DNA of 64,000 nt, taken from Minisyncoccia bacterium (lineage in GTDB: Bacteria; Patescibacteriota; Minisyncoccia; Phycocordibacterales; UBA9973). Below, piece by piece: positions 1 to 64,000 of the stretch. The notes beneath the pieces were generated by a model. It worked only from the letters and a program-made list of their open reading frames with translations. It ran no database searches and was not told the origin of the DNA. Position numbers and translations under genes: made by a program. Where the stretch lies: positions 15,092 to 79,091 of the forward strand of contig JBGATK010000002.1 in the NCBI GenBank assembly GCA_044229265.1. Direction: 5' to 3'. Each line of letters starts with the position of its first letter. Positions within the stretch are counted from its first letter, which is position 1.

Positions 1-121
1 TCCTTTAATCAAAAGGCTAAAACCATATCATCCCGAAATCTACAAAAATAGCTTGCTGCGAAAAAAAAGATTATTATAATTATATTATAATAGAATAGTT
101 ATTAGTAATTTTTAAAATTAT

Positions 122-1459
122 ATGGAAAACAACGAACAAAATAATATTCAAAATATAGAAGATAAAATAATAGAAGGTTTCAAACACTTTATGAAAAGTA
201 AAGACTTTCTAAGTATTTTTATTAAAAATTTACTTTCTTTTTTAATTATAATTTTAATTGCAGGTATTTTAGTATGGTATTTCCGTGCCCAAGTATTTTC
301 TTATTTTGCAAATGAGTATTTACAAAAAGAACAGACTAACGTTTCAGAAAATACTAACAGCGATACTACTGAAGATCTAAGTGAGAAAATTATTGAAAAG
401 ACTAGTATATTTACACAAGAAAGTTTTGTAATAGATGCAGTTAAAAAAACCAATCCAGCCGTAGTATCAATAGTGATTTCAAAAGAAGTTCCAAAGTATG
501 AAGCGTATTATGACAATACAAATCCTTTTAGTGATATTTTGCCAGGGTTTAATTTTGCTATTCCTCAATATAAACAAAATGGTACTGAGAAAAAACAAAT
601 AGGTGGGGGTTCTGGATTTTTAGTTTCTGCTGATGGCCTTATTGTTACAAATAAGCATGTAGTTTCAGATAAAACCGCTGAATACACTGTATTTATGAAT
701 GATGGTAAAAAGTATTCAGCTACAGTCATAGCTCGCGATAGTGTTCTCGATATAGCCCTTATTCGTATTTCTGGAGCTTCATTCCCGTATTTATCACTCG
801 GTAATTCAGACAAGCTTGAAATTGGTCAAAGTGTTATAGCTATAGGTAATGCCCTAGCAGAATATCGCAATACTGTTTCTGTAGGTGTGGTTTCAGGTCT
901 TGCTCGTAGCGTAGTCGCGGGTGATGGTTCTGGTAAAAGTGAGCTTCTAGATAAAGTTATTCAAACAGATGCTGCTATTAATCCAGGAAATTCTGGTGGA
1001 CCGCTTCTTAATTTGCATGGTCAAGTTATCGGTGTAAATGTGGCTATAGTTTCTGGTTCTCAAAACATAGGTTTTGCCTTACCAATAAATTCGGTAAAAA
1101 GTGCTATTGAATCAGTAAAGCAAACTGGTAAAATTGTCCGTCCCTATGTGGGTATTCGTTATGTGCAAATTACTGAAAATTTGAAAACAAAAAATAATTT
1201 AACAGTTGATTATGGTATTTTAGTTCAAAAAGGTGAGGGTAAAGATGAATTAGCCGTAGTGCCAGGCAGTCCTGCCCATAAAGCCGGAATCCTAGAGAAT
1301 GATATAATTTTATCTATAGATGGTACAAAACTAGAAAATGATACTTCTTTCGCTTCTATTATTCGAAGTAAAAAAGTAGGACAAAGTGTGATCTTAAAAG
1401 TATTATCTAAAGGCGTAGAAAAAAACGTTACTCTTATTCTCGAAGCTTATAAAGACTAA
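122..1459 (+). CDS. htrA: HtrA/DegP-family periplasmic serine protease (trypsin-like domain + C-terminal PDZ)
   Basis: N-terminal TM anchor; catalytic triad context TNKHVV / DIALI / GNSGGPLLN; C-terminal PDZ-like segment; full-length ORF. Confidence 0.85.
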   Translation: MENNEQNNIQNIEDKIIEGFKHFMKSKDFLSIFIKNLLSFLIIILIAGILVWYFRAQVFSYFANEYLQKEQTNVSENTNSDTTEDLSEKIIEKTSIFTQESFVIDAVKKTNPAVVSIVISKEVPKYEAYYDNTNPFSDILPGFNFAIPQYKQNGTEKKQIGGGSGFLVSADGLIVTNKHVVSDKTAEYTVFMNDGKKYSATVIARDSVLDIALIRISGASFPYLSLGNSDKLEIGQSVIAIGNALAEYRNTVSVGVVSGLARSVVAGDGSGKSELLDKVIQTDAAINPGNSGGPLLNLHGQVIGVNVAIVSGSQNIGFALPINSVKSAIESVKQTGKIVRPYVGIRYVQITENLKTKNNLTVDYGILVQKGEGKDELAVVPGSPAHKAGILENDIILSIDGTKLENDTSFASIIRSKKVGQSVILKVLSKGVEKNVTLILEAYKD

Positions 1460-2608
1460 TTATCTAACATCGCGAAGACGTAGGCTTATACATAAGCCAG
1501 CAAGTAGTATTGTCGTTAAAATAAAAAATAAATATTCTGTAGACGGTAAAAATAAGAGGAATAAGGAACCTAGAGCCGGGGCCACTACAAATGAAAATGG
1601 GTAAATATTTTTGAAAAAAGAAATTTCATCTACATTTTCCTCGTCTACAATTTTAAAGAAATATATTTCACTCATAGTTTCTATAATAGCAGCTCCGACG
1701 CGTGTTATAAATAAAACACTAGCAAAAATTAATACTGACGGTGTTTTTAAAAAGGGAATAGTAAATGTAGAAAGTGCAATGATAGTGAATCCTATAAGTA
1801 GCATTTTACGTTCACCGATTTTATCTGAAAGTCTGCCTAGTGGGTAGGATAGTAATACAAAGGGCAGTAGCATTATAGAAAAAATAAATCCAATTTTATC
1901 CCAAGAAAAACCAATAATTTGGTTTAAATATATTGGCGTGTAAATAACCATCCAAGCAAAAAAGAAACGTAAAATAAAACTAATCAAGTATATTTTGCTA
2001 GCTTTTTTATTTTGCAAAAAATACATTAAGGTTTTCTTTAGTGAGATTTTTTTATATTTTGGATCACGAAAATGATTAAATAAGAATACAAAAACCAATA
2101 TCATTAAGACTATAAATAGGCTTGAGAAAATGTAAATTCCATTGAAAGAACTTTTAGCGATAATTGAGCCGGAAATCATTTGGGCTATGACCCAAGACAA
2201 GTTGACGCAAGTTAAATAAATACCTCGAATTTTTCCAGTAGAAATGTTTTTTGAAAAGTCTTCTACAAAGATATCTAAACTAGCTAGTATAATATCAGTG
2301 CAAATAAAAAATAAAGTAAAACTAGTAAGTATTAAAAAATAATTTTTAAAGAATGCTATAGAGAGTAATGATAGTATTGCAAGTGTAGAGCAAAATAACA
2401 TCACTTTTTTATTGCCATATTTACTCAAATATTTTGGCATTTTTATGAGACATATGATAGCCAAAATAGAAGCAAATGCATAGAAAATACCTATTTCTCC
2501 CGCAGTTAAATATTCTTTGAGATAACTCGAATTTACATATGAAGTAAGAGCGAGCGGTATCGAGAAAAGAAATCCCGCGAGGAATATGATTCTTCTTTTG
2601 TGTTGCAT
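1460..2608 (-). CDS. MFS-type multi-pass membrane transporter
   Basis: 382 aa, ~12 hydrophobic segments, no soluble domains; MFS-like topology. Confidence 0.55.
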   Translation of the reverse strand: MQHKRRIIFLAGFLFSIPLALTSYVNSSYLKEYLTAGEIGIFYAFASILAIICLIKMPKYLSKYGNKKVMLFCSTLAILSLLSIAFFKNYFLILTSFTLFFICTDIILASLDIFVEDFSKNISTGKIRGIYLTCVNLSWVIAQMISGSIIAKSSFNGIYIFSSLFIVLMILVFVFLFNHFRDPKYKKISLKKTLMYFLQNKKASKIYLISFILRFFFAWMVIYTPIYLNQIIGFSWDKIGFIFSIMLLPFVLLSYPLGRLSDKIGERKMLLIGFTIIALSTFTIPFLKTPSVLIFASVLFITRVGAAIIETMSEIYFFKIVDEENVDEISFFKNIYPFSFVVAPALGSLFLLFLPSTEYLFFILTTILLAGLCISLRLRDVR

Positions 2609-2620
2609 TATTATATTATA

Positions 2621-4561
2621 CTATACGCTAGTGATTACCGGTATCACCAAAGGACGCTTTCCTGTTTTTTGAAATAAGAATTTAGAAATATTTTCACCGA
2701 GTCCAGCTTTAATATTATCAAAATCCATATTGTCTTTGGGCATAGGGCCTTGTTCGATACCTTTTCTGATCATCATACGAACTTCACGAAGCAAGTCTTG
2801 ATTTTCTTTTAGATATACGAATCCACGAGATATGAGGTCAGGAGATTTTTTTAATTTACCAGTTTTCTGGTCAATTATAGCCATGATTACAAACATACCA
2901 TCTTGAGCCAGCATTTGACGATCACGAATTACCACATCTTGCACATCAGAAATGGCGAGGCCATCTACCATCATCAGTCCCGCTGGGGCTTTTTCTTTGC
3001 GTTTATGAATATGATTCCCATCAGCAGAGATTTCTATTATCGAACCATTGTCCGGCACTACTATATTTTCTTCACTCATGCCTACTTCCATTGCGAGTTC
3101 TTTGTGTAATTGCAAATGATAATGGTGGCCGTGAATAGGTATAAAGAATTTTGGATGGGTTTTTCTGTGTAGCCATTTTATGTCTTCTTTGTTTCCGTGA
3201 CCTGTAGCGTGCACAAAATCTTCGCCAGATGTTCGATAACTAATTACTCGCACTCCTTGACGAGCGAGCCCGTCTTTCATTCTTTGCACTGCGCGTTCAT
3301 TACCAGGCACGATAGATGCAGAGAGCACTATGGTATCATTTTTATGTAAGGTAAATTTTGCATGGCTTTTATTTGCAGCACGGTTGAGCGCAGCAAATTC
3401 TTCACCTTGCGCACCAGTCATTAGAATGATGACTTTGTTTGGAGGATATTTATCCACGTCTTCAATAGGAATAATAGTTCCTTTTTTAGGGACGAAATAA
3501 TTCGCTTCTATGGCAACTTCGATATTTGTTTTCATGCTACGTCCTTCCAAGGCTACTTTTTTATCAAAGGCTTCAGCTATTTTGACTACATGAGCAAGGC
3601 GAGTAATGTGTGATGCAAAAGCCGCGATGATCATGCGACCATTTATTCTTTTGATCAAATTCTCGAGTCCTTGATGCACTTTTACTTCTGGTAATGAATA
3701 GCCTTCATTTTCGACATTTGTAGAATCAGTCATTAATAGTAATACTTTTTCTTTATCAAAAATAGAATATTCTTTTTCTTCTTCTTTGGAAACTATGCCA
3801 TCCATGTGATCTAGCTTGTAGTCGCCTGGAGTTACAATTACTCCATGAGGAGTTTCTATGATTATTCCCATAGAATCAGGTATAGTGTGAGTCACACCAA
3901 AGAATCGCACACGGATATTTCCGCAAGTAATGACATCATTTTTCTCAACGATATTTTCTTTCATTGCTGGAAGCTGAGGAAATTCTGCTTGACGCTTGCG
4001 CATAAGTAGTATCGAAAGATTACGTGAATATACTGGTGGGTTGCCTATGCGTGATAATACCACTGGCACACCACCTATGTGATCTAAGTGTCCGTGAGTT
4101 ATGAACATAGCGCGGATTTTATCTTTACGTTCTTCGAGGTAAGTAGTATTTGGTATTACGTAATCTACCCCTGGAGTTTCTTCGTTAGAAAAGTGCATAC
4201 CAGCATCGATGACTATGATATCATCACCGATTTCTATTGCTGTCATATTTTTTCCTATTTCTTCTACGCCACCTAGCGGTATAATACGCACTACACCCGG
4301 AGCTACCGGAGGAATATTGCTAACTGGTTCTTTTTTAGTAAATTTTGGGAAGCGTGGAGGCATGCGTCCGCCACCTTTTTTCACATATTGAAAAGTAGAA
4401 CCTTTTTGTTTTTTCTTGCCACCATCATTATGGTGCATTTTTTTATGTTCAACTTTTTCTCCATTATTTTGTTCATGAACTGGTTTTGGTCCGTGATCTT
4501 TTACTTCTGTTTTTTTATTATCTGCATACATAGCAGTAAAGGAAACTCTGTTTTTTCTCAT
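2621..4561 (-). CDS. rnj: Ribonuclease J (metallo-beta-lactamase/beta-CASP) with ~100 aa Lys/His-rich N-terminal extension
   Basis: RIIPLGGVEEIGKNMTAIE start motif, HGHLDHIGG zinc motif, beta-CASP region; basic low-complexity N-terminus. Confidence 0.85.
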   Translation of the reverse strand: MRKNRVSFTAMYADNKKTEVKDHGPKPVHEQNNGEKVEHKKMHHNDGGKKKQKGSTFQYVKKGGGRMPPRFPKFTKKEPVSNIPPVAPGVVRIIPLGGVEEIGKNMTAIEIGDDIIVIDAGMHFSNEETPGVDYVIPNTTYLEERKDKIRAMFITHGHLDHIGGVPVVLSRIGNPPVYSRNLSILLMRKRQAEFPQLPAMKENIVEKNDVITCGNIRVRFFGVTHTIPDSMGIIIETPHGVIVTPGDYKLDHMDGIVSKEEEKEYSIFDKEKVLLLMTDSTNVENEGYSLPEVKVHQGLENLIKRINGRMIIAAFASHITRLAHVVKIAEAFDKKVALEGRSMKTNIEVAIEANYFVPKKGTIIPIEDVDKYPPNKVIILMTGAQGEEFAALNRAANKSHAKFTLHKNDTIVLSASIVPGNERAVQRMKDGLARQGVRVISYRTSGEDFVHATGHGNKEDIKWLHRKTHPKFFIPIHGHHYHLQLHKELAMEVGMSEENIVVPDNGSIIEISADGNHIHKRKEKAPAGLMMVDGLAISDVQDVVIRDRQMLAQDGMFVIMAIIDQKTGKLKKSPDLISRGFVYLKENQDLLREVRMMIRKGIEQGPMPKDNMDFDNIKAGLGENISKFLFQKTGKRPLVIPVITSV

Positions 4562-4634
4562 TTTTTTATTTCCACCGCCGTAGCGGGGTAAGTTATTTAA
4601 TAATAGTTAATAATATTTTTTTAGTTTTTTATTT

Positions 4635-4678
4635 GGCCCCGACGATTCTATCGGGATCCCGACCTATTGCGTCGGGGC
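4635..4678. repeat. GC-rich nested palindrome (GCCCCGACG...TCGGGATCCCGA...CGTCGGGGC), copy 1 of a 3-member family; likely terminator for upstream SBP gene
   Basis: 9-bp perfect outer inverted repeat enclosing perfect 12-bp palindrome TCGGGATCCCGA; related copies at 38526-38570 and 51188-51227. Confidence 0.7.
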
Positions 4679-6421
4679 AAAAATTTTCCAAATATTGTCG
4701 ACTTGTGTGTACCATAAATATACTGAATTAAATCTATCTTCTGGTGAAGAAATATTTTCGATATTTACACCTTGTAAATTGTTTTTTGCAATATAAATGA
4801 ATTTTGGACTATATAGGAATACAGCTGGCAAGTCTTTCTTTATTTCATTTTCAAACTCTGCGTATTTTTTCGCTCTTTGGTTTTCATCGATAGTTATAGC
4901 TGTTTCTTCTAAAATTTTATCTACTTTAGCATTGGTATATACAGCTACATTGAGCCCAGGATCTTTGCGCTGCGATGAATGCCAAAAAGCAAAAAGGTCA
5001 GATTCGTGGGTAATAATTTGCCCAAATAACAATGCGTCATAATTTCGCGGGCGGATAACTGTTTGGTTTAAATTACCGATTTCAAAAGTTAAAATATTTA
5101 CCTTTATTCCTACTTTTTCAAGATCAGCTTTTATAAGTTCGGCAGATTTTGCGAGCTCAGGTGCATTGCCAGTAGAAATAGTGAATTCTAATTTTTGTGT
5201 ATTTTTCTTTTTATTTTTATCAGTAATGGTTTTTTCTAATATACCATCTTCTCCAAGTTTCCAGCCATCTTTTGCTAAAATTTCTTTAGCTAGGATTTGA
5301 TTTTCTTCTTTACTAGTATTGTCTTCTTTGTCCAACGTTTGGTAGGGAATTAGGTTTTGAGGAATAGGGTTGTCTATAGCGACACCATAACCATATAAAA
5401 CAGAGCTAACAATTTTGTCTTTATTTATAGCTTTGTTTATAGCATTTACTACATTTTTATTTGTGAAAATCTGATTTTGATTTTGATTAAAGAAAATTCC
5501 AAAAATTCTAGGTAGAACTGAAGTATGAGTATTCAGGCGTTCGGCTATACCAATAGCATTTTCAGCAGATATGGATGCGATTTGATCTATCGAGCCACCT
5601 TCGAGAGCACTAAGTGCATCTTTTTCATTGTCGTAAAATTTCAGAGTGATGTTTTTTAAATACGGTTTACCCAGTGCAAATTTTTTAAATGCTTTTAGGG
5701 TAATAGAACTTACATTACCATTACTTATTTTACTTACATTATTTATCATAAAAGGTCCTGATCCTACAGCATTTATATTTGCATCGCTAAGCTCAATGGT
5801 AGTATTTTCCCAAATATGTTTAGGCAAAATTCCTAGTGTGGTGTTTTCGAGGAATGCTACGAAAGGTTGCTTTAATGTAAATTCTATAGTTTTTTCATCA
5901 ATTTTTTTTACACTCACTCCATCCCAGGAACCTTTGTATGGACTCTTTAATATAGGATCTTTGATTTGTTCTATGGTGAATAATATATCTTCAGTGGTTA
6001 TGGGTTTATTGTCATGAAAATAAATTTCGTCTTTAAGTGTAAAAGTATACACCAAACCATCTTTGGAAATAGTATAGCCTTTAGCTAAATCCGGAATTAT
6101 TTCACCATTTTGTGATCTGCGCATAAGTCCAGAATATACCAGGGCAACCATATCTTTATCAGCTTCGGTTAAGGCCAAGCTCGGGTTTATGAATCTAGGC
6201 GAACCTACTATGCCTTCTGTAATATTTCCACCAGGAGATGCTACGGGCACCATAAAATGTTGATTTATGTTTTGTAGTATTGCTAGTGTGCTGATAAATA
6301 GAATTAAAATAAAAGCCAAAAATATATTCCACTCTTTTTTATTAAAAGAAAAAATAGCGGATTTTATCTCTGTGCGAGTAGGTATCTTGATATGTTTTAT
6401 TAAATTAAAAAAGTTTTGCAT
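4664..6421 (-). CDS. ABC transporter substrate-binding protein, family 5 (oligopeptide/nickel type)
   Basis: 585 aa, N-terminal TM/signal, SBP_bac_5-like length and composition. Confidence 0.6.
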   Translation of the reverse strand: MQNFFNLIKHIKIPTRTEIKSAIFSFNKKEWNIFLAFILILFISTLAILQNINQHFMVPVASPGGNITEGIVGSPRFINPSLALTEADKDMVALVYSGLMRRSQNGEIIPDLAKGYTISKDGLVYTFTLKDEIYFHDNKPITTEDILFTIEQIKDPILKSPYKGSWDGVSVKKIDEKTIEFTLKQPFVAFLENTTLGILPKHIWENTTIELSDANINAVGSGPFMINNVSKISNGNVSSITLKAFKKFALGKPYLKNITLKFYDNEKDALSALEGGSIDQIASISAENAIGIAERLNTHTSVLPRIFGIFFNQNQNQIFTNKNVVNAINKAINKDKIVSSVLYGYGVAIDNPIPQNLIPYQTLDKEDNTSKEENQILAKEILAKDGWKLGEDGILEKTITDKNKKKNTQKLEFTISTGNAPELAKSAELIKADLEKVGIKVNILTFEIGNLNQTVIRPRNYDALLFGQIITHESDLFAFWHSSQRKDPGLNVAVYTNAKVDKILEETAITIDENQRAKKYAEFENEIKKDLPAVFLYSPKFIYIAKNNLQGVNIENISSPEDRFNSVYLWYTQVDNIWKIFAPTQ

Positions 6422-6459
6422 AAGAGAAAATAATTTAAAGATTTTGAGTCTTTAAGTAT

Positions 6460-6693
6460 TTATCTAAGTATTATAGCAGTGAGTGCTACCCCGGCAAAAA
6501 GTATTGCGCAAACAATAGACAAATAAAAAAGGAATTTTTCAAAACCACGACGAGTGCTATAAAAGGTAGAGCTGTCGCCCGCACCAAGTGCGCCTCCGGC
6601 TCCTGAGCCTGAAGTTTGAAGTAGTATAGACAATATAAGTATGACTGAAAGGATTATTTCTGCGTAAGGCAGAATCTGTTTGATTAGATCCAT
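6460..6693 (-). CDS. secG: Preprotein translocase subunit SecG
   Basis: 77 aa, two TM segments flanking Gly-rich LLQTSGSGAGGALGAG motif typical of SecG. Confidence 0.7.
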   Translation of the reverse strand: MDLIKQILPYAEIILSVILILSILLQTSGSGAGGALGAGDSSTFYSTRRGFEKFLFYLSIVCAILFAGVALTAIILR

Positions 6694-6942
6694 ACGAGGT
6701 ATTATTGCATAAAAGCTTTAAAAAGGCAAACAAATCCTAAATTATAGTTGAAATAGGGAAGAGTGCCCGGCTTTTTGCATAGCAAAAAGCCGGGCACGAT
6801 ACACACTTGACTTTTTGTCAAATAGATGCTAGTGTGAGCCCGTAAGTTGGTCCTTGAAAAACAAGTTAAAAGTATTGTTATTTTTGCCCGGAGGCTATCT
6901 TGGCAGAAATAACAATATTCTTTAACTTAAAAACAAAAAATT

Positions 6943-8313
6943 ATGACAGATTTTCTTTCAAACATTGGAGGACTACTACCTGTAGTTGGTTTTCTGGTAT
7001 TGATTTTTTTAATGCTTATTATTTCTTTTATGTTTCGTATAGTTGTACCAACAAACATGGTACATACTGTGCAATCAAGTAAAAAAACCACTTCCTACGG
7101 CACTGGACAAAGTTCCGGAAACGTTTATTACAAATGGCCGAGCTGGCTCCCTTTAATAGGTGTCACTACCGTTAAATTGCCAGTTAGCAATTTTGATTTA
7201 AGCTTCAAGGACTATGAATCTTACGATAAAGATCGTGTACCGTTTGTCCTTGATATTACAGCATTTTTTAGAATTGCTGATACAAACAAAGCAGCAGAGA
7301 GAGTGTCCAGTATTGATGAGTTGCACATACAGCTTAAGTCAATAATTCAGGGCGCTGTAAGAAAAATCTTAGCTTCGCATGACATAAATGCAATTATGAC
7401 CGATCGAGCTACATTTGGTGATCAATTCACAAATGAAGTAAAAAATGAATTGGCTAATTGGGGGGTAGAGCCGGTTAAGAACATAGAGCTTATGGATATG
7501 AGAGATTCTAGAGGCTCTACTGTGATTTCAGACATTATGGCCAAAAAGAGCTCTTTCATAACTATGGAGAGTCGTATAGAAGTTGCTAATAATAATCAAA
7601 AGGCGAAGGTAGCTGAAATTGAAGCTCAGCAGACTGTTGATCTTCGTGAGCAAGTAGCCCAGGAATTTGTAGGCAAGCGTACTGCGGAAAAAGAAAAAGC
7701 TGTAGGAATTGCTGTAGAACAATCTCAACAAGAGATTAAGACACAAGAAGCGATAACTATGGACAAAGAAAAATCTGTTGAGAAGATTAAGCAAGTGCGA
7801 GATGCTGAAATTCAAAAAGAGGCAAACGTAGTAAAAGCAAACCAAGACAAGGAGGTAGCAATTCTTGAAGCTGAGGGAAAATTGCAAGCTACAAAACTTA
7901 CTGCTGAAGGTATTGAAGCTACTGGTAAAGCGGAAGGGGAAGCAGAAAAAGCAAAACAATTGGCTCCAGTACAAGCACAGATTGAGCTTGCAAAGGAAAT
8001 TGGTAAAAACCAAGAATACCAAAACTATTTAGTTTTGCTTGAATTTGCAAAAGTTTATGAAAAGGTTGGTACTGAACAAGCCAAAGCTCTTCAAGAAGCT
8101 GATGTTAAAATCATAGCTAATGGAGGTACTGCACCTGAAGGAATGAAGGGTGCACTTGATCTTTTTAGTTCTAACGGCGGTACTGCAATAGGATCAATGC
8201 TTGAAGCAATTGCCAACACACCACAAGGTGCGAAACTTTTCGAAAAAATGAGTGGTTTGTTAGGAAATAAAAGTCTTTCTGCAAACATAGCTTCTAAAGA
8301 AGCTGAAAAATAA
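6943..8313 (+). CDS. Flotillin-like SPFH/band-7 domain protein
   Basis: N-terminal TM, SPFH domain, long Glu/Ala/Lys-rich coiled-coil (EA repeats) typical of bacterial flotillins (FloT/YuaG). Confidence 0.8.
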   Translation: MTDFLSNIGGLLPVVGFLVLIFLMLIISFMFRIVVPTNMVHTVQSSKKTTSYGTGQSSGNVYYKWPSWLPLIGVTTVKLPVSNFDLSFKDYESYDKDRVPFVLDITAFFRIADTNKAAERVSSIDELHIQLKSIIQGAVRKILASHDINAIMTDRATFGDQFTNEVKNELANWGVEPVKNIELMDMRDSRGSTVISDIMAKKSSFITMESRIEVANNNQKAKVAEIEAQQTVDLREQVAQEFVGKRTAEKEKAVGIAVEQSQQEIKTQEAITMDKEKSVEKIKQVRDAEIQKEANVVKANQDKEVAILEAEGKLQATKLTAEGIEATGKAEGEAEKAKQLAPVQAQIELAKEIGKNQEYQNYLVLLEFAKVYEKVGTEQAKALQEADVKIIANGGTAPEGMKGALDLFSSNGGTAIGSMLEAIANTPQGAKLFEKMSGLLGNKSLSANIASKEAEK

Positions 8314-8330
8314 TTAATCGGTTTTAAACC

Positions 8331-8367
8331 GGACCCGGAGCATAAAGATGTTTCGGGTTTTTTTATT
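8331..8367 (+). terminator. putative rho-independent terminator after flotillin gene
   Basis: hairpin acccggag...tttcggg followed by T7 run. Confidence 0.45.
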
Positions 8368-8385
8368 TCCTTTTTATTTTTTTAG

Positions 8386-8595
8386 GTGTATATTATAGAT
8401 AAATCAAATTGTTGTATTATGGATAAAATAGTAGATGTGTTTAGACCTCAAATTGAAAGTATTTTGAACTACGTTAGCGCGTATGTTTCAAAAGAAGATC
8501 TGATAGTTCTCTCAGCTTTTTCCTTAATGTTTATTTTGGTTGGGATAGTTGTATATTTTTTTACCAAAATACACATTTTTGAAAACAAAAAATAG
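8386..8595 (+). CDS. small hypothetical membrane protein
   Basis: 69 aa ORF with one C-terminal TM helix; followed by strong terminator. Confidence 0.3.
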   Translation: MYIIDKSNCCIMDKIVDVFRPQIESILNYVSAYVSKEDLIVLSAFSLMFILVGIVVYFFTKIHIFENKK

Positions 8596-8616
8596 AGAAT
8601 ATGATCTTACTTTTCA

Positions 8617-8662
8617 AAAAGCTGTATAGCTACATTTGTAGCACAGTATACAGCTTTTTTTA
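8617..8662 (+). terminator. rho-independent terminator
   Basis: stem agctgtata/tatacagct with inner hairpin gctacatttgtagc, then T7. Confidence 0.65.
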
Positions 8663-8731
8663 TTTACAATAATCATAAACAATATATAATAATAACATTA
8701 AGATTTAAAAGAAATTAAAGATTATAAAATT

Positions 8732-9715
8732 ATGCAAACACTAGATTTATTTAAGAAATTATTCCACAACTTTAATGCGCGAAGTATGAAGGATGCGACT
8801 ATTAGTTATATAGAGCATTTGGATAAAGGAGGCAAGATGATGCTGGCTATGGGCGGGGCTATGAGCTCGGCTCAGATGGGGGTCACGCTCGCGCCAATGA
8901 TTAAGAATGATAAAATCCATGCTATCTCTTGCACAGGGGCGAATTTAGAAGAATCAGTTTTCCGCCTTGTGGCACACAGTCATTATAAAGATTATCCTGA
9001 TTACAGATATTTTACAAAAGAGGATGACACAGCAATACTTGAGCGAGGTGAAAGGCGCGTTACCGACACTAGTATTCCCGAAGAAGAAGCATTCCGCGTG
9101 GTAGAGCCTATTATCTTAAAAAGATGGAAAGAGGCGCAGGCGAAAGGCGAGAGGTATTTTCCGCATGAATACTTTTATCAAATATTACTTTCTGGCGAGC
9201 TGAATGAATATTTCGATGGTGATGAAAATGCTTGTTGGCTCCTCGAAGCTGCCAAGAAAAATTTACCGATAGTGGTGCCAGGTTGGGAAGATTCTACCCT
9301 TGGAAATATTTTTGCTGGCTATTGTAAAGCAGGGGAAATATCGCCGTCTATCATGAAGTCTGGCGTAGAATATATGATGTATCTTTATGATCGTTATCAA
9401 GAATTATCTGTGGGTGGAGCGGGATTAGGATTTTTCCAAATAGGTGGAGGTATTTCTGGAGACTTCCCGATATGTGTCGTGCCTTCCATAAAGTATGATC
9501 TCAAAAAAGAAGTTCGTCCATGGGGATACTTCTGCCAGATTTCAGACAGTACTACATCATACGGTTCATACTCAGGTGCTACTCCAAACGAAAAAATCAC
9601 TTGGGATAAACTCACCAAAGATACCCCGATGTTTGTCATCGAGTCCGATGCTACTATCGTGGCACCTCTCATATTCGAAGCTGTATTAAATAGATACGAA
9701 ATTACAGAGAAATAA
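8732..9715 (+). CDS. deoxyhypusine synthase-like protein (DHS family)
   Basis: AMGGAMSSAQ...ISCTGANLEE and GGGISGDFP segments resemble DHS NAD-binding motifs (TTAGGVEED / GGGxxKHH); family call tentative. Confidence 0.45.
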   Translation: MQTLDLFKKLFHNFNARSMKDATISYIEHLDKGGKMMLAMGGAMSSAQMGVTLAPMIKNDKIHAISCTGANLEESVFRLVAHSHYKDYPDYRYFTKEDDTAILERGERRVTDTSIPEEEAFRVVEPIILKRWKEAQAKGERYFPHEYFYQILLSGELNEYFDGDENACWLLEAAKKNLPIVVPGWEDSTLGNIFAGYCKAGEISPSIMKSGVEYMMYLYDRYQELSVGGAGLGFFQIGGGISGDFPICVVPSIKYDLKKEVRPWGYFCQISDSTTSYGSYSGATPNEKITWDKLTKDTPMFVIESDATIVAPLIFEAVLNRYEITEK

Positions 9716-9745
9716 ATTTTCTAAAAAACCTTACAATATAAAGCA

Positions 9746-9805
9746 AAATTTGTGCGAGGTCTTGCCTCGCACAAATTGTTTGAGTAAGATCTTGCCTTAC
9801 TCAAA
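9746..9805. terminator. two tandem hairpins between convergent genes (bidirectional terminator); first hairpin is a repeated element
   Basis: aaatttgtgcgagg-tcttg-cctcgcacaaatt then ttgagtaag-atcttgc-cttactcaa; core 25 nt identical to hairpin at 31856-31892. Confidence 0.7.
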
Positions 9806-9807
9806 AT

Positions 9808-11079
9808 TTATATTTGCGAAATGTCGCGGGGTAGGAAGAGGTTGATGGTCCAGTCTATAGCTATGATCAGGCGTTTGCGCCATGAGATGACTTTGGATAG
9901 ATAAACTGTGCGCCAAATCCACCAAGTGATTTTTCCACCGAAGGATATATGGTGAATTTCACCAAGTGCAGACCATTGCCCGAGGGATACGAGGTTGCCA
10001 GCTAAGGCAAATTTATATTTTTCTGGATTTTTGTTTTGAGTTAAAAGTTTTATATTTATTGCAGTTTGTTTCGCTTGGCGTACAGCTACTTGGGCGAGTG
10101 CCGGCGCATACACACCTTCGCGGGTTTCAAAACCAGCAGCATCACCTATAGCAAAAATATTCGGCAGAGTCATATTTTCACCTTCAATTTGAAGGAATTC
10201 ATTGACTACCATTTTTCCATCTGGAAGTTTCTTTAAAGGTATATCAAAATTTAAATTTTGTGGTTTAATACCAGCCACCCAGAAAACATTTTCTGTAAAA
10301 ATTTCTTCACCATTATCTAAAATTATTTTTTCTTTTTCTACTTTCACTACGCCAGTATTTAGCATTACTTGTATGCCTTTTTTTTGCATAACTTTTAGGC
10401 TTCGTTCACGGAGTTTTTGCCCAAATTGTGGCAATAGTTCACGGCCTTTGTGGACTATGATTATAGATACATCTTTCATTAATTTCTTTGCATAATAATA
10501 CGAAAAAGTATCCTGGACGAATTCGAGTAATTCGCCTGCGAGTTCTACGCCTGTAGGCCCACCACCGACTATCACAAAGCGTAGCATTGTTTTTCTTTCT
10601 TTCTCATCAGTTATTTGTGAAGCTTTTTCTATTTGAGTCAAGCAATGATTCTTCATGCGTATAGCATCCGGCAGAGTTTTCAAAGTAAAAGAATTTTCTT
10701 CTGCACCTGGTGTATTAAAAAAGTTCGTCTCGGCTCCCGGAGCAAGCACTAGGTAGTCATAACCCACATTCTTACCAGCGACTTTTACATATTGATCTGT
10801 AGTATTTATCTCTTCTGCCTGGCCGAGGTGAAAGTTGTCGAGGCAACAACCGAGCACTTTGCGTATAGGCTCGGTCACATTTGAAACATGCACACCACCG
10901 GTGGCTACTTCGTGGAGGAGTGGGGTAAATAGAAAATAATTTTTGTCGCCGATGATGGATATTTCGACGCGCTTGTCATTTGCGCAAAAAACTTTGTGCA
11001 AATATTTTAGAGTATAAGTTCCCCCAAAGCCAGTGCCGACGATGAGTATTTTTGTTTTTTTATGTATTCCGTGTGTCAT
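9808..11079 (-). CDS. ndh: Type II NADH dehydrogenase (NDH-2) / FAD-dependent pyridine nucleotide-disulfide oxidoreductase
   Basis: two Rossmann GxGxxG motifs (ILIVGTGFGG; VIVGGGPTGVELAGEL), ~420 aa. Confidence 0.8.
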   Translation of the reverse strand: MTHGIHKKTKILIVGTGFGGTYTLKYLHKVFCANDKRVEISIIGDKNYFLFTPLLHEVATGGVHVSNVTEPIRKVLGCCLDNFHLGQAEEINTTDQYVKVAGKNVGYDYLVLAPGAETNFFNTPGAEENSFTLKTLPDAIRMKNHCLTQIEKASQITDEKERKTMLRFVIVGGGPTGVELAGELLEFVQDTFSYYYAKKLMKDVSIIIVHKGRELLPQFGQKLRERSLKVMQKKGIQVMLNTGVVKVEKEKIILDNGEEIFTENVFWVAGIKPQNLNFDIPLKKLPDGKMVVNEFLQIEGENMTLPNIFAIGDAAGFETREGVYAPALAQVAVRQAKQTAINIKLLTQNKNPEKYKFALAGNLVSLGQWSALGEIHHISFGGKITWWIWRTVYLSKVISWRKRLIIAIDWTINLFLPRDISQI

Positions 11080-11152
11080 TTTTTTAGTATAACAAATTTT
11101 TCAAGAATTTTCCTTGCTTTTTATTTTTAACCAATTGTATAATATAGGCACA

Positions 11153-14100
11153 ATGCTATATCGGGTAAAATTCTTACCTTATATTCTCGTGGCATTCTTT
11201 GCCAGCTTGTTCTTCTTTGTTTCATTTTTACATCATGCTTTTGCATTTACTTATGTAAATACTGATATAAATACAGACACTACTTGGACACTATCCGGTA
11301 GTCCGTATATTATCGAGAAAACTATTATTGTTTTAGATGATGCGACGCTCTCTATCGAGCCCGGAGTCGCTATTAAATTTAAGGTGAAAGAGCCACTCTC
11401 TAATATGTATGTTTTTGGTAAAATTATTGCACAAGGCACAAATGATATGCCGATATATTTTACTTCTCTTTATGATGATATTGTTGCGCCGGAAACAGAT
11501 GATGAAGAATTTTGTGATGAAGAGTATGATGCCAAAGGCAATGTAATTTCTAAAACTAATTGTATATATTTGGATTTTTATGATCCACAGCCGAGGGACT
11601 GGGGAGGTTTATTTTTTATTTCTTCTTTAGGCTCTACTTTAGAAAACACTCATTTCTCGTATGGAAAGAATTTTTTTACTGTTCAAGAATCTGATATAAA
11701 TATTTTTAGAAATATAGAAATATCTCACGGCGAGCAAGGCATGGTTCTTTTTAATCATAGTTCTGTGAATTTTGAAAATGCAAAGTTAAAAGATATTTCC
11801 AGCAATGGCATCACTCTTTTCAATAATAGTTTTTTAAATTTTGATAAATTTATATTTGAAGAAGTGAATCGAAATCCGGCAATAGTTTTTAATGAGTCAT
11901 CTTTTTCAGGCCGTGGCCTCGATATGGGTCCGGGTATTACCAGTTCACGGCGCGATTATATCGTAGCTTTCAATGGCTCAAACTTAGTTTTAAAAGATTC
12001 TATTTTTAGAGATTGCGATCTAGGTTCATGTATAAATATTTTTGATGGCAGTAGTTATGAAGGCGAGGCTTCACTGCTAGATATAGATAAAACTATTTTC
12101 GAAGGAGGCAATGAAACAGCTATTACTATTTTTGGGTCTTTACCAATTAAAGCGAAAATAAACAATTCTGTTTTTGGTGATTTTCCTTTATATTCTATAG
12201 ATAATTTTTCTACAGATTTTGTTGTAGATGCTCGCAAGAATTTTTGGGGTAATGCTTCCGGTCCTTTTCATGCAACTGCAAACCCCACAGGTTTAGGAGA
12301 AAAAATTTCTGGTTTAGTGGATTTCGATCCGTGGTGTAAAACTCCTGACTGCACTTTCCGCAACCCTGTAATTTTTATCCCAGGAGTAATGGGTAATGAT
12401 ATTCTGCGCCCCGCCGAGGGTGATGAAGACGCTCCTCAAAAACTTTGGCTAAATATTACAAAAATGATTACAGATATTGGTGATGATTTTATGGATGCTT
12501 TAGGGCTGAATGAAGATTTTACACCGCTAAAAGATAATTTGATTATTGGAGATTTGATTAAAGAACCTTTAATCGGCCAGCATTTTTACGATAAAATTAT
12601 AGATGAACTTGTATTGCAAGGCTATGTCGAAGGTGAAGACATTTTCATTTTTCCTTACGATTGGCGCTATGGTGTGAGTGATGAAAATATAGCTTTATTA
12701 AAACAAAAAATTACAGATGTAAAAAACATTAAAGGTAGTGACAAGGTAGATGTAGTGGCTCATTCTACCGGTGGCTTGCTCGTAAAAAAATATGTAATAG
12801 ATAATTCTGCAAATCATAGTATAGATAAAGCTGTATTTGTAGGTGTACCATCTGCTGGCGCACCGCAAGCCGTAAAGATGCTTGTACAAGGTGATAATAT
12901 GAGAATACCATTTTTAGATTCGGATGAAATGAAAAAGATCGCAAAGAATTTACCTGTAGTTTATGACTTGTCTCCGAGCCTCGAATATTACAATAAAAAG
13001 GGAAGTTATATACAAATAAAGAATGTCATACCTTTTAAAAAGTCTACAATTAAAGATTTAAATTTTACAGAAGCAAATAATTATTTAATAGAAAAAGGTA
13101 AAAATAAAATAGCTTTGGAAGATGCTCATATTTTACATACTAAAGAATTCGATAATTTTGATATGCGCACAAGTGGAGTAGATGTATACAATATTGCTGG
13201 TTGCAAAGCTAGCACTTTTGGTACTTTAGTAGAAATTCATAATAAAAATATTTCAAAAAAAGATTTAGTATCGTATCGGGAACCGATATACATAAAAGGC
13301 GATGGCACAGTGCCACTCGAAAGTGCGACATTTTTACCAGTCGATGAGGCAAAAAGATTTTTTTCTCTAAATGCAGATCATGCTAAAATGCCCTCGCAAG
13401 ATGGCACGCGTCAGCTCATTACAAATATTATCTCTGGCAGTTCACTCCCTACTTCAAATAAAATCACTCAAGACATTGCGAAATGTAAATTAAATGGCAG
13501 GTCTATAGCAGTGTATAGCCCTGTAAATATCGAAGTCATAGATCAATACGGCAATAGGCTAGGTATTTTAGAAGATGGTATAAATACAGAAAATAATATT
13601 CCAAATGCGTATTTTGATATTGTAGATGAACATAAGTTTTTGTATTTACCTACAGATGAGGGTCAAATATATACGATAAATATCAAAGGCACAGGTGGGG
13701 GCACTTTTACTATTACTGATACAAAAATAGTTGATGATATAAAAACAGACATGCAAATTTTTAAGAATTTAGTAGTATCGCCAGCTCTCGTGGGAAGTAT
13801 TGTTTTAGGTGATGAAAGTATTTTGAATTTAGATAATGATGGCGATGGTGATGTAGATCAGAATTTAAAACCAGATATATTTTTAGATGAGGTAGAAGTA
13901 TTAGATTTTGAACCATATTTAGAAGAAAAATTAGAGGAAGAAATACCAAGAGTTGCTTCGTTTGGCGGTGGGGGCGGTGGAGGTTTCCCATTTGTATTTG
14001 TGGAACAAATAAAATCTTTGGCTTTGCTTCCACAAGTCCTCGGAGCTGAGACTAGTATAGTTGATACAGAAAAAGAAGCCTTTGAAAATAAAGAAAATTC

Positions 14101-14320
14101 TAAGCCTTTAATTATTCAAAATTCAGAAAAACCTAATATTGTATTAGATAATTCTTTTACTAATAATCCGCAAATTAAAGAAGAGAATATAGAAAATGCA
14201 AAAAATGCTAATATAATAATAGAAGAAAAAATAGAAAATAAATTTAGATATGAATACATAATTTATATCTTAATCATTATTGGTATTATCTTATTAGTAA
14301 AAAAAATTATAAAGTTGTAG
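11153..14320 (+). CDS. very large cell-surface protein: signal peptide, parallel beta-helix repeats, alpha/beta-hydrolase lipase domain (GxSxG = HSTGG, LCAT/PGAP1-like), Gly-rich segment, C-terminal TM anchor
   Basis: signal-like MLYRVKFLPYILVAFFASLFFFVSF; FIPGVMGN + VAHSTGGL lipase motifs; FGGGGGGGF then C-terminal hydrophobic YIIYILIIIGIILLV; TATAAT 9 nt upstream of ATG 11153 (ORF track start 11114 probably alternative). Confidence 0.6.
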   Translation: MLYRVKFLPYILVAFFASLFFFVSFLHHAFAFTYVNTDINTDTTWTLSGSPYIIEKTIIVLDDATLSIEPGVAIKFKVKEPLSNMYVFGKIIAQGTNDMPIYFTSLYDDIVAPETDDEEFCDEEYDAKGNVISKTNCIYLDFYDPQPRDWGGLFFISSLGSTLENTHFSYGKNFFTVQESDINIFRNIEISHGEQGMVLFNHSSVNFENAKLKDISSNGITLFNNSFLNFDKFIFEEVNRNPAIVFNESSFSGRGLDMGPGITSSRRDYIVAFNGSNLVLKDSIFRDCDLGSCINIFDGSSYEGEASLLDIDKTIFEGGNETAITIFGSLPIKAKINNSVFGDFPLYSIDNFSTDFVVDARKNFWGNASGPFHATANPTGLGEKISGLVDFDPWCKTPDCTFRNPVIFIPGVMGNDILRPAEGDEDAPQKLWLNITKMITDIGDDFMDALGLNEDFTPLKDNLIIGDLIKEPLIGQHFYDKIIDELVLQGYVEGEDIFIFPYDWRYGVSDENIALLKQKITDVKNIKGSDKVDVVAHSTGGLLVKKYVIDNSANHSIDKAVFVGVPSAGAPQAVKMLVQGDNMRIPFLDSDEMKKIAKNLPVVYDLSPSLEYYNKKGSYIQIKNVIPFKKSTIKDLNFTEANNYLIEKGKNKIALEDAHILHTKEFDNFDMRTSGVDVYNIAGCKASTFGTLVEIHNKNISKKDLVSYREPIYIKGDGTVPLESATFLPVDEAKRFFSLNADHAKMPSQDGTRQLITNIISGSSLPTSNKITQDIAKCKLNGRSIAVYSPVNIEVIDQYGNRLGILEDGINTENNIPNAYFDIVDEHKFLYLPTDEGQIYTINIKGTGGGTFTITDTKIVDDIKTDMQIFKNLVVSPALVGSIVLGDESILNLDNDGDGDVDQNLKPDIFLDEVEVLDFEPYLEEKLEEEIPRVASFGGGGGGGFPFVFVEQIKSLALLPQVLGAETSIVDTEKEAFENKENSKPLIIQNSEKPNIVLDNSFTNNPQIKEENIENAKNANIIIEEKIENKFRYEYIIYILIIIGIILLVKKIIKL

Positions 14321-14330
14321 AATTATATAT

Positions 14331-14675
14331 ATGAAAAAAATATGGCTTTGGGTATTTATGATAATGTTTCTTTTACCAGAGATTTTTTGGAGTCCCATAA
14401 TTAATTTTATTTATTCTTTTGTTAAGCCAACAATAAATGGTTCTATACAAGTTTTTAATCATAATTTTTTGTTAAATACAGAAGATAATAATTTATATTT
14501 ATTTATTTTATTAATACAAATTATCGGAATATTTGGAACTTTAGTCCAGGTGCGTAAATTAAATTTAAACAGGGTGTTGAAATTATTAATATATATAATT
14601 CTTGGTATTATTTTAATTCTCACAATTTTTATTTTTTATATTCTTTTTTCTACTCGCCACGGTATAGGCTTCTAA
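14331..14675 (+). CDS. hypothetical multi-TM small membrane protein
   Basis: 114 aa, 3-4 hydrophobic helices. Confidence 0.35.
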   Translation: MKKIWLWVFMIMFLLPEIFWSPIINFIYSFVKPTINGSIQVFNHNFLLNTEDNNLYLFILLIQIIGIFGTLVQVRKLNLNRVLKLLIYIILGIILILTIFIFYILFSTRHGIGF

Positions 14676-14948
14676 TTTTCTAAAATGTATATTTAGATTT
14701 GTACTAGGTCTTGCTTAGTACGTATAAAATTTAATTTTAAAATTGAGGTATAATAAGGAGATGAAGAAATACAGCCAAATGCAGAGATTTTTTATGATGC
14801 TGGTTTTTAGTTTTTTGATATTGCCAGCACTAGCCTCTGCCCATCAGCATTTGTACTTATTTTTTACGGCTTATTAATATTAATTTTGGTAATTTTGTAT
14901 TTCATTATTAGAAAAATATTTAAAAAATTTAAAAATAAAAATTAATTT

Positions 14949-15581
14949 ATGAAATTATGTATCTTTGGAGCAGACGGTAGGACAGGTGTCGAAGTAGTGA
15001 ATTGTGCTAATAAAAAAGGAATAGAGGTGGTGGCTTTTGTGTATAGTGATTTTTCCAATAAATATTTTCCCAAAAATGGCATTACTATAATAAAAGGCAA
15101 TGTTATGGATTATGAATCTGTACTTTCAGCTTTGCATGGTGCTGATGCTGTGATTAGTGCGCTTGGGCATATCAAAGGTTCTGATCCACTTATGCAAACT
15201 AAAGGTATGCAAAATATTGTGAAGGCTATGCAAGAGCTTGGCATAAAGCGCGTGCTTAGCCTGACTGGTACTGGAGCTAGAGTAGAAGGAGACACTCCTT
15301 CCTTGATAGACAAAGTTTTAAATTTTATAGTTGCCAAAGTTGACCCTGATCGCATAAATGATGGAGTAGAGCATGTGAAAGTTTTACAAAATTCAAATTT
15401 AGATTGGACAGTAGTTCGGGTTTTGAAATTGGGTAAGAGCGAGAAAGAGGTGATTGATTACAAACTCACCGATGGTGGTCCTGCAGAATTGCTGACAAGT
15501 CGTAAAAAGGTGGCCAAAGTTTTGGTGGATTTAATAGATAGTAAAGATTATATAGGTAAATTACCTGTAGTTTCTGGGTAA
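14949..15581 (+). CDS. NAD(P)H-binding Rossmann-fold oxidoreductase (NmrA/SDR-atypical-like)
   Basis: MKLCIFGADGRTG Rossmann motif; ~210 aa. Confidence 0.65.
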   Translation: MKLCIFGADGRTGVEVVNCANKKGIEVVAFVYSDFSNKYFPKNGITIIKGNVMDYESVLSALHGADAVISALGHIKGSDPLMQTKGMQNIVKAMQELGIKRVLSLTGTGARVEGDTPSLIDKVLNFIVAKVDPDRINDGVEHVKVLQNSNLDWTVVRVLKLGKSEKEVIDYKLTDGGPAELLTSRKKVAKVLVDLIDSKDYIGKLPVVSG

Positions 15582-15841
15582 TGAAAACATTTACTGAAAA
15601 AGTTTTATATGTAGTTCGTAAAATTCCAAAAGGTAAGGTGATGACTTATGGAGAGGTGGCAAAAAGCGCGGGAAGCCCGAGGGCTTCCCGCGCTGTGGGC
15701 TCCATTATGAAAGCCAACTTCGACAAAAATGTGCCTTGCCACCGCGTTATTAAAGCCGACGGCTCAGTCGGCGCCTACAACCGCGGCGGCCCGAATGCCA
15801 AACTCGCATTACTTAAAAAAGAAGGAGCAATAAAAAAGTGA
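15581..15841 (+). CDS. Methylated-DNA-protein-cysteine methyltransferase DNA-binding domain protein (Ogt/MGMT C-terminal domain only)
   Basis: VPCHRVI active-site motif (PCHR) in 86-aa protein; start overlaps upstream stop (taATGa). Confidence 0.75.
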   Translation: MKTFTEKVLYVVRKIPKGKVMTYGEVAKSAGSPRASRAVGSIMKANFDKNVPCHRVIKADGSVGAYNRGGPNAKLALLKKEGAIKK

Positions 15842-15856
15842 TATAATTAAAATGTT

Positions 15857-16249
15857 ATGGAAAAAGATTTTGATAAGTGGAATGAAATCAAAAAGAAGAT
15901 TCATCAAGAGGAGAATATCCCAGATCGTTTTCCAAAAGAAGGCGAAGTTTGGATGTCTAACCTTGGTAAGAATATTGGATTTGAACAAAATGGAGGTGGA
16001 GAAAATTTCTCTAGGCCTATTTTAATAATTAAGAAATTCAATAATCATATGTTTTGGGTAGTACCTTTGTCCACAAAACAGAAAAATTTTGATTTTTATT
16101 ATAATTTTATAGATATAGATAATAAAAAAGTTTCAGCTATTCTTGCCCAATTAAAATTAATGAGTGTCAAAAGATTTAATAGAAAAATGTATGAAATGCC
16201 TCAAAATCAATTTGTTGATGTTTTGAATAAAATTAGAGGATTTATCTAA
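15857..16249 (+). CDS. MazF/PemK-family endoribonuclease toxin-like protein (solitary, no adjacent antitoxin seen)
   Basis: GEVWMSNLGKNIGFEQNGGGENFSRPILII...FWVVPLSTKQ matches MazF/PemK G-x-I/V-x-L-x-G-x-EQ-x-RP-x-LI-x-VxPxT pattern. Confidence 0.6.
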   Translation: MEKDFDKWNEIKKKIHQEENIPDRFPKEGEVWMSNLGKNIGFEQNGGGENFSRPILIIKKFNNHMFWVVPLSTKQKNFDFYYNFIDIDNKKVSAILAQLKLMSVKRFNRKMYEMPQNQFVDVLNKIRGFI

Positions 16250-16254
16250 AAATC

Positions 16255-16278
16255 GAAAGCCCCCTTTCGGGGGCTTTC
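16255..16278 (+). terminator. strong GC hairpin (gaaagccccc-tttc-gggggctttc) after mazF-like gene
   Basis: 10-bp perfect stem; weak T-tract. Confidence 0.5.
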
Positions 16279-16403
16279 TCGGAGCCTTTCGGCACTTTAT
16301 ACATAGAGTATATCATAACAGAGAGTATAAAGTCAACCTCAGAATCCTTCAAATCTTCCTATTTTGCCTTAGTATTAATACTTTTAAAATAAACTCACAC
16401 GGG

Positions 16404-16664
16404 ATGAAAAATAAAAATGACAAATTACATAGCTTGCCGGCAGATTTTAAGGAAGCGATAGATTCAAAAAGGGCAGTAGCTCATATGTGGCAGGATATCA
16501 CTCCGCTTGCTCGCAATGAATGGATCTGCTGGGTAGAATCTGCCAAAAAATTAGAAACTAGGCAAAGGCGAATAAAAATAGCCCTTTCGAAAATGAGCTC
16601 CGGCGAAAAGCGCCCCTGCTGCTGGGCCGGCTGTTCGCATCGAGGGAATAAAACAGTGGTATAA
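16404..16664 (+). CDS. YdeI/OmpD-associated (bacteriocin-protection) family small protein
   Basis: W-rich core and C-terminal CCWAGCSHR motif typical of YdeI-like family; 3' 122 bp duplicated downstream. Confidence 0.5.
   Translation: MKNKNDKLHSLPADFKEAIDSKRAVAHMWQDITPLARNEWICWVESAKKLETRQRRIKIALSKMSSGEKRPCCWAGCSHRGNKTVV
16522..16643. repeat. direct repeat copy 1 (3' end of ydeI-like gene), 122 bp
   Basis: 121/122 identical to 17312-17433. Confidence 0.9.
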
Positions 16665-16671
16665 TTTATAT

Positions 16672-17154
16672 ATGGAAAAGACAAGTATTTATATTGATGG
16701 AAATAATCTATATAGATCTGCAAAAGAGCTCGGTTTTAATATTGATTACAAAAAATTCATAGGATGGCTTCGTCAAAAATATAATCCAGAATTCGTTTAC
16801 TTGTTTATTGGTCTCGTGCCAGAGAGAACAAAGTTTTATGAACATCTACAAAAATGTGGTTATGTTTTAATTTTTAAACAAACTGTATCTGTGGGAGAAA
16901 AAATAAAAGGTAATTGTGATGCAGAACTGGTATTAAAAGCTGTTTCGGATTATTATACTAACTCATTTGATAAATTAATTTTGATTACTGGTGACGGGGA
17001 TTTTGGTTGCTTGGTGGAATTTATGAAAGATAAAAATTCGATGCATACTATTATTGCACCTGATGAAAAGAAATGTTCTTTTTTACTTAGAAATAAAAAT
17101 ACTGAAATTGTTTTTCTTAACAATCAATATCATAAATTCTCTAAGGAGCTATAA
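16672..17154 (+). CDS. NYN-domain (LabA/DUF88-like, PIN-fold) putative RNase
   Basis: IYIDGNNLY start and ILITGDGDFGCLVE motif typical of NYN domains; gene is bracketed by the 122-bp direct repeats. Confidence 0.65.
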   Translation: MEKTSIYIDGNNLYRSAKELGFNIDYKKFIGWLRQKYNPEFVYLFIGLVPERTKFYEHLQKCGYVLIFKQTVSVGEKIKGNCDAELVLKAVSDYYTNSFDKLILITGDGDFGCLVEFMKDKNSMHTIIAPDEKKCSFLLRNKNTEIVFLNNQYHKFSKEL

Positions 17155-17162
17155 AAGAAAAA

Positions 17163-17199
17163 GCCCCCGGTGCAGACGAATCTGCACAAGGGTCTTTTT
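17163..17199 (+). terminator. rho-independent terminator after NYN gene
   Basis: gtgcaga-cgaa-tctgcac hairpin then T5. Confidence 0.6.
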
Positions 17200-17311
17200 C
17201 ATAGTGATACATGTATACTATCAAATTTTTATAAAAAAGTCAAAGTTTTCCACATTTTATAATCTTGTCAAAATTCCTCATAGATTAAGTCCATCTCGGG
17301 AATGGACATAT

Positions 17312-17433
17312 GGATCTGCTGGGTAGAATCTGCCAAAAAATTAGAAACTAGGCAAAGGCGAATAAAAATAGCCCTTTCGAAAATGAGCTCCGGCGAAAAG
17401 CGCCCCTGCTGCTGGGCCGGGTGTTCGCATCGA
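17312..17433. repeat. direct repeat copy 2 (duplicated ydeI-like 3' end), 122 bp
   Basis: single mismatch versus 16522-16643. Confidence 0.9.
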
Positions 17434-17475
17434 TAAAATGAGCCATATTTAGGTCTGTATTCTGGCGATATTTTG

Positions 17476-17484
17476 TGTTAGAAT
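17476..17484 (+). promoter_or_regulatory. extended -10 (TGtTAGAAT) 6 nt upstream of ATG 17491: leaderless promoter for the mazG-like operon
   Basis: TGn + TAGAAT, 6-nt spacer to ATG. Confidence 0.5.
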
Positions 17485-17490
17485 TTGGGC

Positions 17491-17838
17491 ATGTCTGATT
17501 TACAAAAACTAACAAAGCAAATAAACAAATTCCGAAAAGAACGAAATTGGGAACAATTCCATAATCCTAAAGACATGGCTCTTTCGTTGGTTTTAGAGGC
17601 GACAGAGTTGATGGAGCATTTTCAGTGGAAAAACGGTGAAGATTTAACAAATTATATAAAGAAAAATAAAAAAGAAATTTCTTATGAACTTGCAGATACT
17701 CTTTATTGGGTTTTAACTATTGCTCATGATTTTAATATTGATATTGTAAAATCTTTTACTGAGAAGATGAAAATTAATGCAAAAAAATATCCTGTTTCAA
17801 AATTCAAAGGACGTGCTGGCAAATATAATGAAGTATAA
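17491..17838 (+). CDS. MazG-like nucleoside triphosphate pyrophosphohydrolase
   Basis: EATELMEHF...LADTLYWVL motifs of the all-alpha MazG/NTP-PPase fold; ORF track start 17485 is a TTG, ATG at 17491 preferred. Confidence 0.7.
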   Translation: MSDLQKLTKQINKFRKERNWEQFHNPKDMALSLVLEATELMEHFQWKNGEDLTNYIKKNKKEISYELADTLYWVLTIAHDFNIDIVKSFTEKMKINAKKYPVSKFKGRAGKYNEV

Positions 17839-17841
17839 TTT

Positions 17842-19866
17842 ATGTCCGATATAAAAACTTTCCCTTTTAATAAAGAAGATTTTGATCAAATAAAAAATTT
17901 TAAATTTGGTAAAAATTGGCCTGTTGTTTATGTTCTTGAAGATAAGAAAGAAATTTATATCGGTCAAACGGTAAATGCTCATGCAAGAAGCAAGCAACAT
18001 TATGAAAACCCAGAAAGAAGTAAATTAAAAAGTATTCATATCATAACCGACGAAGAATTTAATGTTTCAGCAGCACTTGATATAGAGTCATGGTTAATAC
18101 AGTACATATCTGCTGATGGATTATTTATATTGCAAAATGGTAATGGTGGGCTAAAAAATCATAACTATTACGATAGAGTAAAATATAAAACAAAATTCGA
18201 ACTTGCTTGGGATAATTTAATGCAAATGGGTATTGTTAAAAACACTCTAGAAGACCTTAAAAATAGCGACTTATTCAAATATTCTCCTTACAAATCTTTG
18301 ACAGAAGACCAATTTACAATAGCTAGGCAGATATTCAAAGACATAAAGAAGAATGAAATAAATACTTTTATAGTAAATGGTAAACCGGGTACTGGTAAAA
18401 CAATTCTTGCTACTTATCTTTTTAAATACCTAAAAGAACAAGATGAAACAAAAAATATGAATATTGGCCTTGTTGTGCCAATGGCATCACTTCGAAAAAC
18501 AATTGCTAGGGTATTTTCAAAAATAAAAGGCTTAAAATCAAACATGGTTATTGGGCCAAATGATGTTGTTAAAGATAAATATGACTTACTTATCGTTGAT
18601 GAATCTCATAGATTACAAAGGCGTAAAGGTATTATGGGTTATGGTGCATATGACAATGTAAACCGAGGGCTTGGCCTGGGTAATGAAGGAACACAGCTTG
18701 ATTGGATTATGAAGTCATCTAAACATCAAATATTTTTCTATGATGAAAATCAAAGTGTAAAACCGGCCGATATTAGACCCGAGGATTTTAAAAAGCTTAA
18801 TTCTAAAAAGTATGAATTAGTTTCCCAAATGCGAGTTGAGGCTGGTGAAGAATATATTAAATTCATCGAAGATTTTTTTGATTTAAAAACTCCACAAAAT
18901 ACTAATTTTCCAAATTATGATTTGAAAATATTTGATAATGCTGAAAAAATGGTAAATGAAATTAAGGAAAAAGATAAAAAGCATAAACTTGCACGTGTAG
19001 TTGCTGGCTATGCTTGGCCTTGGCACACAGCACGTGGTACTCGTGATTATGATATAGAGATAGGTGATTTAAAACTTATCTGGAATTCTACAGCGCAAGA
19101 CTGGGTAAACTCACCAAACGCAATAAACGAAGTTGGTTGTATTCATACTGTACAAGGTTATGATTTAAATTATGTTGGTGTAATTATTGGCCCAGAATTT
19201 TCATATGACACAGAAAATAAAAAATTCAAAGTCGATAAGGAAAAATATTTTGATACAAATGGCCGTAATGGTATTACTGATCCAAACGAACTAGAAAGAT
19301 ATGTAATCAATATTTATAAAACATTACTAACTCGAGGCATTAAAGGTACTTATGTTTATGTTGTTGATGAAAATTTGAGAAATTATTTAAATCAAGTTGT
19401 AAATAAAACCCCGATTTCAATTCAAAAAGAAATTACTCCAAAAATTATAAGATCTCCTTATGCAGGAGAAATGATAGGAATTCCTCTAGTTGGTTCTGCT
19501 CCCTGTGGTGAACCACTTTTAGGAGAAAGCAATATAGAAGAGATAATCATGGTAGAGAAAAGCAAAATAAAACCTGGAGCAAAATATTTTATATTGCGTG
19601 CGAGTGGAGATTCTATGAACAAAGCCGGAATAAATGACGGAGACTTAGTGCTTTGTCGTTCATCAGAAAAAGGAGAAACTGGAGACAGAGTTGTCGCATT
19701 ATTAGGAGGTGAAAATGTGACAATAAAATATTATGATAAAAAAGACGGGCGGAGAATATTATTACCAAAAAGCACAAATAGTTCACACCAACCAATAATT
19801 CCAGAAGAAGGTGATAGTGTTCAGGGCATTGTGCAAGAGGTTATTGAAAGATTAGAGGAAAAATAA
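17842..19866 (+). CDS. three-domain fusion: N-terminal GIY-YIG nuclease, central DUF2075-type SF1-like P-loop ATPase/helicase, C-terminal LexA/UmuD-type S24 peptidase domain
   Basis: VVYVL...EIYIGQT...R...E (GIY-YIG); Walker A GKPGTGKT, Walker B LLIVDESHRL, motif GCIHTVQGYDLNYVGVIIG (SF1 motif VI-like); C-term IPLVGSAPCGEPLL...RASGDSM...GINDGDLV...VTIKYY (S24 Ser-Lys dyad and Cys-Gly cleavage site as in UmuD). Confidence 0.8.
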   Translation: MSDIKTFPFNKEDFDQIKNFKFGKNWPVVYVLEDKKEIYIGQTVNAHARSKQHYENPERSKLKSIHIITDEEFNVSAALDIESWLIQYISADGLFILQNGNGGLKNHNYYDRVKYKTKFELAWDNLMQMGIVKNTLEDLKNSDLFKYSPYKSLTEDQFTIARQIFKDIKKNEINTFIVNGKPGTGKTILATYLFKYLKEQDETKNMNIGLVVPMASLRKTIARVFSKIKGLKSNMVIGPNDVVKDKYDLLIVDESHRLQRRKGIMGYGAYDNVNRGLGLGNEGTQLDWIMKSSKHQIFFYDENQSVKPADIRPEDFKKLNSKKYELVSQMRVEAGEEYIKFIEDFFDLKTPQNTNFPNYDLKIFDNAEKMVNEIKEKDKKHKLARVVAGYAWPWHTARGTRDYDIEIGDLKLIWNSTAQDWVNSPNAINEVGCIHTVQGYDLNYVGVIIGPEFSYDTENKKFKVDKEKYFDTNGRNGITDPNELERYVINIYKTLLTRGIKGTYVYVVDENLRNYLNQVVNKTPISIQKEITPKIIRSPYAGEMIGIPLVGSAPCGEPLLGESNIEEIIMVEKSKIKPGAKYFILRASGDSMNKAGINDGDLVLCRSSEKGETGDRVVALLGGENVTIKYYDKKDGRRILLPKSTNSSHQPIIPEEGDSVQGIVQEVIERLEEK

Positions 19867-19870
19867 ATTT

Positions 19871-20686
19871 ATGAACGAATTACAAGCAATAAAAGAAATA
19901 GTAAAAGCAAATTCAACTGCAGTTTATCAAGATTCAGCACAACCATCTGTTCGTGTTTTAGGAAAGTCTTTAGCACAATGTGTTTCTTTGTTTGCAACAC
20001 CAATTGGTAGGATGGCTGAAATTTTTGAAAAGAATCTCTCACGCTATATTGATAAGTTGGAGGGTTTGTCGTCTGATCAAATCATATTACCAGAAACTAG
20101 AGTGTTAGTTCCAATTCTTGAACGGCTTCGTTATACAGATGACGAAGTAGTCGCTGATTATTATGCTCAAATATTAGCAACTGCTTCAACAACTGAAAAC
20201 GCAAAAAAAGTATCTGTTGCTTTTATTGAGATTCTTAATCGTTTATGTGCAGATGAAATTAGAGTACTTGAATTTATAAATTCACCAAATAATACAATGC
20301 TCCTAGAGAATGAAGCTAATGAAAAATATAATCTTTCACTTTTCGGTGTTTTACCGGTAATAAATATACATTTAAACTTAAAAGAAGGGGGTTATATTGT
20401 AGCCATAAAGAACTTAAATTATCTGACAGAAAAAATTACGCTTAATAATCCCGATAATTTAAATATGTATTTTGACAACATGATTGCATTAGGTCTTCTT
20501 TTGAAACCTGCAATGATAAGGGCTCATGATAATAATATTTATACATATATAAAGAAAAACCTTTTAATAAAAGAAGTTGAATCGAAACTTGCTGAAGGAC
20601 AAACAATTGATTATTCTGAAGCCAGGATAGAAACTACAGAGCTCGGTAAACAATTGTTGAATATTGCATCAAATAAAATAAAGTAG
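19871..20686 (+). CDS. Abi-alpha (DUF4393)-like hypothetical protein, co-operonic with the nuclease-helicase
   Basis: 4-bp gap to upstream gene; segment ILPETRVLVPILERLRYTDDEVVADYYAQILATAS...FIEILNRLCADEIRVLEFI resembles Abi-alpha core pattern; family call tentative. Confidence 0.4.
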   Translation: MNELQAIKEIVKANSTAVYQDSAQPSVRVLGKSLAQCVSLFATPIGRMAEIFEKNLSRYIDKLEGLSSDQIILPETRVLVPILERLRYTDDEVVADYYAQILATASTTENAKKVSVAFIEILNRLCADEIRVLEFINSPNNTMLLENEANEKYNLSLFGVLPVINIHLNLKEGGYIVAIKNLNYLTEKITLNNPDNLNMYFDNMIALGLLLKPAMIRAHDNNIYTYIKKNLLIKEVESKLAEGQTIDYSEARIETTELGKQLLNIASNKIK

Positions 20687-20813
20687 TAAAGACTGTCCTT
20701 GCTAAAAAAAGCCCCAGTAACCACTCCAAAATCGTTACGGTATAATAAAAATTATTAATTTTTAGGAGATTTTAATTTTTATGAATACAAAAATAAAGAA
20801 AAAATAGGTAAAG

Positions 20814-20987
20814 GTGAAGCATGATTATGTTTGCGGTGGGTGCGGGGAAGTGGCGGTTTATAATTTGCAGGATGCTTGGCATCTTTTTGATATAGATGAT
20901 AAGGGGGATTTTTCGGAAAGGAAAACTTGGGAGGGGAGAGAAAACGAATTTTGGTGTGAGGAATGTTTTGAAAATGAATTTGAATAA
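20814..20987 (+). CDS. unannotated small Zn-ribbon protein (57 aa, GTG start)
   Basis: in-frame from stop at 20805; CGGCG ... CEEC two CxxC pairs; acidic C-terminus; below 60-aa ORF-track cutoff. Confidence 0.35.
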   Translation: MKHDYVCGGCGEVAVYNLQDAWHLFDIDDKGDFSERKTWEGRENEFWCEECFENEFE

Positions 20988-20994
20988 ATTATAG

Positions 20995-21000
20995 TATAAT
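20995..21000 (+). promoter_or_regulatory. -10 TATAAT 6 nt upstream of ATG 21007 (leaderless)
   Basis: TATAAT-aaataa-ATG. Confidence 0.45.
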
Positions 21001-21006
21001 AAATAA

Positions 21007-21525
21007 ATGACAAAATATATAGTATTTGTGGCAGCTATGCTTTTTATTGGTTTTATTTTTCCTATACTTAAAAAGAAATTAGAGGGCAAGGAAGAAAAAC
21101 CAGCTTTATCTAATTATTTTAATAGAAGAAAATTTTTGTTTGATGTAGCTTCAGAATTGAATTTTTATAAAATATTGATGGAATTATATGGTAATAATTA
21201 TAGAATATTTGCTCAAGTGCAATATAGTCACCTTGTAGAACCAAAGAAATCTTTATCTTTTGTAGAAAGTAGAAAATATAGAAATATGATTGATAGAAAG
21301 TCGGCTGATTTTGTGATTTGTGATAAGGATACTATAGCTCCGATCTTAGTAATAGAGCTCGACGGTAGTGTTCATTCCCAAGCTAAAGTAAGAATAAATG
21401 ATGAATTTAAAAACGAAATAACTAAAGTTGTGGATTTACCATTGCTTCGCATTAATGCTGAGAATATAGATAAAGAATATATAAAAAATAAAATAGATTC
21501 AATTATTTCTTCTCGATTAAATTAA
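21007..21525 (+). CDS. DUF2726-domain protein (restriction-endonuclease-like fold)
   Basis: N-terminal TM; NFYKILMELYG...RIFAQVQYSHLV...ADFVICDKDTIAPILVIELDGSVH pattern typical of DUF2726. Confidence 0.55.
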   Translation: MTKYIVFVAAMLFIGFIFPILKKKLEGKEEKPALSNYFNRRKFLFDVASELNFYKILMELYGNNYRIFAQVQYSHLVEPKKSLSFVESRKYRNMIDRKSADFVICDKDTIAPILVIELDGSVHSQAKVRINDEFKNEITKVVDLPLLRINAENIDKEYIKNKIDSIISSRLN

Positions 21526-21625
21526 GAATTTATATAGACCATCCTTGCTACAAAATTACGAGAGGGGAATTAAAGTAAATAAAATGTTATAATAAACATT
21601 ATTAAATAAAATAAACTTAAAAAAT

Positions 21626-21778
21626 ATGCTTACAACTATTGCTTGGATATTAATAATACTTTGGATTATTGGGTTCGTTGGTTTTCATGTGGTGGGCTGG
21701 CTCATCCATGTACTCCTCGTCATCGCCGTGGTGATGTTCCTCATCCGCGTGATCAAGGGCAAGAAGCCTTTTAGTTAA
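21626..21778 (+). CDS. lmo0937-family-like 50-aa two-TM micro-protein
   Basis: MLTTIAWILIILWIIGFVGF...VLLVIAVVMFLIRVIKGKK; 3' two-thirds markedly GC-rich versus genome. Confidence 0.45.
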   Translation: MLTTIAWILIILWIIGFVGFHVVGWLIHVLLVIAVVMFLIRVIKGKKPFS

Positions 21779-21790
21779 AAAGTTATAAAT

Positions 21791-22528
21791 ATGAATAAAA
21801 AAATTTTATGGAGTGTTCTCATAATAGCTTTGGTGGGGGTAGGAGTATACTTCATGTTTAAATCTTTGCCAAAAGAGGACGAGGTGGTAGACGTAGTGCC
21901 AAAGAGCAAAGAGCCTGTGGAGCTTTGTTTTGGCTTGTTTACACCTGTAAATGAGCGGGGGTTTTCGGATAAATATACTTTGCGCATGTTGCTCGATAAT
22001 GAAAAAGGCAAAGTGGCTGGTGAGCTAAATTTTTTGCCAGGAGAAAAGGATTCGAAAGTGGGAAAGTATGAAGGCACTGTAACTGCGGTGGACAGAACAT
22101 CCATGTCTCGCACCATAGATGCCGTGTGGGATACTTTTGGTGAAGGGATAAATGCGAAAGAAGAAATAAAAATAATTTTTGGTGAGGGTACGGCAAGCAT
22201 CGGTGCAGGCGAGCTAGTGGATAAAGGAGATGGTGTGTATAGATACAAAGACCCAAAAAATTTGCAGTACGGATTGAACTTGTCAGACATAGCTTGCAAT
22301 GACCTAGTGGTAAGGAAAAATATAGAGGAATATTTGAAAAAAAATATTTCTACTCTTTCTCCTGTAAAGGCAGTACTGGGTGGCTCTTGGTATGTGATAG
22401 GGGTGAGCACAGATCTCGCAAAGAAATCCGGCATAGTAGTGTATGAAGACGGGCATATTCAAGAAAAGAGAGAATTTAATTATGAAATTTCTGAATTAGG
22501 GGAAGTAAATAATTTAAAAATAAAATAG
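21791..22528 (+). CDS. hypothetical secreted/membrane-anchored protein
   Basis: N-terminal TM/signal anchor, 245 aa, no recognisable domain. Confidence 0.4.
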   Translation: MNKKILWSVLIIALVGVGVYFMFKSLPKEDEVVDVVPKSKEPVELCFGLFTPVNERGFSDKYTLRMLLDNEKGKVAGELNFLPGEKDSKVGKYEGTVTAVDRTSMSRTIDAVWDTFGEGINAKEEIKIIFGEGTASIGAGELVDKGDGVYRYKDPKNLQYGLNLSDIACNDLVVRKNIEEYLKKNISTLSPVKAVLGGSWYVIGVSTDLAKKSGIVVYEDGHIQEKREFNYEISELGEVNNLKIK

Positions 22529-22544
22529 ATATAATATAAAATAT

Positions 22545-22952
22545 ATGAGCAACACAAACAATTGGTATAGCACTCTCATAAAGCCTTCGTTTGCACCACC
22601 TTCATGGCTTTTTGGTCCAGTCTGGACTGTGCTTTATGCTATTATCGCTATTTCTTTCGGTACTGTGTTTTATAAAGCATTTACTAAACAAATTCCATGG
22701 ATGGTGGCACTGCCTTTTGTGCTAAATTTAATTTTTAATTTTTCTTTTACTTATTTTCAATTTGGTTTAAAGAATAATCTTCTGGCATCTATTGATATTT
22801 TGCTCGTCGTCGGCACTCTAGTTTGGGCACTCTATGCGGTTTGGCACAATGTGCCCGAGCTACGTTGGGTAGCTTATGTAAATATCCCATATCTTTTGTG
22901 GGGAAGTTTCGCCACTGTCCTCCAATTAACCATAACTTACTTGAATAAATAA
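22545..22952 (+). CDS. tspO: TspO/MBR (tryptophan-rich sensory protein) family, short form
   Basis: WYSTLIKPSFAPPSWLFGPVWTVLYAIIA N-terminal signature. Confidence 0.7.
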   Translation: MSNTNNWYSTLIKPSFAPPSWLFGPVWTVLYAIIAISFGTVFYKAFTKQIPWMVALPFVLNLIFNFSFTYFQFGLKNNLLASIDILLVVGTLVWALYAVWHNVPELRWVAYVNIPYLLWGSFATVLQLTITYLNK

Positions 22953-22953
22953 T

Positions 22954-23352
22954 ATGTTTATCAAATTATACGCAATTGCTTTATCAGTTTTCTTTGCCAT
23001 CGATATGTTTTGGCTTGGAATTATCGCGAAAAATTTTTATCGTATACAAATAGGTCATCTCATGAAATCAGATGTAAATTGGACGGCAGCCATTATTTTT
23101 TATTTGATTTTTATTGTTGGGCTTGTAGTGTTTGTTATTTCTCCTGCCGTGGAAAAAAATTCTTGGATGCATGCACTCCTCTTTGGTGCGCTTTTTGGTT
23201 TGGTTTGTTATGCCACTTATGACCTTACGAATTTAGCAGTAGCTAAGGATTGGCCTCTTTTGGTAACTATTGTGGATCTAATATGGGGCGCAGTTTTGGC
23301 GGCCTTGGTTTCTGTCATCACATATTTTATTGCAATTAAAATTGGCTTATGA
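22954..23352 (+). CDS. small 4-TM membrane protein (DUF2177-like)
   Basis: 132 aa, four hydrophobic helices; family call tentative. Confidence 0.35.
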   Translation: MFIKLYAIALSVFFAIDMFWLGIIAKNFYRIQIGHLMKSDVNWTAAIIFYLIFIVGLVVFVISPAVEKNSWMHALLFGALFGLVCYATYDLTNLAVAKDWPLLVTIVDLIWGAVLAALVSVITYFIAIKIGL

Positions 23353-24113
23353 ATTATTATCTAACTCTAATTTTAATACTTTTTGTTTACATGAGCCTAT
23401 GGTTTGTAGTTTCTTTGATTAAAAAAAGAAATGATGTAGCCGATGTGGCTTGGGGTTTGGGCTTTGTGCTTTTGGCTTGGGTATCTTTTTTTCTGGTGCC
23501 AGATTTTGGCATAAGGGGGCTTTTGGTAAATATTTTGGTTAGCATTTGGGGACTCCGTTTAGCTTGGCATATCCATTCTCGCAACAAAGGCAAGGCAGAG
23601 GATTATAGGTATCTAGCTTGGCGCAATGAATGGGGCAAATATTTTTACATTCGTTCGTATTTTCAAGTTTATCTTTTGCAGGGGTTTTTATTATTTTTGA
23701 TTGTTTTACCTGTGCTACTGATTAATCAAAGTTCTGCTTCTGCTTTAAATTATCTCGATCTTGTCGGTGTATTAGTTTGGATTTTCGGTTTTTATTTTGA
23801 AGTAGTTGGCGATGCCGAGCTTGCAAAGTTTATCAAAAATCCTGCAAATAAAGGCAAACTTATGCAGAGCGGACTTTGGGCATACACTCGCCATCCAAAT
23901 TATTTTGGTGAAGTAGTGCAGTGGTGGGGGATTTGGCTTATCGCACTTTCTATTCCTACGGGCTTCTTTTCAATTATCGGTCCACTTACAATTACTTTCC
24001 TCATACTTAAAGTTTCCGGTATACCTATGCTTGAAAAGAAAATGGCCGAGCATCCTGATTTTGCAGAATACAAAAAGAGGGTAAGTGTATTTTTCCCATT
24101 TAAGCTTTTTTGA
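23349..24113 (+). CDS. DUF1295 / steroid 5-alpha-reductase-like membrane methyltransferase-fold protein
   Basis: YTRHPNYFGEVVQWWG motif; multi-TM. Confidence 0.65.
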   Translation: MNYYLTLILILFVYMSLWFVVSLIKKRNDVADVAWGLGFVLLAWVSFFLVPDFGIRGLLVNILVSIWGLRLAWHIHSRNKGKAEDYRYLAWRNEWGKYFYIRSYFQVYLLQGFLLFLIVLPVLLINQSSASALNYLDLVGVLVWIFGFYFEVVGDAELAKFIKNPANKGKLMQSGLWAYTRHPNYFGEVVQWWGIWLIALSIPTGFFSIIGPLTITFLILKVSGIPMLEKKMAEHPDFAEYKKRVSVFFPFKLF

Positions 24114-24357
24114 TAAATTCGGTTTTGAGGACAATACCTTTCATGCCATCTATACTGCACTCTATTAAACCTTCTTCGTCAGTAAGGCGGATGTTTTTGG
24201 CTTTAGTGCCTTGTTTTATGACAGTATTGCTACCTTTTAATTTTAAATCTTTAACTAAAATAATACTGTCGCCATTTGCCAAAATATTGCCATGAGCATC
24301 GCGCTCTATTATTTCTTCTTCTATTTCATCATCTTTATCTTCTTCATTTTTATTCAT
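24100..24357 (-). CDS. PhnA-like C-terminal domain protein (YjdC-like)
   Basis: DAHGNILANGDSIILVKDLKLKGSNTVIKQGTKAKNIRL...IDGMKGIVLKTEFIKK matches PhnA C-domain pattern. Confidence 0.65.
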   Translation of the reverse strand: MNKNEEDKDDEIEEEIIERDAHGNILANGDSIILVKDLKLKGSNTVIKQGTKAKNIRLTDEEGLIECSIDGMKGIVLKTEFIKKA

Positions 24358-24371
24358 AATCAGAGTATATA

Positions 24372-24635
24372 ATGAGACGTATAAAAATGCTATACTCTTT
24401 GATAATGTATATCAAAGTCAAAGTAAAAGCGGGGCAGAATAAAGAGGAAGTAAAAAAAGTAAATGAAAATACTTTTGATATTTCGGTAAAAGAAAAAGCA
24501 AAAGGCAATATGGCAAATACTCGTGTGATAGAGCTCGTAGCAAAGGAGCTCAAGGTAAAAGATGGTAAAGTCCGTATTATAAATGGGCATCATCATCCGA
24601 GCAAATTAATATCTATAAATCAGGATACGGAATAA
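24372..24635 (+). CDS. DUF167 (YggU-family) small protein
   Basis: IKVKVKAGQNKEEV...GKVRIINGHHHPSKLISI pattern; true start may be the internal Met (MYIKVKV). Confidence 0.5.
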   Translation: MRRIKMLYSLIMYIKVKVKAGQNKEEVKKVNENTFDISVKEKAKGNMANTRVIELVAKELKVKDGKVRIINGHHHPSKLISINQDTE

Positions 24636-24675
24636 AATTATTTTTTAAGATATTATAAAGTGTTATAATATTCTT

Positions 24676-25176
24676 ATGATTAAAAAAGCGTATTTAGCAG
24701 GAGGGTGCTTTTGGGGGCTCGAAGAGCTTTTTCGCACACAAAAGGGCGTACTGAATATCGACGCAGGGTATACGGGTGGTAGCGTGGAAGCACCTACTTA
24801 CATGAATCACGATGGACATGCCGAAGCATTAGAAATAACTTATGACGACATGCAAACAGATTTTTGGCACCTCTTAGATTTCTTTTTTCAAATTCACAAT
24901 CCAACTACACTAAACAGGCAAGGCAATGATATAGGTACGAGTTATCGTTCTGCAATATTTTATCAGAATGATGAGGAAAAAAAGCAGGCCGAAGATTTTA
25001 TAAAAATCGTGAACGATAGCAAGAGGTGGCCGGATCCTGTGGCGACGACTCTTGAGCCTTTTACAAAATTTTACAAAGCCGAAGAATACCATCAGGATTA
25101 TTTGCAGAAAAATCCTGGTGGCTATACTTGCCATGCGATATATTTCGATTCGTACTTAAAAGATGAAAAAAGTTAA
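24676..25176 (+). CDS. msrA: Peptide methionine sulfoxide reductase MsrA
   Basis: GGCFWG active-site motif near N-terminus, 166 aa. Confidence 0.9.
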
Positions 25177-25269
25177 GTCACAAATTTATAAATTATCATT
25201 TCTCGCCCGCCCGTAGCCTTGGCGAAGGAGGGCCATGCGATATATTTCGATAGTTATTTAAAATAAAAA

Positions 25270-25776
25270 ATGAAAAAAGTTGTAAAGGTAAATAATATAA
25301 TGCAAAAAGGGTATAAATATTTCCTGACTGAAAAGGTGGGTGAGAATTTCCACCCAGATTTTCGGCCAGACTTGAGTCCAAAAGAAATGCTAGACCTCGG
25401 TATCTTTGGTGGGCTTTATTTTTCTGACAAACCTTCCGAGTATCCAAAGAATTGGTTTAATGGAGGGAAAATTTCGCCGGACAAAAAACGCCACAAAGAG
25501 CTCAACTTTTTTGGCGTGAATGCCAGTCAGCCACTAGCCGTATGGCAGAAGAAGGGTTGGATTCACAAACAGGATCCGCATGGTTGGTTTGAATGGTATT
25601 GTCGCTATTATATGGGGCGAAGGTCAGATGATGATACTCGGCAGATCAAGCGCTGGGGTGCTATGCGCCGGCACGTAATGCAAATCAAAAATAATTGCCG
25701 AAAGGGAGATATTTTTTGTCGGCCTCGTCAAAGGCAAGCACTCCTGCATTGGGCTTATGATTCGAGGAAACTTTAA
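25270..25776 (+). CDS. conserved hypothetical basic Trp-rich protein
   Basis: GWFEWYCRYYMGRRSDDDTRQIKRW segment; no confident family assignment. Confidence 0.4.
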   Translation: MKKVVKVNNIMQKGYKYFLTEKVGENFHPDFRPDLSPKEMLDLGIFGGLYFSDKPSEYPKNWFNGGKISPDKKRHKELNFFGVNASQPLAVWQKKGWIHKQDPHGWFEWYCRYYMGRRSDDDTRQIKRWGAMRRHVMQIKNNCRKGDIFCRPRQRQALLHWAYDSRKL

Positions 25777-25792
25777 CTTATAGAAAATCTTT

Positions 25793-26128
25793 ATGAAAAA
25801 AGTAAATAAGAAAAAAGTTTTTAAATTTAAAAGCAAGGTTGTCGTGTGGGCAGGGGGTAATTACAATGAGGCAAAAAAGGCAGGCGCTTGGCGTATGGCT
25901 TTTTTGCCGAAAGATATTGGCGCAAAAATTTCTGAAATACAAAAAGGTAAAAAGCGTAGAGGCTGGGGCGCTGTGTATGTAAATGCCCGTGTAGGAAAAA
26001 GTATTTGGAAAACTTCTATTTTCCCAGACAAGCGTTCAAGCACATATATATTGCCACTTAAAAAAGAAATCCGTTATGAGGAAAATTTATACGACGACGC
26101 TACTTTTGATTTCATTATTGAAATATAA
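25793..26128 (+). CDS. DUF1905-domain protein
   Basis: VVVWAGGNYNEAKKAGAWRMAFLP...GWGAVYVNARVGKSIWKTSIFPDKRSSTYILPLKKEIR pattern. Confidence 0.5.
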   Translation: MKKVNKKKVFKFKSKVVVWAGGNYNEAKKAGAWRMAFLPKDIGAKISEIQKGKKRRGWGAVYVNARVGKSIWKTSIFPDKRSSTYILPLKKEIRYEENLYDDATFDFIIEI

Positions 26129-26144
26129 AAATATAAATAAAAAA

Positions 26145-26180
26145 AGCCAGCTTATTGGGGTAAACCCATTATGCTGGCTT
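26145..26180. terminator. hairpin between convergent genes
   Basis: agccagc...gctggct stem with internal structured loop. Confidence 0.4.
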
Positions 26181-26288
26181 GAGCAAGTGCTCTACTATCA
26201 AGGTTGAATCTTGTGTGGGAAGATGACTTTATGATTACTTAATTCCACGGCATGCTCTTTTATTTCCGTAGCATCTACATGCCATGTA

Positions 26289-26768
26289 TTATTTTTTTTT
26301 CGTTACCCATAATGCAAAATATAACATTTCTGGATTTTCTCCTTTGCTCATGTATTTGTAAAAAAATACACTTTGTTCATCAGAAAGGAAAAATATTCCG
26401 TCCATTTTTTCTCTGCTGTAGTAGATAGCATGATCGAGGTTTAAGTAAAAATAATCACTGAGAGTCAATACACCTTTTTCTTCCCAAAGGGAATAGGTGG
26501 GATATATTTCTCTTACCCCAGAGAAGTAATGCTCCCCAGATAATATTCGGGGTAAGAAATTTTTAGTCCAACCGGGCTCAAATTCGAGTGAAAGCGATCT
26601 TGCTGTAGGTAATTCAAAAAAGTAGTATATCTCACTTAAAAAAAGTGTATCCTCGTTTTTTTCTGTAGCGAGAGTGTCTTCTCTAATAGTGTAATTCGTA
26701 AATACTTGGCTTTTCCCTTGAATCAAAGTCCAAAGAAAAATCAAAAAAAGTATAAGCATTTTTTTCAT
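26289..26768 (-). CDS. hypothetical secreted protein
   Basis: classic signal peptide MKKMLILFLIFLWTLIQG, 159 aa. Confidence 0.45.
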   Translation of the reverse strand: MKKMLILFLIFLWTLIQGKSQVFTNYTIREDTLATEKNEDTLFLSEIYYFFELPTARSLSLEFEPGWTKNFLPRILSGEHYFSGVREIYPTYSLWEEKGVLTLSDYFYLNLDHAIYYSREKMDGIFFLSDEQSVFFYKYMSKGENPEMLYFALWVTKKK

Positions 26769-26872
26769 ATTTAGTTGTTGAAGGTGAAGAATATTTGCCT
26801 TTAGATTAACACACTAGCTCCAAAAAGCAAATTTCTTTATTTTAGAATTTTTTTGTTATAATACTCTTTTAT

Positions 26873-27553
26873 ATGGCAATAAAATTTTTACAATTAAATA
26901 TCGAGACGAATAAACATTTGGAGCGTATCATACCTTTTCTCGAGAAAGAAAATTTTGACGTTATTTGTTTTCAAGAAATTTACGAGAATGATGCAAAAAT
27001 GTTGGCTGAAAAATTTAACTTACATTTATGTATGGGCAAAGAGCTTTTGTGTAAAGGTGATAGCAAGGCAATATTTTCAAAACACCCATTTGTAAAAACT
27101 ATGGAATACCACCTCTGGCAAGGCGATCATCGTTACCATTTAAAAAATGAATCTTTTTCTTTACTCGAAGCACATATATCAGAGGAAGGCAGAGAATACA
27201 CATTTCTTACTACACATTTACCGGTATCATATCCTGGCAATATTATCGCCGATTATCAATTAGAGTGTTATAAAGCTTTGAAGTCGATTTTAGAAAAAGA
27301 GCAGAATTTACTTTTTACTGGCGACCTAAATTCCCCACGAGGAACTTTTATTTTTGATGATTTAGCGAGTTTTTTGGTGGATAATGTGCCAGTAAATTTA
27401 GATTCTACCTTAGATCCAAATTTACACAGAACAAAAGGTGAATTTAAATACGTAGTAGATGGGGTTTTTTCAAAAGGTGATCATCAGGTATCAGGAATTT
27501 CTATTCATGAAGGTCTTAGTGACCATAAAGCTATATCTGGAAAATTAGAATAA
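26873..27553 (+). CDS. Endonuclease/exonuclease/phosphatase (EEP) family protein
   Basis: LNIETNKHLERIIPFLEKENFDVICFQEI start; C-terminal SDHKAI motif. Confidence 0.7.
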   Translation: MAIKFLQLNIETNKHLERIIPFLEKENFDVICFQEIYENDAKMLAEKFNLHLCMGKELLCKGDSKAIFSKHPFVKTMEYHLWQGDHRYHLKNESFSLLEAHISEEGREYTFLTTHLPVSYPGNIIADYQLECYKALKSILEKEQNLLFTGDLNSPRGTFIFDDLASFLVDNVPVNLDSTLDPNLHRTKGEFKYVVDGVFSKGDHQVSGISIHEGLSDHKAISGKLE

Positions 27554-27634
27554 ACCTATAGATTTATTTGCTTTTTTTGAGAATTGTAGTAATATATTTT
27601 GGAATGTTTTTTCTTTAACCCTTAATCTTTTAAG

Positions 27635-27904
27635 ATGTCAGACAGAAAAATTGATTACGCAAGTCTTGTTTCATCTACAACAAGTATTCCAATTCTAAAA
27701 ACACCCGAAAGTGTAAAACAAACTTTATTAAAAGAAAATCCAGGGATAGAGTTTCCCCAGTTTTCACGATTTTTTATTTCAGATAAAAACGCAGTACCAA
27801 AAGGAGCACAAGTTTTTAAAGATTTGAAGTATATGAATAGAACTTATGATCTTCATTTTGTAAAAAAAGATGAATCTAATAATATTCTATATATTGTGAA
27901 ATAA
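27635..27904 (+). CDS. hypothetical protein
   Basis: 89 aa ORF followed by terminator. Confidence 0.35.
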   Translation: MSDRKIDYASLVSSTTSIPILKTPESVKQTLLKENPGIEFPQFSRFFISDKNAVPKGAQVFKDLKYMNRTYDLHFVKKDESNNILYIVK

Positions 27905-27968
27905 TATTTGCGCGAAGCGACCTGCCCGAAATAGTCGTCGGAGTTAGCGGGGAACTAAGCGTTTATAA

Positions 27969-27996
27969 AGCCGGACTGTTGTTCGGCTTTTTTTAT
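27969..27996 (+). terminator. rho-independent terminator
   Basis: agccg-gactgttgtt-cggct then T8. Confidence 0.6.
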
Positions 27997-28069
27997 TTTA
28001 ATAATTGTTAATTTTTAAAAAAGTTATCCACATATATGTTTGCACATGTATATAATAGGTATATTATTG

Positions 28070-28185
28070 TATATGAGGTTTGGAAGTTTGAAGAGTGGTA
28101 CTGCAAGGGAATACTCTTAATACGCAAGTATTAATAGCACTTGTAAGCCTCACAAAGAATATCCGCGCAAGCGGGTTTTTTTTGT
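28070..28185 (+). ncRNA. candidate structured small RNA with intrinsic terminator (unclassified)
   Basis: intergenic; nested complementary segments (gagg.../...cctc; aagagt.../...actctt; caagt.../...acttg) ending in ccgc-gcaa-gcgg hairpin + T8; no ORF. Confidence 0.3.
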
Positions 28186-28222
28186 TTTAGGGTGTTTTTT
28201 AAAATCTATATTTTAAATTTGT

Positions 28223-28228
28223 TATAAT
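28223..28228 (+). promoter_or_regulatory. -10 TATAAT 7 nt upstream of ATG 28236 (leaderless)
   Basis: TATAAT-tattcac-ATG. Confidence 0.45.
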
Positions 28229-28235
28229 TATTCAC

Positions 28236-29609
28236 ATGACTCAAGATGAGGCACTCAATATTTTAAAAACTGGCGCAAATGTATTCCTTTCTGGCGAGCC
28301 GGGTGCCGGTAAGACATATACTATAAATAAATATGTAGAGTATTTGCGTTCATGTGATGTGGATTACGCTATCACAGCATCTACCGGTATAGCTGCTACT
28401 CATATAAGTGGTATGACTATTCATTCGTGGAGTGGTATAGGTATAAAAGAAATTCTGTCGCCTTACGATTTAGATAAAATAGCTACGAGTGAATATATCG
28501 TGCGTCGCATAAGAAAAACAAAAGTCTTAATTATCGACGAGATATCAATGCTTCGCGCGCAGACTCTCGATATGGTAGATGCAGTTTGCAGAGAAATAAA
28601 ACAAAATAGTGAACCTTTTGGTGGTATGCAAGTCGTATTAGTCGGCGATTTTTTTCAACTTCCGCCAATTAATAAAATAAAAAATGAAAGTCTAGAGAAT
28701 AATCAAAATAAATTGATTGAAGAAAAAGTGGGGAATTTCGCTTTCGAATCTAGAGTTTGGGAAAAGCTAAGTCCAGTCGTATGCTACATTAGTGAACAAC
28801 ACAGGCAGGAGGATAAAGAATTTTTAGAAGTACTTCTTGCTATTCGGCAGAATAATTTTGATATAAAACATCACGAATACATGCAAACTCGTTTTGTAGA
28901 AAAAAATAAATTTCCATCCAATATTACAAAACTTTACACTCATAATCTCGATGTCGACAGGGTTAATAATGATATGCTCGCAAAGATAGAAGGGGAAAGT
29001 GTAAAGTATGAAATGGAATCTTCGGGCACACCAGCATTGTCTACGAATCTAAAAAAAGGTTGCCTCTCGCCTGAAATTTTATATTTAAAAAAGGGAGCAG
29101 TAGTAATGTGCACAAAGAATAATCCTAAAGAGGGTTATGTAAATGGCACGCTCGGCACCGTGGTAGAATTTGATGCTTTTTCAAATAATCCTATTGTTAA
29201 AATTCGTTCAGGTAGAAATATCGAAATTACACCTATGGATTGGAGTATCGAAGACAATGGTAAAATCAAAGCTAAGATTACTCAGATACCACTTCGCCTC
29301 GCATGGGCTATCACTGTCCACAAGAGCCAAGGAATGTCGCTCGACTCTGCTGTTATGGATTTATCCTCTGTTTTCGAATATGGTCAAGGTTATGTAGCTC
29401 TCTCTCGTGTTCGCACTTCGGGTGGTTTGTATTTATTAGGCTTAAATGCACAAGCTCTACGAGTGCATCCAGAAATTTTAGAAAAAGATATCTTCTTTAA
29501 AGAAAATTCAAAAAAAGCGCAAGAAGTTTTTGGAGCTTTAAGTAAAGAAGAGCTTAAAAATATGCACAAGAATTTTATATTAGCTATCGGTGGAAAATCT
29601 AAAATATGA
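28236..29609 (+). CDS. PIF1/RecD-like SF1B DNA helicase
   Basis: Walker A GEPGAGKTYT, Walker B LIIDEISML, LVGDFFQLPPI, ITVHKSQGMSLD motifs. Confidence 0.8.
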   Translation: MTQDEALNILKTGANVFLSGEPGAGKTYTINKYVEYLRSCDVDYAITASTGIAATHISGMTIHSWSGIGIKEILSPYDLDKIATSEYIVRRIRKTKVLIIDEISMLRAQTLDMVDAVCREIKQNSEPFGGMQVVLVGDFFQLPPINKIKNESLENNQNKLIEEKVGNFAFESRVWEKLSPVVCYISEQHRQEDKEFLEVLLAIRQNNFDIKHHEYMQTRFVEKNKFPSNITKLYTHNLDVDRVNNDMLAKIEGESVKYEMESSGTPALSTNLKKGCLSPEILYLKKGAVVMCTKNNPKEGYVNGTLGTVVEFDAFSNNPIVKIRSGRNIEITPMDWSIEDNGKIKAKITQIPLRLAWAITVHKSQGMSLDSAVMDLSSVFEYGQGYVALSRVRTSGGLYLLGLNAQALRVHPEILEKDIFFKENSKKAQEVFGALSKEELKNMHKNFILAIGGKSKI

Positions 29610-29645
29610 ATATAAATAAGAAAATATGTTATAATATATGCATAT

Positions 29646-30047
29646 ATGATTAAAGGATATAAAGGAAAAATTGAAGAGCTTACTTTGGCTAATAATTCAT
29701 TTCGCAAAGTGCTCTATACTGCCGAGCATTCTCAGCTTGTGCTTATGAGCCTTTTACCACTGCAAGATATTGGTTTTGAAGTTCATACTAGTAATGATCA
29801 ATTTTTTCGTTTTGAAAGTGGAACAGGTAAAGTAATAATAAATGAAAGTGAATATGATGTGGAGAGTGGCGATGCAGTGTTGGTGCCACAAGGAGCAAAA
29901 CACAACATCATGAATACTTCAGATACTTTGCCACTCAAACTCTATACAATATACGCTCCAGCTCATCATAAAGATGGAGTGGAAAGAATAACTAAAGAAG
30001 ACGCCATAATGAGTGCTCCAGAATACGACGGAAAAAATACTGAGTAA
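29646..30047 (+). CDS. cupin-domain protein
   Basis: GDAVLVPQGAKHNIMN...LYTIYAP cupin motifs. Confidence 0.6.
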   Translation: MIKGYKGKIEELTLANNSFRKVLYTAEHSQLVLMSLLPLQDIGFEVHTSNDQFFRFESGTGKVIINESEYDVESGDAVLVPQGAKHNIMNTSDTLPLKLYTIYAPAHHKDGVERITKEDAIMSAPEYDGKNTE

Positions 30048-30094
30048 GAAGAATAAATTTATGGAAAAATAAAAAAAATTAGTAAAATAAAAAC

Positions 30095-30544
30095 ATGAAT
30101 ACACAAACATTAAATTTCTCGATTCTTATAAATGCACCAAAAGAAAAGGTGTGGGAAAAAATGCTCTCTGATGAGAGTTACCGCAAGTGGACTAGCGTCT
30201 TTAATCCAACTTCGCATTTTGTAGGTGATTGGAGTGCTGGTTCAAAAATGCTTTTTGTAGGCTCGGATGAGAAGACTGGTAAAGAGGGGGGCATGGTGTC
30301 GCGTATTGCTGAAAATAGAATGCATGAATACATGTCTATTGAGCATTTAGGTTTATTGAACGATGGTGTAGAAGAACTCTGGAGTGAGGAAAAAAATGGT
30401 TTTGAAAATTATACTTTTTTAGATAAGGATGGTGGCACCGAGTTAAAAATAGAAATGACCAATGTACCGACAGAATGGGCCGATATGTTTACTGGCATGT
30501 GGCCAGCGAGTCTGCAAGCTCTAAAAAATATTTGTGAAAAATAA
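30095..30544 (+). CDS. SRPBCC (AHSA1/START-like) domain protein
   Basis: FSILINAPKEKVWEKMLSDESYRKWTSVF N-terminal signature of AHSA1-type SRPBCC. Confidence 0.6.
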   Translation: MNTQTLNFSILINAPKEKVWEKMLSDESYRKWTSVFNPTSHFVGDWSAGSKMLFVGSDEKTGKEGGMVSRIAENRMHEYMSIEHLGLLNDGVEELWSEEKNGFENYTFLDKDGGTELKIEMTNVPTEWADMFTGMWPASLQALKNICEK

Positions 30545-30629
30545 TTTGAAAAGTGATATAATATTTGGTGTCGTTTATTAAATTAATTCTTTCCTGCTAT
30601 GCATAAAGCTACGCAGGACAAGTAAACCT

Positions 30630-31055
30630 ATGTTTGATGTAAATTTAATGGCAATATTGGTTTCTGCAGTTGTAGCTTTTATTATTGGTTTTCTTTTCCA
30701 CGGGCCACTTTTTGGCAAGCTCTGGATGAAGCTCGCAAATATCACTCCGACTGGCAATGAGAAATTTAGCGATATGTATGGGCAAATGTTTTGGAATTTT
30801 GTCGCGAATATTTTGACTGCATGTGTAATAGCAATACTTATAAATGTCGCTGGTAGTTCAGCATTCATGATAGATTATTCAGCAATGTGCGTAGGGCTCA
30901 CTGTCGCATTCTTAGGTTGGCTCGGTTTTGTTTTTACTGGTAGTTCTATGGAAGTAATTTGGATGAAGAAATCTTGGAAGCTTTGGGCATTTGAATGCGT
31001 GAGCTCTCTCGTCATGCTACTTGCCATGGGTGCTATTATCGCTTCTTGGTATTAA
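30630..31055 (+). CDS. DUF1761-family membrane protein
   Basis: MFDVNLMAILVSAVVAFIIGFLFHGPLFGKLWM N-terminus typical of DUF1761; 4 TM. Confidence 0.5.
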   Translation: MFDVNLMAILVSAVVAFIIGFLFHGPLFGKLWMKLANITPTGNEKFSDMYGQMFWNFVANILTACVIAILINVAGSSAFMIDYSAMCVGLTVAFLGWLGFVFTGSSMEVIWMKKSWKLWAFECVSSLVMLLAMGAIIASWY

Positions 31056-31078
31056 AATATTTATGTTATATTACTTTT

Positions 31079-31447
31079 ATGAATAATAAATTAATTTCAA
31101 TTATTATAGGTTTAGTCCTTGTTGTAAGTATGGGCACTTTGGTTTTTTTTAATAAAAAATCATCTTATCAACCCGCAGAAAATACTACGAGTCAAACTGA
31201 TACCAAAATTGCCGGCTTTACTTTAGAGCAAATTACAGCACATAAAGATGCTAGTAGTTGCTGGACTGCTATAAATGGATCAGTATATGACCTGACTAGT
31301 TGGATACCAAAACATCCAGGCGGGTCAGAGGCTATCTTGTGGCTTTGTGGCAAAGATGGAACTGAAGCTTTCAATAAACAGCATGGTGGTAGCAATAAAA
31401 TAGCTAAAGTATTAGGTGGGTTTAAGGTTGGGTTATTAACTCAATAA
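31079..31447 (+). CDS. membrane-anchored cytochrome b5-like heme-binding domain protein
   Basis: N-terminal TM then HPGG motif (IPKHPGGSEAIL); start taken at internal MNNK (ORF-track start 30995 overlaps upstream gene). Confidence 0.6.
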   Translation: MNNKLISIIIGLVLVVSMGTLVFFNKKSSYQPAENTTSQTDTKIAGFTLEQITAHKDASSCWTAINGSVYDLTSWIPKHPGGSEAILWLCGKDGTEAFNKQHGGSNKIAKVLGGFKVGLLTQ

Positions 31448-31452
31448 ATTTT

Positions 31453-31836
31453 ATGAATATCACAAGACAAGAATTCGGTTTGCATTTACTTAGGCTCAGT
31501 TTAGCTGGTGTATTTTTGTATTTTGGTTTTTCACAACTTTTCGATAGCTTAAGTTGGGTAAATGTAGTTCCAGATTGGGCTGTGAATTTGATCAGCTTGC
31601 CTCCAGCATTGATAGTTATGGCAAATGGTGTAATGGAAATAATTTTAGGTAGTTTACTTGCGATGGGATTTTTTGTAAGAATTATTTCCCTTATTTTAGG
31701 ACTCCATCTTATACCCATAGCACTTTCTTTTGGACTTTCACCGACAGCTGTTCGTGACTTAGGTTTAGCTCTTTCTGTATTTGCTTTGTCTTTAATGTAT
31801 ACAAAACAAAATACAAATCTAGAGATAAATAGTTAA
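31453..31836 (+). CDS. DoxX-family membrane protein
   Basis: LRLSLAGVFLYFGFSQL DoxX N-terminal signature, 4 TM. Confidence 0.6.
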   Translation: MNITRQEFGLHLLRLSLAGVFLYFGFSQLFDSLSWVNVVPDWAVNLISLPPALIVMANGVMEIILGSLLAMGFFVRIISLILGLHLIPIALSFGLSPTAVRDLGLALSVFALSLMYTKQNTNLEINS

Positions 31837-31855
31837 TCTAATTAAATAAGAGAAT

Positions 31856-31892
31856 ACAAAATTGTGCGAGGTCTTGCCTCGCACAATTTTGT
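31856..31892 (+). terminator. perfect 16-bp-stem hairpin terminator; same core as 9746-9777
   Basis: acaaaattgtgcgagg-tcttg-cctcgcacaattttgt; 25-nt core identical at both loci. Confidence 0.7.
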
Positions 31893-31956
31893 ATTTTAGA
31901 GAAAGTATTGTAATATAAAAACGATAAAAAAAATCGTTCATTTGTAAAATATAAAT

Positions 31957-32640
31957 TTGTTTGTTATGGAAGAAGTAAAGGATTATGGTAATGCTTGGCC
32001 GAAGTTTTTGAATTTTCATGATTCGATAACTGGCCGAGGTATGTATTTCCGTGTTATTGGAAGAGAAGAAATTCATCGTGATTTTCAAAAATACGATTTA
32101 CGTGCTCCACGAAAATTAACCGGTAGGGAAACAGGATATATTTTTACTGCTCCAAATGGTTATAGTGTAAAAGTCTGGACCACTATTCTCGTAGATCAAA
32201 AACGTCCGCGAGATAAAGGAGAAGATGTCGGCTGGGTAATTATAGTAGATGCACAAAATAATTTAATTTACTCTGCTAGATATTTTAATAGGCCGAAAAA
32301 TGATGATTATACAAAATTCTTTGTGAATTTACTATCTTATGCTTGGATTTCTCGAGAGAAAATTTTATGTCCACCATTTTGTACTCAAGGACATGAAAAT
32401 CCAGTCGAAGCAAAGATAGAAAGAAAAAACGGTAGCAGACAAATGCGTTATGTGTGTCGTGATAAAAAGGCACACCCAATACCAGTATTTTTTTCTTGGG
32501 ACGAACCTATAAAAGACATGCCGATAGCCTTAGCTTTTGTTAAAATAAGGCGTAAAAAAACAGCCCAAAGAAAAAAACAAAATAAGAAAAAAGGAATAGA
32601 CCCAGTTCCTAAAGCAAAAACTCGCCGAACTTGGCGATAA
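31957..32640 (+). CDS. hypothetical protein with Cys cluster and Lys/Arg-rich C-terminal tail
   Basis: 227 aa; CPPFC...YVCRDKKAH possible zinc site; basic tail KIRRKKTAQRKKQNKKKG. Confidence 0.4.
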   Translation: MFVMEEVKDYGNAWPKFLNFHDSITGRGMYFRVIGREEIHRDFQKYDLRAPRKLTGRETGYIFTAPNGYSVKVWTTILVDQKRPRDKGEDVGWVIIVDAQNNLIYSARYFNRPKNDDYTKFFVNLLSYAWISREKILCPPFCTQGHENPVEAKIERKNGSRQMRYVCRDKKAHPIPVFFSWDEPIKDMPIALAFVKIRRKKTAQRKKQNKKKGIDPVPKAKTRRTWR

Positions 32641-32672
32641 AAATATGCCTCTTCATCAGAGGTTGGTTGAAT

Positions 32673-32711
32673 CTCAAAGCAGTTAAACTTAATTTGCTTT
32701 GAGGTTTTTTT
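32673..32711. terminator. hairpin terminator between convergent genes
   Basis: ctcaaagca...tgctttgag stem then T7. Confidence 0.6.
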
Positions 32712-33579
32712 ATTGGCTAAAAGGAAGTTCTACAAAGAATGTAGTACCCTTGTCGCGCCCCTTTGATTTCGCATAAATATTGCCTTTATGACGCAGAATT
32801 ATCTTTTCAGATAGATATAATTTTAAACCCATACCATCAGGATTCATGAGAGTGGATTTTTTTCCACGGAAGAATTTTGCAAAAATTTTATTTCTCTCAA
32901 ACCAAGAAAGTCCTATACCAGTATCAGCCACAAATATTGTAATATTTTTTTTGCCAAGTGTTGCATCTATCAAAACTTTACCATTTGCTGGTGTATACAT
33001 AACAGCATTTTCTACCAGTGTTTCAATAACAAAAGTTATTTTTTTAAGATCCATAGTGAGTAGTGGTATGTCTTTAAAACTAGATATTTGGAAATCTAAA
33101 CTCTTTTTATTTATGGCTTCACGATATTTACTCATAACATTTTCTACAATACTGCGTACACTGGTTGCTTTGAAATCATAACTTTTTGTATCTTTTATGT
33201 CTTTGATGCCAGCAATCATATCCACCAAGTCCAATACTTTTGACACGGCATTATTTATTTTTTGTAGGTACGTCAAGCGTTCGTTTTGAGGAATATCTTT
33301 TTCCATTTCTTTAGTAAACCAAAGTACACTAGTAAGTGGCGTGCGAAAAGTATGATTCACAATAGAAGTAAATTCGTATTCAGTTCTATGTACTTTCATT
33401 TGCAGGGCTGTATACCTTGCTATAAGTAATACAACTCCGAGGAATGTAATCATAGGAATAAATAATTTAGGTAAATTAAGAAGATAGGTGATTTTTATAT
33501 TGTATAGTGCTAAGTAAAAAATCCCGAAAACATACAATACCCAAAATGTGATTTTAACTATTTGCCAAATTTTTTTCAT
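32710..33579 (-). CDS. Sensor histidine kinase (2 TM + HisKA + HATPase_c), no cognate response regulator nearby
   Basis: H-box TSIVNHTFRTPLTSV; G-box VADTGIGLS; 289 aa. Confidence 0.8.
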   Translation of the reverse strand: MKKIWQIVKITFWVLYVFGIFYLALYNIKITYLLNLPKLFIPMITFLGVVLLIARYTALQMKVHRTEYEFTSIVNHTFRTPLTSVLWFTKEMEKDIPQNERLTYLQKINNAVSKVLDLVDMIAGIKDIKDTKSYDFKATSVRSIVENVMSKYREAINKKSLDFQISSFKDIPLLTMDLKKITFVIETLVENAVMYTPANGKVLIDATLGKKNITIFVADTGIGLSWFERNKIFAKFFRGKKSTLMNPDGMGLKLYLSEKIILRHKGNIYAKSKGRDKGTTFFVELPFSQ

Positions 33580-33635
33580 GGCTATAGTATAACATTTTCA
33601 TTACTTTTGTTGCTAGTATTTTCACTTATTTCTGT

Positions 33636-33641
33636 TATAAT
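33636..33641 (+). promoter_or_regulatory. -10 TATAAT 6 nt upstream of ATG 33648 (leaderless)
   Basis: TATAAT-aaaaat-ATG. Confidence 0.4.
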
Positions 33642-33647
33642 AAAAAT

Positions 33648-34478
33648 ATGAAAAAATTTATCCAGAATTTTAAAGATAGTTTACTTAATAAAGAATTTTA
33701 TCAAAATTTAATCAAACACGAAGAATCCACAGGATTTTCTTATTTATTTAAATTGGCTATTTTGTCTGCTTTTGTTCTGTGTATATACATGATTTGTTTC
33801 GTGTATTTTTTTAATCTTGATAATAAAATTAGAAATCAAATCACACAGATTTTACCGCCTGACTTGGTGCTCACTATAGATAAAAATGGTGAATTGTCTG
33901 TAAATAAACCAGTTCCTTATGTAATACCAACCCCAGATTTTTTAATCGATGAAAATAATAAAGAGAAAGAAAGAAAGAATTTCATAACTATTTACCCAGA
34001 AAAAGATCCTAATAGTGTAGAATTCAAAACATATGACACTATGATATTTGTATCCAAAGATCGTTTTTTTGTGGAAAGAGATATCAATGGAGAAATTCGC
34101 AGTTATCCTTTAAAAGATTGGAGTGGGGTTACTATCTCTAGAGCTGAGGTTTTATCTGTTTTCGATACTCTTTATAACAGAGGTTGGATTATAATCTTGC
34201 TCGGCATGATTCCTTTTACTATAGTATACATGTTTATATCTTTCTTTATTTCTGTAATTTCTGGTTTTATTTTGTTTTTATTATTCAGAAAATCTTTGAC
34301 TTACAAAAAAGCTTTATTAGTAGCAATACATGCATTTACTATTTCTTTTGTATTTAATATATTGATTAGCATTTTAAAACCAGCTCAAAGTTTCTTTTGG
34401 TGGCAAGTTCTAATTACTGTGATTGCAGGGTATTATTTTATCGGTAATAAACATAGTGGCGATGTAGTTCAAAGTTAA
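33648..34478 (+). CDS. DUF1189-like polytopic membrane protein
   Basis: N-terminal MKKFIQNFKDSLLNKEFYQNLIKHEESTGFSYLFKLAIL resembles DUF1189 start; several TM helices; tentative. Confidence 0.35.
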   Translation: MKKFIQNFKDSLLNKEFYQNLIKHEESTGFSYLFKLAILSAFVLCIYMICFVYFFNLDNKIRNQITQILPPDLVLTIDKNGELSVNKPVPYVIPTPDFLIDENNKEKERKNFITIYPEKDPNSVEFKTYDTMIFVSKDRFFVERDINGEIRSYPLKDWSGVTISRAEVLSVFDTLYNRGWIIILLGMIPFTIVYMFISFFISVISGFILFLLFRKSLTYKKALLVAIHAFTISFVFNILISILKPAQSFFWWQVLITVIAGYYFIGNKHSGDVVQS

Positions 34479-34560
34479 GGGTATTGTAAATATCAATACA
34501 AGTGTTGTATAATACAAATATTAATCCTAAACGACTTCGGTCGTAAAATAAAATAAAATT

Positions 34561-34752
34561 ATGGCAGATTTAAAAGCTTTGTGTATGAAATGTAGAGACG
34601 GCGCAAATAAGCCGACAATGCAAACTATGACTAAACCTGTAGTTACTAAAAATGATAAAGGTAGATATTCAGCAAAAGGTATTTGTGAAAAGTGTGGAGG
34701 AAATATGTTCAAATTCCTATCTCAAGCAGATGCAGAAGCGATGATGAAATAA
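34561..34752 (+). CDS. small Zn-ribbon protein (CxxC...CxxC)
   Basis: 63 aa with CMKC and CEKCGG pairs; followed by strong terminator. Confidence 0.45.
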   Translation: MADLKALCMKCRDGANKPTMQTMTKPVVTKNDKGRYSAKGICEKCGGNMFKFLSQADAEAMMK

Positions 34753-34764
34753 GAATTATTAATA

Positions 34765-34803
34765 AAAAAACTCTCAACCTTTAGGTTGAGAGTTTTTTTA
34801 TAT
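34765..34803. terminator. bidirectional rho-independent terminator
   Basis: aactctcaacc-ttta-ggttgagagtt flanked by A/T runs. Confidence 0.75.
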
Positions 34804-34804
34804 G

Positions 34805-35566
34805 TTACAACATATCTAAACTTTTCAAAAATGTATTTAACTCTGCTCCTTCGATGCTTCTCCATTTACCGGCACCTAATTTTCCGAGTTCTATATTCAT
34901 AATCCTTACTCGTTTTAAATCTTTTACTTCTTGGAATACAGCACTGCACATACGCCTGATCTGATGTTTTTTGCCTTCAGTTAAAATTATTTTAAATAAA
35001 GTTTCGTTTAAAATTTGTATTTTGCAAGGTTTTATTTTTTCTCCTTCTATAGTAGTTAGTGATTCTATGTTGTTTTTGAAACTAGTTCGAAGGCGATTTG
35101 CTGTTTTTACTACGTATTCTTTTTCGTGCATGAATTCTGGGCCTAAGAGTCTCTCTGTAATGCGCCCATCATTAGTGAGGATAATTAATCCATGTGAATC
35201 TTTGTCGAGCCTGCCGATAGGAAATACACCCTGTAATTCTTTACTTTTAGGAAGTTCATCCTCGATATCTTTGTCTTTATTTTGCGCTGAGTGTGTAACT
35301 ATGCCGATAGGTTTATTGTAAGCAAAGTACAAATATGGCTTTACCTTGCCACGAAACCTCACCTCTACATTGTCGCTCTCTTGAACCTTGTCGCCAAGTA
35401 CCGCCTTTCTGCCATTTAGAAAAACCTTGCCTTCATTAATGAGCTCATCTGCTCCGCGCCTCGTAGAGTGCTTTTTCCATGCCAAGTATTTATTTATCCG
35501 TACACCTACTTTGGTATCGCTTTTTTGGTTCTGCTGTACGTGTGTCTTATTATTGTCTTTTTTCAT
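34805..35566 (-). CDS. RsuA/RluB-family pseudouridine synthase (S4 + PseudoU_synth_2)
   Basis: S4 segment YLAWKKHSTRRGADELINEGKVFLNGRKAV; catalytic FPIGRLDKDSHGLIILTNDG; start set at internal Met (ORF-track start 35701 runs into neighbouring gene). Confidence 0.75.
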   Translation of the reverse strand: MKKDNNKTHVQQNQKSDTKVGVRINKYLAWKKHSTRRGADELINEGKVFLNGRKAVLGDKVQESDNVEVRFRGKVKPYLYFAYNKPIGIVTHSAQNKDKDIEDELPKSKELQGVFPIGRLDKDSHGLIILTNDGRITERLLGPEFMHEKEYVVKTANRLRTSFKNNIESLTTIEGEKIKPCKIQILNETLFKIILTEGKKHQIRRMCSAVFQEVKDLKRVRIMNIELGKLGAGKWRSIEGAELNTFLKSLDML

Positions 35567-35757
35567 ATAGTAAATTTGTTTTATAATAATTATTAGAAAA
35601 GCAGAATAATACCAAAGTAGGTGTTTGGATTGATCCGCATTGGATACGTTATTTTTTCTTCTTTCATTTATGCAGTATACCCCAACACTTAAAATATTCA
35701 TAATTTTAAGTGTGTGGGTATAGCATTAATCTCTTTATTTTGTTATGCTCATTAAAT

Positions 35758-37251
35758 ATGGCAAAAGAGGAAACGGTCCTGCGATTTGAGAGAGTCAATT
35801 TTGAATATGGCCACAATAAACCCATCTTGGATGAGGTTTCTTTTTCTGTGCGAAAGGGAAGCAAGATAACTATCATGGGGCAAAATGGTGCGGGCAAGAG
35901 TACTATCTTTGGACTTATCACTCGCGCACTTAATCCAGAAGATGGCAATGTAATCATAGGTAATAAATATAGCATCGCAATTTCCAAGCAAGTAATACCT
36001 AGAGAAGATATGGAGCTAACAGTTAGAGATTTTTTCCATAAATGTTTAGTGGGTGATGATAAAAATAAAAAAATTTACGACATTGATCCTCGCATTGATG
36101 ATGTGCTCGAAGTTGTGAATTTGAGGGGCCATACAAAAGTACACGATAGAATAATCAAAACATTTTCTGGTGGTCAGCAAGCGCGCATTTTACTAGCCTC
36201 AGCACTGATCCAAGATCCAGACATTTTACTTCTCGATGAGCCTACTAACAACTTAGACTCTGCTGGTATTGCGCACCTGACAGACTTTCTTAAAAATTAT
36301 AATAAAACTGTATTAGTGATTTCCCACGATGCGGATTTCTTAAATGCTTTTACAGATGGAGTTTTGTATTTAGATATTCATACTCTCAAAGTTGAGCAAT
36401 ATGTAGGTAATTATAAAAATGTATTAAAAGATATCACTGCTCGAGTAGAAAGGGAGAATATGAAAAATGCTCAACTTGCAAAAGAAATTCAAGCCAAGAA
36501 AGATCAAGCAAATGTTTTTGCTCATAAGGGCGGAGGTCTTCGTTTGGTGGCGCGTCGCATGCGTGAGAAAGCAGAAGAATTGGAAGATGAGATGGTGGAT
36601 GTGCGCAAAGAAGATAAAACCATTCGTCCATTTATTATTCCACATCAGGAAGATCTACAAGGAGAAATTATTTCCATAGAATCTTTTACTACACTAAATA
36701 ATAAAACTGGCAAAGAAGTAAAACACAAAATAAGTATAAAGCTCAAGAAAAATCAACACTTATTTTTGCAAGGACCAAATGGTATCGGTAAGAGTACCTT
36801 ACTAGAGAGGCTCGCAAGTGGAAAGGCAGAAGGTGCGAAAATTCAGGAAGGCGTGCGAGTTGGATACTACAGGCAAGATTTTTCTACACTAAATTTTAAC
36901 GACACAGTAAAAGAATCTTTATCGAAAGTTCTTCTTGAAGTAACTGGTAAAATAGATGAAGAATATATGCGTTCTGTAGCTGCGAATTTTCTTATCACAA
37001 GTGATATCATAAATACAAAAATTGGCGCTCTCTCTGAAGGGCAAAAAGGCCTAGTGGCTTTTGCTAGGCTTGTGCTCGAGCGACCTGGACTACTCATACT
37101 CGATGAACCAACAAATCATATAAATTTTAGACACTTACCTATAATCGCAGACGCTATAGATAAATACAAAGGCGCTTTGATCTTAGTGTCTCACGTAAAA
37201 GAATTTGTAGAAAAAATTCGTATAGACGAGACTCTCGATTTGGATCAATAA
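35758..37251 (+). CDS. ABC-F family ATPase (tandem ABC domains, EttA/Uup-like translation factor)
   Basis: two Walker A (GQNGAGKST; GPNGIGKST), two signature motifs (SGGQQARI; SEGQKGLV), no TM domains; ATG at 35758. Confidence 0.8.
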   Translation: MAKEETVLRFERVNFEYGHNKPILDEVSFSVRKGSKITIMGQNGAGKSTIFGLITRALNPEDGNVIIGNKYSIAISKQVIPREDMELTVRDFFHKCLVGDDKNKKIYDIDPRIDDVLEVVNLRGHTKVHDRIIKTFSGGQQARILLASALIQDPDILLLDEPTNNLDSAGIAHLTDFLKNYNKTVLVISHDADFLNAFTDGVLYLDIHTLKVEQYVGNYKNVLKDITARVERENMKNAQLAKEIQAKKDQANVFAHKGGGLRLVARRMREKAEELEDEMVDVRKEDKTIRPFIIPHQEDLQGEIISIESFTTLNNKTGKEVKHKISIKLKKNQHLFLQGPNGIGKSTLLERLASGKAEGAKIQEGVRVGYYRQDFSTLNFNDTVKESLSKVLLEVTGKIDEEYMRSVAANFLITSDIINTKIGALSEGQKGLVAFARLVLERPGLLILDEPTNHINFRHLPIIADAIDKYKGALILVSHVKEFVEKIRIDETLDLDQ

Positions 37252-37335
37252 TGATATATCATATCTATTTATTGATATATGTGTTATACTATATATATAG
37301 TCGCTTTAAATATGTTTTCTAAAATCTAAAATTAT

Positions 37336-37455
37336 ATGGATACACAAGAAATAAAAGTAGAAGGTACAGAAGTTGCTGAGCAAATGCCTGCAGAAGAAAC
37401 TACTCCTGAAATGCCAGCTGAAGAAGTTGCACCAGAAGAAGCTCCTGCGCAATAA
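37336..37455 (+). CDS. small acidic Glu/Pro/Ala-rich protein (39 aa)
   Basis: ORF MDTQEIKVEGTEVAEQMPAEETTPEMPAEEVAPEEAPAQ directly followed by strong terminator. Confidence 0.3.
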   Translation: MDTQEIKVEGTEVAEQMPAEETTPEMPAEEVAPEEAPAQ

Positions 37456-37469
37456 TAAATTGCTTTAAT

Positions 37470-37504
37470 AAAAAAAGACCTAATTTTCTAGGTCTTTTTT
37501 TATT
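37470..37504 (+). terminator. rho-independent terminator
   Basis: agaccta-attttc-taggtct then T9. Confidence 0.75.
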
Positions 37505-37532
37505 TTATGAATTATGTTATAATTAACGTATT

Positions 37533-38435
37533 ATGAAAAATATAGCATTTAAGTTAATTTTCGTTTTTATTTTAATATTTAGTTTTTCATTTGCAAATCA
37601 AACTTTTGCTCAAAATTCGACTGTAAATTACTCACAAACAAATTATGTTTTTAATAATCGTATTTCCAAGGGTGCAAGGGGAAATGCTGTTTGTGCTTTA
37701 CAATTACATTTAATTAAAGCAGGGTATCTAAAAATTCCTTCACCAACTTGTATTTTTGGACCACTTACTACTACAGCCCTTAAGAATTTTCAACAAAATA
37801 ATAATATCGCACCAGTAGGTTCAGTTGGACCGCAAACTCGTGCATTATTAAATAATTTAAACAGTGCAAATAATTCTACCAATACTGCTACTAATACAAA
37901 TACTTCTTCTTCTACTACTACTTCTAACATTACAACTACAACTAATAATACAAATACAAATACAGCAACATCTAGTAATACTGTAGTTTCAAATTCTACT
38001 CCAACTACACCTTCTACACCGAATACTCCTTCTACTCCAAATATTCCAAATACTCCAAACGCACCAACTCCAATAACTTGTAATGGCACAGCTCCTACAC
38101 TAACCGTCGTACATCCAAATGGAGGAGAAGTTTTTAATGCTGGAAGTCAGGTAGATGTAAAATGGGATTATACTTGCCCTAATTTATTACCAACAGTGAG
38201 TCTATTTTTAGAATATAGTAATCCAGCATTACCTACTTTTGTGCCAACTGTATATCAAATATTACTTAATACTCGAAATGATGGTGCTGAAACAATTACT
38301 TTGCCATTCATAAACAGAACATCACAAGCTGGGCCATTTTACATTTTGACTATTACAGATGGCACTGCTCCTTACTTTGGTTCACCTCTACCGACAGTTA
38401 TAGATTCTTCAAACGCTCAATTTACAATTCAATAA
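37533..38435 (+). CDS. secreted protein with peptidoglycan-binding-like domain, Thr/Asn/Ser/Pro-rich linker and C-terminal beta domain
   Basis: signal peptide; RGNAVCALQLHLIKAGYL...GPLTTTALKNFQ PG_binding_1-like; TNTATNTNTSSSTTTSN and PSTPNTPSTPNIPNTPNAPTP low complexity; extended -10 TGtTATAAT 9 nt upstream. Confidence 0.55.
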   Translation: MKNIAFKLIFVFILIFSFSFANQTFAQNSTVNYSQTNYVFNNRISKGARGNAVCALQLHLIKAGYLKIPSPTCIFGPLTTTALKNFQQNNNIAPVGSVGPQTRALLNNLNSANNSTNTATNTNTSSSTTTSNITTTTNNTNTNTATSSNTVVSNSTPTTPSTPNTPSTPNIPNTPNAPTPITCNGTAPTLTVVHPNGGEVFNAGSQVDVKWDYTCPNLLPTVSLFLEYSNPALPTFVPTVYQILLNTRNDGAETITLPFINRTSQAGPFYILTITDGTAPYFGSPLPTVIDSSNAQFTIQ

Positions 38436-38447
38436 TTTTATAAATTA

Positions 38448-39050
38448 ATGGATATTTTAGCTCATACTCTTTGGGCAAATGCAGGGGCGAGAGGCGCTAA
38501 GGCGTTGGCCGAGAAATTAGATAAGTCCCGACGCCCAGAGGGGTCGGGATCCCGACCGAAAACGTCGGGGTTTAAAATTTCTATTTTTTGGACAGGATTT
38601 TTTGGTGTAGCTCCGGACTTTTTTGCTTTCACTATTCCGTTCTTTATTGGGATTTATAATCTGCTTTTTAATCCCGCTTTTGAAGGTGGTTTTGGAAGTC
38701 ATCATATAAAAATAGATGGTTTTGATTTGGCTGCATATCTATATCAATTTTCTCACTCTATTGTTATATTTGCACTTGTATTTATTTTAGTTTGGGTTAT
38801 TTATAAACGTCCACGCTGGGAACTTTTTGGTTGGCTACTTCATATACTAATAGACATACCTTCTCATTCTGTTCAATTTTATCCGACCCCCTTTCTCTTT
38901 CCAATTTCTGAATATCGTTTTCCCTATGGAATATCTTGGGCAAATACTTGGTATATGATTATAAACTATAGCGCGCTTGCATTAGTTTGGTCCACGATTC
39001 TAGTTAAAAAAATGAGAGAAAAGAAATTGAAAAATAAAAGTATGATATAA
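38448..39050 (+). CDS. YdjM-like (DUF457) membrane-bound metal-dependent hydrolase with apparent in-frame ~90-nt GC-rich insertion after the N-terminal His motif
   Basis: MDILAHTLWANAG start and APDFF (PDxD-like) motif flank hydrophilic ARGAKALAEKLDKSRRPEGSGSRPKTSG encoded by the palindromic element. Confidence 0.45.
   Translation: MDILAHTLWANAGARGAKALAEKLDKSRRPEGSGSRPKTSGFKISIFWTGFFGVAPDFFAFTIPFFIGIYNLLFNPAFEGGFGSHHIKIDGFDLAAYLYQFSHSIVIFALVFILVWVIYKRPRWELFGWLLHILIDIPSHSVQFYPTPFLFPISEYRFPYGISWANTWYMIINYSALALVWSTILVKKMREKKLKNKSMI
38526..38570. repeat. GC-rich nested palindrome, copy 2 (inside coding sequence)
   Basis: tcccgacg...ggtcgggatcccgacc (16-bp perfect palindrome)...cgtcgggg. Confidence 0.7.
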
Positions 39051-39277
39051 TTAAATTATTATAAAAATAATTAATTCCACATTGTGGAGTATATAAATTT
39101 TATGGCAAAAGGAACTGGTGCTCGCAAAGAAAAAAAGAAACCAAAGAAGAGTAAATAGTATTTATAAAAAACGGAAGGAAACTTCCGTTTTTTATGTAAT
39201 TTTAAAGACTTTTTATGCTTTTCTGTATATAAAATTATACCCTATAAAATAAGGATAAATAATAGCTAGGTAAAGGC

Positions 39278-39306
39278 TTGACTTTGATTTTGACTTCGTA
39301 TATACT
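39278..39306 (+). promoter_or_regulatory. sigma70-type promoter for 16S rRNA: TTGACT - 17 bp - TATACT
   Basis: near-consensus -35 and -10 with optimal 17-bp spacer about 310 nt upstream of mature 16S 5' end. Confidence 0.6.
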
Positions 39307-39394
39307 AATCCAGCGTCTAATCCACTTTGGATATGGCGTTTTTGTTTAAGCAAGTGCTAAGCAAACACCTTGAAAATCAAATGAATTAATTAAA

Positions 39395-39461
39395 CCCACA
39401 CACTTACTTTATTATTGACTCTGTCATTGCGCAAAGCGCGATAATAAAGTAAGTGTGTGGG
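39395..39461 (+). other. perfect 21-bp-stem hairpin in 16S leader (processing/antitermination-like structure)
   Basis: cccacacacttactttattat ... ataataaagtaagtgtgtggg with 25-nt loop containing gcgcaaagcgc mini-hairpin. Confidence 0.5.
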
Positions 39462-39618
39462 TAAATTGAGAACCCCGACATTTCAAGTCGGGAAGCAAGT
39501 CTCAAAATGTTTCTAAAATAATAATTTCTAGAGCAGGATCAAATTGTGAACTCTGCAAAAAACTACCGAGCCTTTGGGCGAGGTGAATCTGTTTTTTGTT
39601 TTGTTCCATTCTAACTTT

Positions 39619-41228
<1,610 letters not shown>

Positions 41229-41495
41229 TTTTGAAATATCTCACTTTTTATTAAGTGGGTGATCGAGTCGATCTTTTGTGCCACAATTGAGCACAAAAGA
41301 GTTTGGTTAAACTTAAAACAACATGACATTTGGAAAGACAAAAAACAATAAAGTTTCCTTCGTCGCTAAAGCTATGAAGGATAAGAATGGAACAAAACAA
41401 AGAACATATTCAATGTTTTCTCTAAAAGAAAAACTCTTCGCAAGAAGGGTTTTTCTTTTTACTGATTTTTAATTTTTGTTGTATAATATATGTAT

Positions 41496-42377
41496 ATGAA
41501 AATTGGAATACTTCGTGGAGGAGAAGAAAATTATGAAGACTCTGTAAATAAAGGAGGTAAATATATTTTGCATATTTTTGAAAAGATGCCTGAATATAAA
41601 GCTGTAGATATTTTTATTGATAAAAATAATGCTTGGCACTTATCCGGATTACCTACGAATCCTTCGCAAATATTTAAAGAGGTTGATCTGGTTTACAATG
41701 TAGCTCATCCTTCTTTTGGAAAAATGCTTGAGAATTTTGGAATAAAAGTTGTGGGTCCGTCATCATTTTCTTTTGGACTTACTCATCAGCGTCCGCTTCT
41801 TCAAAATTATTTAAAACAAATTGGGGTAAATATGCCACGCACTATATTATTACCTGTTTTTCAAAAAGATATAGATATAGATTTAGAAGATTATATAAAT
41901 AAAAAATCTAGAGAAGTTTTTGAAAAATTTGGTGCACCTTATATAGTACGCGCATTAAACCATAGTAAAATGGTGGGCATACACGTAGCTAGAACTTATC
42001 CAGAATTAATAAATGCAATTCGTGATGTTCTCTCTCACGGCGAAAGTGTTTTGATAGAAGAAATGATTTCTGGTAAAGTTTTTTCAGCACACACAGTTGC
42101 TAATTTTAAAAATGAAAATATCTATGCATTACCACTTTCTGGTTATAAACATAAAGAGAAAGATAATATTTTAGATATAGCAAAAAAATTGCATCAGCAT
42201 TTAGACGCAGGTCCTTATTTAAAATCCGATTTTGTGATTCATCCAAAACGCGGAATTTTCTGTATTAATGTGGATTTACATCCAAATATAAAAGAAGATT
42301 CTAATTTTTGTAAGAATTGTAATGAGATAGGGTTAAGTCCAAGCATGATTCTCGAACACTTTTTTCAAAAAGCTTAG
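41496..42377 (+). CDS. D-alanine--D-alanine ligase-like ATP-grasp enzyme
   Basis: MKIGILRGGEENYEDSVNKG N-terminal Ddl-like pattern; ATP-grasp-like C-terminal half; TATAAT 8 nt upstream of this ATG (ORF-track start 41490). Confidence 0.55.
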   Translation: MKIGILRGGEENYEDSVNKGGKYILHIFEKMPEYKAVDIFIDKNNAWHLSGLPTNPSQIFKEVDLVYNVAHPSFGKMLENFGIKVVGPSSFSFGLTHQRPLLQNYLKQIGVNMPRTILLPVFQKDIDIDLEDYINKKSREVFEKFGAPYIVRALNHSKMVGIHVARTYPELINAIRDVLSHGESVLIEEMISGKVFSAHTVANFKNENIYALPLSGYKHKEKDNILDIAKKLHQHLDAGPYLKSDFVIHPKRGIFCINVDLHPNIKEDSNFCKNCNEIGLSPSMILEHFFQKA

Positions 42378-42497
42378 TGTGCTATACTAGGAAAAGTATT
42401 TTGTTTTTATCTATGGCAAGTCATCGCACTCACATAGGCACATATGTTGGAGGTTAGCCATGACTTGCCTTAAATGAAAACAAAATTAAAATAAATA

Positions 42498-42537
42498 AAA
42501 AAAATTCTTTAGAAAATTTTCTAAAGAATTTTTTTTA
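42498..42537. terminator. bidirectional terminator (perfect palindrome ttctttagaaaattttctaaagaa flanked by A and T runs)
   Basis: 12-bp arms, A6 upstream and T8 downstream. Confidence 0.7.
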
Positions 42538-42730
42538 TTTATTAGTTATCCACATTTCTGTGAAAAAAATATTGTATTTTATTTTTTTATGCGCGATAAT
42601 TATAATGTAAGTTTGTAATAATTATTTCAAAATATTTTACACTTTTATTTTTAAAGAAAATATTTTTGAGGTCGGATTATTTCAAATTAATTTAATAAAA
42701 TAATTTGCGTTGCGTACGCACAAAAATAAT

Positions 42731-42817
42731 ATGGCAGCAAAAAAGAAAGCAGCTAAAAAGACAACAAAGAAAGTTGTAAAGAAAGCAGCAAAAAAGACTA
42801 CAAAGAAGCGAGCATAA
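42731..42817 (+). CDS. 28-aa Lys/Ala-rich basic peptide (histone H1-tail-like)
   Basis: MAAKKKAAKKTTKKVVKKAAKKTTKKRA; strong terminator 42834-42878 immediately after; 10-bp palindrome tgcgtacgca 11 bp upstream. Confidence 0.3.
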   Translation: MAAKKKAAKKTTKKVVKKAAKKTTKKRA

Positions 42818-42833
42818 TCCTTCTTGTTCTCAC

Positions 42834-42878
42834 TTGCAAAATCCTCCGCCTTACGGCGGGGGATTTTGCTTTTTGTAG
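42834..42878 (+). terminator. rho-independent terminator
   Basis: gcaaaatcctccgcc-ttac-ggcgggggattttgc then T5. Confidence 0.7.
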
Positions 42879-42912
42879 AAAAAAGACGAATTTTATGTTA
42901 ATATATACTTCT

Positions 42913-45399
42913 ATGAGTTTAATCAAGAAATTATTTGGAGATACTAGTAGTAGTTTTATAGCTAAAAACAAAGGCTTTTTAAAAAAGATAGCTGATCTTG
43001 AAGAGAGTATTATTGCTCTAAAAGATGAAGATTTTCCTAAAAAAACTCTAGAATTCAAAGATAAATTAAAAAATGGTACTAAATTAGAAGATATCTTACC
43101 GGAAGCTTTTGCGCTCGTGCGTGAAGCCGCCAAGAGGTGCTTGAATGAGCGTCATTATGATGTTCAGCTTATTGGTGGTATGGCACTTAATGCTGGAAAA
43201 ATTGCTGAAATGAAAACAGGTGAAGGTAAAACTCTGGTAGCTACACTTTCTGCATATCTAAATGCTCTTGAAGGTAAGGGTGTGCACGTTATCACTGTGA
43301 ATGATTACCTCGCTCGACGCGACGCGGTCCTCATGGGGCAAGTTTATAATTTCCTCGGACTTTCTGTAGGTATAATAAATTCTCAAAATGTTTCTTATTT
43401 ATATGATGAAAAACATTTAACACAAGAAGAAGAAAAAATTGACGATGAGAATCGTGATAAAACTGGTGAATTTAAAATTGTTTATGATTTCTTGAAGCCG
43501 TCTACACGCAAACAAGCTTACGAGGCTGACATTACTTATGGTACAAATCATGAATATGGTTTTGATTATTTGCGTGATAATTTAGCAACTTCAGCTTCTC
43601 TGATGGTTCAACGCGGACAGCATTATGCAATAGTGGATGAAGTGGATTCTATATTGATAGATGAAGCCCGTACTCCACTTATCATATCTACACCAGCTGA
43701 AGAGTCTGATGAATTTTACAGAAGGTTTGCTGAAATTGCTAAAGGTATGGCCCGCGATGAAGATTATACAGTGGACGAAAAGTTGAAAGCAATTCAATTA
43801 ACTCAAAATGGTATTACTAAAGCTGAAAGTGCTCTCGGTATCGATAATATTTACACAGAAAAAGGTATAAAATATGTGCATCATTTAGAAACAGCAGTAA
43901 AAGCACGTGCTATTTTTGAACGCGATAGAGATTATGTTCTAAAAGATGGCGAAGTTGTAATCGTGGATCCTTTTACAGGGCGCATGCAACCAGGGCGCCG
44001 TTGGAGCGAAGGTGTGCATCAAGCCATCGAAGCTAAAGAAGGTGTAAAAATAGAAAAAGAAACTCGCTCTGCAGGTTCTATTACGTATCAAAATTATTTT
44101 CGTATGTATAAAAAACTTTCTGGTATGACAGGAACAGCAGAAACTTCAGCAGAAGAATTTTTAAAAGTTTACGGACTCGACGTTATCGTGATTCCTACTC
44201 ATAGACCTGTATCACGTATAGATAGGTCTGATCTTATTTTTCAAACCGAACAAGGTAAATTTAAAGCCATAGCACAGAAGATCAAAGAACTCAGTGAAAA
44301 AGGTCAGCCGGTTCTGGTGGGAACTATATCTATAGAAAAAAATGAATTACTTTCTGAATATTTGAAAGCTCTCGGTGTAAAGCATACTATTTTGAATGCT
44401 AAAAATCACGAGCAAGAGGGCGAGATCATAGCCCAAGCAGGGCGCTACGGTGCAGTAACTATAGCTACAAACATGGCAGGTCGTGGTATCGACATCAAGC
44501 TTGGAGGAAATCCAATAGTCAAAGAAGAATATGAAAAAGTAAAAGCTGTGGGCGGACTCTATGTCCTCGGGACCGAGCGTCATGAAGCGCGTCGTATTGA
44601 TAACCAGCTTCGTGGACGTTCTGGCCGTCAAGGTGATCCGGGTGAGACTCAATTTTTCGTATCTCTTGAAGATGATTTGATGCGTGTTTTCGGCGCAGAT
44701 AGAATAAAGAATATGATGGGTAGATTCGGTATTCCTGAAGACCAACCGATAACAAATGGTATGGTCAATAGAACCTTAGAAGGTGCTCAAGCGAAAATTG
44801 AAGGCTTTCATTTTGATTCTCGTAAACATACACTCGAATACGACGATGTTATGAATCATCAACGCAGGATAGTTTACGAACGCCGTCAGAAAATGCTTCT
44901 TGCTGATAGGGAAGAGATGGAAAAATTACTTGCAAATTTAGCAAATGATTTTGAAGGTTTTGCCGAAGCTGAAAAAGAAAAAAGAGAAAAATTAGGCGAA
45001 GAAAACTTTTTTGAAACTGTGCGTCGCATTGCGCTTTATACTAATGACACACTTTGGATGGAACATTTAGAACAAATGGATTACCTCCGTAGTTCTGTAA
45101 ACTTGCGTGCGTATGGACAGCGCGAGCCTATAGTAGAATACAAGAAAGAAGGATTACACCTTTTTAAAGCTATGGAATCAGCTTTTAGAATGCAAGTTGC
45201 AGATTTGATTCGTAATATAAATATCGAAAACGCTCAAAATCTAAAAGTGGAAGTAGAAAAACCAAAACAAACTTTAATATTAAATCAATCTGAAGCAAAG
45301 ATGGGTGGTATTAAAAATAACGATAAAGCTGAAGTAGGCCGAAACGACATGTGTCCATGTGGTAGTGGCAAAAAATACAAAAAATGCCACGGGGCGTAA
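42913..45399 (+). CDS. secA: Preprotein translocase ATPase SecA (with C-terminal zinc-binding CPCGSGKKYKKCHG)
   Basis: N-terminal LIKKLFG, DEAD-like motor motifs, KIAEMKTGEGKTLVA Walker A, C-terminal SecA zinc finger. Confidence 0.95.
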   Translation: MSLIKKLFGDTSSSFIAKNKGFLKKIADLEESIIALKDEDFPKKTLEFKDKLKNGTKLEDILPEAFALVREAAKRCLNERHYDVQLIGGMALNAGKIAEMKTGEGKTLVATLSAYLNALEGKGVHVITVNDYLARRDAVLMGQVYNFLGLSVGIINSQNVSYLYDEKHLTQEEEKIDDENRDKTGEFKIVYDFLKPSTRKQAYEADITYGTNHEYGFDYLRDNLATSASLMVQRGQHYAIVDEVDSILIDEARTPLIISTPAEESDEFYRRFAEIAKGMARDEDYTVDEKLKAIQLTQNGITKAESALGIDNIYTEKGIKYVHHLETAVKARAIFERDRDYVLKDGEVVIVDPFTGRMQPGRRWSEGVHQAIEAKEGVKIEKETRSAGSITYQNYFRMYKKLSGMTGTAETSAEEFLKVYGLDVIVIPTHRPVSRIDRSDLIFQTEQGKFKAIAQKIKELSEKGQPVLVGTISIEKNELLSEYLKALGVKHTILNAKNHEQEGEIIAQAGRYGAVTIATNMAGRGIDIKLGGNPIVKEEYEKVKAVGGLYVLGTERHEARRIDNQLRGRSGRQGDPGETQFFVSLEDDLMRVFGADRIKNMMGRFGIPEDQPITNGMVNRTLEGAQAKIEGFHFDSRKHTLEYDDVMNHQRRIVYERRQKMLLADREEMEKLLANLANDFEGFAEAEKEKREKLGEENFFETVRRIALYTNDTLWMEHLEQMDYLRSSVNLRAYGQREPIVEYKKEGLHLFKAMESAFRMQVADLIRNINIENAQNLKVEVEKPKQTLILNQSEAKMGGIKNNDKAEVGRNDMCPCGSGKKYKKCHGA

Positions 45400-45417
45400 A
45401 ATAATATAAATTTATTT

Positions 45418-46653
45418 ATGAATAAAAAACTTTGGTTTTTGTTTTTGACAATTTTTATAGACATGCTTGGAATTGGGATTTTGATTCCAGTTATTCCTCA
45501 GCTACTCGGTGAGCCTTCTTCACCATATTATCTGCTTGGAGCAGGTCAAGGGGATCTCGGTTTTTTGCTTCTTGGTATACTCATGGCGCTTTATCCACTC
45601 GCGACTTTTTTTATGGCGCCAGTACTCGGAGCACTCTCTGATAAATATGGACGTAAGCCAGTATTATTTATTTCCATTCTAGGCACTGCTATTTCGTATT
45701 TTGTTTTTGCTTATGCAATTCTTACCAAAAATATCGCACTTCTTTTTATTTCGAGATTAGTCGATGGCATAACAGGAGGTAATATCTCTGTAGCTCAAGC
45801 CGCTATAGCTGATTCGGCTGAGCCACAAAATCGGGCAAAAGTTTTCGGTATGATAGGCGCAGCTTTTGGTTTTGGTTTTATATTTGGGCCATTTTTAGGA
45901 GGTATACTTTCTACTCCTACTATTCTTCCGTTCTTTAATGCATCGACTCCATTTATTTTTGCTGGTATTTTGTCTTCTATTAATGCTATATCTATTTATT
46001 TTTTCTTCAAAGAAAGTATTAAAGAAAAAGATACAGAGAGAAAGATAGACCCACTGTCTTCTTTTAAAAATATTCTAAAAGCCCAAAAATTCTCAAAAGA
46101 AATTCGTTATTTATTTTTGTGTTCGTTTTTATTTAATGTCGGCTCTTCTTTCTTTTATTCATTTTTCAATGTTTATCTCACGAATAAATTTTCTTTCTCT
46201 CCAGCAGAGATAGGGAACTTTTTTGCTTATGTTGGGGTGTGGATCATCATAACTCAAGTCGTGGTGGTGCGACATTTTGCCAAGAAATATAAAGAAGTAG
46301 ATATCATAGGTTATGCATATATTTTTAATGCAATAGGAGTACTGCTCTATTTATTGCCATCGAATCCTTGGTATTTACTACTCATTGTGCCACTTGCTTC
46401 TATCCCAAATGGCCTGCAAATGGCGAATTTCTCTAGTTTCCTTTCCAAAGAAACTCCAGAAAAAATGCGTGGGGAAGTCATGGGTGTTTCTTCTTCTGTC
46501 GCATCTCTTGGTCAATCTTTTCCGCCAATACTAGCTGGACTTATAGCCGCTATCACAGCTTCTTATGTGCCAATTATTTTTGGGGCTATTGTTGTTTTTT
46601 CTGCTGGTATAATATTTATCTATAAAATAAGAAATAATCTCGCTAAACACTAG
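45418..46653 (+). CDS. MFS transporter (DHA/tetracycline-efflux-like)
   Basis: 12 TM; LSDKYGRKPVL MFS motif A. Confidence 0.7.
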   Translation: MNKKLWFLFLTIFIDMLGIGILIPVIPQLLGEPSSPYYLLGAGQGDLGFLLLGILMALYPLATFFMAPVLGALSDKYGRKPVLFISILGTAISYFVFAYAILTKNIALLFISRLVDGITGGNISVAQAAIADSAEPQNRAKVFGMIGAAFGFGFIFGPFLGGILSTPTILPFFNASTPFIFAGILSSINAISIYFFFKESIKEKDTERKIDPLSSFKNILKAQKFSKEIRYLFLCSFLFNVGSSFFYSFFNVYLTNKFSFSPAEIGNFFAYVGVWIIITQVVVVRHFAKKYKEVDIIGYAYIFNAIGVLLYLLPSNPWYLLLIVPLASIPNGLQMANFSSFLSKETPEKMRGEVMGVSSSVASLGQSFPPILAGLIAAITASYVPIIFGAIVVFSAGIIFIYKIRNNLAKH

Positions 46654-46687
46654 TATTTTTTATTGTTTGTTTTTTCTAATTAAAGGT

Positions 46688-46693
46688 TATAAT
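46688..46693 (+). promoter_or_regulatory. -10 TATAAT 6 nt upstream of ATG 46700 (leaderless murE)
   Basis: TATAAT-actaat-ATG. Confidence 0.45.
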
Positions 46694-46699
46694 ACTAAT

Positions 46700-47941
46700 A
46701 TGCAGAATTTGATAAAAAGCATTGATCAAAAACTCAAACTAAAAAGGCGAATAATTGCTAAATTAGCAGCACTTCATTTTTATGGTAATCCATCGAAAGA
46801 TTTAAAAATAGTGGGCGTGACAGGCACAAATGGTAAGACCACTACGGCTACTTTGCTTTACAAAATATCTACAGCACTAGGATACAAGTCCGGCCTTATA
46901 GGCACAGTAGAGAATATTATCATAAATGAAAGGCGAGAAGCATTGCGCACTACTCCAAGCCCTATACCACTTAATAGTTTATTAAAAGAAATGTTAAGTA
47001 AAGGAGTAGAATATGTTTTTATTGAAGTCTCAAGTCATGCCTTAGATCAAGACAGAGTAGCTGGTATAAATTTTACTGGAGGCATTTTTACGAACCTCAC
47101 CCACGACCATCTCGATTATCATAAAAGCATAGAGAATTATTTTGGAGCTAAAAAGAAATTTTTCAAAATGCTTCCTGAAAATGCTTTTGCCTTATCAAAT
47201 GGCGACGATGAGCACGGAGCAATGATGCTTGAGGATATAAAAGCTAAAAAAAATATTTATGGTTTTGAGGGAGGCGAAAATTTTCACGGGGAAATTTTAA
47301 AATCAGATTTTGGTGGTTTAGAACTTAAATTCAACCGGACCAATATTCATTCCAAATTAATAGGCAGATTCAATGCCTACAATTTACTTTCCGTTTGGAG
47401 TGCATGCAAACTCCTTAATTTTAATATGCCTAAAGTAAAAAATATTTTAGAAGACATTACTCCACCAGCTGGGCGTTTTGAATATTTTATTTCTAACAAT
47501 GGTATTGTGGGAATAGTGGATTATGCTCATACACCGGACGCTCTCGAGAAAGTATTGCTCACTATTAAAGACATAAAAAGTGAAGGATCTAGAATTATTT
47601 CTGTATTTGGTTGTGGAGGGGACAGGGATCCTATGAAGCGTAGAGTTATGGGAAAAGTAGGAGCTACATTTTCTGATATTTCTATTTTTACTACAGATAA
47701 TCCTCGTAGCGAAGATCCAGAAAAAATTATCTCGGAAATGAAAACCGATGTATCGATGGAAGAATTAAAAAGAGTTCAAGTTTACACAGACCGCAGAATA
47801 GCAATTGAAAAAGCTATAGCTCAGGCTAAAGCCGGCGACATAGTCCTCGTAGCTGGTAAAGGCCACGAAACTTATCAAGAAATCTCTGGCACAAAATATC
47901 ACTTCAACGACATGGAAGAGTTAAAAAAATTTCTTAAATAA
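46700..47941 (+). CDS. murE: UDP-N-acetylmuramoyl-L-alanyl-D-glutamate--2,6-diaminopimelate ligase MurE
   Basis: VTGTNGKTTTA P-loop, DYAHTPDALEK, GGDRD and DNPR (meso-DAP-recognition) motifs; ORF-track start 46667 lies upstream of the -10 box. Confidence 0.85.
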   Translation: MQNLIKSIDQKLKLKRRIIAKLAALHFYGNPSKDLKIVGVTGTNGKTTTATLLYKISTALGYKSGLIGTVENIIINERREALRTTPSPIPLNSLLKEMLSKGVEYVFIEVSSHALDQDRVAGINFTGGIFTNLTHDHLDYHKSIENYFGAKKKFFKMLPENAFALSNGDDEHGAMMLEDIKAKKNIYGFEGGENFHGEILKSDFGGLELKFNRTNIHSKLIGRFNAYNLLSVWSACKLLNFNMPKVKNILEDITPPAGRFEYFISNNGIVGIVDYAHTPDALEKVLLTIKDIKSEGSRIISVFGCGGDRDPMKRRVMGKVGATFSDISIFTTDNPRSEDPEKIISEMKTDVSMEELKRVQVYTDRRIAIEKAIAQAKAGDIVLVAGKGHETYQEISGTKYHFNDMEELKKFLK

Positions 47942-47942
47942 A

Positions 47943-48245
47943 ATGATTTATTATGTTCTTGGTATTTTTGTAGGGTATTTTTTCTGGAAGTTTTTTGCGG
48001 GTAAAAAAGAAGGAGATAAAAAAGAAAGATCAATTATTTTTTGTATTGGTGAATATTCTTTTCATATACATCATTGGATATTTTCTTTAGTTTTATTGGT
48101 AGTATTTTTTGTATTAGATATTACATCAAGTCTTTTGTTTGGAATTTTAATAGGAAGTATCATACAAGGCCTTTCATACAAAGATCGTTTTTTATTTTTT
48201 TATAAAACTAGAGATTACGAAAAAATTTATAAGAAATTTAAATAA
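47943..48245 (+). CDS. small hypothetical membrane protein
   Basis: 100 aa, 2-3 TM. Confidence 0.35.
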   Translation: MIYYVLGIFVGYFFWKFFAGKKEGDKKERSIIFCIGEYSFHIHHWIFSLVLLVVFFVLDITSSLLFGILIGSIIQGLSYKDRFLFFYKTRDYEKIYKKFK

Positions 48246-48246
48246 T

Positions 48247-50928
48247 TTATTTAGGAAAATACTTAGATACTAAGTTTGGGATAGATTCAGTCAGTCCAAA
48301 GAGAGAGCCGGAGGTGACTAGGGCTATTAGGTCTCCAAGCTTTAGAGTGTTTTTTAAAATTTCTAAGGCTTCGCCTTCATCTTTCGGCGCATATACATTT
48401 TCACCTTTATGCTCTTTTACTATTTTTACTATGTCTTCTTGACTCATTTGATTGTGAGTATTTGCTCCATGCCCTGGTGGGGGAAGTATGAGGACTATAT
48501 TTGATGAATCGAAAACGTCATTGTACCAAGCTTTTGCTTGTTCATTGCGCCAAGAAAATGTGTGCGGTTCGAATACTGTGATAAGTCTTTTATTTGGGTA
48601 GTGGAGCGAAAGTGCCTCGAAGACGGATTTAGCTTTTGCATATGAAGAGCCAAAGCCCTCGTACACGAGGACGCTAGACTTTGCAGGTTTTAGGTCGAGT
48701 CTGCCAGATAGGCCTTTAAAGTTCTTAATAGCTTTTTGGAGTTCTGCTACACTTACTAATTTTTTTTCAAGTACAAAAGCAGAGGCGCCGATAATGTTTT
48801 CGATATTATGCCGGCCAAGCATTGAAGTTTGAAGTGAAATTATTTTTTTATTTTTATTATACAAATCAAAAGTAGTATTCATGCTGTAAACAATATTTTT
48901 AACATGATAAGAATTTACTTCATGCATACCGTAATATACAACTTTACTCTTAGACTTTTTGGCAATACTCATTACATTTTTGCCATCTTTGCATGCTACA
49001 AGCAAACCGTCCTTTGGAAGTAATTTAACAAATTTTTCAAATGGTGCTATGTAGTTTTCCTCAGTAGGGAAGACATTTATGTGGTCATGCTCGCCAGAAG
49101 TTAATACTGCATTTGTCGGATTCATATATTGCATTTTAGAAGTACTATCCCAATTTGCTGATGGATATTCATCGCCTTCAAGGATAAAATTTTTACCTTT
49201 GCCTAGGAATGCATTTTGTTTGAAACCTAGAGGTACTGCTCCTATAAAATACGAAGGGTCCTTTTTAGCTTCTTTTAAAATGTGAGCGATAAGGGAAGTC
49301 ATTGTGCTTTTACCAAAGCTACCGACTACAACAGTATTTTCTTTGCCACCGAGTAAGTCCCCAATAGCTTCTGGGAGGGATTTGATAGGTATGCCTGAGG
49401 CGAAGGCTTGCTTTACTTCAGGATTTGTTTCTGGTACGAGTTTAGCGTGTTTACCGATGATTATAAAGTCTGCATCAGCGGGAATATTCTCCGTTTTGTG
49501 TGGAGTAGTGATTTTGATTTTATTTTTCTTGAGGAGTCCCGCCACTGGTTCATAAAATCCTTCGTCTGATCCAGACACAATGTAGCCTTTTTGCTTTAGC
49601 ATAATAGCCAAACCTGACATACCTTTGCCACAGATGCCTATAAGGTGAACTTTTCTACAGGTGTTGGACACCTGACCCAGGTGTCCAACACCTGTAGTCT
49701 TTCTTTCTTCGTATTTAGTTGCATAGTTTTGATAAAGTAAAACATCTTTGATGGCTAGCAAGGCTTCGCCAAACAATGTTTTTTCATATTTCTTTAAATC
49801 AACTTTCTCACCAAGTATCATATCTAGTGCGTGTAGTCCTAGGTGGCTGGAAAATCCACCTGTAGTCAGGGCACCAACTGGAGAATTCTTGATTATATTT
49901 TTAAAAACAGGGATTTTTGAAAATTTTTCTTTGTACTGTGGCAAGTATTCTACTTGAGCAAAACTTCCACAGCAGAGAAACTCATTCATAAATGCAAATA
50001 TTAAAAAACCTAGTGGTAAACCTATGCAAAGGGAATTCTTTTCAAGTTCATGAATTAAATTTTCTTTACTTAAGACTATTTTATTTTTATTGCTTTGTAG
50101 TGCGCCCATTTTCAAGTAGTAGTTTTCTATGCTAGGGTATTTCCCTTTACTTCGGCCGTAAAAAAATACTTCACCCTTGAATAAATCTTCGATTAAGGTA
50201 AGGTTTTGTTTTTCAAACAGTAGCTTTGTAATTGGATGTGAGATGTCTTTAAGGGCGAGTAGTAAATAATTCTTGGCTACTTCATTGAAGTCAAAGAATA
50301 CAGGGGAGCCGTGCAAAAAATTGCCTTCAATTTTTTGCACGGCTTTTATTGCCCACATAGTATAACTCTCTCCCGCGGTAGCTTTGGGTAAAAGCTTTTT
50401 AATTTTTGGGTCGAGATTCTCAATATTTTTGACCATGGCGGTGGGTATGGTGCTTTGATATACGAGGTCGTCTTGCAAGGCAGAAGGCACGAGGTTGATA
50501 TTGCCACTTTTCAGTAATAGGCGCCCTGGTCTAGTCTTATTTGAAAAAGGTAATCCAGAAAACATAGCGAGTAGATAAGGCTCATCTTTTTTTAGAGACA
50601 GGGAATGTAGATAGCTTATAAAAAAGAATCTAGGAGTTTGGGTTATTGCAGTGTGCCCAACACTCTGCAAGTTGCGATGAGTTTCAAGATACTTAAATAT
50701 TTTACTTTGCTTTGGTTTAGGGAGCCCAAGCCGAGAGAATTCTGTAGCAAGTGCTTTTATAAATATAGACTCAAGTGGCTTTGTTGGTTTAAAAGAATGA
50801 AGTTTCGCTGAGTATTCGAGCAGGGAAAGATCCCAATTTGCCTCAATGTGATTTGCCAAAAGTGTTTTACCAGAGTTTTTAAGCTCTAAAATCAGCGTCG
50901 CAAGCTCATTTTTAAGGATATTTTGCAT
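48247..50928 (-). CDS. murC: 893-aa ORF: unknown ~430-aa N-terminal domain fused (or read through) to a complete UDP-N-acetylmuramate--L-alanine ligase (MurC/Mpl-type Mur ligase)
   Basis: C-terminal half starts RKVHLIGICGKGMSGLAIML (MurC N-terminus) and carries Mur ligase central and C-terminal domains; junction encoded by a perfect palindrome 49655-49697. Confidence 0.7.
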   Translation of the reverse strand: MQNILKNELATLILELKNSGKTLLANHIEANWDLSLLEYSAKLHSFKPTKPLESIFIKALATEFSRLGLPKPKQSKIFKYLETHRNLQSVGHTAITQTPRFFFISYLHSLSLKKDEPYLLAMFSGLPFSNKTRPGRLLLKSGNINLVPSALQDDLVYQSTIPTAMVKNIENLDPKIKKLLPKATAGESYTMWAIKAVQKIEGNFLHGSPVFFDFNEVAKNYLLLALKDISHPITKLLFEKQNLTLIEDLFKGEVFFYGRSKGKYPSIENYYLKMGALQSNKNKIVLSKENLIHELEKNSLCIGLPLGFLIFAFMNEFLCCGSFAQVEYLPQYKEKFSKIPVFKNIIKNSPVGALTTGGFSSHLGLHALDMILGEKVDLKKYEKTLFGEALLAIKDVLLYQNYATKYEERKTTGVGHLGQVSNTCRKVHLIGICGKGMSGLAIMLKQKGYIVSGSDEGFYEPVAGLLKKNKIKITTPHKTENIPADADFIIIGKHAKLVPETNPEVKQAFASGIPIKSLPEAIGDLLGGKENTVVVGSFGKSTMTSLIAHILKEAKKDPSYFIGAVPLGFKQNAFLGKGKNFILEGDEYPSANWDSTSKMQYMNPTNAVLTSGEHDHINVFPTEENYIAPFEKFVKLLPKDGLLVACKDGKNVMSIAKKSKSKVVYYGMHEVNSYHVKNIVYSMNTTFDLYNKNKKIISLQTSMLGRHNIENIIGASAFVLEKKLVSVAELQKAIKNFKGLSGRLDLKPAKSSVLVYEGFGSSYAKAKSVFEALSLHYPNKRLITVFEPHTFSWRNEQAKAWYNDVFDSSNIVLILPPPGHGANTHNQMSQEDIVKIVKEHKGENVYAPKDEGEALEILKNTLKLGDLIALVTSGSLFGLTESIPNLVSKYFPK
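49655..49697. repeat. perfect inverted repeat (20-bp arms, 3-bp spacer) inside the ORF at the N-domain/MurC junction
   Basis: ctacaggtgttggacacctg-acc-caggtgtccaacacctgtag; GC-rich relative to genome. Confidence 0.9.
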
Positions 50929-51187
50929 TACTTTATACTACTTCTAAATGAGGTTTTTAGCAAATAGTCTTTTTGTTATCCACATAAGAAAATTAAGCAA
51001 TTTATATAGATATTAGTCAAGTCAGTATTGTGAAAATAACCTTATTTTACAAGCTATTTTTGATTTGACAACTCAAAAAAATATGGCATAACTATTGACT
51101 TTTAGGTTCCAATATGCTATCATGTTAGTAAGTCGTTAAGTTATATGCCTAAATTCATTTTAAGCTTATAAATTAAGGGCTTTTTAA

Positions 51188-51227
51188 TTCCGACGTAAAG
51201 TCGGAACCCCTGACCAGAGCGTCGGGG
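51188..51227. repeat. GC-rich palindromic element, copy 3 (degenerate, two tandem CCGAC/GTCGG hairpins)
   Basis: ttccgac-gtaaa-gtcggaa then cccc(t)gac...gtcgggg. Confidence 0.55.
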
Positions 51228-51236
51228 TTTACAGTC

Positions 51237-51911
51237 TTGAAGTTGGTGAAGCTAAATCACCGTGTTATGCAAAAAAACATAAGTATGCGTTTCGTGAATT
51301 CTCTTTTACTACTACCTTTGGTTACATTATCTGTACCCACCGGTACCATAGAAAAGAGCGACATCGCAGTCGAAAAGAGTTCCCAAATAGCATATACCGA
51401 AAAATTAAATATTCCTTCATTAGGTTTCTTTTCTGATAATATAGAAGAAAAATCTGAAGAAGAAAAAATATTAGAAATAAAAGCAGCCGCGATCGACAAA
51501 TACTTTGCTGATCGCTCTCTCCCACTAGAAGGGTATGGTCGAAAAATGGTTCTAGAAGCAGAAGAAAATGACATTGATTGGCGTTTACTTCCTGCAATAG
51601 CTATGCGTGAATCTACTGGCGGAAAGTTTGCCTGTGGAAATAAGCTTTCATCAGAATGGAACCCTTGGGGTTGGAATTCATGTAAAGGTAAAGGATTTTC
51701 TTCGATGGAAGAATCTATAGAAAAAATGGCACAGCATTTGGGCGGTAATCATCCAAAGACAAAGCAGTGGTACGCAGATAAGACAACAGTTCAAATTTTG
51801 CGTACATATAATCCTCCTAGTGTCGTAGCCAAGTATGCAGACCAAGTTGTAAAGATTATGAATACAATTGGTGAGCAAAATATAGAAATAAAAGAAATTA
51901 AAAATTCTTAA
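51237..51911 (+). CDS. hypothetical secreted protein (Cys-containing C-terminal domain)
   Basis: hydrophobic N-terminal segment; C-terminal RESTGGKFACGNKLSSEWNPWGWNSCKGKG; true start may be internal Met 51267. Confidence 0.4.
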   Translation: MKLVKLNHRVMQKNISMRFVNSLLLLPLVTLSVPTGTIEKSDIAVEKSSQIAYTEKLNIPSLGFFSDNIEEKSEEEKILEIKAAAIDKYFADRSLPLEGYGRKMVLEAEENDIDWRLLPAIAMRESTGGKFACGNKLSSEWNPWGWNSCKGKGFSSMEESIEKMAQHLGGNHPKTKQWYADKTTVQILRTYNPPSVVAKYADQVVKIMNTIGEQNIEIKEIKNS

Positions 51912-51914
51912 AAT

Positions 51915-51946
51915 AAAAAACCTCTCATACTTGAGAGGTTTTTTAT
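51915..51946. terminator. bidirectional rho-independent terminator
   Basis: acctctca-tact-tgagaggt flanked by A6 and T6. Confidence 0.75.
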
Positions 51947-51956
51947 TTATTCTTTT

Positions 51957-53063
51957 TTATTTATTGTCTACTAGGTAAGCCAATGTCATTTTGTGTTCTT
52001 TTGGTTCAAAAAGCGTAATTTGGAAGTTGTAGTTCTTTCCAAGTTCGAGTGCTTCACGTAGTTTTGAATCTCCACCTAAAGTAGAATTATGAACTAGTCC
52101 CGCTACACCTTCTTTTATAGCTACTAATGCACCGTGTTTATTGTATTTGATAACAACACCTTTTATAATATCACCTTTTTTAAGTTTACCTTCAAATTCT
52201 TTCCAAGGATTTTCCTTTAGAGCTTTGATAGAAAGAGAAATTTTACCATCTTTTATTTCGATAACTTTTGCTTTTACGTTTTCTCCAACTTTAAACATAG
52301 TTCGAGGGTCTTCTACTAGACCCCAGTCGAGCTCTGATATGTGAACTAATCCTTCCAAACCATCTTCGAGTTTAAGGAATACTCCGAAATCAACAATACC
52401 AGCTACTTCACATGAAATTTCATCGCCTAGATTGTATTTACTTAAAATTTCTTTCTTTTCTTCCGGATTGTTATCTTTTTCAGAGAAGATGAGTTTGCCT
52501 TCTTTTGGTAGTGTGGAAATAATCATAACTGAAATTTTCTCACCTATAAGTTTTTTGAGTTCTTTCAAGATTTTATCTTTATCAGAATCCATTACACGAG
52601 GGTAATGGTCAGCCTTTAGTTGAGAAGCAGGCAAAAACCCTTGTAAACCTTGCCAATCTAGGATGAGTCCGCCTTTATTTGCTTCTTTAACTTCTAGAAG
52701 AAAAACAGCTTTTGCTTTTATTGCTCGTTCTGCTTCACTCCAAGTGAGTGCAGCTTTTGCTTCTTTTAGAGATAGTTCAGTATAACCATCTGCATTTTCT
52801 GTTTCTACAACTTTTGCTTTGATGATATCACCAAGATTTATTTTCTTGATTATGTCTTTTGCATTTATAAATTCACGTCCGTAAATGATACCTGTACCAA
52901 AAGGTGATAGGTCAACATAAACTGATGATTTTAAAACAGAAATAACAGGACCTTCGACTATCGAGTCTACTTCCGGTTTGTTTTGACTTCTGTCAGCTAT
53001 TGATTTTAAGACAGGATTTTCATTTATCTCTATCTCTTCATTTTTAATTTCGTCTTTTTTCAT
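51957..53063 (-). CDS. rpsA: 30S ribosomal protein S1 (short form, four S1 domains)
   Basis: repeated S1 OB-fold modules (GDIIKAKVV...; GDEISCEVAGIVDFGVFLKL...GLVHISEL; GDIIKGVVIKYNKHGALVAI). Confidence 0.8.
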   Translation of the reverse strand: MKKDEIKNEEIEINENPVLKSIADRSQNKPEVDSIVEGPVISVLKSSVYVDLSPFGTGIIYGREFINAKDIIKKINLGDIIKAKVVETENADGYTELSLKEAKAALTWSEAERAIKAKAVFLLEVKEANKGGLILDWQGLQGFLPASQLKADHYPRVMDSDKDKILKELKKLIGEKISVMIISTLPKEGKLIFSEKDNNPEEKKEILSKYNLGDEISCEVAGIVDFGVFLKLEDGLEGLVHISELDWGLVEDPRTMFKVGENVKAKVIEIKDGKISLSIKALKENPWKEFEGKLKKGDIIKGVVIKYNKHGALVAIKEGVAGLVHNSTLGGDSKLREALELGKNYNFQITLFEPKEHKMTLAYLVDNK

Positions 53064-53321
53064 AAATTTTTAACTTAAATAAAAATATCCACTATGTATA
53101 AAACATAAGTGGATTTGAGGTTTTAGGTGCTATTTACACTCTTTCGAGCTTCATAGTGTTAGCCTAAATCCATACTTATAAATATATTTAAGTTGTATAA
53201 CCATACTACTATAATATGTGGAAAATGCAAGCCCATACACTTATTTATAAGTGTATGGGCAAGTATTTTTCTATTATTTAATGTTTTGTTTTTAATTTGT
53301 ATTCTGCTATAATAGACCATA

Positions 53322-53954
53322 ATGATAATTACATATTACGGAAAACAATTTTTTAAGATTCAGCAAGGGGAAATGGTGCTCGCTTTTAATCCTGTTTCCA
53401 AGAATTCTAAAACAGGTATTAGTGCAAAATTTGGAGCAGATATTGCTTTTTCAACAACTAACCATGCAGATTACAATGGATTTGAACAAGTAAATCACGG
53501 TGATCGTATACCATTTTCTATAGTTGGCCCTGGTGATTACGAAGTAAAAGAAATTTTTATTAAAGGATCTCTTTCAGAAGCAAATATTGATGGTAAAAAA
53601 TACATAAATACTATTTACTCACTTACTGTCGATGGTATTCGTATTGTTTTTTTAGGTGCTCTTTCGAATGCAGATTTGTCCAAAGAAGCTAAAGAAGACA
53701 TAAATGAACCAGACATACTTTTTATACCTGCTCAAGGTGAGGGTGGCAATGTGCTTAAAGCTGTGGATTCAGCAAAGCTTGCTTCAAGTTTGGAGCCAAA
53801 GCTGGTAATACCGATGGATTACACTGAAAGTTCACTTAAAATTTTTCTAAAAGAAATGGGCGAAGAAAAAGTAGAAAAAGTGGATAAATTAACATTAAAA
53901 AGAAAAGATTTAGATGGCAAAGAAGGAGAAGTTATGGTTTTAGAAGCAATATAA
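53322..53954 (+). CDS. MBL-fold metallo-hydrolase (Lactamase_B_3 / UlaG-like)
   Basis: MIITYYGKQFFKIQ...LAFNP start typical of this family; TATAAT 8 nt upstream of ATG. Confidence 0.55.
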   Translation: MIITYYGKQFFKIQQGEMVLAFNPVSKNSKTGISAKFGADIAFSTTNHADYNGFEQVNHGDRIPFSIVGPGDYEVKEIFIKGSLSEANIDGKKYINTIYSLTVDGIRIVFLGALSNADLSKEAKEDINEPDILFIPAQGEGGNVLKAVDSAKLASSLEPKLVIPMDYTESSLKIFLKEMGEEKVEKVDKLTLKRKDLDGKEGEVMVLEAI

Positions 53955-53957
53955 AAT

Positions 53958-54182
53958 ATGTTAAATATTATTGAAAATTTAAAAAAAGAACCGGAACATG
54001 TAAGAAAGAAAATTTTGCATTTAGTGCTTATAATTTTCGCAATTATTTTGATTCTACTTTGGGGTTTGGTTTTAAAATCGAGATTTTCGAGTCAAGAGTT
54101 TAGTGATAGTTTAAAAGAAGATACAAAACCTTTCAATACACTTACAGATGGTTTGAGTAATAATTTAAGTACAGAAAATTAA
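53958..54182 (+). CDS. small membrane protein
   Basis: 74 aa, one TM. Confidence 0.3.
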   Translation: MLNIIENLKKEPEHVRKKILHLVLIIFAIILILLWGLVLKSRFSSQEFSDSLKEDTKPFNTLTDGLSNNLSTEN

Positions 54183-54193
54183 TTTAAAATTTT

Positions 54194-56653
54194 ATGGCAA
54201 AAAAAGATATACAAGAAAATCCAGAAATAAAACGTGAATCTATATTACCTATAGATATAGTCAAAGAAATGAAAGACTCATATTTGGCATATTCGATGTC
54301 TGTGATTACTTCGAGAGCACTACCAGATGTTCGAGATGGATTAAAACCAGTGCACCGTCGTATTCTCTATGCAATGCATGAAATGGGTCTCACTGCATCA
54401 GCTCGCTTCCGTAAATCTGCAGCAGTTGTGGGTGATGTTTTGGGTAAATACCATCCACATGGTGATGTCGCAGTGTATGACTCTATGGTTGGTATGGCAC
54501 AAGAATTCTCATTTCGTTATCCATTTATACTAGGTCAAGGTAACTTTGGCTCTATCGATGGCGACAATGCTGCAGCTATGCGTTATACAGAAGCAAAAAT
54601 GTCCAAAGTCTCAGGTGAGCTCCTCCGAGATTTAGAAAAAGAAACTGTAGATTTTAGACCAAATTATGATCAAACTCGTAAAGAGCCAATAGTTTTACCA
54701 GCTGCTGTGCCCGCACTTCTTCTAAATGGCACTCTCGGTATTGCTGTTGGAATGGCGACAAATATTCCTTCACATAATTTAGGTGAAGTTTTAGACGCTA
54801 CAAATCATCTCATAGATAATCCTGACGCTACTACTGAAGACTTGATGCAATTTGTAAAAGGTCCTGATTTTCCGACCGGAGGTATTGCTTATGGTTATAA
54901 AGATATGCTTCATGCTTATTCATCGGGCCGTGGTGGTGTAGTGTGCAGAGGTGAAGCGGAAATAGTAGAACAAAAAGGAGGTCAATTCCAAATTATTATT
55001 ACTTCTATTCCTTTTCGAGTTAATAAAGCAAATCTGATTACTTCGATAGCTGAGCTAGTTCAAGAAAAAAAATTAGATGGTATTAAAGGTCTTCGTGATG
55101 AATCTACCAGAGATATTAGAATTGTAATTGATATAAAAAATGGAGCTTATCCAGAAAAAATATTAAATTATATTTACAAAAATACTCAACTCGAACAAAA
55201 TTTTAATTTTAATGTAGTCGCATTAGTTGATGGTGTTCCTCAAACTTTATCACTTAAATCTATCCTTTCGAATTTCATTGAGCACAGGAAGGTCGTGGTT
55301 CGTCGTCGAAGTGAATATGACTTGCGTAAGGCCGAGGACAGAGAGCACATATTGCTTGGTCTTAAAAAAGCACTTGATTTTATCGATAAAGTTATTAAAA
55401 CTATTCGCGCGAGTAAAGATGGTGCATCAGCAAAGCTCGCCCTCATGAAAGAATTTAAATTTTCAGACTTGCAAGCAGCAGCTATTCTAGAAATGAAACT
55501 CCAAAAACTCGCTGGACTAGAAAGAAAACTTATAGAAGAAGAGTTAAAAGAAAAGCAAGATTTTATTAAAGAAATGAAAGAACTTTTATCTAATCCTAAA
55601 AAAATGCTTAAAGTTATTTCAACAGAAATTACTGAAATTCGTGAAAAATATGCTGATGAACGTCGCACAAAAATAATAAAAGGTGGTGTCAAAGAAATGT
55701 CTGATGAAGACATGATTGCCGATAAAGAAACAGTATTAGTCTACACCCAAGGTGGTTATATCAAACGTACTGATCCAGATGAATATCGAGCACAAAAACG
55801 TGGAGGTGTAGGAGTTATAGATCTTGAAACCAAAGAAGAAGATTTTATCACTATGCTTATTTCTGGTACTACTCACAATGATTTACTCTTTTTGACAAAT
55901 ATGGGCAAGGCATATCAAATAAAAATGTATGATATTCCAGAAGGTCGTCGTGCTACAAAAGGTAAGTCGATTATGAATTTCTTGTCTTTAAATGGTGATG
56001 AAAAAGTAAATTCTGTCATAACTATGCCTAAAGAGCTAAAGAAGACAACTATATCTCTCATGCTTGTTACTAAAGCCGGAACTGCTAAAAAAATGTCTGG
56101 TGAGAGTTTTAAAGACGTTCGCCGTAGTGGTATTATCGCAATTAAGCTCGACAAGGGTGATGAACTCGTCTCAGCACTTCTAGTAGAAAAAGGTGATGAG
56201 GTAATGATAGCAACAAGTAAAGGTCAATCTATAAGATTTAAAGAATCTGATATTCGAGAAATGGGCCGTACTGCTGGTGGAGTTCGTGGTATGAAACTAG
56301 GCCGTGGTGATAGTGTTATTTCTGTAGATGTAATTAAAAAAGAAAAGAAAGATGGATTTTTCCTAACCATGAGCGCAAATGGTCTTGGTAAAAAAACTGC
56401 ACTTAAAGAATACAAAGTCCAAAATCGTGGAGGATCTGGTATTAAAACTGCAAAAATCACTCCAAAAACAGGCGAGCTAATTGTGGGAAGAGTCCTCTCG
56501 GGCGATGAAGAAGAAGTTATAGCCATGAGTAAAAAAGGCCAAGTTATCCGCACTGCACTTAAAGACATTTCTAATCTCGGTCGCCAAACTCAAGGAGTTT
56601 CTATTATGAAACTTCGCGCAGGAGACGGCATCGCATCTATTACTTGTATTTAA
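54194..56653 (+). CDS. gyrA: DNA gyrase subunit A
   Basis: [29 protein letters not shown], catalytic Tyr region, GyrA-box-like QKRGGVG, C-terminal beta-pinwheel repeats. Confidence 0.95.
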
Positions 56654-56658
56654 AATAA

Positions 56659-57410
56659 ATGTCAAAGTGTCAAAGGGCATCTTTGACATTAAATAATAAA
56701 GTTTGTTTTATAAGATTTTCTTTGCCTTCGAATAATTCTATAAAGAATTTTTTTTCTAGGATTGGTAAATCCTCGTTTGTTTTATAAAAATTATAACTGC
56801 TCCATCTATAATTTTCAGGCTTTTTAATAAGGCCATCTTTTACTGCATTCATATGTATATAAGCACTGGTCCACATTATTTGTGAATTTGATTCCATGCA
56901 TACTGCTTTAAATTGATCTTGAAAAACATGGCCCACACGATTGTATTTTTTATTATAATATTTTGAATAACTGGTTATTATTTTATGAATAAACTTAGAA
57001 ATAGAATAATCACTATTTTGTTCTATTAATAAATGGAAATGATTTTGCATTAAAGTAAATGCATGTATTTTAATTTTATTTTTTTCTGAGCCAATAATCC
57101 TGATACGTGAATAGGGCATATTAAAAATCGAATGATTTAATTCTTTAATTTCAAAACCAAGAGCCAGTCCAAGACGAAATAAAAAAGCTCGATAGTCTTG
57201 ATCATCTAAATATATTTTTTCCTTATTATTGCCACGATTATAAATATGGTAAAAATTTCCTTTTTCAAATTTTTTATAATCTCTGTTGTTTGCCATATTA
57301 TTTATATTAATGTCAAAGATGCCCTTTGACATTAATATTTTATCAAATTCACAATAATAATCAGTATTTAAATGTGGAAAACTGTGTGTCAAAGATGCCC
57401 TTTGACATAT
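56659..57410 (-). mobile_element. IS200/IS605-family element (tnpA only) bounded by palindromic hairpins TGTCAAAGGGCATCTTTGACA (one at left, two inverted copies at right)
   Basis: hairpins at 56668-56688, 57311-57331, 57387-57407; left hairpin abuts gyrA stop codon. Confidence 0.8.
56670..57296 (-). CDS. tnpA: IS200-like / REP-associated tyrosine (Y1, HUH) transposase
   Basis: HuH motif NHFHLLIEQ and C-terminal YRWSSYNFY tyrosine motif; start set at Met just downstream of hairpin (ORF-track start 57392 reads through hairpin). Confidence 0.75.
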   Translation of the reverse strand: MANNRDYKKFEKGNFYHIYNRGNNKEKIYLDDQDYRAFLFRLGLALGFEIKELNHSIFNMPYSRIRIIGSEKNKIKIHAFTLMQNHFHLLIEQNSDYSISKFIHKIITSYSKYYNKKYNRVGHVFQDQFKAVCMESNSQIMWTSAYIHMNAVKDGLIKKPENYRWSSYNFYKTNEDLPILEKKFFIELFEGKENLIKQTLLFNVKDAL

Positions 57411-57512
57411 ATATTTGACATTTAATTGAGATAAATGGTTGATTTATTTATATGATTATTAGATAATTTTTGGGAGACATTTTTTGCTTTTTTAAAATTA
57501 AAACTATTTCAG

Positions 57513-58106
57513 ATGAAAAAAATAATTTTTCTTGTTTTTATTTACTGTATTTTTTTTATACGTGTTTTCTCTCAAGAAATTGTTGTTAAAATTAATAAAA
57601 TTTCAAAAAACACTTATTTACTTGATATTAGAATCGATACAATTTTAGAAGGATTTCGTTTAGACAACGAAAATTCTTATGTATCAATTGTGGATCAGGA
57701 TTCTATTGATTTGGGTAATTATGAAATATTCCATTTTGATAATTTCGGACGTATTTTACAGGAATTTATAGATAAAAATTCTGAACAAGTAAAATTTATA
57801 CGTTTGAATTTAATTTTTTTAGATAAGCTTACTGGTGCAAAGAAACACGATTCTTTTTACTATGAACTTTATGTCAAAGAAAAAAGATTCTTAGTAGATA
57901 AGGATTTTTTAGAGAATAAAGAGCTTAAGGTCTATTTCAATGACAATATGCTCTCTCGAGCATTGATTTGGAATTGTGAGGGAAAACTTGTTTCTGCGCT
58001 TGATATTTATTCTGGTGTATCCGAAAAAATCGATTTTTTGCATTTTGGAGTCTATTTTTTAACTTTGACTGGTTTTGACAATACAGAAAAAATATTAATT
58101 AGATAA
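57513..58106 (+). CDS. hypothetical secreted protein
   Basis: signal peptide MKKIIFLVFIYCIFFIRVFS, 197 aa. Confidence 0.45.
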   Translation: MKKIIFLVFIYCIFFIRVFSQEIVVKINKISKNTYLLDIRIDTILEGFRLDNENSYVSIVDQDSIDLGNYEIFHFDNFGRILQEFIDKNSEQVKFIRLNLIFLDKLTGAKKHDSFYYELYVKEKRFLVDKDFLENKELKVYFNDNMLSRALIWNCEGKLVSALDIYSGVSEKIDFLHFGVYFLTLTGFDNTEKILIR

Positions 58107-58178
58107 TTTGAATGATTTCTATCATCAATGCCTGTAGAGATTTACTTGCAGGCATTTTTTGTAGTATAATTTATTGTA

Positions 58179-58706
58179 ATGTTTGTCGAACCGGTAAAAA
58201 TTTTAAAAACCTTTGGTGTCCATGAGAATATGGTAGTCGCTGACCTCGGAGCAGGAAGTGGTTTTTATACATTACCACTAGCTCAAATGGCTGTGGGTGG
58301 CAAAGTCTATGCTATAGAAATACAAAAAGATTTCTTACTTACTATTAGAAATAAAGTTAAAGAATATAAATTAGACAATGTAGAATGTCTTTGGGGAAAT
58401 ATTGAAATAAAAGGCGGAACAAGACTAGGGGATAATGTGGCTGATAGAGTAGTGGTTTCCAATGTTTTTTTTCAAGTAGAACATAAAGAGAAATTTTTAG
58501 ACGAAGTGTATAGAATAATAAAGCCAAGTGGCAAAGTTTTACTGATAGATTGGCATGATGCTGATAGTCCACTTGCTCCAAAAGGTAATGCCTTGGTACC
58601 TGAAGAAAAAGCGCGTAGTTTTTTTGAACAAAAAGGTTTTCTTTTTGAGAAAAATGTGGATGCAGGTGATCATCATTATGGTATGATATTTAAAGTAAAA
58701 AAATAA
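58179..58706 (+). CDS. class I SAM-dependent methyltransferase
   Basis: motif I VADLGAGSGFYTLPLA; TATAAT 8 nt upstream of ATG. Confidence 0.7.
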   Translation: MFVEPVKILKTFGVHENMVVADLGAGSGFYTLPLAQMAVGGKVYAIEIQKDFLLTIRNKVKEYKLDNVECLWGNIEIKGGTRLGDNVADRVVVSNVFFQVEHKEKFLDEVYRIIKPSGKVLLIDWHDADSPLAPKGNALVPEEKARSFFEQKGFLFEKNVDAGDHHYGMIFKVKK

Positions 58707-58707
58707 C

Positions 58708-60000
58708 ATGAAAAATTTTCAAATTATTAGCTTGGTGGTTTTCGGATTATTTGCGGTCTTTGGACTTTTAGTTTTTTCTGGAACTATAGACATAGGCTCT
58801 AATAATCAAAATACTGCTAAGGGCACCGTGACGCTCTGGGGCACATATGATAAAAGTAATATAGAATCTCTGATAGATGATTTCAATGCTCGCAATCAGA
58901 CTTTTGAAGTAAAATATTCGAAAAAAGATGAAGCAACTTTTGCCGGAGATTTACTCGAAGCTATAGCTTCTGGCACTGGACCTGATATGTTTTTCTTGCC
59001 AGATGACCTAGCTTTGCAATATGCAAATAAGATTTATACTATTCCGTATGCTAGTTATCCTGTAGCTTCTTATAAAAATTCTTTTGCACAGGCTGGGGAA
59101 GTATTTTTAACTTCACGTGGGATACTAGCTTTTCCTATGGTTATTGATCCACTCGTTATGTATTACAATAGAAATATCTTGGATTCAAATAGTATTGCTT
59201 ACCCACCTAATAATTGGGAAGAATTTACAATTCAAGCTACAAAAATTACTAAAAAGGACGCTGATAAGCAGATACAAAAAAGTGCAGTAGGTTTCGGACA
59301 ATACTCAAATGTATCTGGAGCAAAAGACATACTTGCTATGCTTTTTATGCAAATAGGTAATGGTATTGTGAAAGAAAAAGGAAGTGATTTTGGATCAGTG
59401 CTTAATGAAAAGGTGGCAAATTTACCAGCTCCAGAGACCGTGATACCTTTTTATATTTCTTTTGCTGATCCGTCTAAGACTAATTATGTTTGGAATAAAT
59501 CTTTTCCAAATTCACGGGAATATTTCGTAGCAGATAATTCAGCATTTTATTTCGGTCATGCTAGTGAGTTTACTGCTCTCGTAAATAAAAATCCAAATCT
59601 TAATTTTGGTATGGCAGAAGTTCCTCAGATAAAAAATTCGAATCTGAAAATTACCGGAGCTCGTACTACTGGTATAGCTGTGACTTCATTTTCAAAGAAT
59701 TTGAATACTGCACTTACTGCAGCAGGACTCATGGCTACTACGGATTTTGCAGATAAATTTGCAAAAGCTGTGGGCGGTGCGCCAGCGCGGAGAGATCTCC
59801 TTGCTGGCGCACCTACAGGCGAAGTTTCGCCCGCAGTATATTCTTCTGCCTTATTCTCTCGTAGTTGGCTTGATCCTAATTCTGCTAGTACTGACAATAT
59901 TTTCCGTGCCATGATAGACGGAGCTTTTTCAAATAACCGCTCGGGTGCTGATGTAATAGAAGAAGCTTCCGGAAGGTTAGAATTATTACTTCGAAAATAA
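58708..60000 (+). CDS. extracellular solute-binding (SBP family 1, sugar-type) fold lipoprotein-like protein, no cognate permease/ATPase adjacent
   Basis: N-terminal TM/signal, 430 aa, SBP_bac_1-like composition; tightly packed with flanking genes. Confidence 0.55.
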   Translation: MKNFQIISLVVFGLFAVFGLLVFSGTIDIGSNNQNTAKGTVTLWGTYDKSNIESLIDDFNARNQTFEVKYSKKDEATFAGDLLEAIASGTGPDMFFLPDDLALQYANKIYTIPYASYPVASYKNSFAQAGEVFLTSRGILAFPMVIDPLVMYYNRNILDSNSIAYPPNNWEEFTIQATKITKKDADKQIQKSAVGFGQYSNVSGAKDILAMLFMQIGNGIVKEKGSDFGSVLNEKVANLPAPETVIPFYISFADPSKTNYVWNKSFPNSREYFVADNSAFYFGHASEFTALVNKNPNLNFGMAEVPQIKNSNLKITGARTTGIAVTSFSKNLNTALTAAGLMATTDFADKFAKAVGGAPARRDLLAGAPTGEVSPAVYSSALFSRSWLDPNSASTDNIFRAMIDGAFSNNRSGADVIEEASGRLELLLRK

Positions 60001-60002
60001 AT

Positions 60003-60464
60003 ATGAGTAAAATTATGAAAAATATCTTAAAAAAATTTCTTGTTTCGGTAGCTATATTATTTATGTTTTGCGCACCAACCTTTGCTTTTGCAGTAGAAAA
60101 AGAAGATGGAGGAGGACTGATACCTTGTGGTCTTACAAATAAAGAATTAAAAAAAGATCCTGCTACTGGACAAGTAACTGGAGGACAAATCAATGTTCCG
60201 TGCACTTTTGATCATGTCTTGGTCCTCATAAATAATGTCGTAAATTTTTTACTATTTAAATTAGCTGTGCCACTAGCAGCTATCGTATTTGTTTATGCTG
60301 GTGTTCAATTAATCACTTCTGGTGGTAGTAGCGAAGGTATGCAAAAAGCTAAAGCCATATTTACTTCGACAGCTATGGGGCTAATACTTGCTGTGGCGGC
60401 TTGGTTAATTATCCACACCTTGCTTACTATTGTAGGTTACGATGGTTCTTGGATTGGGTTATAA
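60003..60464 (+). CDS. paralog 1 of 5: signal peptide + two-TM small protein (VirB2/TrbC-pilin-like topology)
   Basis: signal MSKIMKNILKKFLVSVAILFMFCAPTFAFA; two C-terminal hydrophobic helices separated by polar loop SGGSSEGMQKAKA. Confidence 0.5.
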   Translation: MSKIMKNILKKFLVSVAILFMFCAPTFAFAVEKEDGGGLIPCGLTNKELKKDPATGQVTGGQINVPCTFDHVLVLINNVVNFLLFKLAVPLAAIVFVYAGVQLITSGGSSEGMQKAKAIFTSTAMGLILAVAAWLIIHTLLTIVGYDGSWIGL

Positions 60465-60476
60465 TATTTATATATA

Positions 60477-60863
60477 ATGAATTTAAGTAAAAAAATCTTT
60501 GCATCGATGTTTCTAGCTTTAACTCTAGGAGTATTTCTGGTACCAACATTTTCTTATGCGCAAGATTCAAATAGTAAAATTACAGTTTCTGAAAAAGTAA
60601 AAAACCCGCTCGGTAGTAAATTTGAAAACTTAAATGATTTTGTAAAGACTCTACTTGAAGGATTTATTAAGATTTTGATACCCGTTATCGCTCTCGCTAT
60701 TATATATGCAGGACTTTTGTTTGTGACAGCTCGTGGAAATACAGAGAAAATTACTACAGCCAAGAATGCATTGCTATACGGGGTAATAGGGGCAGGGCTG
60801 GTACTCGGTGCGTGGGCACTGGCACAGCTGATATCCGATACCGTGATACAATTAAATGGTTAA
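60477..60863 (+). CDS. paralog 2 of 5 (VirB2/TrbC-like topology)
   Basis: signal ...VPTFSYAQ; helices IPVIALAIIYAGLLFV / LLYGVIGAGLVLGAWALA with loop TARGNTEKITTAKN. Confidence 0.5.
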   Translation: MNLSKKIFASMFLALTLGVFLVPTFSYAQDSNSKITVSEKVKNPLGSKFENLNDFVKTLLEGFIKILIPVIALAIIYAGLLFVTARGNTEKITTAKNALLYGVIGAGLVLGAWALAQLISDTVIQLNG

Positions 60864-60884
60864 TTATTAGTTAATATTATTAAA

Positions 60885-61283
60885 ATGAAAAAAGTAAAAA
60901 AACATATAGATAAAATATTTATTACGGGATTAGCATTGGCATTGCCTATGACGACTTTTGCGCAGAGTTCTAGTTGTTTAGCTGACTTTAAAAAAGAAGG
61001 TACATTAGGAGCACTTTTTGAATATTTAATTTGCTTAGCCCAAAGCTCTATAGTGCCACTATTATTTGTGGTAGCTATGGTTGCTTTTATTTGGGGTGTA
61101 GTGCAGTTTGTAGCAGGTGCTGATAATGAAGAGAAAAGAGAGAAAGGCAGGCAATTTATGATTTGGGGTATCGTGGGACTTGCAGTTATGGTTTCAGTAT
61201 GGGGACTCGTATCAATATTTACAAAATCTTTCGGAATTGATAATAACATCAAAGCACCTACTTTACCGAAATTACCAACATAA
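60885..61283 (+). CDS. paralog 3 of 5 (VirB2/TrbC-like topology)
   Basis: signal ...PMTTFAQ; helices LLFVVAMVAFIWGVVQFVAG / MIWGIVGLAVMVSVWGLVSIF with loop ADNEEKREKGRQF. Confidence 0.5.
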   Translation: MKKVKKHIDKIFITGLALALPMTTFAQSSSCLADFKKEGTLGALFEYLICLAQSSIVPLLFVVAMVAFIWGVVQFVAGADNEEKREKGRQFMIWGIVGLAVMVSVWGLVSIFTKSFGIDNNIKAPTLPKLPT

Positions 61284-61388
61284 ATAGTATTGCAAGAATT
61301 TTAGTTGTGGTATAATTAGTTTGTCTATATTAGGCAAAAATTATTATTAAAAGGTCGTTTAAATTTATTATCAATAATTAAATAAAAT

Positions 61389-61799
61389 ATGAAGAATTTA
61401 AAATCAAAGTTTTTAATTAGTGCAGGTACAGTAGCTGGCATAGCTATGCCACTTATGGCTTTCGCGCAATCAGTGCAAGATAATTGTGTAGGTCAAAACC
61501 CTGGCACTATTAACTTTATCCTTTGTAAGATAGCTTTCTTTATAAGTAGTATTATACCGATACTTATCACTCTCGGTGTTATTTACTTTATTTGGGGTGT
61601 TATCCAATACGCTATTGCTCAAGACGAAGAAGCAAAAACTCGTGGTCGCGATATCATGATATATGGTCTTATCGCACTACTCGTTATCGTTTCTATTTGG
61701 GGACTAGTAGCAATACTTCAAAATACTTTCGGTATTCAAGGTAGTGCAAAGATAAACATTCCTTGTATCGAAACTCAAGGCGTGAAGTGTCCGACCTAA
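61389..61799 (+). CDS. paralog 4 of 5 (VirB2/TrbC-like topology)
   Basis: signal ...PLMAFAQ; loop AQDEEAKTRGRDI between two hydrophobic helices; closest to paralog 3. Confidence 0.5.
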   Translation: MKNLKSKFLISAGTVAGIAMPLMAFAQSVQDNCVGQNPGTINFILCKIAFFISSIIPILITLGVIYFIWGVIQYAIAQDEEAKTRGRDIMIYGLIALLVIVSIWGLVAILQNTFGIQGSAKINIPCIETQGVKCPT

Positions 61800-61809
61800 T
61801 TTCTTTTGT

Positions 61810-62151
61810 ATGGATTTCTTTTTTGTAAATACAGCTTATGCTAGTCTAGATACATTTCTCGCAAATGCAAATAGGCTAATCATAAACCCTATCATATACC
61901 TTTTGTTTGCTATTGCATTTGTTTATTTCTTGTATGGCATGGTGGAATTTATCGCTGGTGCTGACAATGAAGAAAAGCGCATGACAGGCAAGAGTCATAT
62001 GCTTTGGGGTATAGTTGGGCTCGGAATCATGATGGGAGTTTGGACTATATTACAGATAGTTATAAATACACTCGGGATTGAGAAAATCGACCCCAAGAAT
62101 CAAAAAGTAGAGCTCAATGATTATAATCCGAAATTTCCACCTAGTAAATAA
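61810..62151 (+). CDS. paralog 5 of 5, N-terminally degenerate (no convincing signal peptide)
   Basis: shares FIAGADNEEKRMTGKSHMLWGIVGLGIMMGVWTIL core with paralog 3 but starts MDFFFVNTAYASLD. Confidence 0.45.
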   Translation: MDFFFVNTAYASLDTFLANANRLIINPIIYLLFAIAFVYFLYGMVEFIAGADNEEKRMTGKSHMLWGIVGLGIMMGVWTILQIVINTLGIEKIDPKNQKVELNDYNPKFPPSK

Positions 62152-62177
62152 AATATAAATTACAAAAAACGCAAATA

Positions 62178-62212
62178 AAAAAAGCCCGAACATAATAAGT
62201 TCGGGCTTTTGC
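62178..62212. terminator. bidirectional terminator between convergent operons
   Basis: gcccgaac-ataataa-gttcgggc flanked by A7 and T4. Confidence 0.75.
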
Positions 62213-62239
62213 GTGGGCAGGGCACGTATTTACTGCCAA

Positions 62240-62725
62240 TTATTTATGAATCTCAACCTCTGTGATCTGGTAAAGATACACAGTGAAAGGTTCTTTTTCG
62301 GTCGTATCAGCTTTTAGTTTAATTACGTCGCCGTAATTTACTAAAGGACTATTATACTGTTCTATTTTTTTAGAGCGGAACTGCCACTCCTTGATCGATG
62401 GATAATAAACGAAATGGTCATGTCCGTTTACTCGAACTTTTACTCCACCAGTGAATTCTATAGGTGGAAGTGTAAGTTCACTACCAGGATAACAGATGAA
62501 TTCACCTTTGGGGTTTAACATCTCTACCGTTTTGGTATTTTCCTTTTTGTCTTCATCCTTTTTTTCTTCACTTTTATTGCACCCTCCTTTTAAGAGAAGT
62601 AATAAAACAAAAAGAAGAATTATTCGAATCACCCACGTGATAGCTGTCCCAGTTGGGCCAGTCATAGATGGGGCATTATTTGCTGGTGGAGGAGGTGTGC
62701 CTCCTCCGGTATTAGCTGTTGCCAT
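62240..62725 (-). CDS. hypothetical single-TM protein with Pro/Gly-rich N-terminal tail
   Basis: MATANTGGGTPPPPANNAPSMTGPTGT then TM WVIRIILLFVLLLLL then ~100-aa extracytoplasmic domain. Confidence 0.4.
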   Translation of the reverse strand: MATANTGGGTPPPPANNAPSMTGPTGTAITWVIRIILLFVLLLLLKGGCNKSEEKKDEDKKENTKTVEMLNPKGEFICYPGSELTLPPIEFTGGVKVRVNGHDHFVYYPSIKEWQFRSKKIEQYNSPLVNYGDVIKLKADTTEKEPFTVYLYQITEVEIHK

Positions 62726-63934
62726 TTAGGTTTTTTTAATTGGTGATGGTTTTTTTACTTTCTTTTTCTGTCCGGAGTTTCCTCCTTTTAAAGCAACTGC
62801 TGCAGTAGCAATAGCTTTGATTGTATCAGGAGTAAATTTTTCTACTATTTTCGGATCTAAACCCGAGAAATTGATGTTGTAATCGTTTTGATCGATCGTT
62901 TTCTTCCAATCGATTCCTGAAAAGAATGCTGCGAAAACTGTAGCGTCTTGTTTTTCTAAACCAAATTCTCCCTCCATAAGCATCGCTAACATTAATTTAA
63001 AATTGGCCGTATCGGTCAATTTGCTCTGTTGCGCAAGCGTCTTTTCATCTGGCTGTGAATCATACACAGTCGGTTCAGAAAATTTAATCGGATATCTAGA
63101 AGCCAATGGATTAAACGTATTTTTTGGAAAAATTTCTTTAGATTTTGCTGCACTACATTCAATTACAGTTTTCTCTTTGTAGAAATCTTGCATTACTGCT
63201 TTTGCAAAAACTGTTTGCTCTTCCTTGATCGTATTTTTATATTCTATAAACTTCATAGCATTTTGTGCTATTACTTCGATAGGAGTAGTTTCCTCTCCTA
63301 AATAAGCTTTGCTTATCACTGAGGCCTTTCCTTTAAACAAGGTTCCAGGAGTTTTCGTCTGAAAGTCATCTTCTATTTCGGTAATGATATCTGCTTTCAA
63401 ATCGATATAATCCTGATACTTTGCAAAGATAGATCTCCAATTGAAACCATTAAAATATACTCTTTTCTCTTTTGTTAAAGTATCAAGGAGTACTATGCAT
63501 GTTAATGCATTTGGCTCAATGTAAGTTCTAGCGAGCAAGATTAGCAACACCCCAACAAATATAGCTAGGCATGTGTAGACTTGAGTCATAAAATCAGGTA
63601 TACCCAAAAGTGTGAATACCATCAAAGAGATTAAACTGCTAATGCCACAAATAAATGAAATATTTGTGATTAATACATAGTTTTCAAATTTCACTTCTTT
63701 TATCTTTCTTAATTTAAGAGTTGTAAAAAAGAAAAAAGTTGATGTTCCTAGTATTACTAACAATACTATTATTATTGAAGCATCAGCAAGCAAATTTAAT
63801 ACATTTCCAGATTTACTTACAATATAAGTAAATGAAGAATTTATTATTTCCTTTTGCTCCGGAGAGCCGAAGAAAATAACAGTTAAGCAGATTGCAATTA
63901 AACAACCCACAAAAATTAAGATTCTATTGATCAT
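62726..63934 (-). CDS. hypothetical polytopic membrane protein with C-terminal soluble domain
   Basis: 402 aa; ~5 N-terminal TM helices; co-directional and abutting 62240-62725. Confidence 0.4.
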   Translation of the reverse strand: MINRILIFVGCLIAICLTVIFFGSPEQKEIINSSFTYIVSKSGNVLNLLADASIIIVLLVILGTSTFFFFTTLKLRKIKEVKFENYVLITNISFICGISSLISLMVFTLLGIPDFMTQVYTCLAIFVGVLLILLARTYIEPNALTCIVLLDTLTKEKRVYFNGFNWRSIFAKYQDYIDLKADIITEIEDDFQTKTPGTLFKGKASVISKAYLGEETTPIEVIAQNAMKFIEYKNTIKEEQTVFAKAVMQDFYKEKTVIECSAAKSKEIFPKNTFNPLASRYPIKFSEPTVYDSQPDEKTLAQQSKLTDTANFKLMLAMLMEGEFGLEKQDATVFAAFFSGIDWKKTIDQNDYNINFSGLDPKIVEKFTPDTIKAIATAAVALKGGNSGQKKKVKKPSPIKKT

Positions 63935-64000
63935 CGTTTATGATTTTTTTTGTGAAAAAATTTTTGTCAAAAGGGAATATTCCCATACGTATTACCTATA

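Follow-up and report, generated by a model that had tools for sequence, protein, structure and literature searches.

A MazG-like protein and a GIY-YIG nuclease-helicase carrying a LexA-type S24 domain form a conserved gene pair that may act in phage defense

Results

The conserved unit in this region is a pair of genes, one encoding a MazG-like protein and the other a nuclease-helicase that usually carries a Peptidase_S24 domain. It lies in the window (the whole stretch of DNA that we analyzed, 64,000 nucleotides of a Minisyncoccia bacterium contig), where an Abi_alpha gene follows it. The sequence-only reading had taken all three genes for a single system; comparison of loci contradicted this and instead identified Abi_alpha as a separate single-gene defense cassette in a variable slot rather than part of the conserved module. 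The predicted products of the pair are a DCTPP1-like MazG-type (d)NTP pyrophosphohydrolase and a single-chain GIY-YIG/SF1 helicase/S24 protein. Our best explanation, to which we give an even chance, is that they constitute an uncatalogued nuclease-helicase module related to Nhi and AbiO, with a DCTPP1-like partner and probably an S24 switch triggered by RecA*; the module would be a relative of single-protein defense genes (Nhi, Nhi-like, AbiO, and PDC-S41) that has gained two accessories. Searches of the accessible literature turned up no described system with such a composition.

The three genes lie on the plus strand, separated by spacers of 3 and 4 nt: the MazG-like gene at 17491-17838 (115 aa), which is the first gene of the pair; the gene for the GIY-YIG/SLFN-g3 (DUF2075) helicase/Peptidase_S24 fusion protein at 17842-19866 (674 aa); and the Abi_alpha (DUF4393) gene at 19871-20686 (271 aa). 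These ORF coordinates bear out the tight, operon-like packing described from the sequence. The mechanically called MazG-like ORF begins at TTG 17485, and its homologs begin at the ATG (MSD...) at 17491. An extended -10-like box, TGTTAGAAT (17476-17484), ends 6 nt ahead of this ATG, as had been noted; read directly from the sequence, it is a putative promoter that would give a leaderless or near-leaderless transcript. A generic promoter scan was uninformative in the AT-rich window (29 found, 27.9 expected). However, 18 of 39 CPR loci have a box similar to TGTTAGAAT, of the GGTAGAAT/GGGATAGT type and equally far from the MazG-like start. Because this GG(T/G)A-N-(A/G)(A/G)T -10 box, starting 12 to 20 nt before the MazG-like start codon, compares with 2.4% of random positions, a promoter abutting the MazG-like ATG is plausible.

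All five domain assignments made from the sequence held up; support for GIY-YIG came from its structure and motifs and not from passing the Pfam threshold. The MazG-like protein matched Pfam PF12643 (6.4e-13, 49 bits; cut-off, 27) and aligned at 6e-17 with dCTP pyrophosphatase 1 (PDB 6sqw/2a3q), with which it has a W-x-Q-F-H-x-P...FQW motif in common. Its acidic motifs, E..E..E and ELAD, are retained in at least 80% of 53 homologs, and the protein is predicted to be an all-alpha NTP pyrophosphohydrolase of the DCTPP1/RS21-C6 kind. No PADLOC model matched it, and we found no defense system with a MazG-type enzyme in PADLOC or the literature searched.

The fusion protein begins with the GIY-YIG nuclease domain (17842-18261; aa 1-140), which fell under the Pfam threshold for PF01541 (E = 0.0083, 16.8 bits; cut-off, 22.6) and matched the PADLOC model PDC-S14. 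An SF1 helicase core of the Schlafen group III/DUF2075 type follows (18262-19407; aa 141-522), with a Walker A motif, GKPGTGKT (18379-18402), and a Walker B DE (18598-18603). Its assignment to PF09848 was supported in the Pfam search (1.9e-70, residues 175-509), and residues G185, K186, D253, and E254 are invariant across 54 homologs. The top Foldseek matches of the helicase were the human SLFN11 and SLFN14 helicase domains, RecD2, and Dda. PADLOC returned partial matches to Nhi (2.5e-18), AbiO (9.5e-17), and PDC-S41 (1.4e-7), each covering only part of the helicase core. The family is large, with 506 clusters at 50% identity (E <= 1e-30).

A flexible linker (19408-19482; aa 523-547), with an AF2 pLDDT below 50 at residues 523-540, joins the helicase to a LexA/UmuD-type autoproteolytic S24 domain (19483-19866; aa 548-674). 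The Pfam search likewise supported the Peptidase_S24 assignment (PF00717, 9.9e-21, residues 548-657). LexA C-terminal domain structures matched this domain at 1e-14, with Foldseek TM scores of 0.80-0.85; the NCBIfam LexA model scored 80 bits against a cut-off of 111. In a BLASTP alignment with E. coli LexA (43% identity), the putative cleavage site C555-G556 (19504-19509) falls on A84-G85, the catalytic Ser591 (19612-19614) on S119, and Lys629 (19726-19728) on K156. C-G is the UmuD-type cleavage site. The Ser and Lys are invariant in all 41 S24-bearing homologs, and the cleavage site is C-G in 36. As judged from sequence and structure models, the S24 machinery is complete. The domain is absent from 13 of 54 homologs, which stop in the linker (their matches end at query residues 516-527), and it could be merely a dimerization domain.

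The pairing of the two genes was observed directly: the MazG-like gene is immediately upstream in 54 of the 56 genome loci holding a relative of the helicase, with a median gap of 2 nt and, in Bacteroidota, 4-nt overlaps (ORF coordinates). These loci span CPR/Patescibacteria, Bacteroidota, Bacillota (including Erysipelotrichaceae and Bacillus megaplasmids), and one gammaproteobacterium. On megaplasmids of B. thuringiensis and a Bacillus sp., the genes are annotated "nucleotide pyrophosphohydrolase" and "DUF2075," with an HNH endonuclease and a zeta toxin nearby; the pair also occurs on a fecal "Bacteriophage sp." contig and five IMG/VR contigs. Other loci become homologous to the window at the DNA level from 17469-17550 onward where the MazG-like type is closer and from further in, up to about 17870, where it is more divergent. 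In loci that share the S24 end, this homology stops at 19842-19875, at the helicase 3' end. The nuclease is exchanged among homologs, being either GIY-YIG or, in loci L046-L052, PD-(D/E)XK-like; in the latter, the S24 region is 75-80% identical to that of the window at the nucleotide level and the MazG-like protein is 52-59% identical. Disrupted copies occur at three loci (L026, L055, and L056). By sequence comparison, then, the pair is modular, with a varying nuclease, an optional S24 domain, and a MazG-like gene that is exchanged independently of the helicase.

Variable, changing defense or toxin-antitoxin cargo fills the slot 3' of the helicase. Among the loci, we found AbiP2 (9e-174), a PDC-S35 TIR gene, GmrSD, DUF3800, PIN, NYN, HNH, SocA/Panacea, and Fic genes and, directly after the pair at L030, a true PDC-S41 gene (3.6e-290). 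At E <= 1e-8, a set of 150 ORFs lying no more than 2.5 kb from the pair gave 135 PADLOC model matches and a set of 150 at a distance of 5 kb or more gave 33, a comparison without formal statistics that counts matched models rather than proteins.

In the window, the Abi_alpha gene (PF14337, 1.1e-28) occupies this slot. It is probably cotranscribed with the pair here because the gaps are only 3 to 4 nt, no terminator-like site was found between helicase and Abi_alpha in the window, and a Shine-Dalgarno-like GAGGAA lies 12 nt before the Abi_alpha ATG, within the helicase 3' end. The same features favor a three-component defense system of the MazG-like, fusion, and Abi-alpha proteins, which we consider highly improbable, and as a conserved system the triad is refuted. 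Searches with tblastn and phmmer found Abi_alpha in none of the 56 genome loci with the helicase, the gene is also missing beside the closest helicase relatives (93-94% identity), and the MazG-like and helicase genes were in none of six metagenome loci with close Abi_alpha relatives (51-85% identity); the three genes are thus not colocalized in orthologous genomes. The sole other triad copy found, in another assembly (L065), encodes identical MazG-like, helicase, and Abi_alpha proteins. Further arguing against the triad, the block of DNA homology reaches no further than the helicase stop codon, leaving Abi_alpha outside, and unrelated genes take its place elsewhere. Moreover, Abi_alpha is a full-length match to the PADLOC single-gene candidate PDC-S47 (2e-39), and two of its six relatives (L057 and L060) lie between hsdM and hsdS of type I restriction-modification (R-M) operons, with the same 4-nt packing.

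A Pfam search of the wider neighborhood identified the PemK/MazF-like toxin, Ogt-type DNA_binding_1, NYN, and DUF2726 genes as described, and the duplicated segment proved to be a 124-nt direct repeat (16520-16643 and 17310-17433; listed by the repeat finder at 99% identity). The accessory or defense-island character assigned to this neighborhood holds.

Discussion

We propose that in the resting state the S24 domain would restrain the nuclease-helicase, either by dimerizing or through autoinhibition. RecA-coated ssDNA, generated when a phage or plasmid replicates or when DNA is damaged, would cause the S24 domain to cut itself off at Cys555-Gly556 and free a nuclease-helicase of ~555 aa, equivalent to the natural S24-less homologs. 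The freed enzyme might then unwind and nick or degrade the offending DNA or all replicating DNA. The cotranslated MazG-like protein may hydrolyze dCTP-type or modified dNTPs, starving or "sanitizing" the precursor pool so that the DNA would not be remade or hypermodified. The Abi_alpha cassette, presumably inserted in the cargo slot just 3' of the helicase, probably rides the transcript of the pair. That cleavage would activate rather than inactivate the enzyme, and would depend on RecA, is purely our inference.

Much of this material could be read instead as a DNA damage response or house-cleaning module, in which S24 would couple a GIY-YIG/SF1 repair nuclease-helicase to RecA* as an SOS-like posttranslational switch, the DCTPP1-like enzyme would clear damaged or modified dNTPs, and the presence of the defense neighbors would merely reflect a hot spot of integration next to a conserved pair of chromosomal genes. 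GIY-YIG is the fold of the UvrC 3' incision domain, S24 domains of the LexA/UmuD type belong to the SOS system, and DCTPP1 serves in house-cleaning. Omega values of 0.03-0.08 (92-96% amino acid identity at about 83% nucleotide identity) show that the helicase evolves under very strong purifying selection, a regime that is commoner for housekeeping or repair genes than for rapidly evolving defense genes. CPR genomes show partial local synteny around the pair: about 10 loci have TspO at a distance of 0.25-3.3 kb, and L008 and the window have Ogt, MazF, TM50, and P245 in common. Ogt lies within 8 kb of the pair in the window and four loci, and other repair or stress neighbors include DNA_alkylation and glyoxalase/3-dmu-9_3-mt-type genes and a faint DinB-family match. 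We nevertheless regard a repair role as rather unlikely, in view of the interchangeable nuclease, the optional S24, the shuffled MazG-like gene, the disrupted copies, and the occurrence of the pair on viral contigs and on megaplasmids beside an HNH endonuclease and a zeta toxin. The nearest characterized relatives are antiphage proteins, and PADLOC matches are denser near the pair.

Improbable, in our view, is a toxin-antitoxin-like or addiction pair, in which the nuclease-helicase would be a toxin neutralized by the small, translationally coupled MazG-like protein, through binding or through removal of NTP fuel or an activator, until S24 cleavage or loss of the MazG-like protein freed it. The small upstream gene with its short gap or overlap has the expected layout, and its product evolves faster (dN 0.30-0.38, versus 0.02-0.13 for the helicase core), with an identity uncoupled from that of the helicase across loci; the window and four loci also have MazF-type toxin genes close by (37-81% identity), with a weak phmmer match in a fifth, L051. 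However, the free combination of MazG-like variants with highly dissimilar helicases speaks against tightly coevolving protein-protein neutralization, and because the acidic and DCTPP1-type pocket motifs are conserved, enzymatic activity rather than mere binding seems to be selected for.

A nuclease-helicase defense module with a DCTPP1-like partner can be placed among known systems component by component. The Abi_alpha protein belongs over its full length to PDC-S47/Abi_alpha, and two of its relatives lie between hsdM and hsdS. PrrC is known as defense cargo carried within type I R-M operons; the host operon in the window is instead the MazG-helicase pair. The MazG-like protein shares its pocket motif with DCTPP1/RS21-C6, and dNTP-pool enzymes have precedent in immunity (dCTP deaminase and dGTPase). 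dCTP deaminase is listed among defense systems in a survey of defense islands (PMC10121019), and PF09848 has been used as an "Abi" Pfam in such surveys (PMC10121019). With LexA, UmuD, and phage CI, the S24 domain shares the Ser-Lys dyad, the (Ala/Cys)-Gly cleavage site, and the fold; its N-terminal partner, however, is not a wHTH/HTH DNA-binding domain or a short peptide as in UmuD but a nuclease-helicase of 520 aa.

Nhi (S. epidermidis SERP2475) and "Nhi-like" (Millman et al. 2022), both experimentally antiphage (bioRxiv 10.1101/776245 and 10.1101/2022.05.11.491447), likewise combine an N-terminal nuclease and a DUF2075/PF09848 SF1 helicase in one polypeptide, and the N terminus of Nhi is PD-(D/E)XK-like, as in the alleles at L046-L052 (type B). 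The window protein differs in its GIY-YIG nuclease, and the Nhi model covers only its residues 142-380 (model positions 173-376 of 470). Neither an obligatorily linked MazG-like protein nor a C-terminal S24 domain has been described for Nhi. AbiO (Lactococcus) and PDC-S41 (PD-(D/E)XK plus DUF2075) share the DUF2075 helicase core but match only partially, with other N-terminal domains and without the MazG-like partner or S24. Human SLFN11 and the group III Schlafens have a helicase domain of this Pfam family (PF09848) too, SLFN11 and SLFN14 being the top structural matches. At about 10-12% identity, the window protein lacks the AlbA_2/SLFN RNase N-domain, and its link to damage would be the fused S24. 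At stressed forks, RPA-coated ssDNA recruits SLFN11, which kills damaged cells; a helicase under the control of a RecA*-ssDNA sensor may be a conceptual parallel.

A MazG-like gene and a nuclease-helicase gene form a widespread pair

The window contains three tightly packed ORFs, positioned and spaced exactly as the sequence-only reading had described them. The first (17491 [ATG] to 17838) encodes a 115-aa MazG-like protein; the second (17842 to 19866), separated from it by 3 nt, encodes a 674-aa fusion of a GIY-YIG domain, an SLFN-g3 (DUF2075) helicase, and Peptidase_S24; and the third (19871 to 20686), which follows after a 4-nt gap, encodes the 271-aa Abi_alpha protein. We searched one genome per GTDB species for relatives of the fusion protein and obtained 56 loci, in 54 of which a MazG-like gene lies directly 5' of the helicase gene in the same orientation. 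The median gap between the two genes is 2 nt, and in Bacteroidota they overlap by 4 nt according to ORF coordinates. In ten additional loci, the helicase gene likewise has a MazG-like gene next to it, co-oriented and 5' with the exception of locus L073, where it is convergent and 3'. So constant a partnership may mean that any anti-phage protection would require both genes.

The pair occurs in CPR/Patescibacteria (Paceibacteria, Nomurabacteria, and others), Erysipelotrichaceae, a gammaproteobacterium, and the Bacteroidota isolates Indibacter, Marivirga, and Mariniflexile. It is also carried by Bacillus cereus-group megaplasmids, where RefSeq annotates a "nucleotide pyrophosphohydrolase" followed by a "DUF2075 domain-containing protein" and where the pair adjoins genes for an HNH endonuclease and a zeta toxin. 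Viral-type contigs carry it as well, namely, one phage-labeled fecal contig and five IMG/VR contigs; the IMG/VR matches came from a profile scan only, and a scan of that database for close relatives gave no match. At 50% identity and E <= 1e-30, the fusion-protein family comprises 506 clusters. On plasmid p1 of Bacillus sp. PGP15 (L064:1036-5662), we observed a tandem arrangement of a MazG-like gene, a gene whose 686-aa product combines GIY-YIG with a PifA/QatA-like NTPase, a MazG-like gene fragment, and a GIY-YIG-DUF2075 gene, so MazG-like proteins may partner GIY-YIG NTPases more generally.

Abi_alpha is a passenger in a variable slot

The three genes had been proposed to work as one system, but they are not co-localized in relatives. 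Abi_alpha was absent from all 56 helicase loci, as judged by tblastn and by phmmer on all ORFs. Even the closest helicase relatives (93 to 94% identity) have the MazG-like gene, different 3' genes, and no Abi_alpha, and six metagenome loci with Abi_alpha relatives (51 to 85% identity) contain neither the MazG-like gene nor the helicase gene (0/6). The only other copy of the triad that we found is in another assembly (L065), and its encoded proteins are identical. Nucleotide homology to the window points to the same boundaries: in loci with the closer MazG-like type it starts at 17469 to 17550, shifting inward to as far as about 17870 in loci with a more divergent MazG-like type, and in S24-bearing loci it ends at 19842 to 19875, which corresponds to the helicase stop codon. 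On the criterion that the sequence-only reading had itself set, the interpretation as a three-gene system is refuted, and the practical lesson is that close packing within one operon cannot serve as evidence of a system.

Abi_alpha itself is a clear family member, matching PF14337 over residues 53 to 265 (1.1e-28; 101 bits against a cutoff of 29) and the PADLOC single-gene defense candidate PDC-S47 over its full length (2e-39; residues 16 to 266 of 271). In two of the six metagenome loci, its relatives lie between hsdM and hsdS in type I restriction-modification operons (L057:6001-6816, 85% identity; L060:606-1427, 68% identity). Both overlap hsdS by 26 nt, and the one in L060 also has a 4-nt gap like that in the window. 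The L057 operon additionally contains an inserted UvrD-like helicase gene, and at another locus, L058, the Abi_alpha relative adjoins a trypsin-like peptidase.

Immediately 3' of the helicase gene lies a hot spot for cargo (for example, L016:10021-11583, L030:6295-8268, L007:10227-11354, and L038:2070-3563). Its occupants include an AbiP2 reverse transcriptase (9e-174), a CAP12/Pycsar-type TIR protein (PDC-S35), a GmrSD-N/DUF7834 protein, and, in L030, a genuine PDC-S41 DUF2075 protein that matches over its full length (3.6e-290). Further occupants are DUF3800 (twice), NYN, PIN_12, HNH (three times), HTH-SocA/Panacea (four times), and Fic proteins, as well as ordinary genes. As a crude control, in which the counts are of matched models, we compared 150 ORFs located no more than 2.5 kb from the pair with 150 ORFs at least 5 kb away; at E <= 1e-8, the near set matched 135 PADLOC models and the far set 33. 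A TspO gene (22545 to 22952 in the window) is found 0.25 to 3.3 kb from the pair in about 10 CPR loci, with different intervening genes. We conclude that Abi_alpha is one more occupant of this slot. It could alternatively serve the pair as an effector for which other effectors can substitute, but this is less likely than independent cargo because the alternatives in the slot are complete, known stand-alone systems (AbiP2, PDC-S41, and GmrSD), antitoxin-type genes of toxin-antitoxin systems, or ordinary genes (RNase H, MFS, and LemA), and because Abi_alpha relatives reside in unrelated operons.

Upstream region and neighborhood

A TGTTAGAAT box at 17476 to 17484 lies 6 nt 5' of the first ATG (17491). 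The leaderless signature GGTADAAT-N4-10-ATG had 2 matches genome-wide against 1.15 expected, which is not significant; we therefore based the promoter argument on positional conservation upstream of MazG-like homologues. A sigma-70 promoter scan of this AT-rich region found 29 promoter-like sites versus 27.9 expected, making the promoter and terminator scan uninformative. GC content gave no clear separation between the pair (0.28 to 0.34) and its flanks (0.33 to 0.40).

The suggestion of an accessory or defense island was supported. Pfam searches recovered the MazF/PemK-like toxin, Ogt-type domain, NYN, and DUF2726 genes expected in the neighborhood, along with an OmdA/YdeI-like gene. The MazF/PemK-like toxin gene (15857 to 16249) has no recognizable antitoxin gene 5' of it, the preceding gene encoding an 86-aa Ogt-type protein; a strong GC-rich hairpin, GAAAGCCCCCGAAAGGGGGCTTTC, comes after the toxin gene at 16254 to 16278. 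MazF homologues also occur near the pair in four of the compared loci (L008, L010, L015, and L018). A 124-nt direct repeat with 99% identity (16520 to 16643 and 17310 to 17433) reproduces the 3' part of the OmdA/YdeI-like gene (16404 to 16664) as a headless fragment just 5' of the putative MazG-like promoter. The 666 nt separating the copies contain the NYN gene (16672 to 17154), and a separate GTGGTATAAT box lies 7 nt 5' of the ATG of this gene. The repeat looks like the scar of an NYN-cassette insertion or of recombination. In the syntenic relative L008, about 170 nt lead from MazF to the MazG-like gene, and neither OmdA nor NYN is present. Farther upstream, a 1,068-aa ORF (11114 to 14320) encodes an N-terminal transmembrane segment and a lipase-like "HSTGG" motif.

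Domains of the paired proteins

The MazG-like protein matches PF12643 over residues 32 to 114 (6.4e-13; 49.2 bits against a cutoff of 27). It aligns with mammalian dCTP pyrophosphatase 1 (DCTPP1/RS21-C6; 6e-17), with which it shares the pocket motif W-x-Q-F-H-x-P...FQW, and its acidic metal-binding motifs E..E..E and ELAD are conserved across 53 homologues. Its sequence thus places it in the DCTPP1-like all-alpha NTP-PPase family, with the shared pocket motif as a hint of a putative specificity for dCTP or 5-modified dCTP.

The DUF2075 and S24 assignments proposed for the fusion protein both scored above threshold in HMM searches, with PF09848 (SLFN-g3_helicase/DUF2075) spanning residues 175 to 509 (1.9e-70; 238 bits) and PF00717 (Peptidase_S24) spanning residues 548 to 657 (9.9e-21; 74 bits against a cutoff of 23.3). 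The GIY-YIG assignment held at the level of motifs and fold, but PF01541 fell below its gathering threshold (16.8 versus 22.6 bits) and is recorded for only a few close homologues (P0035, P0069, and P0115). The N-terminal domain has the GIY...YIG motifs, the catalytic Arg, Glu, and Asn, and a beta-beta-alpha-beta-alpha fold (AlphaFold model of residues 1 to 142; pLDDT 90). Among 54 homologues, R49 never varies; 48 retain Y30, Y39, and G41, and 49 retain N99; at residue 82, 49 have E and 5 have D. Helicase and S24 matches dominated a Foldseek search with the whole model, which gave none for the N terminus, and this domain was therefore modeled and searched on its own. The nearest structures to the helicase core in Foldseek are the helicase domains of human SLFN11 and SLFN14, RecD2, and Dda, and its Walker A and B residues are invariant among homologues.

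The S24 domain resembles a complete LexA-type autoprotease

BLASTP aligned the S24 domain with Escherichia coli LexA at 43% identity, with C555-G556 corresponding to the scissile bond A84-G85, S591 to S119, and K629 to K156. All 41 S24-bearing homologues have the Ser and the Lys; the cleavage site is C-G in 36 of them, and in the remaining 5 its first residue is A or V. As modeled in the full-length protein (pLDDT 81), the domain superimposes on LexA C-terminal domains with TM scores of 0.80 to 0.85 (Foldseek) and is preceded by a disordered linker (residues 523 to 540). Judged by dyad, scissile bond, and modeled fold, the S24 domain has everything expected of a LexA-type autoprotease, and it is predicted to cleave itself. 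The fusion protein as a whole is not a LexA repressor: TIGR00498 scored 80.1 bits against a cutoff of 110.95 and covered the C-terminal part only, and the N terminus is a nuclease-helicase rather than a winged HTH.

The pair is a mosaic

The S24 domain is missing in 13 of 54 homologues, which stop where the linker begins. Six CPR loci (L046-L052, "type B"; e.g., L048:7212-9536) encode a PD-(D/E)XK-like N terminus ("IIIELKQW") and a helicase core that is only 30 to 35% identical to that in the window, with an S24 region that is 75 to 80% identical to the window's at the nucleotide level and a MazG-like protein that is 52 to 59% identical. In these alleles, an exchange has replaced the middle of the gene and left the ends conserved. 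Elsewhere, there are pairs in which the helicase core is 96% identical to that of the window and the MazG-like protein only 43 to 60% identical. Purifying selection on the helicase is strong (omega of 0.03 to 0.08), and dN for the MazG-like gene is 0.30 to 0.38. Comparison of 17842 to 19866 with loci L001 to L004 gave dS values of 0.6 to 0.7 for the helicase core and 1.1 to 2.2 for the GIY-YIG and S24 parts; the lower value in the core suggests intragenic recombination or gene conversion. Split, multiframe, or truncated helicase copies (L026:3476-5499, L055:8001-9885, and L056:8001-8633) may be pseudogenes or MAG assembly errors.

Possible function

With roughly even confidence, we propose that the pair is an Nhi-type nuclease-helicase module with an S24 switch that responds to RecA-coated single-stranded DNA (RecA*) and a DCTPP1-like enzyme that depletes or sanitizes dCTP-type precursors. 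The pairing, the intact domains, the modularity, and the genomic context in this model are observed; we infer what triggers the switch, in which direction it regulates, which substrates are used, and that the module acts against phage. RecA*-ssDNA would trigger the S24 domain as a release switch, and a cut at C555-G556 would leave a protein equivalent to the enzymes that naturally lack S24. The DCTPP1-like partner would act on the precursor pool, by depletion or by sanitization. If the module serves defense, it would add a nucleotide-pool enzyme and a built-in DNA damage sensor to the Nhi/AbiO nuclease-helicase class, provide a tractable bacterial model for coupling Schlafen-type helicases to replication stress, and mark a defense anchor with a hot spot for cargo in CPR/Patescibacteria, a group about whose immune repertoire little is known.

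A more specific version, which we advance only tentatively, is that the pair is an undescribed, widespread two-gene immune or suicide module in which RecA*-stimulated self-cleavage of the fused LexA-like domain licenses the Schlafen-type nuclease-helicase and the DCTPP1-like enzyme destroys dCTP or modified dCTP. It would then be a bacterial counterpart of the logic of SLFN11, the killing of cells in which replication has run into difficulty, and the first immune effector with its own SOS sensor. The main rival is a module for DNA damage repair and housecleaning, which we consider possible but unlikely; in its favor are purifying selection of great strength, partly conserved synteny, and neighbors of the Ogt/DNA alkylation type. 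If correct, it would reveal a posttranslational, LexA-independent wiring of the SOS response in reduced genomes. That the two adjacent genes form a toxin-antitoxin-like pair is less likely.

Comparison with known systems

The widespread pair of a MazG-like gene and a nuclease-Schlafen-type helicase gene, with or without S24, is uncatalogued. The MazG-like protein matched no PADLOC model, and we found no description of its partnership or of an S24-helicase fusion in the literature searched, an absence that is not itself proof. GIY-YIG/DUF2075 fusions have been noted in defense islands (PMC6765204), and PF09848 is already in use as an "Abi" marker (PMC10121019). In PADLOC, the N-terminal domain matched PDC-S14, and the helicase core gave partial matches to Nhi (2.5e-18), AbiO (9.5e-17), and PDC-S41. 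The AbiO model covers residues 140 to 469, helicase core only, and the PDC-S41 model covers residues 414 to 507; neither match is full length. Nhi and Nhi-like proteins are single-protein anti-phage enzymes that combine a nuclease with DUF2075 (bioRxiv 10.1101/776245; 10.1101/2022.05.11.491447), and the fusion protein likewise combines a nuclease and a DUF2075 helicase (GIY-YIG and PF09848) in one polypeptide. However, the Nhi model covers only residues 142 to 380, and the nuclease here is GIY-YIG, whereas that of SERP2475 is PD-(D/E)XK. With Schlafen group III, the fusion protein has in common the SLFN-g3 helicase domain, for which SLFN11 and SLFN14 are the top structural matches; it differs in lacking the SLFN/AlbA_2 nuclease core (no match to PF04326), in place of which its N terminus is GIY-YIG.

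Follow-up and report, generated by a model that had tools for sequence, protein, structure and literature searches.

To our knowledge, the characterised S24 autopeptidases are all of two kinds, transcriptional repressors (LexA and the phage CI type) and polymerase accessory factors of the UmuD type. Among nuclease-helicases of the DUF2075 class, Nhi (SERP2475) of Staphylococcus epidermidis is a proven anti-phage protein; its report describes an immunity that requires both the nuclease and the helicase activity and that blocks phage DNA accumulation, and a C-terminus that is glyoxalase-like and poorly conserved (bioRxiv 10.1101/776245). Our analysis of a 64,000-nucleotide stretch of DNA from a Minisyncoccia bacterium (the whole of which is referred to here as the window) suggests an enzyme, related to Nhi and AbiO, that is switched by protein self-cleavage, probably on DNA damage. 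From N- to C-terminus it consists of a region of GIY-YIG type, an SF1B helicase core of the DUF2075/Schlafen-group-3 kind, a linker that is disordered and a Peptidase_S24 domain (the first 520 residues forming the nuclease-helicase), with the following features:

17842..19866, + strand: GIY-YIG / DUF2075 SF1B helicase / S24 fusion gene, an uninterrupted ORF of 674 aa (77.2 kDa).
17842..18246, + strand: GIY-YIG-type nuclease domain, residues ~1-135, from motif residues and the Pfam scores of homologues.
18259..19401, + strand: DUF2075 / Schlafen-group-3 SF1B helicase core, residues ~140-520, from Pfam and Foldseek.
19402..19479, + strand: flexible inter-domain linker, residues ~521-546, from low pLDDT and low conservation.
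19480..19845, + strand: Peptidase S24 (LexA/UmuD-like) domain, residues 547-668, from Pfam, NCBIfam, PDB and Foldseek matches.
19504..19509, + strand: predicted scissile bond Cys555-Gly556, from the LexA/UmuD alignment and conservation.

A peptide that had been quoted in an earlier, sequence-only reading of this DNA is the exact translation of positions 19420-19866, and forms the C-terminal end of the 17842-19866 ORF. The AlphaFold2 model of the complete fusion protein has a mean pLDDT of 87.3 and a pTM of 0.72. A gene-fusion or assembly artefact was ruled out, since more than 120 independent clusters (formed at 90% identity, drawn from many assemblies and sources, and 70-100% identical to the window protein) all keep the same architecture.

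The N-terminal domain contains the GIY-YIG motif residues Y30, Y39, G41, R49, H53, E82, N99 and N101. The Pfam GIY-YIG model scores 16.8 bits on the window protein itself, below its cut-off of 22.6, and exceeds that cut-off on homologues (31.3, 29.7, 28.0 and 27.7 bits); a set of 70 sequences that extend down to 35% identity shows no variation at Y30, Y39, G41, R49, E82, N99 and N101, which places the domain in the GIY-YIG group. The AlphaFold2 model contains strands at residues 28-33, 37-43 and 64-69 and helices at 46-55 and 75-92, and the PADLOC profile PDC-S14 matches residues 2-139. The helicase core carries a Walker A motif (GKPGTGKT, with K186) and a Walker B motif (VDESH, with D253 and E254), is matched by Pfam PF09848 with 238.4 bits (E = 1.9e-70), and resembles RecD2, SLFN11, SLFN14, Dda, Upf1, Dna2 and RecD in Foldseek searches. 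The fusion of an S24 domain to a nuclease-helicase, as proposed from the sequence alone, stands, with GIY-YIG motif residues that are invariant across the family and a core that is a DUF2075 SF1B helicase. PADLOC profiles for Nhi (64 bits, profile positions 173-376 of 470) and AbiO (58.9 bits, positions 167-432 of 468) give partial matches, both to the helicase part. The Nhi match spans the helicase part only and the nuclease fold is not that of Nhi, points that count against the reading favoured below.

The C-terminal region was matched to Pfam Peptidase_S24 (PF00717) over residues 548-657, with 74.1 bits (cut-off 23.3; E = 9.9e-21), and phmmer searches of PDB chains returned E. coli LexA with E = 8e-16 and UmuD with E = 7e-10; identity to the C-terminal domain of E. 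coli LexA is 36-43%. When aligned with LexA, 'iplvgsapCGepll' falls on 'lplvgrvaAGepll', 'asGDSM' on 'vsGMSM' and 'vTIK' on 'vTVK', so that Cys555-Gly556 corresponds to Ala84-Gly85 of LexA, Ser591 (nt 19612-19614) to Ser119 and Lys629 (nt 19726-19728) to Lys156. BLASTP against UmuD (the query sequence of which agrees with PDB 8gmt_B) places the same residues on Cys24-Gly25, Ser60 and Lys97. The predicted structure of this region does take the S24 fold, with target-normalised TM-scores of 0.80-0.85 to LexA C-terminal domains in Foldseek, an rmsd of 2.4 Å and 36-38% identity. The sequence-only reading had assigned an S24 domain, a Ser/Lys dyad and a scissile-type Cys-Gly here, all of which are borne out by these data and by the retention of the dipeptide in homologues.

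The NCBIfam models for the two named families define this assignment further. The lexA model (TIGR00498) falls short of its cut-off of 110.95, with 80.1 bits, and aligns only over model positions 76-200, and the winged-helix N-terminus of LexA is replaced here by the nuclease-helicase; the protein is thus not classed as a LexA repressor. The UmuD model (NF007621) likewise stays below its cut-off (52.9 bits, cut-off 110), and the domain sits in a protein of 674 aa instead of standing alone at about 140 aa, so the protein is not a UmuD either. Given scores of 80 bits for lexA and 53 bits for UmuD, the label 'UmuD-type' that the same reading had used fits the Cys-Gly dipeptide but not the domain overall, which is more LexA-like.

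Conservation of the putative active site is pronounced. Among 120 close homologues from Patescibacteria, Cys555 is present in 120 and Gly556 in 119, and the GDSM and TIK motifs are invariant or nearly so. In more divergent S24 fusions (n = 15, 35-50% identity) the serine is found in 15/15, the lysine in 14/15 (with one arginine) and an Ala-Gly or Cys-Gly pair in 14/15; divergent fusions from Bacteroidota and Gammaproteobacteria keep the pair in one of these forms as well as the serine and the lysine. In the 70-sequence alignment A2 the serine is invariant and the lysine at least 90% conserved. A chance match is excluded by the conservation among the close homologues together with the E-values given above. 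Conservation is lowest in the linker that precedes the site (mean column conservation of 0.49, versus 0.80-0.86 in the domains), and residues 525-542 of this linker have pLDDT values below 50 in the AlphaFold2 model. Cleavage at the predicted site would divide the protein into a nuclease-helicase of 555 aa (64.2 kDa) and an S24 core of 119 aa (13.0 kDa). The S24 module is predicted to be catalytically competent and LexA-type, behind a flexible linker, and the LexA-like layout of the protein (cargo, flexible linker, site, S24 core) is what a switch by self-cleavage would require.

Directly upstream of the fusion gene is a second ORF, the stop codon of which lies 3 nt ahead of the fusion-gene ATG:

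17485..17838, + strand: MazG-like (DCTPP1/RS21-C6-like) gene, 117 aa, from Pfam and PDB matches.

Its product matches the Pfam MazG-like family PF12643 with 49.1 bits (cut-off 27) and dCTP pyrophosphatase 1 in the PDB (6sqw, 2a3q) with E = 5.9e-17 over residues 12-116. In 87 partners the residues that bind the metal (E38, E41, E67 and D70) are conserved to 95% or more, which places the protein in the MazG-like/DCTPP1 group. A MazG-like homologue adjoins the family gene in approximately 85 of 95 loci, across phyla. We read the partner as an all-alpha nucleoside-triphosphate pyrophosphohydrolase whose gene forms a two-gene operon with the fusion gene. No MazG-helicase (Rosetta-stone) fusion was present among 269 family proteins, and a scan for promoters and terminators around the operon gave counts no higher than shuffled sequence. 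A nucleotide-pool sanitiser, a GIY-YIG nuclease, a helicase and an SOS-type protease would all four suit DNA repair equally well.

Other genes neighbouring the pair in the window include Abi_alpha/PDC-S47, DUF2726, NYN and PemK-like genes (Pfam, PADLOC), one of which follows the fusion gene closely:

19871-20686: Abi_alpha gene, starting 4 nt past the fusion-gene stop.

Abi_alpha was considered as a third operon component and rejected, because none of 94 related loci contains a homologue and because the genes downstream of the fusion gene differ among loci L001-L007. No further conserved neighbour emerged from Pfam and PADLOC searches of 133 flanking ORFs at 35 S24-bearing loci, in which no family occurred in more than four loci. 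Among the neighbours at these 35 loci, which lie outside the window, are SoFic, mad, dCTPase, restriction enzymes and CapP; this survey, which has no background control, also holds housekeeping genes such as those for glycyl-tRNA synthetase and AcrB. An adjacent umuC was absent among the Pfam-scanned neighbours in the window, and tblastn found neither recA nor a second S24 gene in its 64 kb, a piece too small for that result to be informative.

The S24 domain is an optional module that is found in approximately 12% of the closest family representatives, and in a tree built from the core the S24-bearing and S24-less members are interleaved. Two S24 types occur on the one helicase family: the type in the window scores 68 bits to E. 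coli LexA and 14-26 bits to the second, long-hairpin type. The presence of two distinct types on the same helicase family implies that at least two independent fusions are likely, and makes the acquisition look repeated and selected; we conclude from these sequence comparisons that the nuclease-helicase family has likely gained S24 at least twice. The optional nature of the module and its apparently repeated acquisition, like the MazG-like gene just upstream, had been absent from the sequence-only reading.

The distribution of the nuclease-helicase family is patchy and phylogenetically mixed. Homologues that are 75-88% identical bear Patescibacteria names (that at locus L005 is 82% identical), the window-type protein is 70-93% identical across many Patescibacteria assemblies, and genomic context varies among loci at 78-82% identity. 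Identities of 70-93% within Patescibacteria could mean strong housekeeping constraint instead of horizontal spread. Cultivable hosts of homologues are found in Flavobacterium, Pedobacter, Chitinophaga, Marinobacter and Alcanivorax, among them Flavobacterium difficile (L018), Pedobacter zeae (L031) and Marinobacter shengliensis (L057). No full-length S24 fusion was found in the phage or plasmid collections searched; Bacillus megaplasmids carry S24-less relatives only, and one IMG/VR contig (L085) contains an S24 fusion together with MazG.

The reading that we favour, and to which we assign a probability of roughly one half, is that of an Nhi/AbiO-like nuclease-helicase that carries an S24 switch, is released by cleavage and is encoded in a two-gene operon with a DCTPP1-like enzyme. 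Its architecture copies that of LexA, with cargo, disordered linker, Ala/Cys-Gly site and Ser-Lys core. At rest, by analogy with the S24 family, the S24 core would keep the protein as an S24-mediated dimer or otherwise restrained. A RecA-ssDNA filament, formed when DNA is damaged, when phage DNA replicates or when a prophage is induced, would dock on the S24 core and favour the cleavable conformation, in which Ser591 and Lys629 would cut Cys555-Gly556. The freed 555-aa nuclease-helicase, which judged by its size would be equivalent to the S24-less relatives, would unwind and cut DNA, supported by the MazG-like partner, which may hydrolyse dCTP or modified (d)NTPs. The agreement in size between the predicted 555-aa product and the S24-less relatives (median 576 aa, n = 114) lends indirect support to activation as the outcome of cleavage.

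The same chemistry could also act in the opposite direction, with RecA*-stimulated self-cleavage inactivating or removing the nuclease-helicase, so that during repair of the cell's own DNA an enzyme with ssDNA or replication intermediates as its targets would be withdrawn. Cleavage is generally known to inactivate all characterised S24 repressors (LexA, lambda CI), and several divergent fusions would leave products ending in -VAA or -AAA (P0127, 'KVAA/G'; P0123, 'SAAA/G'; the slash marking the cut) that resemble the -VAA end of LexA(1-84), which is a ClpXP degradation signal. The product of the window family, however, would end in -SAPC and carry no such tag, its N-terminal product matches in size and domains the S24-less enzymes that are presumably active, and UmuD provides a case in which S24 cleavage activates. 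We regard inactivation by cleavage as unlikely.

The role of the enzyme is most likely in accessory genome defence or in abortive infection, and not in housekeeping. This leaning derives from the partial PADLOC matches to Nhi and AbiO, the anti-phage function of Nhi, the defence-type neighbours, the variable genomic context and the relatives on Bacillus megaplasmids. The operon might instead serve repair and genome maintenance, as an SOS-type, post-translationally licensed nuclease-helicase with a pyrophosphatase that sanitises the nucleotide pool, an arrangement of possible value where a small Patescibacteria genome has little SOS control by transcription. As a matter of general knowledge GIY-YIG is the nuclease fold of UvrC and Cho, MazG/DCTPP1 proteins (to which the PDB match of the partner leads) are house-cleaning enzymes, and S24 is the SOS sensor; within Patescibacteria the sequences are very highly conserved, and in other phyla many neighbours are housekeeping genes. 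Near-identical copies are nevertheless found in differing genomic contexts, within a family of patchy and mixed distribution, relatives are carried by plasmids, genes of defence type lie nearby in the window and at other loci, and the DUF2075 nuclease-helicases that have been characterised (Nhi and AbiO) act against phage, all of which makes a repair role in place of defence improbable. A non-cleaving S24 domain, which by dimerising or binding the RecA filament would bring the helicase to ssDNA-RecA (LexA and UmuD C-terminal domains do dimerise and bind the filament groove, with PDB 8trg, 8gms and 8gmt among our matches), is very improbable given that Ser, Lys and the small-residue-Gly pair are kept across 35-100% identity and in two S24 types, as a non-catalytic role would not do, with Lys lost in only one of 15 divergent members.

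If the favoured reading of a cleavage-released nuclease-helicase is true, the RecA-ssDNA filament, which is the SOS signal, would be able to license an enzyme directly at the protein level with no transcriptional step, a fast route that could be especially useful for small-genome Patescibacteria. A wider proposal, possible but doubtful, is that the enzyme represents a third functional class of S24 proteins (an enzyme effector armed by RecA-ssDNA-stimulated self-cleavage) within an unnamed, widespread two-gene immune operon of a MazG/DCTPP1-like and a GIY-YIG-DUF2075 gene, present in Patescibacteria, Bacteroidota, Proteobacteria, Firmicutes, Actinobacteria and some archaea. Its S24 variants might then be bacterial counterparts of SLFN11, in which a Schlafen-type helicase senses ssDNA stress and destroys replicating DNA while the partner drains dCTP or modified dCTP. 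The joint occurrence of a Schlafen-type nuclease-helicase and a DCTPP1-like pyrophosphatase is very broadly conserved, and the literature searched, which excluded most subscription journals, contained no paper describing it, none pairing DUF2075 with MazG and none joining DUF2075 with an S24 peptidase. The operon offers a tractable bacterial model for the coupling of Schlafen-type helicases to DNA-stress sensing.

Comparison with described systems places the window protein near Nhi, lactococcal AbiO and the 'Nhi-like' protein of Millman et al. 2022, which likewise combine an N-terminal nuclease and a following DUF2075 (PF09848) SF1B helicase on one polypeptide. The helicase is shared (238 bits to PF09848, with SF1B structural matches), whereas the nuclease of Nhi and AbiO is PD-(D/E)XK and that of the window protein is GIY-YIG and not PD-(D/E)XK; the window protein ends in S24 where Nhi ends in a glyoxalase-like region, and the passages on Nhi and AbiO reached by term searches mention no S24 domain and no MazG-like partner. 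Like LexA, lambda CI and UmuD (MEROPS family S24), the protein has the S24 fold with its Ser-Lys dyad and an Ala/Cys-Gly site at the equivalent position, and it follows LexA in being built up of cargo, linker, site and S24 core. Its cargo, however, is a 555-aa enzyme, as opposed to a winged-helix/HTH DNA-binding domain in the repressors or a short arm in UmuD.

The partner, like DCTPP1/RS21-C6, belongs to the all-alpha MazG-like fold family and conserves the EXXE and EXXD metal-binding residues; unlike DCTPP1, it is a bacterial protein of 117 aa that is translationally coupled to a nuclease-helicase. The eukaryotic proteins SLFN11 and SLFN14 (Schlafen group 3) share the helicase family PF09848, and structures of both rank among the top Foldseek hits of the core. 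They differ in having an N-terminal Schlafen RNase core and no S24 domain, where the window protein has GIY-YIG and S24, and identity is approximately 11-12%. SLFN11 works at the ssDNA of stressed replication forks. Its sensing of ssDNA stress would, by analogy only, parallel that of a RecA-ssDNA-sensing S24 module.

The nuclease-helicase and the S24 (LexA/UmuD-type self-cleaving) domain lie within a single open reading frame, with the following domain matches.

Fusion gene and Pfam matches in its product
17842-19866, + strand: fusion gene, one ORF of 674 amino acids
Residues 29-59: GIY-YIG, a weak match (16.8 bits, under the 22.6 cut-off)
Residues 175-509: DUF2075/Schlafen-group-3 helicase (PF09848, 238 bits, E 1.9e-70)
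Residues 548-657: Peptidase_S24 (PF00717, 74 bits, cut-off 23.3, E 9.9e-21)

The sequence-only reading had described positions 19420-19866 as an S24 domain fused to a nuclease-helicase. The peptide it quoted is identical to the translation and forms the C-terminus of the 674-residue ORF, and the fusion is borne out by PF09848 and PF00717 in that one frame. The NCBIfam LexA model matched through its C-terminal half only (positions 76-200; 80 bits versus a cut-off of 111), and the UmuD model matched more weakly (53 bits versus 110). Given this half-length match and two scores below cut-off, the protein is, as judged from profiles, neither LexA nor UmuD, yet bears the catalytic domain of both.

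A phmmer search of all PDB chains recovered E. coli LexA (E 8e-16) and UmuD (E 7e-10). In the LexA alignment the window segment 'IPLVGSAPCGEPLL' lies opposite 'LPLVGRVAAGEPLL', which places Cys555-Gly556 at the scissile Ala84-Gly85 of LexA; 'GDSM' is aligned to 'GMSM' (Ser119) and 'VTIK' to 'VTVK' (Lys156). BLASTP against UmuD (reference sequence PDB 8gmt_B) paired Cys555-Gly556 with Cys24-Gly25, Ser591 with Ser60 and Lys629 with Lys97. Both alignments confirm the proposed Ser/Lys dyad and cleavage-site register, and they show a predicted catalytic apparatus and cleavage site that are complete and in the LexA register.

An AlphaFold2 model built from a 70-sequence alignment (mean pLDDT 87.3, pTM 0.72) was compared with the PDB using Foldseek. 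Its core superposes on the SF1B helicases RecD2, SLFN11, SLFN14, Dda, Upf1, Dna2 and RecD, and its C-terminal domain superposes on LexA C-terminal domains (target-normalised TM 0.80-0.85, rmsd 2.4 Å, 36-38% identity). Because of the latter superposition, the model argues against a C-terminal region lacking the S24 fold, the outcome that the sequence-only reading had named as counting against it. Residues 525-542 are disordered in the model (pLDDT <50).

A search of 5.8 billion proteins returned upwards of 120 clusters with 70-100% identity, every one carrying PF09848 and PF00717; their named sources are Patescibacteria (Pacebacteria/Paceibacterota, Roizmanbacteria and Nomurabacteria). Among 120 close homologues, Cys555 is present in all and Gly556 in 119, while GDSM and TIK vary little or not at all (the motif search gave no TIK match in 16 of the 120). 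The linker, residues 511-545, is their least conserved part (0.49 versus 0.80-0.86 in the domains). Of 15 divergent S24 fusions sharing 35-50% identity with the window protein, all keep the Ser, 14 the Lys and 14 an Ala-Gly or Cys-Gly cleavage site. Across the 70 aligned sequences, GIY-YIG residues Y30, Y39, G41, R49, H53, E82, N99 and N101, Walker A Lys186 and Walker B Asp253-Glu254 are invariant; several homologues, unlike the window protein, exceed the GIY-YIG Pfam cut-off. The architecture shown is a GIY-YIG nuclease and SF1B helicase as cargo, with a disordered linker ahead of the S24 domain.

Exhaustive HMMER searches of cluster representatives at 50% identity identified 9192 relatives at E <= 1e-3 and 506 at E <= 1e-30. 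The majority combine GIY-YIG with DUF2075 in 520-590 residues and lack S24, which is found in 18 of the best 150. In a neighbour-joining tree computed from the nuclease-helicase core (a crude distance tree, in which contig ends may have truncated a few of the ORFs counted as 'S24-less'), members with and without S24 are intermixed, and two S24-less loci, L008 and L009, fall within the Patescibacteria S24 clade. S24 is a modular part of this family, and regulatory domains seem to be added especially often at the C-terminus. Of two further members, P0263 and P0167, one has a C-terminal HTH_3 (Cro/CI-type) domain in place of S24 and the other an N-terminal HsdR_N.

On E. coli LexA and UmuD, a profile built from the window-type S24 reaches 68 and 60 bits respectively, against just 14-26 bits for the S24 domains found in Bacteroidota and Gammaproteobacteria fusions. 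The latter carry a long insertion (~20-25 residues) in the beta-hairpin ahead of the catalytic Lys, and their own profile scores ~27 bits on the window protein, LexA and UmuD alike. By these scores they form a distinct subtype, equally far from the window S24 and from LexA/UmuD. The hairpin motif of this second type, seen in loci L016-L057 and proteins P0123-P0207, is 'D.DS.FG..YT[VI]KEY.S.K'. The simplest reading is that S24 domains were fused to this family independently at least twice, which argues that the combination is selected. S24 fusions were seen in MAGs carrying the label Saccharibacteria and in Flavobacterium, Pedobacter, Chitinophaga, Marivirga, Aequorivita, Nonlabens, Nitrincola, Alcanivorax, Marinobacter, Lentisphaeria and others; relatives without S24 come from Clostridia, Actinomycetota, Coriobacteriia, Mycoplasmatota and one Woesearchaeota MAG.

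The fusion gene has a partner, whose stop codon lies 3 nt ahead of the fusion ATG.

17485-17838: MazG-like all-alpha NTP pyrophosphohydrolase, directly upstream of the fusion gene (PF12643, 49 bits)

The nearest solved structure to this partner is dCTP pyrophosphatase 1/RS21-C6 (E 5.9e-17), and its metal-binding residues E38, E41, E67 and D70 are conserved (n=87). All four metagenomic loci found by exact protein have a homologue at this position, and one is present in ~85 of 95 loci from GTDB genomes and IMG/VR, usually lying upstream and overlapping by 4 nt, and in some Firmicutes lying downstream. The pairing with DUF2075 is kept with or without S24, across many phyla; on Bacillus thuringiensis plasmid pIS56-233, an annotated 'nucleotide pyrophosphohydrolase' adjoins a 'DUF2075 domain-containing protein'. 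Since the MazG-like gene is kept beside nuclease-helicase genes, the functional unit is a two-gene operon. Translational coupling of a DCTPP1/RS21-C6-like MazG gene to GIY-YIG-DUF2075 genes was also noted across the collected loci (L001-L095).

The operon is surrounded by the following features.

15857-16249: PemK/MazF-like toxin, flanking the operon
16520-16643 and 17310-17433: 124-nt direct repeat, 99% identical, copies 790 nt apart
16672-17154: NYN-domain gene, between the repeat copies
19871-20686: Abi_alpha/PDC-S47 gene (PF14337; PADLOC PDC-S47, 134 bits)
21007-21525: DUF2726 gene, flanking the operon

The second repeat copy duplicates the 3' end of ORF 16404-16664. Together the two copies look like a scar left by an insertion or a duplication. 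The Abi_alpha gene starts 4 nt past the fusion stop codon and was found beside none of the relatives; it is therefore probably a separate defence gene on the same transcript. With its PemK/MazF-like, NYN and DUF2726 genes, the region resembles a small island of defence or accessory genes. Flanks are wholly different at loci with 78-82% identical proteins. At 35 other S24-bearing loci, the 133 flanking ORFs included no family with more than four occurrences. Those neighbours are housekeeping genes mixed with defence genes, the latter being SoFic (three times), mad genes, a dCTPase, restriction enzymes, CapP and several PDC candidates; as a survey without a background control, they are at most consistent with a mobile accessory or defence role.

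Elsewhere, the window holds a bacterial 16S rRNA gene at 39618-41230 (1337 bits; 1613 nt versus a 1533-position model), and no tRNA genes were found in the whole 64 kb. ORF 41490-42377 begins ~260 nt downstream of the 16S, so that no 23S appears to follow directly, as is usual in Patescibacteria. ORF 11114-14320 (1068 residues, TTG start) has N- and C-terminal hydrophobic segments and a Gly-rich stretch, and probably encodes a large protein that is secreted or located at the surface.

The most likely role of the fusion operon, by analogy with Nhi and AbiO, is defence, and repair licensed by damage is a serious alternative. By inference from the S24 family, the domain would cut Cys555-Gly556 to yield fragments of 64.2 and 13.0 kDa, with RecA-ssDNA filaments the most probable stimulus, as for LexA, CI and UmuD, and the S24 core would probably dimerise or restrain the full-length protein. 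The predicted N-terminal product of 555 residues matches naturally S24-less enzymes (median 576, n=114), so the simplest outcome of cleavage would be release of the enzyme in its usual active form. Cleavage may instead work in the other direction and remove the nuclease-helicase upon damage: the new C-terminus would be -VAA or -AAA in several relatives, similar to the end of LexA(1-84), which is a ClpXP signal. The S24 fusion is confirmed and its interpretation as a switch partly supported, with self-cleavage a directly testable prediction.

Some homologues are already labelled 'DUF2075 family protein/SOS-response transcriptional repressor LexA' by JGI automatic annotation, so the DUF2075-S24 architecture is already visible in databases. 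A full-text search covering few subscription journals found no paper on the DUF2075-S24 fusion or the DUF2075-MazG pairing. Nhi and AbiO are nuclease plus DUF2075 helicase proteins whose anti-phage activity has been demonstrated by experiment, and it is the nuclease-helicase core of the fusion protein that resembles them and the 'Nhi-like' protein of Millman et al. (2022). The fusion protein has a different nuclease fold from Nhi and matches the Nhi profile only in part, which by sequence places it outside Nhi in the strict sense; its S24 switch resembles LexA and UmuD.

Follow-up and report, generated by a model that had tools for sequence, protein, structure and literature searches.

In a 64,000-nt stretch of DNA (hereafter, the window) from a metagenome-assembled genome (MAG) of an ultra-small bacterium of the Paceibacteria (Parcubacteria, Patescibacteria/CPR) whose 16S rRNA lacks the anti-Shine–Dalgarno (anti-SD) sequence, many genes start with an ATG closely preceded by a TATAAT-type hexamer. 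This TATAAT–spacer–ATG arrangement is real and is not an artefact of AT-richness. Its best explanation, which we consider very probable, is that extended −10 promoters abut the ATG, and that leaderless and coupled initiation operate together in these anti-SD-less Paceibacteria.

Position and character of the boxes

All 11 sites that the original prediction had cited for a TATAAT-(6–9 nt)-ATG arrangement are present, with positions and spacers as claimed (Table 1). Heuristic gene calling (leftmost ATG, non-overlapping ORFs) gave 64 genes in the window, 25 of which (~39%) carry a TAnnnT box with at most one mismatch to TATAAT 5–11 nt before the ATG. These include boxes that had gone unlisted, both exact (ATGs 2608(−), 16672, 22545, 24676, 26873, 29646 and 60477) and with one mismatch (ATGs 11079(−), 14331, 24357(−), 33579(−), 30095, 25270 and 23349). 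Box frequency is maximal at a spacer of 6 nt (11 versus 0.93 expected per offset, P ~5e-9; 64 starts, leftmost-ATG calls), and spacers of 5–10 nt hold 22 boxes versus 5.6 expected (P ~1e-7; 64 gene starts). The expectation that −10 boxes are enriched near starts beyond the AT-rich background is thus borne out at the 64 window starts. The signal is purely positional: the overall number of TATAAT hexamers in the window is not raised over dinucleotide shuffles (122 versus 115.5±10.6), and a generic sigma-70 −35/−10 two-hexamer scan of the window likewise finds no excess (86 versus 85.5 in shuffles), so that such a scan is uninformative at the window's GC content of 34%.

The boxes have further properties of promoters. 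An extended −10 TGn accompanies 12 of the 22 boxes at spacers 5–10, compared with a dinucleotide frequency of 5.6% (P ~8e-10), and the motif aligned from 80 metagenome loci has T in 72% and G in 67% of cases at the TGn positions, together with an upstream T-tract. Gene context matters as well: only 9% of genes lying ≤5 nt from an upstream stop have a box, versus 42–80% of genes at gaps of 6–60 nt in the window and 32–40% in 24 other Patescibacteria loci (coupled versus 6–60-nt gaps, pooled Fisher P = 2.5e-6). Given the spacer-6 peak, the TGn and this dependence on the gap to the upstream stop, the box appears to act as a promoter and not as a ribosome-binding site (RBS). Some boxes sit in co-directional gaps of 7–25 nt, positions that in most bacteria would be read as operon-internal. 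The box gene at 53322 heads an operon with a 74-aa ORF (53958–54182) and gyrA (54194).

The same motif also stands 30–70 nt upstream of other genes (5 or 6 consensus TGnTATAAT promoters), so leadered mRNAs are likely to coexist with the box-initiated ones. Moreover, the putative TTGACT-17-TATACT promoter before the 16S rRNA gene shows TATAAT-type hexamers of this genome in a classical promoter context, too.

Because in 21 of the 25 box genes no other start codon intervenes between an in-frame stop and the ATG, and Pfam domains begin close to residue 1, the start codons were not picked to suit the boxes. Domains start at residues 1–10 in many box-gene proteins (NYN at 3, PMSR at 4, Lactamase_B_3 at 3, AAA_19 at 3, DUF1189 at 6, Exo_endo_phos at 8 and Pyr_redox_2 at 10), an independent NCBI call for SecA (P0001, 828 aa) begins at 42913, and orthologs in three related loci (L081, L083 and L084) have N-termini and box spacing in common with the window genes. 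It had also been claimed that several starts in the program-made ORF list lie upstream of the box; this applies to 11114 and 46667, while 41490 and 17485 fall in the spacer, downstream of the box, being upstream of the predicted transcription start site (TSS) only.

Table 1. Boxes abutting start codons, other promoters and the 16S rRNA 3′ end in the window
Feature	Position	Strand	Description
TATAAT + 6 nt (aaataa) + ATG 21007	20995..21009	+	DUF2726 protein, 172 aa; box 20995–21000; in-frame stop 3 nt upstream; index example
TATAAT + 6 nt + ATG 2608	2606..2620	-	MFS transporter
TGtTATACT + 6 nt + ATG 11079	11077..11091	-	NDH-2-type oxidoreductase; divergent from 11153 promoter; Pfam domain from residue 10
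TATAAT + 9 nt + ATG 11153	11138..11155	+	1055-aa LCAT/beta-helix protein; TTG 11114 upstream of box
TAGAAT + 7 nt + ATG 14331	14318..14333	+	
TGaTATAAT + 9 nt + ATG 15857	15842..15859	+	PemK/MazF-like toxin; TGn supplied by TGA stop of upstream gene
TGgTATAAT + 6 nt + ATG 16672	16660..16674	+	NYN domain protein (domain from residue 3); box within 3′ end of upstream gene
TGtTAGAAT + 6 nt + ATG 17491	17479..17493	+	MazG-like; TTG 17485 in spacer
TATAAT + 9 nt + ATG 22545	22530..22547	+	TspO/MBR
One-mismatch box	ATG 23349		
TATACT + 6 nt + ATG 24357	24355..24369	-	85-aa acidic ORF
TGtTATAAT + 6 nt + ATG 24676	24664..24678	+	MsrA; PMSR domain from residue 4
One-mismatch box	ATG 25270		
TGtTATAAT + 10 nt + ATG 26873	26857..26875	+	Exo_endo_phos
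TGtTATAAT + 7 nt + ATG 28236	28223..28238	+	PIF1-like helicase; AAA_19 from residue 3
TGtTATAAT + 10 nt + ATG 29646	29630..29648	+	Cupin
TAAAAT + 6 nt + ATG 30095	30083..30097	+	Weaker box
TGtTATACT + 6 nt + ATG 33579	33577..33591	-	Histidine kinase; back-to-back with 33648 promoter, 68-nt intergenic region
TGtTATAAT + 6 nt + ATG 33648	33636..33650	+	DUF1189, domain from residue 6
TGtTATGCT + 8 nt + ATG 35758	35744..35760	+	Probable true start of ORF listed from GTG 35710
TGtTATAAT + 9 nt + ATG 37533	37518..37535	+	PG_binding protein; directly 3′ of terminator-like hairpin
TATAAT + 8 nt + ATG 41496	41482..41498	+	Ddl-like ligase; box and spacing kept in L081, L083, L084
TGtTAATAT + 8 nt + ATG 42913	42899..42915	+	SecA, 828 aa (P0001); non-consensus −10; layout common before Patescibacteria secA
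TATAAT + 6 nt + ATG 46700	46688..46702	+	Mur ligase, 413 aa (L081 ortholog also 413 aa); TTG 46667 upstream of box
TAGTAT + 6 nt + ATG 50928	50926..50940	-	893-aa Mur-ligase fusion; weak box, kept in L081; L083 has TAAGAT + 6
TGcTATAAT + 8 nt + ATG 53322	53308..53324	+	Lactamase_B_3; box kept in L081, L084
TATAAT + 8 nt + ATG 58179	58165..58181	+	Methyltransferase
TATAAT + 11 nt + ATG 60477	60460..60479	+	Predicted short leader of ~5 nt
TGcTATAAT, leadered promoter	6470..6478	-	46 nt upstream of ATG 6421 (SBP_bac_5)
Further leadered promoters	21585, 30554, 39043, 61308	+	
TTGACT-17 nt-TATACT, canonical two-hexamer promoter	39278..39306	+	~310 nt upstream of 16S rRNA; read from sequence
16S rRNA 3′ end	41182..41240	+	Gene 39618–41230; GGAUUAAUUCAAUUUUGAAAU after helix 45; no CCUCC anti-SD

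Shine–Dalgarno motifs and the 16S rRNA tail

SD motifs are at or below background upstream of the 64 window genes (GGAG 0/64, GAGG 1/64, AGGA 2/64), which agrees with the earlier claim that gene starts lack them. The counterpart on the ribosome is absent as well: the window 16S rRNA ends in GGAUUAAUUCAAUU and not in the consensus GGAUCACCUCCUUU (Rfam alignment, running to model position 1533), so it has lost the anti-SD. Three related loci (L081, L084 and L001) have this tail too, as do at least 80 metagenome contigs that are largely non-redundant; several matching contigs stem from the Hainich wells. The replaced sequence is conserved over ~20 nt (GGAWUAAUUCAAUUUGAAA; conserved tail UUCAAUUUGAAA).

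This conservation finds no explanation in RNA structure, as the 16S 3′ tail folded together with the trailer was unstructured in four relatives (z −0.7 to −2.9). Pairing of mRNAs with the replaced tail as a "new SD" was considered and rejected as unsupported. Relative to the whole-window background, the tail-complementary 5-mers AAAAT, AAATT and ATTAA occur in excess before box-less genes; this excess is no proof of pairing, because it cannot be told apart from the AT-richness of intergenic DNA and the TAA stops found upstream. Tail complements that contain G or C (TTGAA, TGAAT, GAATT and ATTGA) showed no enrichment upstream of 186 box-less genes in the metagenome loci.

Recurrence of the arrangement and alternative explanations

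The window SecA matches a MAG protein at NCBI with 100% identity, and its nearest named neighbours, at 73–77% identity, belong to Ca. Paceibacterota, Nomurabacteria, Pacebacteria and Minisyncoccia; in a SecA-alignment scan of genome contigs, the closest relative among the matches listed had 66% identity, and a search for encoding contigs yielded closer ones. The CPR-like traits of the window include an unlinked 16S rRNA gene with insertions. The layout recurs in syntenic relatives, and the box-to-ATG spacing is kept between orthologs and throughout the phylum. The box precedes 37% of genes in the window, 31% in close relatives and 22% in 21 other Patescibacteria loci, versus 3.3% (low GC) and 1.3% (high GC) in controls from other phyla, all control loci being 20-kb secA neighbourhoods and not whole genomes; the window differs from the low-GC controls, processed by the same pipeline, at Fisher P = 6e-12. 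Individual low-GC controls of 29–33% GC (e.g. L028, L061 and L073) have a box at 0–3% of genes, and the same box–ATG layout is found in relatives at 54–55% GC (L001 and L003). Among anti-SD-less metagenome loci (80 loci, 265 genes), 30% of genes carry the box, with exact TATAAT at spacer 6 counted 27 times versus ~0.6 expected. At secA itself, TGnTAnnnT-N6-10-ATG is present in most Patescibacteria loci, as opposed to a GGAG-type SD in Firmicutes and other controls. Read from the promoter side, 39–56% of the TGnTATAAT occurrences in Patescibacteria loci, versus 7% in controls, have a start codon 6–10 nt downstream that begins an ORF of ≥60 aa, and ~95% of these start codons are ATG. The motif is present, too, in Patescibacteria loci with SD-like motifs (L039, L044 and L078).

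At 34% GC, both ATGs and hexamers resembling TATAAT are common, and some would lie 6–9 nt apart by chance alone, a reading with which the ordinary global counts of hexamers and two-hexamer matches agree. The positional and comparative tests nevertheless refute it and leave it with practically no probability: boxes are enriched by position, peaking sharply at spacer 6, TGn is co-enriched with them, and the layout is kept at orthologous genes, is shared by the relatives of 54–55% GC and is rare or absent in the low-GC controls. If the promoters were real but the starts mis-called, the true starts would be located further downstream, behind ordinary 5′ UTRs. The start calls are indeed heuristic, and an in-frame ATG follows within 9–17 codons in the genes at 14331, 21007, 25270, 53322, 58179 and 60477. 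However, Pfam domains align from residues 1–10, orthologs have identical N-terminal residues, the NCBI SecA begins at the box-linked ATG, and the downstream ATGs lack an SD in a genome whose 16S rRNA lacks the anti-SD, all of which makes this explanation highly improbable.

The hexamer could also be imagined as an mRNA element of leadered transcripts, i.e. a non-SD ribosome-binding site or AU-rich enhancer of the GeneMarkS-2 group B type, perhaps pairing with the 16S tail or bound by S1. Its distance from the start does resemble that of an RBS, it precedes some genes that begin only 7–25 nt past a co-directional gene, and the ~20-nt conservation of the replaced 16S tail suggests that the latter has some function. 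Yet the motif corresponds to the sigma-70 extended −10 consensus, complete with TGn and upstream T-tract, and other genes have it at a distance of 30–70 nt. Stop–start coupled genes almost never have it, whereas a group B motif is found before every gene, internal ones included (PMC6028130). Furthermore, the hexamer shows no complementarity to the 16S tail, the G/C-containing complements of which are not enriched upstream of starts, and it is found in Patescibacteria loci that use SD-like motifs. We therefore regard an mRNA element as quite unlikely and favour promoters that abut the start codon.

Initiation modes and their relation to known systems

With a −10 box 6–10 bases before the ATG, the mRNAs of the box genes probably begin at the start codon. 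A sigma-70-type RNA polymerase would recognize extended −10 promoters of the consensus TTTnTGnTATAAT, seemingly with little or no −35 element, an impression gained from aligned promoters that reach just 20 nt upstream of the hexamer. With +1 extrapolated from E. coli-type promoter geometry, the predicted +1 for the modal 6-nt spacer falls on the A of the ATG, so that transcription would start at this A, or 1–4 nt upstream of it for spacers of 7–10 nt. The resulting mRNAs would carry a 5′-terminal or near-terminal AUG, which ribosomes with initiator tRNA may recognize directly via the leaderless pathway, without SD/anti-SD pairing. Other genes would fall into two classes: those with a stop–start overlap or a gap of ≤5 nt to the upstream gene, which suggests termination–reinitiation, and a minority with the same promoter type 30–70 nt upstream and an AU-rich SD-less leader.

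The original prediction named leaderless initiation as the dominant start mode. The sequence tests support such a mode, but at ~39% of all genes, roughly half of the uncoupled ones, putative leaderless starts would form the largest class and not the sole one, short of an overall majority; the ~10 genes with spacers of 8–11 nt have predicted leaders of 2–5 nt and would not be strictly leaderless. About 17% of genes are stop–start coupled. Some 35–40% are neither preceded by a box nor tightly coupled; a consensus promoter lies 30–70 nt upstream of at least 5 of them, and SD-independent leadered initiation must therefore operate as well.

The arrangement matches a known genome type, the leaderless group C; for the present lineage we found no report of it. 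Group C comprises bacteria with frequent leaderless transcription, such as Mycobacterium tuberculosis, Streptomyces, Corynebacterium and Deinococcus deserti, in which a Pribnow-type TANNNT precedes first-gene start codons by 6–8 nt, internal genes have none, and 25–50% of transcripts are estimated to be leaderless (Lomsadze et al. 2018, PMC6028130). Similarly, the window is rich in predicted leaderless starts, with −10 TANNNT boxes ~6–10 nt before first-gene starts (peak 6, range 6–10) and few before operon-internal genes (9% versus 32–80% at 6–60-nt gaps). Group C genomes are mostly high-GC (MetaGeneMark-2, bioRxiv 10.1101/2022.07.25.500264), keep the anti-SD and use SD sites for their other genes. 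By contrast, the window has 34% GC, extended −10 boxes and many short co-directional gaps with their own promoter, and it departs from typical group C in that both the SD-type RBS at the remaining genes and the 16S CCUCC are absent. Code-4 Mycoplasma, also classed as group C with 30–60% of transcripts predicted to be leaderless (bioRxiv 10.1101/2022.07.25.500264), resemble the window in their low-GC, reduced genomes, but they belong to another phylum and use genetic code 4, and for their other genes an RBS model of SD type is still found.

SD-independent initiation of group B type is known from Flavobacterium johnsoniae and other Bacteroidetes/Flavobacteriia (PMC6847099), and Chryseobacterium, Mycoplasma and Carsonella have been listed as anti-SD-less (Amin et al. 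2018, PMC6107228). Like the window, these bacteria lack SD motifs genome-wide, and some also lack the anti-SD; however, in Bacteroidetes the mRNAs are leadered and every gene is preceded by an A-rich, Kozak-like context, while in the window a promoter signal precedes uncoupled genes only, unlike the motif before all genes that defines group B. Leaderless mRNAs are the main class also in Haloarchaea and Sulfolobus (group D) and in mammalian mitochondria. Mitochondrial small-subunit rRNA is likewise devoid of an anti-SD. These systems differ from the window in transcription machinery and evolutionary origin, with the archaeal TATA/BRE at about −26.

The closest precedent, with the same rRNA feature in the same lineage, is the report that the CCUCCU motif is detectable in only 48% of Parcubacteria, where SD helices were inferred not to form and loss of uL1 (often bS21) co-occurs with that of the anti-SD (Tsurumaki et al. 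2022, RNA 28:1041, PMC9297842); the 64-kb window itself contains no ribosomal protein loci. The initiation mode of genes is not addressed in that paper, and the word "leaderless" is absent from it; nor does the main text of the GeneMarkS-2 paper mention CPR/Patescibacteria (PMC6028130). In the freely accessible literature, we found no report of leaderless starts in Patescibacteria, CPR, Parcubacteria or Saccharibacteria. The promoter-at-start architecture of the window is thus a candidate answer to how anti-SD-less Parcubacteria initiate translation: for the roughly half of Parcubacteria without an anti-SD (PMC9297842), a 5′-terminal AUG provided by an extended −10 box 6 nt upstream, along with stop–start coupling, may suffice, which makes the question testable now.

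A broader reading, to which we assign slightly less than an even chance, is that leaderless extended −10 starts are phylum-wide in Patescibacteria with or without SD use, that in anti-SD-less Paceibacteria they have, together with stop–start reinitiation, fully replaced SD docking, and that prior reliance on leaderless starts let the anti-SD decay. If so, these bacteria would parallel mitochondria and haloarchaea, and starts assigned by SD-trained gene callers in many CPR genomes would be systematically misplaced. For the annotation of CPR MAGs, TGnTAnnnT-N6-ATG may serve as a strong predictor of both start codon and promoter, and it could be a ready expression signal in those few CPR strains that are genetically tractable. 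The CPR, a huge and mostly uncultured radiation, would join the few bacterial groups with leaderless mRNAs as a principal mode and, compared with Actinobacteria and Deinococcus, would do so with low-GC, minimal genomes, which bears on views of leaderless initiation as ancestral or as favoured by genome reduction.

Boxes at gene starts in the window

The original prediction had cited eleven sites at which TATAAT is followed by a short spacer and an ATG, and each is present exactly as described. The exact hexamer occurs 122 times over the two strands together, and in 21 of these cases an ATG lies 5–10 nt downstream; 17 of the 21 begin ORFs of ≥80 codons, and 16 of the 17 are gene beginnings. The remaining one (34206), an internal in-frame ATG, may represent an internal leaderless start yielding a 90-aa C-terminal product, or chance. 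With one mismatch allowed (T1, A2 and T6 kept) and a distance of 5–11 nt from the ATG, 25 of the 64 called genes carry a box, and three more (35758, secA at 42913 and 50928) have weaker boxes that are TGn-flanked or conserved. Gene calls were heuristic, with an ORF cut-off of 80 aa; two small genes below this cut-off (the SecG-like and membrane ORFs) are included in the table of features, as is a cluster of defence- or toxin-like genes (14300–21600), most with their own predicted leaderless promoter.

The total number of TATAAT hexamers is not raised (122 versus 115.5 ± 10.6 in dinucleotide shuffles of the window), nor did a generic −35/−10 scan of the window reveal an excess (86 sites versus 85.5 expected). 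The signal is positional rather than one of overall frequency: relative to the 59–64 gene starts, boxes peak sharply at a 6-nt spacer, where leftmost-ATG calls give 11 boxes and the flanking offsets ~0.93 each (Poisson P ~5e-9), bearing out the expected enrichment at gene starts, and spacers of 5–10 nt together hold 22 versus 5.6 expected (P ~1e-7). The start codons were not picked to suit the boxes, because in 21 of 25 boxed genes no possible start lies between the in-frame stop and the ATG, and Pfam domains (NYN, MsrA, Lactamase_B_3, PIF1/AAA_19, DUF1189, Exo_endo_phos and Pyr_redox_2) begin at residues 3–10.

Features of the window
Feature	Position	Remark
SecG-like ORF	6460–6693 (−)	77 aa
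Deoxyhypusine synthase homolog	8732–9715	bacterial genome; Pfam DS, E = 2e-35
Hydrophobic ORF	14746–14877 (ATG 14761)	38 aa; TATAAT + 6-nt spacer AAGGAG
PemK/MazF-like toxin	15857	defence-like cluster
NYN nuclease	16672	defence-like cluster
MazG-like	17491	defence-like cluster
Schlafen-group-3 helicase fused to Peptidase S24 domain	17842–19866	defence-like cluster
DUF2726 (index site)	21007	defence-like cluster; TATAAT 20995–21000, spacer aaataa (6 nt)
DUF1189 gene	33648–34478	TATAAT + 10 nt + internal ATG 34206 (34190–34208)
Tiny lysine-rich ORF	39104–39160	MAKGTGARKEKKKPKKSK; flanks 16S/ddl region; ~50 nt 3′ of TGaTATAAT promoter at 39043
16S promoter	39278–39306	TTGACT-17-TATACT, canonical, read from sequence; leader ~310 nt
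16S rRNA gene	39618–41230	
Anti-SD replacement	41219–41240	
Ddl-like ligase	41496	gene next to 16S
Tiny lysine-rich ORF	42731–42817	MAAKKKAAKKTTKKVVKKAAKKTTKKRA; flanks 16S/ddl region
SecA	42913–45399	
Mur ligase, distal box	46605–46613	TGgTATAAT in 3′ end of upstream MFS gene, ~85 nt before ATG
Mur ligase, proximal box	46688–46693	TATAAT, 6 nt before ATG
Ribosomal protein S1, upstream region	53063–53130 (−)	protein of 368 aa, 3 S1-domain stretches by Pfam
Membrane ORF	53958–54182 (+)	74 aa; coupled between Lactamase_B_3 and gyrA; conserved in relatives (73–86 aa)

A good box precedes ~39% of window genes (~45% counting weaker boxes), ~17% are stop–start coupled, and the others have neither. 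Judged by these fractions, predicted leaderless starts form the largest single class, so their proposed dominance holds in that sense, although they would account for about half of the uncoupled genes and ~39% overall. Leadered mRNAs devoid of a Shine–Dalgarno (SD) sequence appear to coexist with leaderless ones: among 16 TGnTATAAT sites, nine abut a start codon, five or six lie 30–70 nt upstream of a gene, and one or two are intragenic. The Mur ligase gene, with tandem consensus −10 boxes, may produce both kinds of transcript. No −10 box was found at the start of the ribosomal protein S1 gene, whose upstream hairpin and UUUUUAUUUAAG leader are conserved in the three syntenic relatives (L081, L083 and L084); its mRNA may be leadered and autoregulated.

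Promoter element versus mRNA signal

Upstream of the starts, SD cores are missing or no commoner than background (GGAG 0/64, GAGG 1/64, AGGA 2/64). The Rfam alignment of the 16S rRNA reaches the last model position, and after helix 45 the window has GGAUUAAUUCAAUU versus the consensus GGAUCACCUCCUUU; the anti-SD core is replaced. CCUCC is likewise missing from the tails of L081, L084 and a 55%-GC relative (L001), which are mutually alike. The replacement, GGAWUAAUUCAAUUUGAAA(A), is conserved in many lineages of differing GC content, including 80 metagenome contigs (L085–L164), and contains a near-palindrome, UUCAA-U-UUGAA; possible roles are those of a processing site, a contact for a protein or a piece of the mature tail. 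The 16S gene is solitary, with no 23S, 5S or tRNA gene anywhere in the 64-kb window, and exceeds the model length by ~80 nt owing to small insertions. At ATG 14761, a consensus −10 stands at leaderless distance with a perfect SD-like hexamer as its spacer, in a genome without anti-SD.

An mRNA signal read by the ribosome would be an alternative to a promoter, and four results point to the latter. TGn occupies the extended −10 position in 12 of 22 boxes, whereas TG makes up 5.6% of dinucleotides (P ~8e-10). Boxes depend on the gap to the co-directional upstream stop, preceding 1 of 11 window genes at gaps of ≤5 nt, 5 of 12 at 6–25 nt and 4 of 5 at 26–60 nt; the same split in 24 other Patescibacteria loci gives 9% versus 32–40% (pooled Fisher P = 2.5e-6). 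TGnTATAAT also occurs 30–70 nt 5′ of other genes (6421, 21626, 30630, 39104 and 61389), which, together with the 16S promoter, indicates that the motif acts like a promoter element at variable distance. Finally, the box motif has no complementarity to the 16S 3′ tail, and G/C-containing k-mers complementary to that tail are not enriched before starts. In sigma-70 promoters, +1 usually lies 7 nt beyond the last T of the hexamer; with this geometry, a 6-nt spacer would place +1 on the A of the ATG, and spacers of 7–10 nt would leave leaders of 1–4 nt.

Conservation in Patescibacteria

SecA matches an NCBI MAG protein at 100% identity, and its closest named neighbours (Candidatus Paceibacterota, Nomurabacteria, Pacebacteria and Minisyncoccia) place the window in a Parcubacteria/Paceibacteria genome. 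On syntenic contigs of three relatives (SecA 87%, 80% and 75% identical), box and spacing are kept at orthologous genes, with spacers of 8, 8, 6 and 6 nt for the Ddl-like ligase, 8, 7 and 8 nt for Lactamase_B_3, 6, 6 and 8 nt for the Mur ligase, and 8, 9, 7 and 8 nt for secA. The N-terminal residues of these proteins align with the predicted starts, favouring 41496 over 41490 and 46700 over 46667, in agreement with the proposal that boxes help to place true starts.

Box and upstream SD-like motif frequencies obtained with one pipeline (controls, 20-kb neighbourhoods)
Loci	Genes	Box at spacer 5–10	SD-like motif
Window	59	37%	3%
Three close relatives	39	31%	10%
21 other Patescibacteria loci	291	22%	15%
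20 low-GC loci, other phyla	269	3.3%	38%
38 high-GC loci, other phyla	524	1.3%	36%

Fisher tests of the box frequencies gave P from 6e-12 to 1e-25. The 21 other Patescibacteria loci, which include Saccharibacteria-labelled, Microgenomates, Adlerbacteria and Sungiibacteriota records, also have their spacer maximum at 6, with TGn in 32 of 65 boxes, and clear examples occur in GC-rich relatives (ttgtgaTACTATcgcggtATG and agtgtTATACTcaccgtATG in L003). At secA, most Patescibacteria loci have TGnTAnnnT-N6-10-ATG, whereas Firmicutes and other controls have a GGAG-type SD. A motif-anchored count agrees with this gene-anchored picture: in Patescibacteria, 39–56% of TGnTATAAT motifs have a start codon (~95% ATG) 6–10 nt on that opens an ORF of ≥60 aa, versus 7% in controls.

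In metagenomes, a search for the tail lacking the anti-SD matched >120 contigs, of which 80, almost non-redundant, were analysed. Their tails run on into UUUGAAA, which is conserved although it was no part of the search pattern. Boxes precede 30% of 265 flanking genes, and SD-like motifs 11%; counts of exact TATAAT are 27 at spacer 6 and 12 at spacer 7, versus ~0.6 per offset, TGn is found in 44 of 80 boxes, and the aligned consensus is TTTnTGnTATAAT.

Relation to known leaderless genomes

A published study describes about half of Parcubacteria as having lost the anti-SD and does not mention leaderless mRNAs (PMC9297842), and broader surveys of anti-SD-less organisms omit Parcubacteria (PMC6107228; PMC10783764). 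We found no relevant report of leaderless initiation in Patescibacteria, CPR, Parcubacteria or Saccharibacteria in the open-access literature. In architecture, the window matches the group C genomes of GeneMarkS-2, mainly Actinobacteria and Deinococcus-Thermus, in which a Pribnow box lies 6–8 nt from first-gene starts (PMC6028130). Nearly all code-11 group C genomes have a high GC content (MetaGeneMark-2 preprint), whereas the window is low-GC; it further differs from group C in the total absence of SD and anti-SD, and in extended −10 promoters set in short co-directional gaps. We therefore regard the window, with these three variant features, as an apparently new case of the known group C-type architecture.
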